From: a virus
Taxonomy: Duplodnaviria; Caudoviricetes
Length of the DNA: 29,418 nt
Strand: one strand, 5' to 3'
Virus record (IMG/VR): IMGVR_UViG_3300016466_000209
Location: 1-29,418 of that record
Positions 1 to 29,418 of this stretch are shown here, piece by piece; position 1 is the first letter of the stretch, and every line of letters starts with the position of its first letter. Below the pieces are notes generated by a model. That model saw nothing but the letters and a program-made list of their open reading frames with translations, did not search any database and was not told the DNA's origin. The position numbers and the translations under genes are program-made.

Positions 1-3000
1 GCGGAAGAACTGATGCGTGGAGAGGTTGCTCCAGAGGCTCCGGTTGCTGAGCCTGTAAGCAGGCCACTGATCGTTCCAGAGCTTGAGGTTCAACGCGCTG
101 CTCCCCGTGAAGGTGGAATGCTTCCTCCTCGTGAGCCAGAGGTTCCTGTTGCTCCAGAGGGAACGCCACTCAGGTCTGTGGACGACATCATCGCAGAACG
201 TCTCCGCGCCCGCGAAGAACGACTCGCTGCCGAGCAAGCCGCTGCCGCTCGCACATCCACGCCTCTCGAAACCGTCGAGCAAAAGCTCACCCGAGCCCTA
301 GCCCTACGCGACAAACGCCTCGCCGCAGAGGCGGTTGCAGAGACGCTGGAATCTGGTGCCGCTCAGGGTGAATCCGTCCGACTCACCCGAAAGAAGGTCG
401 AGGAAGCCATCGGAATAGGGCGCAAAGAAGCCGGTCTCCCGGTCGCTGAACAAACGATCTTCAACGAGGTCTGGAACAAGGCTGTCGAGGAGACTCAAGG
501 CAGATTCCGCAAGAAAGCCGAAGGCGTTGCCGAACGACTCGAAGGGCTCCGCACCCAAGTCGAACCCGGCCTCGGAGCCAACCCGTTCCCGCAGCTCATG
601 GGCGCGGCTTGGAACGGTGCGCTGTCGGTGGCCCAAGCAGTCATCAGGGCCGGCGGAAGCATTGCCGACGGTGTCGCCGCAGGACTCCGTTACGCACGAG
701 AGAACTTCAAAGACAAGTTCGACGAGACCGAGTTCTCCAAGCAACTGACCGGCACCATCAGCCGCCCGTCTCCGATTCAAGTGCCTCCCAAGATGGAGGC
801 TCGTGCGTTTGCCGAGCGTGTTGCCGCTGCGCCTGGAGTTCCTCCTGTCATCCGAGAGGCTGTAGCAAAATCTCCAAGGGCTTCCTATCGCCAGCAAAAC
901 GTCGCAGCCGCTGCGGAAGCCGCATCCACGATGACGCGAGATCAGTTGGAAGCTGATCTGGCCAACAGCAAGTCCAACACGAGGACCATTTCTGGATTGG
1001 AGATCTTTGGTCGCCAGATCCAAGAGGGAAACATGGATGCGGCAACCAAGACTGCGTTGTCGTTGTCCGAAAGCGGGACCACTTGGGGCCAACTCATCAA
1101 CCAGTTCAAGCTGCTCAACGCGGCTTCCAAGGAAGGAATCATCGCTCTCGTAACGAAATCGATGGACAAGCAGGGGAGGAAGATGACCCCAGAGCAAGCC
1201 ACCAAGCTGGGCGATGCAATGGATAGGTATCGAACAAATGTCGATTCCGTCCGTCGCGCCGAAATCAGACTCAAAGAGGCCGTCGAAAGGAACGACGACC
1301 GCGCAATCAAAGTGAACTCTGGCCTGCTCGACATGGCCGATGCACTCAAGAACGACTCGGATGTCGCGCTCAATGAGCTGATCAGCAGGATCAACCCGTC
1401 GAGCGCAGCCGATCTGTTTATCTCGATGGTTCAAGGATCGGTCATGTCACCGATCTCCATCGTCAGGAACGTGGTCGGAAACATCATCAACGCTCCTCTT
1501 CGTGACGCTTCAGATGCCACAGCGGCAGCAATCGACTCCGCTTTGTTCGGCGGCAAGAACTCCAGCTACAACTATCGCGCTCGCACGATTGACCGTATCA
1601 ACGCCTTCGCCAAGTCGTTGCCGCAGGCTGGAAAGATCCTGCTCAAGGGTTCGGACGCGATGCCCTACGAACTCGGCACGGACATCGGTAACCCGCTGAA
1701 CTTCACACGCGCATGGCGCAACCTCTACGAGGCCATGTCCGGTCAGTACGAGGGCGCACCCATCGCTCGCAACATTGTCGAGGCCACCCTTGGGGCAATC
1801 CCCGATGTCTTCCTTCGACTCACGCAGGCCACCGACGTTCCGTTCCGTGCAGCCGAGCGAGCCAGGATCATCACCGAGGTGGGGCGTCAGCGCGGTCTGT
1901 CCGAGAGCCAGATCAATCTGGCAAAGCGTGACCCCAAGCTCCTGCGAATCACCGACGAGCAGGCTCAAGCGGGGCGCAAAGGGTTCACCGAAGACGATCT
2001 CGGACTCATCGAGTACGAAGCCGCAAAGTCGGTGTTCCAACAGGACAACGCTGCCACACGCATGGTCAGCGGAATCAACCGCTTCATCAAGCAGGAGGCC
2101 GGACCCGTGGCCTACGTCCCCTATCGCCTCATCTCGCTCTTCCAGAAAACCCCGATCAACGTAGCCGCAGAAGCCCTGTCATTCACCCCAGCCGGCGTCC
2201 TTCGCAACTGGAAGGACATGTCAGTGCGCGAGCGCGAGATCGCCACTTCACGCCTCATCATCGGAGGAGTCGTCACAGGAGCTTACGCTTACCTCTACGA
2301 CAAGGGCGTCATCACCCCGAACCTCGATACCCCCGGCGAAACCAACAAGGCTCGTGAGCTGGCCAAGGCTGGCGGCGTCATGCCTCCAGGCACAATCAAC
2401 GTAAGCGGTCTCCGACGCCTCGTCCGTGGCGAGAATCCGAGCTTCCAGCCGGGTGATACGGTCAAGGATCTATCGGCCCTCGGAACTTCCGGCGCACTTG
2501 GCATGATGGTCGGAACAGCCAAGCGTCTCCAAGAGCGCAGCCCCACCGATGACCCTGACTTCTTTGCTCTCGGCAAGGGCGCGGCTCTCTCGGGCATCAA
2601 CTTCGTGATGGAGCAGCAGTTCCTCAAGGGCACCAGCGACTTCATCAAGCTCCTCTCGCAGGAATCCGGCTCCGCACTCGACCGATTCGTGAAGAGCCTG
2701 TCGGTCACAGCCGCTTCTCCGGTCGCTCCCGCCATCCTCGGTGCGCTGCGCCGGGTTGAGCGCGAGAACCTCCCGGCCATCGGCGGCGAGGGCTTCATCA
2801 AGGATACGGTCAACGAACTCAACCAGCGGTTCGCGGCCATTGGCCTACAGATCCCAGGCACCCGCGATCCCAACGCCATGCCGGTGCGACGCGACCTCTG
2901 GGGAGACCCCGTAGAACAGACGCCGAAGAGCGAGAATCCGTGGGTCTACAACTTCTTCAGCGCAGCCAAGAGTCGCCAGATCGATGCGGACCCGCTCAAC

Positions 3001-3342
3001 GCCACGCTCTACACCATCTGGCGTCGCACCGCCGACAACCAAGTCATCCCGTCGGCCATCAATCCCAAGATCACCTACAAGGGGACAACCTTCGAGCGCA
3101 TGACGCCGGATCAGTACGACCGTTACACCCAACTGGTCGGGTTCTATCGGCGCAAACTGGCTGAAAGAGCCTACCTCAGCGGCCAGTTCCAGCAGCGCGG
3201 AGATGAAGTCCGCATCAACCTGATGAAACGCGCCTACGACAAGGGTCTGGAGATCGGAAAGTACCGTTTCCTCAAGGAATTACGCGAATCCGGCCAGTCC
3301 CTGACACCTCAGGCAGGTCGCCGGGGCTTCACCGCAGAATAA
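1..3342 (+). CDS. Large virion-associated protein (putative internal virion/ejection protein), 5' end probably outside the window
   Basis: Frame is open from base 1 (GCG GAA GAA CTG ATG) to TAA 3342, >1100 aa, Ala/Arg/Glu-rich and helical-looking. It is the last gene before a new promoter, the usual position of podovirus ejection proteins. No catalytic motif recognised. Confidence 0.55.
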   Translation, partial: AEELMRGEVAPEAPVAEPVSRPLIVPELEVQRAAPREGGMLPPREPEVPVAPEGTPLRSVDDIIAERLRAREERLAAEQAAAARTSTPLETVEQKLTRALALRDKRLAAEAVAETLESGAAQGESVRLTRKKVEEAIGIGRKEAGLPVAEQTIFNEVWNKAVEETQGRFRKKAEGVAERLEGLRTQVEPGLGANPFPQLMGAAWNGALSVAQAVIRAGGSIADGVAAGLRYARENFKDKFDETEFSKQLTGTISRPSPIQVPPKMEARAFAERVAAAPGVPPVIREAVAKSPRASYRQQNVAAAAEAASTMTRDQLEADLANSKSNTRTISGLEIFGRQIQEGNMDAATKTALSLSESGTTWGQLINQFKLLNAASKEGIIALVTKSMDKQGRKMTPEQATKLGDAMDRYRTNVDSVRRAEIRLKEAVERNDDRAIKVNSGLLDMADALKNDSDVALNELISRINPSSAADLFISMVQGSVMSPISIVRNVVGNIINAPLRDASDATAAAIDSALFGGKNSSYNYRARTIDRINAFAKSLPQAGKILLKGSDAMPYELGTDIGNPLNFTRAWRNLYEAMSGQYEGAPIARNIVEATLGAIPDVFLRLTQATDVPFRAAERARIITEVGRQRGLSESQINLAKRDPKLLRITDEQAQAGRKGFTEDDLGLIEYEAAKSVFQQDNAATRMVSGINRFIKQEAGPVAYVPYRLISLFQKTPINVAAEALSFTPAGVLRNWKDMSVREREIATSRLIIGGVVTGAYAYLYDKGVITPNLDTPGETNKARELAKAGGVMPPGTINVSGLRRLVRGENPSFQPGDTVKDLSALGTSGALGMMVGTAKRLQERSPTDDPDFFALGKGAALSGINFVMEQQFLKGTSDFIKLLSQESGSALDRFVKSLSVTAASPVAPAILGALRRVERENLPAIGGEGFIKDTVNELNQRFAAIGLQIPGTRDPNAMPVRRDLWGDPVEQTPKSENPWVYNFFSAAKSRQIDADPLNATLYTIWRRTADNQVIPSAINPKITYKGTTFERMTPDQYDRYTQLVGFYRRKLAERAYLSGQFQQRGDEVRINLMKRAYDKGLEIGKYRFLKELRESGQSLTPQAGRRGFTAE

Positions 3343-3356
3343 TTTCAACATTTTCC

Positions 3357-3392
3357 TTGCGGCAGAGTACGACACGGTGCAACATCTGCCCC
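3357..3392 (+). promoter_or_regulatory. Sigma70-type promoter for the replication/recombination operon, probably giving a leaderless mRNA
   Basis: TTGCGG (3357-3362), 17-nt spacer ending in TG, CAACAT (3380-3385), then 7 nt to the GTG at 3393. Confidence 0.55.
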
Positions 3393-3572
3393 GTGAGCGT
3401 AAAACTCCTCTCAACGAAGCAGATCGCCACTGCTCTCGGGGTCCACCCCGAGACGGTGCGCCGATGGATCCGTTCGGGGCGGCTCCCAGCGATGAAGGCC
3501 ACCAGCCAGGTCATCCGGGTCCGCTCCGATGTGGTCGAGCAGATGCTCCGAAACCAACAAGACAAACAATGA
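3393..3572 (+). CDS. Excisionase/MerR-like helix-turn-helix DNA-binding protein (HTH_17-like)
   Basis: LLSTKQIATALGVHPETVRRWIRSGRLPA is a typical HTH_17 pattern. GTG start at 3393; stop overlaps the next ATG (ATGA). Confidence 0.85.
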   Translation: MSVKLLSTKQIATALGVHPETVRRWIRSGRLPAMKATSQVIRVRSDVVEQMLRNQQDKQ

Positions 3573-4348
3573 ACGCAATCGCAACGACAACGCAGCCATC
3601 ATCCGAGATGTACGACAAGATCTCGGACCCAATCACCGCCATCGAGAAGATGGGCGAGTGGATCGCATCATCCGGCATGCTCGGATGCACCAAGGTCGAG
3701 CAGGGCAAACTCATCGCGTGGCAGTGCGCCGCCGAGAAGAAGACCCCGTTCGACTTCAAGCGCGAGTACCACATCATCAACGGATCCTTGAGCATGCGCT
3801 CCGATGCCATGCTCGCAGGATACCGTGTTCGCGGAGGAAAGGTCCTCTGGAAGCAGTTCGACTCGAAAGCCGCCATCGCCATCTGGAAGTACGATGGTAA
3901 CGAGTGCGAGATCGGCTTCACCGAGAACGATGCCCGCACCGCTGGCCTACTACCCGCCAAGCCGGGTTCCGGGTGGGCCAAGGATCCGTCCGCCATGCTC
4001 CGCGCCCGCTGCATTTCCAAGGCGGTCCGCATGCTCGCCCCCGAGGTCGTCGCCGGAATCTACACCCCGGAGGAAACCGAGGACTTCCAGGCGGCTCCTT
4101 CCGAGGTCGCAGTCACCCCAGCCAAGTCCTTCGACATCACCTCCAAACTCGAAGAGCTTTTCGAGTCACGCGAGACCGCCGTGAACCAACTCCTCATCGG
4201 TGCTGGACGCATCAAGGAAGGTCAGACCTTCCGAGACATCGACGACATCACGGCCTCCCGCTACATCAAGCGGCCCGACCTTATCTTTGAGAAGATCCCC
4301 AAGCTGCCGTCTCCCGCCGTCGAGACCATCGTGGAGGTCGCACCGTGA
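3569..4348 (+). CDS. Single-strand annealing protein (RecT/Redbeta-like)
   Basis: ATGA-coupled start MNAIATT. W..DPSAMLRARCISKAVRMLAPEVVAGIYTPEE motif resembles phage SSAPs. Adjacent to an exonuclease. Confidence 0.7.
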   Translation: MNAIATTTQPSSEMYDKISDPITAIEKMGEWIASSGMLGCTKVEQGKLIAWQCAAEKKTPFDFKREYHIINGSLSMRSDAMLAGYRVRGGKVLWKQFDSKAAIAIWKYDGNECEIGFTENDARTAGLLPAKPGSGWAKDPSAMLRARCISKAVRMLAPEVVAGIYTPEETEDFQAAPSEVAVTPAKSFDITSKLEELFESRETAVNQLLIGAGRIKEGQTFRDIDDITASRYIKRPDLIFEKIPKLPSPAVETIVEVAP

Positions 4349-5133
4349 AGTTCAAACACATGGCGGCAGCGGATTACCACGCCCGACGCGCTCTCTCCAA
4401 GTCCGGGCTCGACCAGTTCCGAAAGTCGCCCGCCCACTTCCGCGCATGGCAGGACGGTCAGGCCAAGCAGGAGTCCACTCCTGCCATGGAGTTCGGCACC
4501 GCCGCTCACATGGCTGTCCTTGAGCCAGAGTTGTTCATCCAGAAGTACAAGCCGTTCAACGGGGACAAGCGCACCAAGGAAGGCAAGGCCATCTGGCAGG
4601 CCATCCTCGACTCAGGCCACACCCCTCTGGCAGCAGAGACTTGGGACTCGATCAACTACCTCGCGGCATCCGTCCACGCACACCCTGCCGCTGCCCAACT
4701 CATCCACCGCATCGAGCCAGAGACCTCTTGGTTCGACAACTGGAACGGCATCGAGGTCAAAGCCCGACTCGATGGCATCGGAGACGATTACATCATCGAC
4801 CTCAAGACCACCCAGGACGCATCGCCATCGGCGTTCGCCAAGTCCGTCGCGCAGTTCCGCTACCATGTCCAAGCCGCTTGGTATCAGCGCATCACCGGCA
4901 TCGGCCGATTCGTATTCAGATTCGTATTCATCGTAGCAGAGAAGGAGCCGCCTTTCGGCATCGCCTGCTACGAGCTTGATCAGCAGGCCATCGACCTCGG
5001 CAACGAGATCATCGATGCTCAGCTTGCCACCTTCCGCGAATGCCAAGCCCTCAACTCTTGGCCCTGTTATTCCTCCTCAACCGAAACCCTTTCTCTGCCC
5101 GCGTGGGCTTTGAAGAACAACGAAAACCAGTAA
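4345..5133 (+). CDS. PD-(D/E)xK exonuclease, RecE/exodeoxyribonuclease VIII (DUF3799)-like
   Basis: YH..ALSKSGL, SPAHF, FGTAAH..VLEP, KARLD, IIDLKTT and YHVQAAWY motifs. Confidence 0.85.
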   Translation: MKFKHMAAADYHARRALSKSGLDQFRKSPAHFRAWQDGQAKQESTPAMEFGTAAHMAVLEPELFIQKYKPFNGDKRTKEGKAIWQAILDSGHTPLAAETWDSINYLAASVHAHPAAAQLIHRIEPETSWFDNWNGIEVKARLDGIGDDYIIDLKTTQDASPSAFAKSVAQFRYHVQAAWYQRITGIGRFVFRFVFIVAEKEPPFGIACYELDQQAIDLGNEIIDAQLATFRECQALNSWPCYSSSTETLSLPAWALKNNENQ

Positions 5134-5137
5134 CACC

Positions 5138-5554
5138 ATGAAGTTCACAGTCGATCGTTCCCAAGCAGAAGTGAAGTCCTTCGCCGGCCCCGGCGAATAC
5201 ACCGTCGTCGTCAACTCCGCCAAGGACGAGGGCCTCGACAAGTACGGCAACCCCGTCGTCACCCTCCGCTACAAGGCTCCCACCGGCGAGATCGCCAGCG
5301 ACCGGTTCACCCTCAAGGAAACCCTCATGTGGCGCGTCCAGTCGCTCATCTCCGCCACCGATGCCAACATCGATGACGGCAAGGAGTTCGACTTCTCGGT
5401 CCCAGGTGCCTTCCTCGCCTTCCTCCAAGGATTCGTGGGGCTCTCGCTCAACATCGTCCTCGAAGAGGAGAAGTACACCGACAAGAACGGTGCCGAACAG
5501 ACCACCCTGCGCGTGAAGCGGCTGAAGAAGACCCCCGCTGACGAGGCGTTCTGA
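5138..5554 (+). CDS. Putative ssDNA-binding protein (DUF669-like)
   Basis: PGEYTVVV N-terminal motif, OB-fold-like beta pattern and acidic/aromatic tail (ADEAF). Follows the SSAP and exonuclease. Confidence 0.6.
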   Translation: MKFTVDRSQAEVKSFAGPGEYTVVVNSAKDEGLDKYGNPVVTLRYKAPTGEIASDRFTLKETLMWRVQSLISATDANIDDGKEFDFSVPGAFLAFLQGFVGLSLNIVLEEEKYTDKNGAEQTTLRVKRLKKTPADEAF

Positions 5555-5564
5555 TCATCAAAAC

Positions 5565-5596
5565 AAAGCCCCCGGAGGTTCCAGCCTCCGGGGGTG
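5565..5596. terminator. GC-rich hairpin; terminator-like on the minus strand, possible pause/stabiliser on the plus strand
   Basis: CCCCCGGAGG-TTCCAG-CCTCCGGGGG stem-loop. An A-run lies upstream (U-tract on the minus strand) and there is no U-tract downstream on the plus strand. Confidence 0.55.
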
Positions 5597-5633
5597 TGCA
5601 ATAGAACAAACAAACAAAGCGCAACGAAACGCT

Positions 5634-6743
5634 ATGCACGACAAAGATTCATCACAACAGGAACCGGCGCAAGCGTTCCTTCTGCGCCCTTACCAGCAGA
5701 GAGCTGTCGAGTGGGCCAATCAGGGCGGAGGTCTCATCATCGCCCCGGCAGGAAGCGGCAAGACACTCATCGCTTCCTCCATCATCAAGCACTATTGCCA
5801 ATGGCCAGATTGGAGCTTCGGCTGGATTGCACCTACCCGCGAAACCTGCCAGCAGGCGATTGCTTCGCTTCAAGCTGTGGGCGTTGATCACTCTCGCGTC
5901 GATGTACGGTGCCCCCACGAGTCTGTCGATTTCTCATCCAAGAAAGTCCTCATCGTGGATGAAGCAAAGCATGCGCCCGCCGAGTCGTGGCGCAGGATCA
6001 TCGAGTCCTGTAAAGGTATCCGATTCGGCTTCGATGCCACCCCGTGGGGCGATGATTTCAAGCGGAACGAGATCCTCCTCAAGCTCTTTGGAGATAGCGT
6101 CTACGAGATCAAGCGCGAGGAGCTGGCAGGAGTTCTGGCCCACGCAACCGTCATGATGTGTTCCGCCACGGACTTCATGATCCAGAAGAAGATCGATGAC
6201 CACATCGAGAAACTCTTCACCGACCGCAAACGCTACATGCGGATCCGACACGAGGAACTCCGCGCCATGTGCGCTTGGGAAGCCATCACCGACATCGGTA
6301 TCTGCCAGAACAAGATAAGGAACGACGCCGCCGTGCGATTCGCATCCCTCGATCCTCAGACCCTCGTGCTGGTCCCAAGAGTCACGCTAGGCGAGGACTA
6401 TGCGCGGAGGATCAGCGGATCCATCCTCGTCCATTCCAAGATGCCGAAGAAGGCTCGCCGCGCTGCCATGGAAGAGTTCAAGGCGGGCAACATCAGAGCG
6501 ATGATCGCCACCTCGCTGGCCGACGAGGGACTCGACCTTCCGAACGTCAAGACGCTCGTGATGGTGTCCGGTGGCAGGAGCGCACAGAAAACCATCCAGC
6601 GGGCCAGCAGGGCTCTTCGTAGGTGCGAAGGGAAGGACGAGGCGTTCATCCACGACTTCAAGGACAACTTCCATCCTCTCGCCCAGGCCCACGCGAAGAA
6701 GCGGATCAAGTGCTACCAACAACTAGGATGCTCGATCCAATGA
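5634..6743 (+). CDS. Superfamily 2 (ResIII/SSL2-like) helicase
   Basis: LRPYQ Q-motif, APAGSGKT Walker A, IVDEAKH motif II, DATP motif III, EGLDLP and QRASRALR. Confidence 0.9.
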   Translation: MHDKDSSQQEPAQAFLLRPYQQRAVEWANQGGGLIIAPAGSGKTLIASSIIKHYCQWPDWSFGWIAPTRETCQQAIASLQAVGVDHSRVDVRCPHESVDFSSKKVLIVDEAKHAPAESWRRIIESCKGIRFGFDATPWGDDFKRNEILLKLFGDSVYEIKREELAGVLAHATVMMCSATDFMIQKKIDDHIEKLFTDRKRYMRIRHEELRAMCAWEAITDIGICQNKIRNDAAVRFASLDPQTLVLVPRVTLGEDYARRISGSILVHSKMPKKARRAAMEEFKAGNIRAMIATSLADEGLDLPNVKTLVMVSGGRSAQKTIQRASRALRRCEGKDEAFIHDFKDNFHPLAQAHAKKRIKCYQQLGCSIQ

Positions 6744-6880
6744 ACACCGCGCTCACGATCATCTCGATGGCCGCGATCCTCCCGATCTTCACACTCCTCG
6801 GAGTCTTCGTAGGCCACAAACTCACCATCAGATCGCAGAACAACAAACCAACCAATGAAACAAACAATCGTAGCCTGTGA
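6740..6880 (+). CDS. Small single-pass membrane protein
   Basis: ATGA-coupled start; MNTALTIISMAAILPIFTLLGVFVGHK is a hydrophobic helix. Confidence 0.55.
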   Translation: MNTALTIISMAAILPIFTLLGVFVGHKLTIRSQNNKPTNETNNRSL

Positions 6881-7310
6881 CCCCGGCGTGAACGGCGGGT
6901 TCGCAGTCAAAACCCAAGACAGGATCCTCCTGTTCCCAATGCCGGAATCCGTGCCGGACATCCACGAACTCCTCATGGACCTCAAACTCTCAGACTCCCA
7001 CATCTGGATCGAGAAGGTGCCGAAGTTCGTGTCCAAACTCACACCCGCCGCAGCCGTCGCCACGCTCCACGAGAACTACGGCATCGTCCAAGGGCTCGCC
7101 TACTCACAAGGCTACGCACTCCATCGCGTCGAGCCGCGAGTCTGGCAGGAACCCCTCGGCCTCGGAGGCAGGAAGGCATGCGCCACAGGCCCTGAGTGGA
7201 AGCGTAAGCTCAAGGCCAAGGCCCAGGAACTCTACCCCCATCTGGATGTCACCCTCGGCAACTGCGATGCGCTCCTGATCCTCCACTACGCAATCGGAGG
7301 TGGCCGATGA
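6855..7310 (+). CDS. RuvC-like Holliday junction resolvase
   Basis: IVACDPGVNGG, IEKV, V.P..WQ and DALLI are the RNase H-fold acidic motifs of phage RuvC-like proteins. Confidence 0.85.
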   Translation: MKQTIVACDPGVNGGFAVKTQDRILLFPMPESVPDIHELLMDLKLSDSHIWIEKVPKFVSKLTPAAAVATLHENYGIVQGLAYSQGYALHRVEPRVWQEPLGLGGRKACATGPEWKRKLKAKAQELYPHLDVTLGNCDALLILHYAIGGGR

Positions 7311-7468
7311 GCAGGACAAGCGCACCCAACCGGATCATCGCAGACGGCGACGGAGCCTATCACATGACCAAGAACCATGTTGGCCAAGCATTCAAGGCAG
7401 CTAAGAATTACAGATTCAAGAACGACACCTCGGTATGGAGAAAAAACAAGAAGAAAGGAACGAAATGA
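7307..7468 (+). CDS. Small basic hypothetical protein (53 aa)
   Basis: Read by hand: MSRTSAPNRIIADGDGAYHMTKNHVGQAFKAAKNYRFKNDTSVWRKNKKKGTK. ATGA overlaps at both ends. Confidence 0.6.
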   Translation: MSRTSAPNRIIADGDGAYHMTKNHVGQAFKAAKNYRFKNDTSVWRKNKKKGTK

Positions 7469-7890
7469 CAAAAGAACAAGCAGCCGTAGACACGTGGGAC
7501 CTCGACTATCAGATCGGCGTGATGCAGGCATTCAAGGCCCGCAGGCAGATTGAGTTCCGGTTCCGAGACATGGGCAGAGATGTGTGGGAATTGGTGGACG
7601 ATCCAAAATGGGACTGGCACGACTGCGAATACCGCATCAAACCCACCGCAACCCTGCGCCCGTGGACTGCGGATGAGGTACCGCTGAGGGCGTTTATTCG
7701 GTCAAAGGAACACGGTTGGAAGTCTTTGATTTTGGAAATCACATCAGACGGATTTATTGTAATCAATAAATCAAGAGCCAGAATCGCAATCAATGATGGC
7801 TTTTCGCCAGAGTTCGCTCTTCAACAATTCGAACACAGCCTCGACGGCAAAACTTGGCTCCCGTGTGGAGTCGTGGAGGAGGTCAAATGA
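7465..7890 (+). CDS. Hypothetical phage protein
   Basis: ATGA-coupled, SD-like AAAGGA upstream; P.WDW...EYRIKP motif recurrent in phage hypothetical proteins. Confidence 0.7.
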   Translation: MTKEQAAVDTWDLDYQIGVMQAFKARRQIEFRFRDMGRDVWELVDDPKWDWHDCEYRIKPTATLRPWTADEVPLRAFIRSKEHGWKSLILEITSDGFIVINKSRARIAINDGFSPEFALQQFEHSLDGKTWLPCGVVEEVK

Positions 7891-8111
7891 GCAACCAAAT
7901 CAACGACGGAGGACCGGCGTTTCCATGCCCTCCTAGCCAGCATTCAAACGGTTTCTATTCCACCGGAAACGGAATGTCACTCCGCGACTACTTCGCAGCG
8001 GCTATCATGCAGGGACTGATGTCGAGCCAATATCAGGTTGATGATCCGTATCCGATTTACGCATACAAGATAGCCGACGCGATGATCAAAGCGAGGGAGG
8101 TGAAGCCGTGA
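7887..8111 (+). CDS. Hypothetical phage protein (GGPAFP...GMSLRDYFAA family)
   Basis: Widespread phage motif DGGPAFP/GMSLRDYFAA/AYKIADAMI; GGAGG upstream. Confidence 0.8.
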   Translation: MSNQINDGGPAFPCPPSQHSNGFYSTGNGMSLRDYFAAAIMQGLMSSQYQVDDPYPIYAYKIADAMIKAREVKP

Positions 8112-8365
8112 GCGACGACCCCAACTACTACCGCGAACTTTACATGGCCGCTCAGCACGAACTCCGTGCGGTAGGCCAGAAACACACCATGCCTAGCCAC
8201 CTCGTCAAGCTGGAGCAGGAGGTTCAGGAACTGCGGGTCCTGAACGAATACCTCAGACAGAAGAACGGAAAACTCAACGAACGAATCCAAAGCCTAATCA
8301 AGCTGGGGCTGGAGACAACCAGACCGGACGGGTTAGAGCAATGGCAAGAAGAGGAGGAGCTGTGA
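8108..8365 (+). CDS. Hypothetical coiled-coil protein
   Basis: GTGA-coupled start with GGAGG upstream; heptad-like LEQEVQELRVLNEYL. Confidence 0.65.
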   Translation: MSDDPNYYRELYMAAQHELRAVGQKHTMPSHLVKLEQEVQELRVLNEYLRQKNGKLNERIQSLIKLGLETTRPDGLEQWQEEEEL

Positions 8366-8583
8366 GCCTGTCCGTAGCTTTCGTCTACAAACACACCACC
8401 ACAGGAGAAGTCCTCGTGGTGGACATCGAGCGGGCCAGAGAAATCGACTCATCCGCAGCCATGCGCCGAGGAGATTGGAAACATACCTCCACCATCGAAC
8501 CCATCACCGTCCTACAACTCATCGTCAAATCCAACGGCCAGAAGCGGGCCAAGATCATCAGGGAACTCTCAGAGCAACCATGA
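8362..8583 (+). CDS. Hypothetical protein
   Basis: GTGA-coupled start with GGAGGAG upstream; ends in an ATGA overlap. Confidence 0.6.
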   Translation: MSLSVAFVYKHTTTGEVLVVDIERAREIDSSAAMRRGDWKHTSTIEPITVLQLIVKSNGQKRAKIIRELSEQP

Positions 8584-8804
8584 AACTCAACGAACTACCA
8601 CTCGATCACCCATCCAGAAACACTCCCATCAAAGACCTCGACGTCCTCATCGTCTGCGCCCACACAGGAGCAAAACGAAATCCTCGCACCTGGAAGATCA
8701 AAAACAACACCTACAACGAACTCAACTCGTCATGGCAGAACAACTTCTACTTCGTACTCCAAGAACCGACGCCTACGTCGAGTTCTGGCTCAAAGACCGA
8801 ATAG
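8580..8804 (+). CDS. Hypothetical protein
   Basis: ATGA-coupled start MKLNELPLDHP. Confidence 0.55.
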   Translation: MKLNELPLDHPSRNTPIKDLDVLIVCAHTGAKRNPRTWKIKNNTYNELNSSWQNNFYFVLQEPTPTSSSGSKTE

Positions 8805-8989
8805 CCCTCTGGCCAGACTTCGCACGACAACTAGAACGTGAACTCAACGCTCAAATCCATCGGACTCACCAAGGACCAGATCGCCAAGATGCTCGGAACC
8901 CAAGTGATGCCAGACCCACCGAAACCAAAACCCCACATCTACCCCGGTCGCAAGATCGACCCGGCAATTACCAAGGCAATCCTCAATGA
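8732..8989 (+). CDS. Hypothetical protein (TPRTDA...FARQLERELN motif)
   Basis: N-terminal half carries a motif I recognise from small phage proteins. The C-terminal half looks like off-frame read-through across the next gene. Confidence 0.5.
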   Translation: MAEQLLLRTPRTDAYVEFWLKDRIALWPDFARQLERELNAQIHRTHQGPDRQDARNPSDARPTETKTPHLPRSQDRPGNYQGNPQ

Positions 8990-9083
8990 TAAAACCAAGG
9001 CAAATTACCGAGAACTCGCAAAGACACACGACGTCTCCGTCTACTACGTCTGGTCAGTCAAAAACAAACAACGAACCAAATAA
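8838..9083 (+). CDS. Putative small HTH DNA-binding protein
   Basis: GLTKDQIAKML and NYRELAKTHDVSVYYVWSVK are HTH-like. GTG start uncertain. Confidence 0.5.
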   Translation: MNSTLKSIGLTKDQIAKMLGTQVMPDPPKPKPHIYPGRKIDPAITKAILNDKTKANYRELAKTHDVSVYYVWSVKNKQRTK

Positions 9084-9213
9084 CCAATGGAAGGAACTCT
9101 GTCACGAATTGGCCAACTGCTTGGGCTGTGGATGCCAAAAGGAATCCGGCCTGTGCGTCCAATGCCACAAAGCCAACAAACGCTACCGCGCAATCCTCAC
9201 CCCACTCCAATGA
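8986..9213 (+). CDS. Cys-rich small protein, start uncertain
   Basis: C-terminal WKELCHELANCLGCGCQKESGLCVQCHK is Zn-finger-like; ATGA overlaps at both ends. Confidence 0.45.
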   Translation: MIKPRQITENSQRHTTSPSTTSGQSKTNNEPNNQWKELCHELANCLGCGCQKESGLCVQCHKANKRYRAILTPLQ

Positions 9214-9581
9214 AACTAGAAGAATCCATCAAACAAGTCTCCGAACTCCGAGCCAAAGGACTCACGATGAACGCCATCGGTCAACAACTCGGAGTCTCAC
9301 GACAACGAATCCACCAGATCCTCAACTCAAACATCCACATGGAAAACGAAAGGTCCAAATGGACCTTCGGACTCAGCACCAGAAACATCAGGATCGTCCA
9401 ATCACTCAACCTCACCACCAAACAGGAGGTCATCGACGCCATCATCCTCCAGAAAATCTTCCCCAACATGACCAAGAACTTCGGCATACGCTCCTACTTC
9501 GACCTCTGCGAGTGGGCCAATGTCCAGCCACCCAGCAACCTCACCTTCCCAAAACGATACCATGCAATCATCCACCCATGA
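9210..9581 (+). CDS. Sigma-region-4-like HTH fused to an RNA polymerase alpha-CTD-like domain
   Basis: GLTMNAIGQQLGVSRQRIHQI (HTH), then GLSTRNIRIVQSLNLTT...KNFGIRSYFDL resembling alpha-CTD (LSVR..N.L...I.T...NLG.KS..EI). Confidence 0.6.
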   Translation: MKLEESIKQVSELRAKGLTMNAIGQQLGVSRQRIHQILNSNIHMENERSKWTFGLSTRNIRIVQSLNLTTKQEVIDAIILQKIFPNMTKNFGIRSYFDLCEWANVQPPSNLTFPKRYHAIIHP

Positions 9582-9813
9582 CCTCGTGAACGCACTCAAC
9601 ATCCTCTCATCAGAAATCGATTCACCCGATGGAGCACCCAACGCCGTCTGCGCCGAGGCTTCCCAGCGTCTCGTTCACCTGGTCTCGCTCACAGCCCGCC
9701 TATCCGAACACATCCTCGCCAACCCCGTGCATCACCCTCAATGCAACGCCTACAACGGGTCCTACTGCAACTGTGTCCTGTCAGAAATCAGCTCCATACA
9801 AATCAAACCATGA
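9562..9813 (+). CDS. Hypothetical protein with His/Cys cluster
   Basis: MQSSTHDLVNAL...HHPQC...YCNC; ATGA overlap with the next gene. Confidence 0.6.
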   Translation: MQSSTHDLVNALNILSSEIDSPDGAPNAVCAEASQRLVHLVSLTARLSEHILANPVHHPQCNAYNGSYCNCVLSEISSIQIKP

Positions 9814-10064
9814 AGACCCCACGACACCTTCAACCATGGTACAGTACCCGCCTCCGTGACGCACGGAAACCAGAACCCATGACCGAGGCCGAACGCCTCG
9901 CAGCCTCCGAGGAAAACCGACGCATCCTCGCCAACTCAGCCGAGATCGTCGCCGCAGGAATCAGACGAGGCTGGATCTCACACGCGGTCCGAAAGCAACC
10001 TATCCCGACATGGATTCCATCGAATACACCAACCGATCAAACCCCTCCGTCATCGTTCATCTGA
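9810..10064 (+). CDS. Hypothetical protein
   Basis: ATGA-coupled start MKTPRHLQPWY. Confidence 0.55.
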   Translation: MKTPRHLQPWYSTRLRDARKPEPMTEAERLAASEENRRILANSAEIVAAGIRRGWISHAVRKQPIPTWIPSNTPTDQTPPSSFI

Positions 10065-10219
10065 TCGGCCAAGCACAGTTCCGACTCGGAGAGATGAAGT
10101 CACCAGTCGTCATCTACAGACGCGGAGACAACACCTACGTCCGACTCGCCTCAGAGTTCCACACAAAGTTCCAGCAACGAAATGAACCCACTCCAACGCG
10201 CAGCAGCATGGCTCAGTAG
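10010..10219 (+). CDS. Small SH3-like (DUF1653-like) protein
   Basis: VVIYRRG..TYVRLASEFHTKF resembles the DUF1653 V.Y....WVR...EF..KF pattern. Confidence 0.55.
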   Translation: MDSIEYTNRSNPSVIVHLIGQAQFRLGEMKSPVVIYRRGDNTYVRLASEFHTKFQQRNEPTPTRSSMAQ

Positions 10220-11951
10220 AGTACCACCAGCAGTCAGCGGCCAGAACGGCCACTCAACCACCTACACCGCAGCCGTGGGCCTCGTCCACGGCTTCGGCCT
10301 TTCTGAGACCGACGCCCTCAGCCTCCTCTCGGACTGGAACCGCTCCTGCCAGCCACCCTGGAGCGACCGCGATCTCATCCACAAGATCCGCGACGCCGCC
10401 TCCAAACCCCACGACAAACCAGCCGGCCACCTCCTCCATGCATCCGGTAGCCCTCAACACACAGACCTCACACGAGTCGTGTTCAAGCCTGCCAAACCAT
10501 TGGAGACCGACTCGGAGTTCAAGCGATTCCTCACCGCCGCATTCGCTCAAGGCGAGACCGTATCCATCTGCGAACAGGTCGAGGACGGTAGGCCAATCAC
10601 CTCAGGCTCATTCCTGCCAGTCGAGGAATGGATCAAACGCTTCGATCACCCAGATTCCATCCTCCTCCGAAAGGACCGGCTCGATGGCGTCTTCGTCCGC
10701 ATCAATCCATTCAAACCAAACCTCTACAGCGGCAGCGACAACGACGTCAGCGCATACCGCCACGTCCTCGTAGAGTTCGACGAACTCCCCAAACCCGAAC
10801 AGGAACAACGCCTCCGCGCATCCGGCCTCCCCATCAGCGTCCTCATCGATTCCGGCGGCAAATCCATCCACGCATGGGTCCGAGTAGACGCATCCTCCCG
10901 CAAGGAATGGGACGCCCGCCGCGACGAAATCTACAAGGCCATCCCCGGCGTCGATCCAAAGAACAAGAACCCATCCCGCTTCTCACGCCTACCCGGCGCA
11001 TGGCGCGGCGAATCCCAACAGAAACTGTTGGCCACCAACCTGGGCGCAGACTCATGGGAGGATTGGCTCACCAACCGCGAAAGCGAGGAAGACCAAGCCA
11101 CCATCGTCTCAGTCCGAGACCTCATCCACTTCGACCCAGCCAACGATCCAGACAACCTCATCGGCAACCGCTGGCTCACCCGCGGATCCTCCATGATCAT
11201 CAGCGGTGGCACCGGCATCGGGAAGTCATCCCTCATGATGCAGATCATCATCCGCTGGGCCCTCGGCCTCGACTTCTTCGGCATCACCCCAGTCCGCCCT
11301 CTCAAGATCGGTGTGATCCAAGCAGAGAACGACAAGGGCGACCTCGCAGAAGCGTTCCAAGGCGTATGCAGAGGGCTGGAAACGACAGGCGATCAGATGA
11401 AACGGTTACAGGCCCAGCTGGAGTTCCGAACCGAATCCGTTCGCACCAGCGACTCCTTCCTCGCCTACGCTCGCCGGTTCATCCACCGCTCCAAGCTCGA
11501 TGTCATCGTCGCCGATCCACTCTTCTCCTACTTCGGGGGCGACCTCTCCGACCAAGGCGAGGTCAGCGTGTTCCTACGCAACAAGCTCCAGCCAATCCTC
11601 CACGAGACCAAGGTCGTCTGGATCTGGATGCACCACATCTCCAAACCCCAGCGCAAGGACGGCGAACCACTCACCACCATGGAACTGGCCCACGCAGGAT
11701 TCGGATCCAGCGAACTCGCCAACTGGGCACGAGAGATCGCCGTGCTCCACGAAGTAGGCCAGTCCAAGCCCAGACGCTTCCAGCTGGCATTCTGCAAGCG
11801 CGGATCACGACTCCCAGCCAACAACCTCAACCTCCAACACGCAGCCACAGGCATCAAATGGGAACAATGGAACCCCATGGTCATGACCGGCGCACAACTC
11901 AAAGAGAAGAAACCGTATGTAAATAAGGCCAAGCGGAGGGACATGATATGA
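10182..11951 (+). CDS. Primase-helicase fusion: PriCT-like helical domain + AEP (RepB-like) primase + AAA_25/RecA-family (RepA-like) helicase
   Basis: WNRSCQPPWSDRDLIHK (PriCT-like); VEFD, SGGKSIH and RFSRLPG (AEP); GGTGIGKS Walker A, IVADP Walker B, HHISK and GSS (AAA_25). Confidence 0.85.
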   Translation: MNPLQRAAAWLSRVPPAVSGQNGHSTTYTAAVGLVHGFGLSETDALSLLSDWNRSCQPPWSDRDLIHKIRDAASKPHDKPAGHLLHASGSPQHTDLTRVVFKPAKPLETDSEFKRFLTAAFAQGETVSICEQVEDGRPITSGSFLPVEEWIKRFDHPDSILLRKDRLDGVFVRINPFKPNLYSGSDNDVSAYRHVLVEFDELPKPEQEQRLRASGLPISVLIDSGGKSIHAWVRVDASSRKEWDARRDEIYKAIPGVDPKNKNPSRFSRLPGAWRGESQQKLLATNLGADSWEDWLTNRESEEDQATIVSVRDLIHFDPANDPDNLIGNRWLTRGSSMIISGGTGIGKSSLMMQIIIRWALGLDFFGITPVRPLKIGVIQAENDKGDLAEAFQGVCRGLETTGDQMKRLQAQLEFRTESVRTSDSFLAYARRFIHRSKLDVIVADPLFSYFGGDLSDQGEVSVFLRNKLQPILHETKVVWIWMHHISKPQRKDGEPLTTMELAHAGFGSSELANWAREIAVLHEVGQSKPRRFQLAFCKRGSRLPANNLNLQHAATGIKWEQWNPMVMTGAQLKEKKPYVNKAKRRDMI

Positions 11952-12274
11952 CATACAGAGATAGGTTCGGGAGCATGCCAAAGCTCAAGCATGATAAGAA
12001 CCCGGAGCATAGCGAAGTGATCAATCACATAGCGGGCGCGATGCAATGTGATAAGGAGCGGGCCAGTCGTGTGTTCAATGAACTGAGGAAACGAGGTATC
12101 ATTGTATTCGACCGTATCGACCGGGCATGGCACGGAGCCGACAACCGCTCCATCCGGTACACCGATTCCGAGCGGATCGAGAGGCTGGAGATCAGGCTCG
12201 AGACCCTGGAAACCAAGCACCGCCGCCTGCTCGCCGCCTACCGCGCCCATATCCAACTAGGGGGGTCTCCTTAG
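11948..12274 (+). CDS. Hypothetical protein, possible winged helix plus coiled coil
   Basis: ATGA-coupled; RVFNELRKRGIIVFD (wHTH-like) followed by a heptad stretch RIERLEIRLETLE. Confidence 0.65.
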   Translation: MTYRDRFGSMPKLKHDKNPEHSEVINHIAGAMQCDKERASRVFNELRKRGIIVFDRIDRAWHGADNRSIRYTDSERIERLEIRLETLETKHRRLLAAYRAHIQLGGSP

Positions 12275-12749
12275 GGGGGGTCTCAGGGGCCAATGGGGCA
12301 CCCCTAATTGGACACTTCCTCCCCCCTAGGGCAACACCCACTATCCCCTCTAAATAGGGGAGTGTCGCCCCCCCATTCCTTGGGCTACCCTGCCCAAGGG
12401 GGGGGCGACACAGTAAACTATCCCACTCACTCGCTCACTCGCTCCTTCGCTCAGGTTCTCCTCCTCCCCTATTTGGAAGTAATTCTTCTCCCGCGAGCGG
12501 AAGCTGGGGTTTGGTCGGGAAGCGGGAATGCCCCGCGCTGGAGCTGGAAGGGGTCGCCAGTGCGTCGGAGGGGTGGGTCCGCATCATTTTACGATCCGGG
12601 GTTCGGACGTGCCAGAAACGAAAAGCCCCCGGATGGGGTTTCCGGGGGTGGGATTCGGGGGATCGGAAGGGGGAGGTCCGGGGGGAGCGGATCAGGGGGT
12701 TACCAGCCCCCCCGCGAGATCCCCCCTAGGGGTACCGGAAGGGGGAGGT
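12257..12749. other. Structured non-coding region, candidate replication origin
   Basis: Long hairpin 12362-12411 nested in the outer inverted repeat 12349-12362/12464-12477. CTCACTCG repeats, inverted CCCCCCTAG motifs and a 14-bp direct repeat. Lies just downstream of the primase-helicase, at a strand-skew switch. Confidence 0.5.
12619..12650 (-). terminator. Rho-independent terminator for the minus-strand RHH operon
   Basis: Minus strand reads CCCCCGGA-AACCCCA-TCCGGGGG-CTTTTCGTTT. Confidence 0.65.
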
Positions 12750-12753
12750 TGGC

Positions 12754-12933
12754 CTACTCCTTCGCCACCCCCATCAGATCCGGCTCCACAAGCATGACGT
12801 GGTAATCAACCACATGACGGAGATACGCACCCCAGCTACGAAAACCAAGCTCCTCAGCTCGCTTCTGTAGTAATACAAGAAGACGATACTCAATCTGGAA
12901 ACTAGTGGTCACCATGTCCGAGGAACCGCTCAC
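12754..12933 (-). CDS. Ribbon-helix-helix (CopG/Arc-like) DNA-binding protein, 59 aa, not in the ORF track
   Basis: Read by hand: VSGSSDMVTTSFQIEYRLLVLLQKRAEELGFRSWGAYLRHVVDYHVMLVEPDLMGVAKE. Beta-strand TTSFQI, helix, G, helix; GTGA-coupled to the upstream gene. Confidence 0.65.
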   Translation of the reverse strand: MSGSSDMVTTSFQIEYRLLVLLQKRAEELGFRSWGAYLRHVVDYHVMLVEPDLMGVAKE

Positions 12934-13196
12934 AGCTCACCCCCACTCTCACGGGTGAGCAGGATGATGATCTCCCATGTCGGGCGGTCCCGATTCCCAG
13001 CCTCCCGCCAAATGCGGTGAGCCGCCTTCTCCCAGTACCCCGCCTCATCGGCCAGCTCCTCACGACCCTTAGGGTCGCCATGATACCGAGCCATCATCTC
13101 CTGATGGCCACGGAACAACGTCCGCACCAGCTTCTCATCGGACTCGCTCAGAGCCCACCGACCAACCATCGGCGCAGGAATTACAGCATTCATCAC
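12930..13196 (-). CDS. Hypothetical protein
   Basis: 88-aa ORF with AAAGGA SD and a sigma70-like promoter upstream. Confidence 0.65.
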   Translation of the reverse strand: MMNAVIPAPMVGRWALSESDEKLVRTLFRGHQEMMARYHGDPKGREELADEAGYWEKAAHRIWREAGNRDRPTWEIIILLTRESGGEL

Positions 13197-13240
13197 TCAA
13201 TCCTTTCAGTTTCACCACCGCTCCATGCGGCGATGAGGAC

Positions 13241-13270
13241 AACCTACCGCACCATCATCCCCATCGTCAA
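13241..13270 (-). promoter_or_regulatory. Sigma70-type promoter for the 13196-12754 operon
   Basis: Minus strand TTGACG-18 nt-TAGGTT, followed by a 5' hairpin (13213-13235). CCGCACCAT direct repeat at 13247 and 13282. Confidence 0.6.
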
Positions 13271-13373
13271 GCGGGAATCTGCCGCACCATGAGGATTTTC
13301 TGGACGCCATCCCGACCAATGTTTACGGGCCTCCAAACGAAATCCGGCAGACCGCGCAGGAATTTGTCCGATT

Positions 13374-13422
13374 TTCCAAACCCCGATTCCAAGATCCCAA
13401 ACCCCGAATCCCGAATCACGGT
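13374..13422. repeat. Seven degenerate tandem heptamers (consensus approx. YCCCRAW)
   Basis: TTCCAAA CCCCGAT TCCAAGA TCCCAAA CCCCGAA TCCCGAA TCACGGT. Confidence 0.7.
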
Positions 13423-13438
13423 ATGGCGTATGCCAAGC

Positions 13439-13487
13439 ATAGGACATCCAATGTCCGAACCTAGAGGATAGGACATCGAGTGTCCGA
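13439..13487. promoter_or_regulatory. Pair of palindromic operator-like sites GGACA-N5-TGTCC
   Basis: ATAGGACATCCAATGTCCGA (13439-13458) and ATAGGACATCGAGTGTCCGA (13468-13487), 29 bp apart. Confidence 0.6.
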
Positions 13488-13517
13488 TGCCGGTATCCTG
13501 GGGAACGGGTACGGGTA

Positions 13518-13542
13518 GGAAAGGAAGGAAGGAAGGAAGGAA
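13518..13542. repeat. (GGAA)n purine microsatellite
   Basis: GGAAAGGAAGGAAGGAAGGAAGGAA. Confidence 0.8.
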
Positions 13543-13559
13543 CTAGTGGCCCACTAGAC

Positions 13560-13591
13560 AAAGAAAAGACCCCAAGGGGATTCCTTGGGGC
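13560..13591 (-). terminator. Rho-independent terminator ending the leftward early operon
   Basis: Minus strand CCCCAAGG-AATCCC-CCTTGGGG-TCTTTTCTTT. Confidence 0.75.
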
Positions 13592-13611
13592 TTGAATCGA
13601 ACGGAGCCTAA

Positions 13612-13710
13612 CTATCGGCGGACGATACTAGCTAGGGCCGAGAGCAGCATCAGGAGAAAACAGAAAAGGCAAAGGGCGAGAAACCCAAGGGCGCGAAGGA
13701 TGGGCTTCAT
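13612..13710 (-). CDS. 32-aa membrane peptide
   Basis: Read by hand: MKPILRALGFLALCLFCFLLMLLSALASIVRR; ATGA-coupled to the upstream gene. Confidence 0.55.
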   Translation of the reverse strand: MKPILRALGFLALCLFCFLLMLLSALASIVRR

Positions 13711-13904
13711 GATTCGATCCCTTCGATGAGCCTTGCAAACTCACGGAGGGTATCCTTGCTAGTAAACTCCGGGCGAAGGAAAACCGTTGAACGGTCCCGA
13801 TAGGCGATGATTGCGCCCCGATTGCGCCGGGACCCCCAAAGGTTCAAAGCAATCGAGGCTTCGATCGCGGAGTCTTCCGATTTGAAAGTGTGTTCGGTTT
13901 TCAT
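13707..13904 (-). CDS. Hypothetical early protein
   Basis: 65-aa ORF tightly packed in the operon. Confidence 0.6.
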   Translation of the reverse strand: MKTEHTFKSEDSAIEASIALNLWGSRRNRGAIIAYRDRSTVFLRPEFTSKDTLREFARLIEGIES

Positions 13905-13908
13905 GGGT

Positions 13909-14139
13909 TTAAATCATGCCGATCACAAGGAGAACGGAGGGGCATCCGTGGGGGCAAGTTCCGTCAGGCTCCACGATGCAACCCTCTGAACAGCATGCGG
14001 GTGCCGTTGCGTCAAACGAGGCATGCCGAACGAAAGAGAAAACGGAATCTTCGTTGCTCGAGTCGATACCCTCGTTTTCCAGGGTTTCGTTAACACTGAT
14101 GCGGTAGGGATTGCGGGGGTTTGTTTGTGTGGTTTTCAT
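13909..14139 (-). CDS. Small Cys-rich metal-binding protein
   Basis: Start MKTTQTNP at 14139; C-terminal CCSEGCIVEPDGTCPHGCPS motif. Confidence 0.7.
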   Translation of the reverse strand: MKTTQTNPRNPYRISVNETLENEGIDSSNEDSVFSFVRHASFDATAPACCSEGCIVEPDGTCPHGCPSVLLVIGMI

Positions 14140-14200
14140 ATGTTGAGAGGGCATCAATTGCCCGCGCAACCCACGCTCGCGCATGGGCTGGCCGGGGAAT

Positions 14201-14890
14201 TCAAGCCACGGATTCAACGAAATGCCGACGGCCCGACCCGTGGGCAGGAATGAAAACCGACCGTTGCCCGCCCCGCGCACCGGCACACGCTAGGCAATCT
14301 GAACACGGGGTCCCAAGGCGATCGCTGGCGCATAGGGTTTCCATCGTGTGGTGGTCCAGGTCGGGGGTGACTCTAAAGGTGCTCCAGCCCATTGACCTAG
14401 CGATGACCAGCTCGGCGGCGGTGTCCACGGAGGCCATCAGGATTGAACGCCAACCCTGCAGGCTAGGCTTTCTCCATTGGTGAGTGTAGCCTGTCCATCC
14501 CGAAGCGACACCCGCGATCGCAAGAGCAAGGGACAATGGCATATGCGTGGGGTCGCCGTAGGCCCCAAAACGGACCCGGCGGCCCGCGAAAACAGAAACG
14601 GAAGGCAGGGGCAAATATGCGCCCGCTTTCCACGCTCTCCAAATCGCAAGGGGAGCTTGTCCGACATTGACGTAGCAGGAACGCTCGCTCCCGTCGCCGT
14701 TTCCACGGTGTCGGCAATTGCCGCAGATTAAACGGTCTAGACCTTCACGGATTGCATGGACGGGGTCCACGGAACGGACAAGGATCCAGATCTGGATCAT
14801 ATCGCCCGTTTTCCGATTGTCGCTGGGGGATTCAAAGCCCGTCGCGATGATCACTCGGGAAGAGTCTTCGTGGAGAACAAAACCGTTCAC
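14201..14890 (-). CDS. Cys-rich putative Fe-S protein (phage Gp88-like, degenerate radical-SAM-like)
   Basis: N.KTG, CGNC...CY, RFGAYGDP, GYTHQW, MASVD, C...CSDCLAC and AHG motifs. Confidence 0.7.
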   Translation of the reverse strand: MNGFVLHEDSSRVIIATGFESPSDNRKTGDMIQIWILVRSVDPVHAIREGLDRLICGNCRHRGNGDGSERSCYVNVGQAPLAIWRAWKAGAYLPLPSVSVFAGRRVRFGAYGDPTHMPLSLALAIAGVASGWTGYTHQWRKPSLQGWRSILMASVDTAAELVIARSMGWSTFRVTPDLDHHTMETLCASDRLGTPCSDCLACAGARGGQRSVFIPAHGSGRRHFVESVA

Positions 14891-15000
14891 TGGACGCCTC
14901 CGATCAGCAACTCCGCGAAGCAGAGGGCGAGGGCGAGGATTACGAGAGCCGCAAGCGCGAGAAGCGCGAGGGCGGACAGTAGGTTTTTGAGGGAACGCAT
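14887..15000 (-). CDS. 37-aa membrane peptide, first gene of the leftward operon
   Basis: Read by hand: MRSLKNLLSALALLALAALVILALALCFAELLIGGVQ; GTGA overlap with the next gene. Confidence 0.55.
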   Translation of the reverse strand: MRSLKNLLSALALLALAALVILALALCFAELLIGGVQ

Positions 15001-15012
15001 GGGTTTGGAACG

Positions 15013-15067
15013 GAGCCGATCATCGGCTCACGGGCAGCACGGTACGGCAGAGTACCACGGAGGTCAA
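15013..15067 (-). promoter_or_regulatory. Sigma70-type early promoter with a downstream palindrome
   Basis: Minus strand TTGACC (15067-15062), 17 nt, TACCGT (15044-15039); GAGCCGAT-C-ATCGGCTC palindrome at 15013-15029. Confidence 0.7.
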
Positions 15068-15123
15068 TAGGAAAGTGTTGGGGACTTTCGCGAAGGGAAT
15101 CCAGAAGGCAAAGGGGGGAACGC

Positions 15124-15555
15124 ATGGCGAAGGCGAAGGCGAAGGAAAACGAGGCGGAAGTCCAAGTCCAGGTGAAACCAGGGAAGAAGATTGGAAGGCC
15201 GCAAAAAACGCTTTCAACGGAGCAGATAAAAACAGCAATCGAAGCGGCCCGCCTTGGAATACCGATGGAACGCATCGCCATCGGATGCGGGTTCCATGAT
15301 GGAGGGGGAACGTGGGCTTTGTATCTACAAAGAAACCCTTCCTTTGCTAATCAAATAAGAGAAGCGCAATTCAAGGGGGAATTGGAATTGGCTAGTGTGG
15401 TACGCTCCGCATCCAATGGTTGGCAAGGCTCCGCGTGGTTGTTAGAGCGTACTCGTGGATATGTAGCTAGGGCTTCACTAGAACATACTGGAAAGGGTGG
15501 TAAGGATTTGTCAATTAGCGGCGCACTACTAGGTGCTTTCGGTAATACTAAATAA
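15124..15555 (+). CDS. terS: Putative terminase small subunit
   Basis: GRP..L motif plus HTH, WQGSAWLLER motif and LEHTG tail. Immediately upstream of terL. Confidence 0.7.
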   Translation: MAKAKAKENEAEVQVQVKPGKKIGRPQKTLSTEQIKTAIEAARLGIPMERIAIGCGFHDGGGTWALYLQRNPSFANQIREAQFKGELELASVVRSASNGWQGSAWLLERTRGYVARASLEHTGKGGKDLSISGALLGAFGNTK

Positions 15556-15633
15556 AGACCACGGGGGGGGACGACCCCCAAGGTGGGGGTGGAGGTTCCC
15601 TGATACCCCCCTCTTCCAACCGCCCACAATTTT

Positions 15634-17169
15634 ATGCCTGTCAAGCAGATAAAGAGGAAACGTTCTCCATCGTTGGGGATGGGTTCTCATATTCCTGCGT
15701 GGAAGCAGCGGAAGATGTTGGAGGAGGCACAGAGGCTGGAGAACTTTCCTGAGATGATGCTTGGCCTACGGGATGTGTATCCGTGGCAGAAGGCGGTGTT
15801 GGGTGCGTTGAATGAGAAGCATGCGAAGGTGGCGTTGAAGGCTGCGAATGGGTCAGGGAAGACGAGCATGGTGGCGGCGAGTGTGGTGATTTGGCATATG
15901 CTTCGTTGGCCTGGAAGCCTCGTTGTGTGTACGGCTGGTGTGTATCGGCAGGTGGCGGATGCGTTGTGGCCGCATTTGCGGAAGATGATCAATGGGTTGG
16001 GGGGTGAGGAGAATGGGTTTTCGATCAAGGATGGTGAGGTGCGGTATGTGTATCCGAGGAAGGTGGATGGGCAGGAGTTGGTGAGTCGGTGTATTGGGTT
16101 TTCGGCTAGTAATCCTGAGAAGGCTGAGGGGTGGCATGTGCAGGGGCCGAGTGGGGATTTGTTGTATGTGGTGGATGAGGCGAAGGCTGTGCCGGACGGG
16201 ATCTTTCAGTCGATGGAGCGGTGTCAGCCGACGCGGGTGTTGTTGATGAGCAGTCCTGGTGGGAGCAGCGGGTATTTCTATGAGGTGTTTCGGAGGAATG
16301 ATGGGAAGTGGAAGACGTTTACGGTGACGGCGTATGATTGTCCGCATATTCGGAAGGAGTGGATTGAGGAGCAGGTGGCGAGGTGGGGAGAGGGTCATCC
16401 GTTGGTGCGGTCGATGATACATGCGGAGTTCATGGAGGATGACGGGAGTTTGACGGCGGTGCGGACGGCGGACTGGCAGAGGCTGGTGAGTGGCCCGCCG
16501 AAGGAGGATACGGAAGGTCACCGTTTGACTGCTGGGTGTGACTTTAGTGCTGGTGGGGATGAGAGTGTTCTCGTGGTGCGGCATGGGAACGTGGTGAAGG
16601 GGCTGGTGAGGTGGCGGGACAAGGACACGATGGCGAGTGTGGGGAGGTTTATCAGTGAGTTTCGGAAGTGGAAGTTGAAGGCGGAGGATGTGTATGCGGA
16701 TGTGGGTGGGATGGGGATCGTGATGTGCGACGCTCTCCGAGCGGAGGGGTGGGATGTGAGGCGGGTGAATTTTGGGGAGCGGGCGATTCGGGATGATCAG
16801 TTTGTGAATCGTGCGGCGGAGATGTGGATTGAGTTTGGTCGGATGGTGGAGGAGGGGAAGGTGAACTTGGGGCCTGTTGGGAATGACGAGGTTCTTCTCC
16901 AGCAGTTGGTGACCCGGAAGGTGCGGACGAATGGGAAGGGGAAGCTGACGTTGGAGGGGAAGGACGAGTTGAGGGCGAGGGGGATCAACAGTCCTGATCG
17001 TGCGGATGCGTTGGTGCTGGCGTTCTGTGGTGGTGGTGGGAAGCGGATGGATGAGTATCTGAGGGCGGTGGGAGAGGATGGGAGGAGCTTGTTGGAGCGG
17101 ATGGAGGAGGAGATTGGCCCACTGGAGCCGGAGGGGGTTGCGCTTGCTGGATGTGAGGTAGGGGGGTAG
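15634..17169 (+). CDS. terL: Terminase large subunit
   Basis: YPWQ, ANGSGKT Walker A, YVVDEA Walker B, MSSP, nuclease GCDFS..GDES and SPDRADA. Confidence 0.93.
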   Translation: MPVKQIKRKRSPSLGMGSHIPAWKQRKMLEEAQRLENFPEMMLGLRDVYPWQKAVLGALNEKHAKVALKAANGSGKTSMVAASVVIWHMLRWPGSLVVCTAGVYRQVADALWPHLRKMINGLGGEENGFSIKDGEVRYVYPRKVDGQELVSRCIGFSASNPEKAEGWHVQGPSGDLLYVVDEAKAVPDGIFQSMERCQPTRVLLMSSPGGSSGYFYEVFRRNDGKWKTFTVTAYDCPHIRKEWIEEQVARWGEGHPLVRSMIHAEFMEDDGSLTAVRTADWQRLVSGPPKEDTEGHRLTAGCDFSAGGDESVLVVRHGNVVKGLVRWRDKDTMASVGRFISEFRKWKLKAEDVYADVGGMGIVMCDALRAEGWDVRRVNFGERAIRDDQFVNRAAEMWIEFGRMVEEGKVNLGPVGNDEVLLQQLVTRKVRTNGKGKLTLEGKDELRARGINSPDRADALVLAFCGGGGKRMDEYLRAVGEDGRSLLERMEEEIGPLEPEGVALAGCEVGG

Positions 17170-17186
17170 GAAGGGGTGAAGGATTT

Positions 17187-19070
17187 ATGATGACCGAAAA
17201 GGGGCGGAGTGATTTGCAGGGGCAGATACTGACGAGTATCGAGCAGCGGAGTCCTTGGGAGTTGCGGCAGACTCGGTGGTATGAGTTGCGGCATCATGGG
17301 CTTCGGCGGACGAACAAGCCGTGGCCGAAGGCTGCGGACCTGCATTGGCCGTTGATTGACACGGCGATTGAGAAGCTGAAGCCGTTGTTCCTCCAGCAGG
17401 CGTTGGGGATGGATGTTGTGGCCAGCTTTGTCCCGATGAGGCAGCAGTTGAACAGCTACACCAAAGTGGCTGAGGACTGGTTCAACTACAAGATTCGGGA
17501 GAAGACGAACTTTGTGGATGAGGTGTTGAGCTGGGTGGATTACACGCTGATGAGTGGGCGTGGGGTGATGAAGTGTTTCTGGAATCCTGGGGACAAGAGG
17601 GTGGGGTTTGAGGCGGTGGATCCGATGTATTTCGTGGTGCCGCCGTACACCACGGATTTGCAGGATGCGGATTGGGCGGTGCATGTGATGCCGATGAGTG
17701 TGGGTGCGTACAAGCGCATGGCTGGCCAGTTTGGTTGGAAGGCGGACTCGAAGACGATCCAGCGGATCCGTGGGAACCCGCAGGAGGACGACAACATTCC
17801 GGGTGCGGCGAGTGAGAATGACGCGAAGCAACTGCGTGAGGGGATTACTTACACGAGCAACACCGATGGGGTGATCATCTGGGAGGTGTATCGGAAGACG
17901 GATGCTGGGAAGTGGGAGGTGTATCTTTACAGTCCTGCGGCTGTGGATCTGGATCTGCGGGATCCCATGGAGTTGCCGTATGACCATGGGCAGTGTCCGT
18001 TCGTGGATTTCCCGTATGAGATCAAGGACAAGGGGTGGTTTAGTCCGCGGGGTGTGTGTGAGATCTTGGCTCCGTTTGAGTTGAGCATGACCTCGATGTG
18101 GAACCACAAGCATGATGCGATGACGTTGTACAACCGTCCGTTGTTCCGGGCGGAGCGGGAGTTGCCGAACAGCATCAATCTGCGGTTTCAGCCGGGGCAG
18201 ATCCTGCCGTATGGGGTGGCTCCGGTGCAGATGCCGCAGCCGCCGGTGAGTTTCGATCAGGAGTTGAACCAGACTCGGGCGGTGGCTGAGAACCGGATTG
18301 GGAGCCCGGACTACACGATGGGCAGTGTGATGAGTGGTGGCAGCGACCGGAGGACGGCGACGGAGATCCAGAGCATCAATGCGCAGGCGATGCAGAGTGG
18401 GGATTTGCGGGCGCGGTTGTTCCGCATGGCGTTGGGCAAGCTGTATCGTCAGGCGTGGTCGTTGTATGTGCAGTACGACAGCAAGAGTCTGAGGTATCGG
18501 TTTGCGGAGGATTCGTTGGAAGCGGATCCGGTGGCGTTGCATGACCAGTATGAGTTGGAGCCGAAGGGTGGGATGGACATGGTGAGTCGTCAGGTGATGG
18601 TGCAGCAGGCCATCAATCGGAAGCAGTTGTTCATGAACTCGCCTTGGGTGGATCAGGTGGAGTTGGACAAGAGCATCATGGAGTTGGATGATCCGAGTCT
18701 GGTGAAGCGGTTGCTGCGGGATCCTGGGCAGAAGCAGGTGGATGAGTTGGAGGATGAGGCGAAGACGATCCCGACGCTGCTCGTGGGTGTGCCTGTGCCT
18801 GCGAAGCCTGGTCAGAACTATGCGGGGAGGATCGGGGTGTTGATGCAGTATCTGAATGGGGCGATGCAGCAGGGGCAGGTGTTGAGTCCTGTGGCGAAGA
18901 ATGCGTTCATGAGCCGGCTGGACAGTCTGCTACAGGCTTACGAGCAGGTGGCGACGAATGAGGCGCGGAAGCTGCGGAAGGAGATCCAGAAGTTTTTTGA
19001 GAGTACGGGGATGCTCGCGGCCCAGCAGGCCCCGGCCCCGGCCCCGGCCCCTGTTCCTGCTGTCCAATGA
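17187..19070 (+). CDS. Portal protein
   Basis: 627 aa directly after terL; G.G..K..W, EAVDP..F.VPP and RTATEI motifs of P22/podovirus-type portals. Confidence 0.85.
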   Translation: MMTEKGRSDLQGQILTSIEQRSPWELRQTRWYELRHHGLRRTNKPWPKAADLHWPLIDTAIEKLKPLFLQQALGMDVVASFVPMRQQLNSYTKVAEDWFNYKIREKTNFVDEVLSWVDYTLMSGRGVMKCFWNPGDKRVGFEAVDPMYFVVPPYTTDLQDADWAVHVMPMSVGAYKRMAGQFGWKADSKTIQRIRGNPQEDDNIPGAASENDAKQLREGITYTSNTDGVIIWEVYRKTDAGKWEVYLYSPAAVDLDLRDPMELPYDHGQCPFVDFPYEIKDKGWFSPRGVCEILAPFELSMTSMWNHKHDAMTLYNRPLFRAERELPNSINLRFQPGQILPYGVAPVQMPQPPVSFDQELNQTRAVAENRIGSPDYTMGSVMSGGSDRRTATEIQSINAQAMQSGDLRARLFRMALGKLYRQAWSLYVQYDSKSLRYRFAEDSLEADPVALHDQYELEPKGGMDMVSRQVMVQQAINRKQLFMNSPWVDQVELDKSIMELDDPSLVKRLLRDPGQKQVDELEDEAKTIPTLLVGVPVPAKPGQNYAGRIGVLMQYLNGAMQQGQVLSPVAKNAFMSRLDSLLQAYEQVATNEARKLRKEIQKFFESTGMLAAQQAPAPAPAPVPAVQ

Positions 19071-19330
19071 CCTGTAGAGATTGTCGATACTGTGCTGCCG
19101 ATGGAACCTGCCGGAGGTATCCGCCGAGTGGCAGACCCACTTGTTGGCCTACTGTCCATGCGATGGACTGGTGTGGCGAGTTCCAGGCGATTCCGGCTCC
19201 GCCCCCGCCGCCGCCGCCGCCGATGATGGAGCAGCTTGAGGAGGGTGTTCCTCCGAAGGTTCGGTTCCAGAAGGCGAGGACCAATGGGACGTTGAAGGAG
19301 ATCCAAGAATCACCGCTGTTCCAATCCTGA
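19067..19330 (+). CDS. Cys-rich hypothetical protein with poly-Pro linker
   Basis: CRDCRY..G.CRRYPP..WP.V...DWCGEF motif seen in phage proteins. Confidence 0.7.
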   Translation: MTCRDCRYCAADGTCRRYPPSGRPTCWPTVHAMDWCGEFQAIPAPPPPPPPPMMEQLEEGVPPKVRFQKARTNGTLKEIQESPLFQS

Positions 19331-19331
19331 T

Positions 19332-19577
19332 ATGGCTGAGTACCAAGGCAAGAAGGTGACGTTGAACAAGCCGTTCTACACGCCCGGCGAGGCGAAGAAG
19401 AAGGCTGTGTATGTCCGCAATCCGAAGGGGACTGTGATCAAGGTCCGGTTCGGTGATCCGAAGATGGAGATCAAGAAGGATGATCCGGGTCGGCGGAAGA
19501 ACTTTCGTGCGCGGCACAACTGCGACACGGCGACGGATCCAACGAAGCCGAGAACGTGGTCGTGCCGAGCATGGTAA
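19332..19577 (+). CDS. Conserved small basic phage protein
   Basis: AEYQGKKVTLNKP...VRFGDP...RRKNFRARHNC...WSC..W, a widespread aquatic-phage family. Confidence 0.8.
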   Translation: MAEYQGKKVTLNKPFYTPGEAKKKAVYVRNPKGTVIKVRFGDPKMEIKKDDPGRRKNFRARHNCDTATDPTKPRTWSCRAW

Positions 19578-19589
19578 CCACATAACCAC

Positions 19590-19751
19590 ATGAAGAAGAA
19601 ACCCACGAAGTTCAGCAAGTTGGCCACGCAGCTCAAGAAGGAGGGCGCGGATGATCCGAAGGCTCTGGCCGCTTGGATCGGGCGCAAGAAGCTCGGGGCT
19701 GCGGAGTTCATGCGCCGTGCGGCTGCCGGTCGGAAGAAGGCCGCGAAATGA
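19590..19751 (+). CDS. Small basic protein (53 aa), not in the ORF track
   Basis: Read by hand: MKKKPTKFSKLATQLKKEGADDPKALAAWIGRKKLGAAEFMRRAAAGRKKAAK; ATGA overlap with the next gene. Confidence 0.7.
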   Translation: MKKKPTKFSKLATQLKKEGADDPKALAAWIGRKKLGAAEFMRRAAAGRKKAAK

Positions 19752-20071
19752 TCAGCTTCATTGGCCGACTGCGAGCGGCTTGGACATTTGGTCGTCATCA
19801 GAAGTGGGTGGACCCGCTTCCGTGGGGCAAGGAGGAGGCGATGGCATTGAACGCATTCCTCAGGTCTGACGTGGGCAAGAAGTTCAAGGACGCCCTGTTG
19901 AACACGGTCCTGATGCAGAACGCTTCTGCGATTACGGACCGAAACCATTTGCAATACTCGGCTGGGTTTGCAATGGGTCAGGCCAGTCTTGTGAAGGTCA
20001 TCGAAGTGATGGCCGATCAGGAATCAATTACGGGACAGGATACTGATCCGGATTCTGTCACGAACACATAG
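19748..20071 (+). CDS. Hypothetical head-region protein
   Basis: ATGA-coupled start MISFIGRL; lies just before the scaffold. Confidence 0.7.
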   Translation: MISFIGRLRAAWTFGRHQKWVDPLPWGKEEAMALNAFLRSDVGKKFKDALLNTVLMQNASAITDRNHLQYSAGFAMGQASLVKVIEVMADQESITGQDTDPDSVTNT

Positions 20072-20124
20072 GATCAAAGTTGCGGTTGTTGGTCTGTGCG
20101 GGCCAGCAAACGAGTGATAGCACA

Positions 20125-21060
20125 ATGTCAGACGAAACTCAGAACACAGCGATGGATGCCAATGCGATGCTCGCACTGGCCAACGACTTCGATGCTGGTG
20201 TCGATGTTGACAATCGGAGTACGGAGCAGCCGGAAACCAAACAGGAGGTTGCTCCAGCCGAGAAGGAAACCACAGAAGTGGAGTCCGCCGGGAAAGAGGT
20301 TGAGAACACGGCCAAGAGCGAGAGTAAGCAGGAGCAGAAGCCGCCCGCTGAGCAGAAGCGGGATTCCAAGTTTGCCCAGGAGCAACAGCGAAAGGCCAAG
20401 ACTTGGGAGCAGATCAACGCCGAGAAGGAGGCCATCAAGGCCGAGCGCGAGGCGGTGAAACGGGAGCGGGAGGAATGGCAGAAGCAGAGGGAGCAATCCC
20501 AGGTTGCGGAAGCCAATTCCTTCAGGGATGACAAGGGCTACACGGCGGAGGACTACGAGGCTGCGGCCAAGGAGTTCGATGCCGATGGCGATACCCAGTT
20601 GGCCAAGGCAGCGCGAGCCAAGGCCGAAGGGGTTCGCAAGTCCGCGTCCCAGCAGGCGCAGAAGGTCCAGCAGGAGCGCATGGCAAAGCAGTGGGCTGAC
20701 AACTACAATCGATTGGCCGACAAGGAGCCGTGGTTGAAGGATCAGTCGAGTGCCGAGTACAAGCGGACTGTTGAGATTCTCCAGCGTGTGCCGTTCCTCA
20801 CGGGGATGCCGGATGGACTCGTCCATGCGGTTGAACTGATGAAGCTGCAAGATACCGCTGGCAAAGCTCAGTCGCTTGAGAGCGAGAACAAAGCTCTCAA
20901 GGAACAGTTGGAAAAGCTCCAGCAGAAGACAGCTATCGGGAAGAGCATTCCGGCAGGACAACTCAAGGCCGAGGAGAAGGATTTCTCCAAGCTGTCCCTC
21001 AAGGAGCAGAGGGAGGCACTCATGCGAGCGTCGAGGGAGTTCGACCGGGAAGCGGCCTGA
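20125..21060 (+). CDS. Capsid scaffolding protein
   Basis: Glu/Lys/Gln-rich coiled coil directly upstream of the MCP; likely start MSDETQ at 20125. Confidence 0.75.
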   Translation: MSDETQNTAMDANAMLALANDFDAGVDVDNRSTEQPETKQEVAPAEKETTEVESAGKEVENTAKSESKQEQKPPAEQKRDSKFAQEQQRKAKTWEQINAEKEAIKAEREAVKREREEWQKQREQSQVAEANSFRDDKGYTAEDYEAAAKEFDADGDTQLAKAARAKAEGVRKSASQQAQKVQQERMAKQWADNYNRLADKEPWLKDQSSAEYKRTVEILQRVPFLTGMPDGLVHAVELMKLQDTAGKAQSLESENKALKEQLEKLQQKTAIGKSIPAGQLKAEEKDFSKLSLKEQREALMRASREFDREAA

Positions 21061-21081
21061 TGGCACAACCACAACTACAAT

Positions 21082-22230
21082 ATGCCAGTCACGACCTCAA
21101 CTACGCTTACTAACCAGTTCCAGAACTACTTCAGCAAGGAGCTGCTCAGCATCGTCACTCAGGAGACGATCCTCGATCAGTTCGGCATGAAGGCCCCGAT
21201 CCCCAAGAACAACGGCAACAAGGCCATCTCGATGTTCCGCTTCGGTGCGCCGAGCATCGGCAGCGTTCAGTCTTTGACCGAGGGTACGGCCATCGCCTCG
21301 GCCAACTACCGCGCTCTCGCGCTGAACAAGCTCGACAAGAGTCTGTCGCAGTACGGTCAGGTCATCGGCCTCACGGACATCCTCCGCGCCACCGACCTGT
21401 TCAACTCGCTCCAGCAGGCCACCAAGACCAGCGGTCTGGACATGGCCCTCTGGGTTGACTCGGTGATCCGCAACACGCTGATCGGCTCCAACCTCACGGC
21501 CAGCGGTTCGTCCATCGGTTCCGCTGCCGAGGGTGGTGGCACGTTCGACAACTCGGATGCCTGTAACACCGCCGCCGGTTCCGGTGGCATCAAGGTGTAC
21601 GGCAACCCGGCCACGCTGACCACGCAGACCTTCTCTGCGCTGAACAGCGACACGACCGCCGCCAACACCACGATGACCGCCTCGGCTGTCCTCGATTCCA
21701 TGACCCGGCTGAAGCGCAACCGCGCCCCGCTGATCAATGGCGGCTACGTCCTCGCCACCGATCCCCGCGTGGCCCGCGACCTGATGCGCGACAGCGACTG
21801 GTTGAACGCCTCCAACTACGGCAACAAGGGCCAGCCGTTCTACAAGGGCGAGGTCGGCTCCATCTACGGTTGCCGCGTCGTCACCCAGACCAACTCGTTC
21901 GTCAGCACCGGCTCCGGTACGGCGAGCGACGAGTTCGTCTATCAGGCGACTGCCGCTGGCGGTGGTCTGGCCGTCAGCAAGGACATCATCGCTTCGTTCT
22001 TCTTCGGCAGCGAGGCGTTCGGCATCCCTGCCCTGACCGGTGATGATCCGCTCTCCCCGAAGATCGTGATCACCGACACCCCGGACAAGAGCGACCCGCT
22101 GAACCAGCTCGTCACGGTCGGCGTGAAGCTCTACTTCGCCACGCTCCGTCTGGCCGCTGGTAACACTGGTTCCACCGGCAACCCGGTCTGGTACCTGGTG
22201 CATCGTACGAAGACCTCGACCACGCTGTAA
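21082..22230 (+). CDS. Major capsid protein (N4-gp56-like, HK97 fold)
   Basis: IPKNNG, LTEG, QYG, GEVGSIYGCRVV and DPLNQ..T.G.K motifs; strongly biased codon usage. Confidence 0.9.
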   Translation: MPVTTSTTLTNQFQNYFSKELLSIVTQETILDQFGMKAPIPKNNGNKAISMFRFGAPSIGSVQSLTEGTAIASANYRALALNKLDKSLSQYGQVIGLTDILRATDLFNSLQQATKTSGLDMALWVDSVIRNTLIGSNLTASGSSIGSAAEGGGTFDNSDACNTAAGSGGIKVYGNPATLTTQTFSALNSDTTAANTTMTASAVLDSMTRLKRNRAPLINGGYVLATDPRVARDLMRDSDWLNASNYGNKGQPFYKGEVGSIYGCRVVTQTNSFVSTGSGTASDEFVYQATAAGGGLAVSKDIIASFFFGSEAFGIPALTGDDPLSPKIVITDTPDKSDPLNQLVTVGVKLYFATLRLAAGNTGSTGNPVWYLVHRTKTSTTL

Positions 22231-22625
22231 TGAAACCCAAGACGGCCACCATCATGGTGATTGCCGTCGGCCCAAAGGGGCATCATCGAGCAATCGGTGG
22301 TGCCCCTTCTCATTCCGCTTGCGGATGCGAAGAGGCCGACAACAATGCGCCCATGATTTCGATTCCTATCGAGGCTCTCTCCACCGATATGGAGGATGGC
22401 GAGCAGGCCATGCCCGAGGTCGGTGACGAGGTTCTTCTGGATGATGTTCGCGGTGTACTGAAGAAGCTCGACAACGGAGAAGCCTACATCGAGATCCGTA
22501 GCGTCAACGGCATGCCCGCCGAGTACGAGAAGACCGGTGAAGATGCCATGGAAGCCAAGAAGCCCATGGACAAGGAAGGCATGCGGAAGATGGCCGAGGA
22601 GTACGACAGCGAGATGGAGAGCTAA
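22230..22625 (+). CDS. Acidic hypothetical protein
   Basis: TAATG-coupled to the MCP; PEVGDEV motif. Confidence 0.65.
   Translation: MKPKTATIMVIAVGPKGHHRAIGGAPSHSACGCEEADNNAPMISIPIEALSTDMEDGEQAMPEVGDEVLLDDVRGVLKKLDNGEAYIEIRSVNGMPAEYEKTGEDAMEAKKPMDKEGMRKMAEEYDSEMES
22275..22315 (+). terminator. Terminator/attenuator-like hairpin after the major capsid gene
   Basis: AAGGGGCATCATCGA-GCAA-TCGGTGGTGCCCCTT: 15-bp stem with G-U pairs and a GNRA loop, followed by a weak pyrimidine tail CTCATT. Confidence 0.6.
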
Positions 22626-22626
22626 G

Positions 22627-22881
22627 ATGCCGATCTACACCTTCGAGAACAAAGGCCGGTCCATCGAGCATATCGCTCCGATGGGAACCGATTCCATTGT
22701 GATCAAAGGCGAACGCTGGCAGAGACAGCCGGTGGCCCGCTTCGGGGTCACCGGTTTTGCCCGCGAGGCCGAGCTGAAGGATCATGTGAAGAAAGGGTTC
22801 AGCCGGTTGGAGGATCGGCAGGGCTCGCGCTTTGAGAGTACTTTCACCAAGAATCAGATTCGGAAGATTTGGGACATATGA
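22627..22881 (+). CDS. Hypothetical protein (FmdB-like N-terminus without cysteines)
   Basis: MPIYTF start typical of the FmdB-like small phage proteins; ATGA overlap with the next gene. Confidence 0.6.
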   Translation: MPIYTFENKGRSIEHIAPMGTDSIVIKGERWQRQPVARFGVTGFAREAELKDHVKKGFSRLEDRQGSRFESTFTKNQIRKIWDI

Positions 22882-23144
22882 GCGACGTATCAAACCAAGC
22901 CATTCAGTATTCGATGGGAGTTGCCGGTGGCCGACTCGTGCAGGACACGGCCAGCTACACCGGTCCGTTCGTTGCGCTGACGTTCCTCGCTCCGACGGTG
23001 ATCTCCAGCATCAGCGGGGCGAACATCGTCGGCACCTTCTCGACCGTGACGATCCCGGCTGGCGTCACGATTCAAGCCCCGATCACCAGCTTCCAGCTTT
23101 CGAGCGGTGTGGTGTGGGCCACGAATGGCGTGATCCAGTCCTGA
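22878..23144 (+). CDS. Small beta-rich structural protein
   Basis: TIPAG.TI...ITSFQLSSG.V.A pattern; located in the virion operon. Confidence 0.65.
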   Translation: MSDVSNQAIQYSMGVAGGRLVQDTASYTGPFVALTFLAPTVISSISGANIVGTFSTVTIPAGVTIQAPITSFQLSSGVVWATNGVIQS

Positions 23145-23150
23145 TGACCT

Positions 23151-23387
23151 GTGACTACCCTGGCTCTAGGAACTCGGTTGGCATCGGCGGGTGGCGGTGG
23201 CGTCATTCCGGTTGATCCTCCGATCCTTCGCCGAGACCTGTTGCAGGAGGACGACTTCTTCGTCCTGTTGGAAGATGCGAGCAAGATCGTTCTCAGTCTT
23301 GGAACCTATGATCGAATTGCCACTGAGCAGGGCACTGATCTGCTCCTCACCGAAGATTCAAGCAAGTTCATTCTAACCGTTTATTGA
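23151..23387 (+). CDS. Small fibre-adaptor-like protein
   Basis: Repeated LL.ED motifs (LLQEDD, LLEDAS, LLTEDSS) preceding a fibre gene. Confidence 0.6.
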
Positions 23388-23388
23388 T

Positions 23389-24642
23389 ATGCCCGACACG
23401 AAGATCACAGCACTTACGGCACTGACTGCGGCTGATCCCGCGAATGATGTGCTTCCGATTGTCGATGTGAGTGACACGACAATGGCGGCTTCTGGTACTA
23501 CCAAGAAGATCAGCATCAACAATGTTCTCGGCGCATCCGGCACCGCCACGCTCGCCTCCGCCACCATCAGCGGCGACCTGACGGTGGATACCTCGACGTT
23601 GAAGGTGGACAGCACGAATGATCGTGTTGGAATTGGAACCGCTTCACCCGCTCAATTTGTTCATCTCTCAAAGTCTAACACTTCGACTGCGCTGACTTCA
23701 CCTCCTGTTGGTGGAGCCAGCTTGCGAATCCAGAATACAAGCAGTACTAACAACAACTTCGGATCGGTTGAGTTCTACAATGCTGCTGGTTTGTTTGGTG
23801 GGTCTGTAAATTGCCAATTCACCAATCAAGCGACTCCTACAAACGATCTTGTTTTCGTCACGCGTGGATCGTCCGGTGGTCTTGAGCATTATCGCATTGC
23901 CGCTGACGGTGTTTGCACTTGGTCAGAAGTCGGCGGCGTTGCTGGCACCGCCATGACCCTGAACTCGACCGGCTTGGGCGTGGGGGTGAGTCCTTCGTAC
24001 AAGCTGGATGTGCAGGGTGCTGACAACAGCATCATTGCTCAGTTCGGCGGAACAAGTCGGAAAGTCAATTTTACGACTTCTGCAAACGGAGGGTTTGCAA
24101 ACGGGTTTTTCAACTTCGTTTCGACCTCTTCAGTCGGTGCGTTTTCATTCCAAAACGCCAACGGAACGCATCTTATTATCGACTCCTCCGGCAACGTCGG
24201 CATCGGAGTTACGCCGAGTGCGTGGGCGGCAGCATCGAAGGCGATTGATGTTGATACTTATGGGGCAAATTATGCTATTGCAGCTGCGACACAGGTTGGA
24301 ATTAGCCGCAACTGTTACTACAACGGAACAAACTGGATTTACAAGCTAAACACAAGCGCGCAGCGGTTTGAACAAGATAACAGCGGTAGTTTCAAGTGGT
24401 TCACCGCTCCCTCCGGCACCGCTGGCAACGCCATCACGTTCACCCAAGCGATGACGCTCGATGCGTCGGGGAATTTGCTGGTGGGTCTTACCGCTGCCGG
24501 AACCACCGCTGCCAAGACCATCCAGATTGCCGACGGAACCGCTCCGACTGCGAACGTCGCCGGTGGCCAACTCTACGTCGAAGCCGGTGCGCTGAAGTAC
24601 CGTGGAAGCTCCGGCACCGTCACCACGCTCGCCAACGCCTAA
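23389..24642 (+). CDS. Tail or head fibre / receptor-binding protein
   Basis: [11 protein letters not shown]-terminus; repeated RVGIG/GNVGIG/AMTL..SG units typical of trimeric beta fibres. Confidence 0.8.
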
Positions 24643-24654
24643 TCGAACACCACC

Positions 24655-25047
24655 ATGAACATCTCTTGGATCATCGAACGCCTTCTCGTTAAGCCGACCG
24701 AAGGCTCGCTCACCGATGTCGTCATCACCGCCGACTGGCGGTGCAACGGCACCGAAACCACCGGCTCCGGCGACACCGAGCAGACCTACAGCGGAACCTG
24801 CTACGGCTCCTGTTCGTTCGCGCCGCCGACCGATGCGTTCACTCCGTATCCTGACCTCACGCAGGATCAGGTTCTCGGCTGGTGCTACGCCAACGGAGTC
24901 GATCAAGCCGCGATTGAGGCCAACGTCACGCTCCAGATCCAGAACCAGATCAACCCGCCGGTTGTCGTGCTGCCGCTGCCGTGGGCGCCTCCCGCTCCGG
25001 TTGTGGTTGCCGATCCTGCCATCGTTGCCGATGCTCCCGCCGCATGA
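24655..25047 (+). CDS. Fibre-associated protein (possible assembly chaperone)
   Basis: W.I..L, VV..A.WRC.G, FTPY.DLT..QVLGW and LPW motifs, a family usually found after aquatic-phage fibres. Confidence 0.7.
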   Translation: MNISWIIERLLVKPTEGSLTDVVITADWRCNGTETTGSGDTEQTYSGTCYGSCSFAPPTDAFTPYPDLTQDQVLGWCYANGVDQAAIEANVTLQIQNQINPPVVVLPLPWAPPAPVVVADPAIVADAPAA

Positions 25048-25196
25048 TTGAAATCAAACTGACTCAGGAGCAGGCCAACCAACTGCTCCAGCTCATCGAC
25101 ATCAGCATCAAAGCCGGTGGCTACGCCAACGCGAAGGTGGCCGTTCCTCTGGCCGAGATAATCATCGCAGCCGCTCAGACACCCAAGCCCGAGTGA
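25044..25196 (+). CDS. Small hypothetical protein
   Basis: ATGA-coupled MIEIKLTQEQANQLLQLIDISIKAGG. Confidence 0.65.
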   Translation: MIEIKLTQEQANQLLQLIDISIKAGGYANAKVAVPLAEIIIAAAQTPKPE

Positions 25197-25199
25197 ACC

Positions 25200-25406
25200 A
25201 TGCCGCCCGTCGATACACACGACCTGGAGGTCCGCATCGTGAGGCTTGAAACCACCATCGGCGACAAGGACTCAGGTCTAGTCTCCGACATCCACGGCAT
25301 CAAAGCCTGCGTCGAAGGCCTCAAGCAGTTCCAATGGAAGCTGTTCGGCGGCCTCGCTGTTATCGTTGTTCTCGCCCAAATGTTCGTCCGACTCATACTG
25401 AAATGA
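25200..25406 (+). CDS. Coiled-coil protein with C-terminal membrane anchor (XhlA-like, lysis-associated)
   Basis: RIVRLE coiled coil followed by WKLFGGLAVIVVLAQMFV. Confidence 0.55.
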   Translation: MPPVDTHDLEVRIVRLETTIGDKDSGLVSDIHGIKACVEGLKQFQWKLFGGLAVIVVLAQMFVRLILK

Positions 25407-25570
25407 ACCCCAACATCGCCTCCCTCATCCGCCACGCCCTCACCGCCGCTGGCGGATTCCTTGTCGCCAAGGGTGTCGCCAGCACAGAGCAGGTGACCGA
25501 GATTGTCGGCGCCCTCCTGTCGCTGGTCAGCGTCGCCTGGTCGATCAAGAGCAACGCGAAGAAGGAATGA
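25403..25570 (+). CDS. Putative holin (Pam3-gp28-like)
   Basis: IRHALTAAGGFLVAKG...IVGALLSLVSVAWSI, two hydrophobic segments and a basic tail. Confidence 0.7.
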   Translation: MNPNIASLIRHALTAAGGFLVAKGVASTEQVTEIVGALLSLVSVAWSIKSNAKKE

Positions 25571-25746
25571 GCGCCGGCTGGATCTACCAGATCATCAAGG
25601 CATTCCTCGATTTCTTCCGAGAAACCCCGCCCACCGATGTCCAGCACGGCCAAGCCCCAAAGGCTCTCAAGGATGATCTGGCTGCTCGCGTTGCCGATCT
25701 TCCCGGCCTGCCAGCAGACGAAGGTGGTGCTGGTCCCAAGCGGTGA
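25567..25746 (+). CDS. Putative i-spanin-like protein (59 aa), not in the ORF track
   Basis: Read by hand: MSAGWIYQIIKAFLDFFRETPPTDVQHGQAPKALKDDLAARVADLPGLPADEGGAGPKR. ATGA-coupled to the holin and overlaps a lipoprotein gene. Confidence 0.45.
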   Translation: MSAGWIYQIIKAFLDFFRETPPTDVQHGQAPKALKDDLAARVADLPGLPADEGGAGPKR

Positions 25747-25870
25747 TCCCGTGATGCTGGCCAAACCAACCAAGGCCAGCGTATACGGCTTCGACAAAGA
25801 TCAGAAACTCGTGGGGCCATCCACCGTGACACTCCCTGCCGGTTGGTACGCTCTCCCGAAAACCAAGTGA
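25673..25870 (+). CDS. Putative lipoprotein / o-spanin-like protein
   Basis: IWLLALPIFPAC signal with a lipobox-like Cys. Start may be at 25637 or 25673. Confidence 0.55.
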   Translation: MIWLLALPIFPACQQTKVVLVPSGDPVMLAKPTKASVYGFDKDQKLVGPSTVTLPAGWYALPKTK

Positions 25871-25880
25871 TTCCAACGCT

Positions 25881-26324
25881 ATGTCAATGACCAACGCCGC
25901 CGAGGCGGATCTCCTCGATCTCATCTTCCTCAACGTGAACTGGGGACACATCGGCAACACCGGTGGCCTACAAGGTTCCACAGTCGCAGGTTCGTTCTAC
26001 GTCAGCCTCCACACCGCAGATCCCGGCGAGGCAGGAAACCAGAACACCAACGAGGCCACATACACCGGATACGCCAGAGTCGGCGTCGCCAGGTCCGGCG
26101 CAGGTTGGACACTCACCACGTCAACCATCAGTAACACCGCCCTCGTCCAGTTCGCTCAATGCACCGGCGGCTCAAACACACTCACCCACTTCGGCATCGG
26201 CACTGATAGCGGGTCCGGAGCCGGCAACCTCCTATTCATTGGCGCACTCACCTCCTCCCTCTCTGTCTCCAACGGTATCCAGCCGCAGTTCGCCGCAGGT
26301 GCCCTCACCGTCACCGTTGATTGA
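25881..26324 (+). CDS. Phage tail-associated structural protein
   Basis: YVSLHTADPGEAG..NE..YTGYAR...THFGI...GNLLF.GAL motif of minor tail proteins. Confidence 0.75.
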   Translation: MSMTNAAEADLLDLIFLNVNWGHIGNTGGLQGSTVAGSFYVSLHTADPGEAGNQNTNEATYTGYARVGVARSGAGWTLTTSTISNTALVQFAQCTGGSNTLTHFGIGTDSGSGAGNLLFIGALTSSLSVSNGIQPQFAAGALTVTVD

Positions 26325-26328
26325 TCAT

Positions 26329-26487
26329 GTGGACTACTTCTGCCCCCATTGTTTGCGGCAGTTGTGGCCGCTCGATGACAACCCCTCCTACCACGTCTGC
26401 GGGGAACATCCAGACGGCGTTCCACAAGCTGATCTAGTCCCAAGAAACCCAGAACCAGAGCAAGACTCATGGGTTTCAATGGAATAG
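26329..26487 (+). CDS. Small Cys/His protein
   Basis: VDYFCPHCLRQLW...HVCGEHPDG fills the gap between two structural genes. Confidence 0.5.
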   Translation: MDYFCPHCLRQLWPLDDNPSYHVCGEHPDGVPQADLVPRNPEPEQDSWVSME

Positions 26488-27317
26488 TACCTCTCGCAGA
26501 AGCAGCGAGCTGGCAGTCGTTCTTCTTCAAGACAAGCGTTCCATTCGGAACGGCATCTCGCTGGTACGACGCATCCATCGGCGCAGGCATACCAGTCTAT
26601 CAAGCCTACGTCGGAACACAGTACGAAGGGACTCTGCTCACAGGTGAGTCCAACCGAGGAATCTACACAGGCCCAACACCATCAGCAGGCCAGACCAAAC
26701 ACCTCTTCGCGCTGTCAGCAGGAACATCCACAGCATCAGTCCCATTGACCATGCTGTTGGCCGACTACCTCATGTTCTATCCGCTGATCGACATGGATTC
26801 GCTCGATCCGCAGGACATGAGCAACCCAGTCAGCATCTCCAGATACACCTCAGGTGAAGGCGTCCAGGCCTACTTCGTTGTGGCAGCTCCAATGACAGGA
26901 AACGGGACGGTAACCGTCACATACACCAACAGCGCTGGAACAGCCAACAGGACAACCACATTCGGGATAACCTTCAGCGGAACCATCGGAACCATCGTCA
27001 ACAACTCCAACTCAACGCTGGTCGCAGGAGCAGCCGCTCCGTTCATCCCGCTCGCCAACGGAGACAGAGGTATCCGAAGCATCCAAACCGTCACATGCAA
27101 CGCCAGCATGGGCGGCTTCTGTAACATCGTTTTGGTCAAACCGCTTGCAACACACCTCATCCGAGAGCAGAACACAGAGGCGGAAACCGTGTTCTTCACA
27201 AGCAAGGCCAACTGTGTGCAGATCCAAAACGGTGCCTATCTGAACTTCATCGCACTCAACAACACCGCAACGACATTCGCGCCACTTCGCGGATTCTTGC
27301 AATTCACCTGGAACTGA
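26469..27317 (+). CDS. Putative structural protein, paralogue A
   Basis: Thr/Gly/Ser-rich beta protein sharing motifs with 27320-28201. Confidence 0.75.
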   Translation: MGFNGIVPLAEAASWQSFFFKTSVPFGTASRWYDASIGAGIPVYQAYVGTQYEGTLLTGESNRGIYTGPTPSAGQTKHLFALSAGTSTASVPLTMLLADYLMFYPLIDMDSLDPQDMSNPVSISRYTSGEGVQAYFVVAAPMTGNGTVTVTYTNSAGTANRTTTFGITFSGTIGTIVNNSNSTLVAGAAAPFIPLANGDRGIRSIQTVTCNASMGGFCNIVLVKPLATHLIREQNTEAETVFFTSKANCVQIQNGAYLNFIALNNTATTFAPLRGFLQFTWN

Positions 27318-27319
27318 TA

Positions 27320-28201
27320 ATGGGCTTCTCATCCATGGATGATCTCGTCAACGAGATCACGACGAACGGAAAGTTCAATCGAACCGATTGGAACAAGATC
27401 ACCGGCGGCTCAGCTTACACCGCTGGTCGGTGGTACGACTTTTCTGGTCTAGGCGGCACTCCCATCGCCAATGCTTGGGCGGGAACTTCACTTGCCTGGA
27501 CTTCATGTAATGAATCCACCGGAAACGGAACCCAGATCTTCGGGTTGCCCCACGGCGGGAATGTCAGCACAGACACCAAGCACATCCTCAACGTTTCCGC
27601 GGTCACAGCCGTTGCCACAGGCGTCCCATCCCAGCTCATGCTCGTGGACCTGCAAGGCTACTGGCCGGGCATCTCCAACAACTCCGCCGTCGCCCAAACC
27701 CTCACCGGCACCCCAACCCTCCGCTACACCAACGGCGCAGGATGTCGCTTGTTCTGGGTCCAGACGGCTGCCGCCGGTGCTACTGCCCAGACCATCAGCC
27801 TCAGCTACTCGAACACCACTCCGACATCCGGTCGCTCTCTTCCCGTGACCGTTTCCATGACGGCTTCAGCCATCGTGGGCCACATCAGCCACAGCGGCAC
27901 GGCAGCCAACAACTACGGACCGTTCCTGCCACTCGCCTCCGGTGACACCGGAGTCAGCACCGTGGCAAGCGTCACGTTCTCAGCAGCCAATACCGGCACC
28001 GGAGCCCTCTGCCTCGCTCGCCCACTCCTGACGCTCCCGCTCACCACGGCTTCCGTTGCCGCCGAGCGCGATCTCCTGAACCAGCTCCCAAGCCTTCCTC
28101 GCGTCATCGATGGAGCTTGCCTCGTCTGGCTCTACTTCGCAGGAGCAGCGACCGGTGCCAACACCAATTTCTACGGAGCAGTCGAAGTTGGTTGGGGATG
28201 A
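27320..28201 (+). CDS. Putative structural protein, paralogue B
   Basis: Shares MGF start, RWYD, RYT.G.G, PF.PLA.GD.G and L..PL with 26469-27317. Confidence 0.75.
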   Translation: MGFSSMDDLVNEITTNGKFNRTDWNKITGGSAYTAGRWYDFSGLGGTPIANAWAGTSLAWTSCNESTGNGTQIFGLPHGGNVSTDTKHILNVSAVTAVATGVPSQLMLVDLQGYWPGISNNSAVAQTLTGTPTLRYTNGAGCRLFWVQTAAAGATAQTISLSYSNTTPTSGRSLPVTVSMTASAIVGHISHSGTAANNYGPFLPLASGDTGVSTVASVTFSAANTGTGALCLARPLLTLPLTTASVAAERDLLNQLPSLPRVIDGACLVWLYFAGAATGANTNFYGAVEVGWG

Positions 28202-28204
28202 TAC

Positions 28205-28897
28205 ATGGCCCTCAAGCAGAACACTTCAATCCTGTGCCAGTTGCCGCTTCGCCAGCGCGGCGGCGATCCCGGCACCCTGCGCTCCATGTGGGGACGCACG
28301 GACCTCAGGAATCAAAGTGTCGGTGAGGGAATATCGTCCGAACTCGCTGGCATACCATACGGTCACCTAGCCCCAAGCTCATGGAACCTCCCGTATCAAT
28401 CGGGAGCCATGTCGGCGTACACCTACGTCGGAGCCGGCTTCACCGTCAATCCGCTCAACCTCGCAGGAGGACGAGATGCAGCAGGCGCTTCGACGATCAC
28501 GTTCACAGTCGGTCCATCCCTGCTGGAACTCATCTCGTCGGCAATCGGAAGCTCAACCATCACCTTCACGGTAGGGCCGGCCACGCTTCCAGGCGCTCTG
28601 AACGCCACGGGATCCACAACGGCAACATTCACTGTCGGACCAGATACTCTCGGCGCAATCATCGACTTGTCTGGATCATCCTCCGTGCTGTTCACGGACA
28701 CCGGATCGACAACCGCCATCGGCGTACTTGCCGGTGACATCACCCCTTACACGACTTTGTCGCCGGAAAATCTTGCCGCAGCAGTCATCGCGGCCAGCCA
28801 GACGACACCCATCGTGGCAGATGCGAAGAATGTCGTTGGCAATTACAGGGACCAGTGGAGGATTCGGTCCACTTACAAGAACAGATTGAGGTCATAA
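28205..28897 (+). CDS. Putative structural protein with TITFTVGP repeats
   Basis: Three copies of (S/T)T.TFTVGP..L. Confidence 0.7.
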   Translation: MALKQNTSILCQLPLRQRGGDPGTLRSMWGRTDLRNQSVGEGISSELAGIPYGHLAPSSWNLPYQSGAMSAYTYVGAGFTVNPLNLAGGRDAAGASTITFTVGPSLLELISSAIGSSTITFTVGPATLPGALNATGSTTATFTVGPDTLGAIIDLSGSSSVLFTDTGSTTAIGVLAGDITPYTTLSPENLAAAVIAASQTTPIVADAKNVVGNYRDQWRIRSTYKNRLRS

Positions 28898-28898
28898 T

Positions 28899-29418
28899 AT
28901 GGGAACACCACTCACAGGCAGCACGGTCGCATCGACCTACACCGCGCTCCTCAAGACCACGGATAACGCGGTTCTCACTGCGTCTCTTCGAACCATCAGC
29001 GATGGCGGCGGAAACGATTCCGCGCTCCAGATTTCATCCGCAGGAGTGGCCAGCACCGGAACCCTGGCGGTCACCGGAGCGACCAACCTTTCGTCGCTCA
29101 CGACCAGCGGCAACGCGACCATCGGCGGAAACCTGAACGTCACCGGGAACATCACGCTCACAGGCAACCTGTCCGTCCCTGGAACCCTGTCGTCCACCGG
29201 CGACTTCGCGGTCAATACCAACAAGTTCAATGTCGCCGCCTCCAGCGGGAACACATCGGTCGCAGGCACTCTTGGCGTCACCGGAGCCACAAACCTTTCC
29301 AGCCTCTCCACAAGCGGTGCTGCCACGGTCGGAACCACTCTCGGAGTGACCGGGAACTTCTCGGTCAACAGCACCCAATTCACCGTCGCCGCCGCCAGCG
29401 GTAACACCAACGTGGCCG
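28899..29418 (+). CDS. Fibre protein, truncated at the window end (not in the ORF track)
   Basis: MGTPLTGSTVASTYTALLKT... open to the end; repeats GTL.VTGATNLSSL.TSG and F.VN...F.VAA.SGNT.VA. Confidence 0.8.
   Translation, partial: MGTPLTGSTVASTYTALLKTTDNAVLTASLRTISDGGGNDSALQISSAGVASTGTLAVTGATNLSSLTTSGNATIGGNLNVTGNITLTGNLSVPGTLSSTGDFAVNTNKFNVAASSGNTSVAGTLGVTGATNLSSLSTSGAATVGTTLGVTGNFSVNSTQFTVAAASGNTNVA

Follow-up and report, generated by a model that had tools for sequence, protein, structure and literature searches.

Mirror-image strand bias bounded by two conserved non-coding elements near the terminase genes of an uncultured freshwater phage

The DNA analysed here, referred to as the window, is a stretch of 29,418 nucleotides from an uncultured phage that occurs in samples of fresh water. 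Its middle part carries an arm of plus-strand genes ending in a fused primase-helicase, a variable centre that holds terS as well as minus-strand genes, and a second plus-strand arm that begins with terL and portal (Table 1). Two conserved non-coding elements, E_L and E_R, flank the neutral centre, in agreement with the separate sites that an earlier note on this DNA had raised as a possibility.

Table 1. Position of the features in the window; K is the G+T fraction at four-fold sites of the top strand.
Feature	Coordinates	Strand	Remarks
Left arm, C/A-rich top strand	8362-11951	+	Eight genes, the last being the primase-helicase; K 0.04-0.26 per gene
Primase-helicase fusion	10182-11951	+	phrog_2597, AAA_25
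108-aa gene	11948-12274	+	K 0.46 here; C/A-biased in most near-identical copies
Palindrome cluster	12257-12412		Includes a strong double hairpin at 12344-12411; fold z = -7.7
ORF without family match (putative gene)	12930-13196	-	Top-strand K 10/44 = 0.23
E_L, non-coding, left-arm inner edge	13385-13490		Conserved in relatives
Variable neutral centre	13490-15556		Minus-strand genes and terS; K about 0.5
terS	15124-15555		Within the centre; phrog_4102
E_R, G-run/C-run element, right-arm inner edge	15557-15633		terS-terL gap; conserved; 77 nt
Right arm, G/T-rich top strand	15634-19577	+	K about 0.5 by 20 kb
terL	15634-17169	+	phrog_2, phrog_5902
portal	17187-19070	+	phrog_1216
Two small genes past portal, inside right arm	up to 19577	+	

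On one side of a 2-kb stretch about 90% of the silent positions are G or T, and on the other side about 88% are C or A. The mirror bias that the earlier note had derived from hand counts is real: the recount gives exactly 26 C and 8 G at 11101-11160 and 25 G and 7 C at 16081-16140, and the four-fold counts and Fisher tests agree with it. K reaches 214/234 (0.91) in terL and 239/264 (0.91) in portal (pooled 453/498; Fisher p = 5e-119 against the background plus-strand genes, 1123/2977 or 0.38). In the primase-helicase it is 36/305 (0.12; C196 A73 G24 T12; p = 2e-21 against the same background), so that the bias is kept at synonymous sites, while terS stands at 37/71 (0.52). A change-point analysis, from which two small ORFs were excluded, delimits segments at 9209-11900 (0.12), 11915-15531 (0.45), 15534-19010 (0.92) and 19016-25399 (0.52). 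Relative to background the right arm deviates by +0.53 and the left arm by -0.26, which makes the mirror lopsided. The bias does not fade with distance, as had been suggested, and forms instead a plateau followed by a fairly sharp outer drop; on the right side, K comes down to about 0.5 within 4-5 kb in the window and in five complete genomes. Chi-like and G-quadruplex motifs are not enriched beyond codon content, and G-runs are under-represented.

Abrupt stops had also been placed near 11915 and 15630. The change-point analysis places the right one at 15534, and the left one is partly specific to this genome. The 108-aa gene that follows the primase-helicase has K 0.25-0.37 in 12 of the 15 aligned copies that are 93-100% identical to it, a set that includes duplicate contigs; since most copies are biased, and the ORF at 12930-13196 is too, the left inner edge is better put near 13.4 kb. 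The first 300-nt bin left of E_L has K 0.34-0.41 in 11 of 12 loci of the most extreme clade (two duplicates). In the other direction, the T/A component of the left-arm bias appears to extend across three less biased genes to the Holliday-junction resolvase (6855-7310, K 0.22), and related genomes have a negative TA skew in the gene at this position.

E_L combines CCGAAT-type heptad repeats, GTATGGCGTATG and two GGACA-N5-TGTCC palindromes. Its motif accompanies terL in 79 non-redundant loci, 2.0-3.4 kb upstream of that gene, and in these loci K of the centre is about 0.5 on both strands. An exact 12-mer of E_L in four distant loci was discounted as a coding coincidence. The palindrome cluster is a candidate origin or snap-back priming site: none of 200 shuffles folds as well as the 12.3-kb hairpin, and relatives carry related hairpins. 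E_R accompanies terS across genomes and occurs, by its profile, as a single copy per genome. Its folding is no better than that of shuffles (z 0.17 and 0.68), on its bottom strand a hairpin precedes a GTG that is conserved for the most part, and no plasmid match was found for it. Promoter and terminator scans gave matches at chance level, the Rfam scan returned a chance match only (E 0.14), and no tRNA genes were found in the window.

The bias is conserved in relatives. Its sign is the same in 80 of 80 terL relatives and in 31 of 31 primase-helicase relatives, and K of terL ranges across the family from 0.57 to 0.96. In one alignment (A4) the row of L486, being in reverse orientation, was disregarded. 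Independent contigs such as L006 cover both arms, which rules out a chimera. Outside one extreme clade the strengths of the two arms are uncorrelated (rho 0.06, n = 45).

That the bias depends on position is demonstrated by a sister group of five contigs (terL 71-74% identical to that of the window; two of the five nearly identical to each other). In four of them E_R lies beside terS, the fifth having no upstream DNA, and an insertion of 3.8-5.4 kb with other genes lies between E_R and terL. In mechanically called ORFs, K is 957/1409 (0.68, up to 0.93) over the first 2 kb of this insertion and 932/1540 past 2 kb, and a 238-nt intergenic stretch is composed of G98 T77 A36 C27. The displaced terL (577/1195, 0.48) and portal (632/1499) have lost the bias. 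The bias is thus positional, with a reach of about 4-5 kb that includes non-coding DNA, and on the right side it is tied to E_R and not to terL or portal. These inserted sequences, together with the minus-strand ORF at 12930-13196, bear out the claim that neither coding strand nor gene identity accounts for it. The same result largely refutes gene-specific codon usage, horizontal transfer or chimeric assembly, a highly improbable explanation to which the mosaic centre and boundaries near gene ends would otherwise lend themselves: away from E_R the bias disappears from terL and portal, it is acquired by unrelated genes and by non-coding DNA, and contigs of the L006 type span both arms.

Comparable switches exist beyond the immediate family. 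L217 and L216, which have other terminases and the same primase family, flip at the terS/terL junction (from 0.22-0.28 to 0.74 and from 0.28 to 0.64, respectively). The complete genome G011, which lacks the primase family, carries an element resembling E_R, and its terL has a G excess of milder degree (G62:C32, where all genes together give G881:C997); this links the site to packaging. G010, also complete and without such a primase, has an E_R-like match and a terL K of 0.49-0.52. Relatives of terL at 43-48% identity with C-run elements, some of which possess the primase family of the window, are unbiased (K 0.38-0.54), and so are the closest cultured terL matches (32-36%), those of Akkermansia phages (0.51 and 0.54).

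Transcription-associated bias or R-loops, caused by strong promoters in the control region that drive outward transcription, would be a very unlikely source. The right arm is indeed the non-template strand of rightward transcription, with the G-runs of E_R on the same strand, and on their outer sides both arms end close to gene boundaries. The left arm, however, would require long antisense transcripts through an operon on the plus strand, on a path crossing predicted minus-strand terminators (consensus matches only) at 12861-12846 and 12648-12626; moreover, the minus-strand genes of the centre are neutral and the capsid gene, which lies downstream of the right arm and is read in that direction too, stands at K 0.46.

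The substitution pattern bears on whether mutation or selection maintains the bias. The bias includes C-to-G and A-to-T changes besides transitions, with C>G over G>C ratios of 16 in the extreme clade and 3.6 in a moderate clade. Against a general C/A-to-G/T asymmetry, in models that leave recombination and tree error aside, a transitions-only (deamination) model is worse by 77 and 79 AIC units, respectively, so that the long-lived single-stranded DNA suggested in the earlier note is not supported as a cause that works by deamination alone. Hypermutability of the arms is not seen: terL, portal and the primase-helicase have four-fold distances no higher than those of the SF2 helicase. Disfavoured changes look suppressed in the primase-helicase of the extreme clade (C>T 3 against C>A 36) and in terL and portal (G>A 10 against G>T 50), a pattern that selection would give likewise.

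Weak selection near ends or an origin could maintain G/T on one strand and C/A on the other, for example by keeping resected 3' tails unstructured for a RecT-like annealing protein or by suiting a translocating enzyme. This explanation is judged unlikely, even if several observations agree with it. A single C/A-to-G/T parameter performs about as well as four in the extreme clade (AIC 6447.5 vs 6445.9); changes within classes are roughly strand-symmetric, and synonymous divergence in the arms is low. In the extreme clade, a parsimony comparison uncalibrated by simulation counts for terL and portal 28 disfavoured against 37 neutral changes on terminal branches and 5 against 40 on internal ones. 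The C/A strand of terL also folds far less than recoded controls (-7.6 vs -20.0 kcal/mol per 150 nt). The primase-helicase, in contrast, has no terminal-branch excess and folds like its controls (-20.5 vs -22.1). In an allele-frequency test, gamma over all K/M sites is 0.7-1.4 and exceeds zero at 7 of 8 settings; a general preference for GC confounds this value (gamma of the control 0.7-1.7). GC-conservative sites give 0.3-1.1, less than pure selection requires (1.1 in the moderate clade, 2.2-2.4 in the extreme clade). Of 8 settings, 3 have an interval that excludes the required value, and 7 have one that includes zero.

The primase-helicase consists of an N-terminal helical domain, an AEP primase domain and an SF4 helicase, with profile matches to the S-2L PrimPol (6zp9, E 7e-7) and to RepA (1g8y, E 1.6e-6). 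In an alignment-based model (pLDDT 90.6; only 43 for a single-sequence fold), its domains are predicted to fold like RepB' and RepA of RSF1010. The modelled helicase domain superposes on RepA with Z 23.2 (rmsd 2.5, 233 aligned), the best three matches of the search scoring 22.9-23.2 and the following one 21.4. The modelled primase domain matches RepB' 3h25 (Z 14.4, rmsd 4.8, 172 aligned), 3h20 (Z 14.8, rmsd 6.8, 178 aligned) and 6zp9 (Z 14.4, rmsd 3.3, 171 aligned), the last of which ties with 3h25. No polymerase was found among the 46 ORFs of the window. In five related genomes PF00136 found nothing, while control genomes matched; PF03175 (protein-primed family B polymerase, phi29 type) and PF06504 (RepC) matched neither these five nor the controls.

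A bipartite origin unrelated to packaging, with polarity fixed or lagging priming delayed only within 4-5 kb to either side, is a rather unlikely alternative; the E_L repeats or the 12.3-kb hairpins would load the primase-helicase and E_R would be a single-strand priming site. RepB' primes in leading-strand mode at long hairpin sites, according to PMC8567376. The predicted folds are consistent with such an origin, as are the bottom-strand hairpin and GTG of E_R and the sign of the bias, G/T lying on the outward-made strand as at an ordinary origin (PMC3269016). On the right arm to 25 kb, a delayed-priming curve with a reach of 4.4 kb fits best (AIC 1599.5 vs 1603.5 for a step), and all strongly biased complete genomes examined have the fused primase-helicase. 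Five partial records with biased terL lack it, an absence that their incompleteness (48-72% complete) makes uninformative. On the left arm, however, the step beats delayed priming (2268.9 vs 2277.3). E_R follows terS and is also present in genomes with another replication module, it has no inverted second copy and folds no better than shuffles, and Aster, EFC-1, G012 and G013 possess relatives of the primase without the bias. A strand-displacement gradient over the whole genome was also tried and rejected, with worse AIC on both arms; codon preference of highly expressed genes lies outside that model.

The explanation tentatively preferred here, held with somewhat less than even confidence, is that E_L and E_R bound a long terminal repeat and that synthesis always runs outward from both. 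The DNA would be cut or nicked at both elements in every generation, and E_R would be the terminase-defined end; outward synthesis, perhaps driven by the RepB'/RepA-like primase-helicase, would cover the first 4-5 kb, and the remaining genome would be copied in both directions. The outward-made strand may gain G/T by biased misinsertion or strand-biased repair. The centre, as candidate terminal repeat, would be neutral through its presence at both ends or by being copied from both sides. Synonymous divergence of terS is the highest, or second only to small neighbouring genes, in seven genome pairs. The sister group, the association of E_R with terS, the Sinorhizobium phage phiM5 described below, G011, L217 and L216, and the low GC-conservative gamma count for this explanation. 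Counted against it are contig depths and contig ends that give no direct indication of a terminal repeat, the absence of bias in phiM5, the unbiased terL group at 43-48% identity, G010, the non-hypermutable arms and the uncorrelated arm strengths. Processing of genome ends at this region, an option raised in the earlier note, gains from the matching end of the phiM5 repeat. Raw reads on the window (1, 38 and 8 in three runs) are too sparse for termini. A contig that joins the left arm to a different centre has a depth of 21.4 against 27.3 for terL, with no sign of doubling, in depths (five runs) that are unable to rank regions. In 25 of 73 loci the upstream contig end falls 19-624 nt to the left of E_L, without forming a sharp peak.

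Strand bias is usually taken as a genome-wide trace of replication driven by deamination. The bias of the window is local, near-saturating, tied to a 77-nt element beside terS and made of more than transitions alone, and it moves with E_R onto unrelated DNA. If the terminal-repeat explanation is true, ends and initiation sites of uncultured phages could be placed from sequence only, the prediction here being a right end near 15600 and a left boundary near 13.4 kb. A more specific and quite doubtful version holds that the phage's RepB'/RepA-like enzyme, acting as primase, polymerase and helicase, copies the first 4-5 kb outward from terminase-defined ends before the host replisome takes over, its preference for inserting G/T leaving the bias as a scar; such a scar would map both the genome ends and the hand-over distance. 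Neither a coupling of packaging site to replication start nor a comparable bias at phage termini was described in the openly accessible literature searched. The graded natural variants of terL provide a means to ask which mutation or repair step makes the keto skew.

Among known systems, the skew of bidirectional origins (PMC3269016) also switches sign at a control region, independently of gene strand and visibly at four-fold sites. Here, by contrast, it is near-saturating (about 0.9), reaches 4-5 kb of a 37-40 kb genome, leaves a 2-kb neutral gap between two dissimilar elements and, in the extreme clade, is strongest in C>G and A>T; oriC-type skew persists to the terminus, whereas here K is back to about 0.5 within this reach. 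The strand-displacement gradient of animal mitochondria, for which C>T and A>G transitions are held responsible, resembles the right arm, which fits a gradient from the start to delayed second-strand priming, and differs by its transitions.

The IncQ plasmid RSF1010, with its ssiA/ssiB sites (PMC8567376), shares the RepA and RepB' folds, and on the template strand of E_R a hairpin with a GTG after it can likewise be read. In the window the two domains are fused. Twin inverted initiation sites are not supported, the E_R profile yielding no inverted match below E 1 in either the window or G001-G005, and a leading-only gradient over the whole circle fits worse (AIC 1775 vs 1600 right, 2302 vs 2269 left). 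The PrimPol module of cyanophage S-2L (PMC8065100) has the AEP domain that is the best solved-structure match by sequence, and as in that module exonuclease VIII and an SF2 helicase are among the neighbours; in five related genomes no family A or B polymerase was found. The helicase of the window is instead RepA-like SF4, the helical domain is N-terminal and polymerase activity of the enzyme is putative; the passages on S-2L that were consulted make no mention of a strand bias.

A parallel for the right boundary is phiM5 (MF074189). Its repeat is short, it has a family A polymerase, its terL lacks the G/T bias (K 0.36), and its terS belongs to a different PHROG without pairwise similarity to that of the window. 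It nevertheless shares the terL and portal families, the gene order and a terS directly upstream, which lies across annotated direct terminal repeats of 357 bp. This repeat ends just past a C-run/G-run motif, 35 nt before terL, which resembles E_R in position and make-up although the E_R profile does not match it. By analogy, the right end of the phage genome studied here is predicted near 15598-15606.

At synonymous sites, where the earlier note had proposed to check it, the strand bias is plain, and the two hand counts of base composition made in that note proved exact on recount. The top-strand G+T fraction at four-fold degenerate sites (K) shows strong opposite skews in two arms. On the left, K is 0.04-0.26 in each of eight genes between 8362 and 11951, the primase-helicase having 36/305 where background genes have 1123/2977 (p = 2e-21). 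On the right, terL (214/234) and portal (239/264) together differ from the same background with p = 5e-119, and this arm lies further from it than the left one; terS has 37/71. The change-point analysis proposed in the note gave K values of 0.12 (9209-11900), 0.45 (11915-15531), 0.92 (15534-19010) and 0.52 (19016-25399). In shape fits that take no account of codon preference in highly expressed genes, exponential decay describes the full right side best (AIC 2614 vs 2622 and 2647), and a whole-circle strand-displacement gradient was rejected for the right arm to 25 kb (AIC 1775 vs 1604 for a step and 1600 for a delayed-priming curve) and for the left arm (2302 vs 2269 and 2277). Between 15634 and 19070, TA dinucleotides are about half as frequent as in synonymous shuffles (56 observed, 105 expected) and runs of at least five Gs are under-represented. 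The capsid gene has A at only 2 of 225 four-fold sites and G in 37/37 two-fold purine codons, a codon choice that suggests strong translational selection.

The window, an entire virus record of 29,418 nt, carries a tailed-phage gene set (RecT-like, exonuclease VIII, SSB, SF2 helicase, resolvase, primase-helicase, terS, terL, portal, capsid); complete relatives measure 36-40 kb. Among the matches listed, most runs containing part of it are labelled freshwater or lake metagenomes, and the nearest cultured terL matches are Akkermansia phages (32-36% identity). The annealing-protein slot is variable, most complete relatives having a gene of about 255-260 aa at the position of the RecT-like one. 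The bias itself is conserved: in the first scan, K is 0.60-0.93 in 80 of 80 terL relatives (89-100% identity), 0.70-0.92 in the 54 portals found with them and 0.10-0.37 in the 31 relatives carrying the primase-helicase; terS averages 0.48 over 72 relatives. The suspicion of a chimeric assembly can be dismissed, because contig L006 covers the two arms and matches the extreme values of the window. Extreme bias is confined to one clade, and in the remaining 45 of the 48 loci having both genes the strengths of the two arms are uncorrelated (rho 0.06). In the parts inspected of five complete genomes, K on the right needs no more than 4-5 kb to come down to about 0.5.

Coordinates of the boundary elements and of other features in the window
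Feature	Position	Strand or location	Character
RecT-like gene	3377-4348		323 aa
108-aa gene	11948-12274	after primase-helicase	neutral-looking in the window
Palindrome cluster	12.3-12.8 kb		G-rich; breaks up left arm
Minus-strand ORF	12930-13196	minus; left of E_L	top-strand K 0.23
E_L	13385-13490		heptad repeats, GTATGGCGTATG core, two short palindromes
GGAA array	13511-13549		short simple repeat
229-aa gene	14201-14890	minus	phrog_2554 (E 7e-65); cysteine-rich; candidate early gene
E_R	15557-15633	between terS and terL	G-run/C-run element; conserved, DNA immediately upstream variable
Simple repeats	19021-19063, 19187-19236	ends of portal and next gene	proline/alanine-coding
Capsid gene	21082-22230

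Two non-coding elements, E_L and E_R, bound a centre in which K stays near 0.5 whichever strand is read. In 79 non-redundant loci E_L lies 2.0-3.4 kb upstream of terL. The neutral centre is taken to run from E_L to E_R because the DNA left of E_L is biased: 11 of the 12 loci of the extreme clade, including two duplicates, have K 0.34-0.41 over the nearest 300 nt, the minus-strand ORF there is skewed, and 12 of 15 near-identical rows show a biased copy of the 108-aa gene. This gene has two forms, one on the plus strand overlapping the primase-helicase stop codon in some lineages, the other convergent on the minus strand (30-43% identity) in others. Of the 79 loci, 67 have the 229-aa gene in their variable centre. 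In several lineages (L022, L032, L104, L127) the gap between terS and E_R contains short AT-rich repeats, possible terS-binding DNA. In the related genome G007, near 38.1 kb, a terS-like start joins directly sequence that G022 has about 280 nt downstream of its E_R; what is missing there seems to be the terS 3' end together with E_R, whether through a true deletion or an error of assembly.

A natural experiment separates E_R from terL. A pattern scan for E_R yielded 68 new loci, with terL 77-80 nt downstream in 59, other DNA there in seven, and two ending too soon. In five sister-group contigs (terL identity 71-74%, two of them almost the same in this part), terL lies 3.8-5.4 kb from E_R, which adjoins terS in four, that is, wherever upstream DNA is present. 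By mechanical ORF calls, K falls from 957/1409 in ORFs that start less than 2 kb from E_R to 932/1540 in more distant ones; terL has 577/1195, portal 632/1499 and one intergenic stretch 175/238 G+T. The two genes lose the bias and the inserted DNA gains it, which therefore ties it to position and not to terL or portal mRNA. Transcription is a most improbable cause.

By parsimony, C>T accounts for 3 and C>A for 36 of 95 primase-helicase changes in the extreme clade, and G>A for 10 and G>T for 50 of 126 in terL and portal; the unbiased SF2 helicase, across all relatives, gives C>T 11 vs C>A 12 and G>A 7 vs G>T 4. Likelihood models of four-fold columns, which leave out recombination and could be biased by it, favour a one-parameter C/A-to-G/T asymmetry over one restricted to transitions, with AIC differences of 77 for the extreme clade (21, 13 and 16 sequences) and 79 for the moderate one (22 per gene, a random draw among those falling in preset K ranges). 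The ratio of C>G to G>C is 16 in the former and 3.6 in the latter. The signature is one of non-deamination. The arms are not hypermutable, divergence being fastest in terS and its neighbour. Mutation bias is the simpler reading of this pattern, and selection may contribute a share. At GC-conservative sites, allele frequencies give gamma 0.3-1.1; of 8 settings, 7 have an interval that includes zero and 3 have one that excludes the value pure selection would need. When all C/A-to-G/T sites are taken, gamma is 0.7-1.4, a figure confounded with GC preference. That selection produced the bias is given little credence.

The strand bias is real, conserved and anchored in position, with two defined boundary elements. 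As its source we tentatively place DNA synthesis outward from the edges of a putative long terminal repeat first, ahead of an origin alone, selection and transcription, in that order. For a genome end speaks the position of E_R after terS. In Sinorhizobium phage phiM5 (MF074189), whose terL and portal are of the window's families, the annotated repeat ends 35 nt before terL, just past a C-run/G-run motif, and G011, a genome without the window's primase family, has an E_R-like element and mild bias. An origin acting alone, a rather unlikely cause, would agree with the sign of the bias, with a hairpin cluster (fold z -7.7) and with flips in L216 and L217, loci with the same primase and another terminase family, which share that primase by construction because both were found through it. 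It would also suit the primase-helicase, whose alignment-based model (pLDDT 90.6) places the predicted helicase domain nearest RepA of plasmid RSF1010 (Z 23.2) and the primase domain level with RepB' and S-2L PrimPol (Z 14.4-14.8). PMC8567376 describes RepB' priming at two similar hairpin sites and RSF1010 copying in leading-strand mode only; PMC8065100 describes polymerase activity in S-2L PrimPol, whose gene neighbours resemble those of the window. No family A or B polymerase turned up in any of five related genomes, in searches whose controls matched. Against either origin or end as a sufficient cause stand the little or no bias in phiM5, G010, G012, G013, Aster and EFC-1, and the range of terL K from 0.38 to 0.91 across 80 distant loci. 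In G010, which lacks the window's primase, the top strand is G/T-rich (several genes with K 0.57-0.68) far from terL, between 4.3 and 9.5 kb upstream of the E_R-like element, perhaps marking a different initiation site.

E_L and E_R are dissimilar, and no inverted twin of E_R was found with its profile in the window or in G001-G005. Searches of the literature outside subscription papers listed no description of such a bias. The system resembles an origin skew in the way its strand bias works, but fails both the replichore-wide and the twin-site test.
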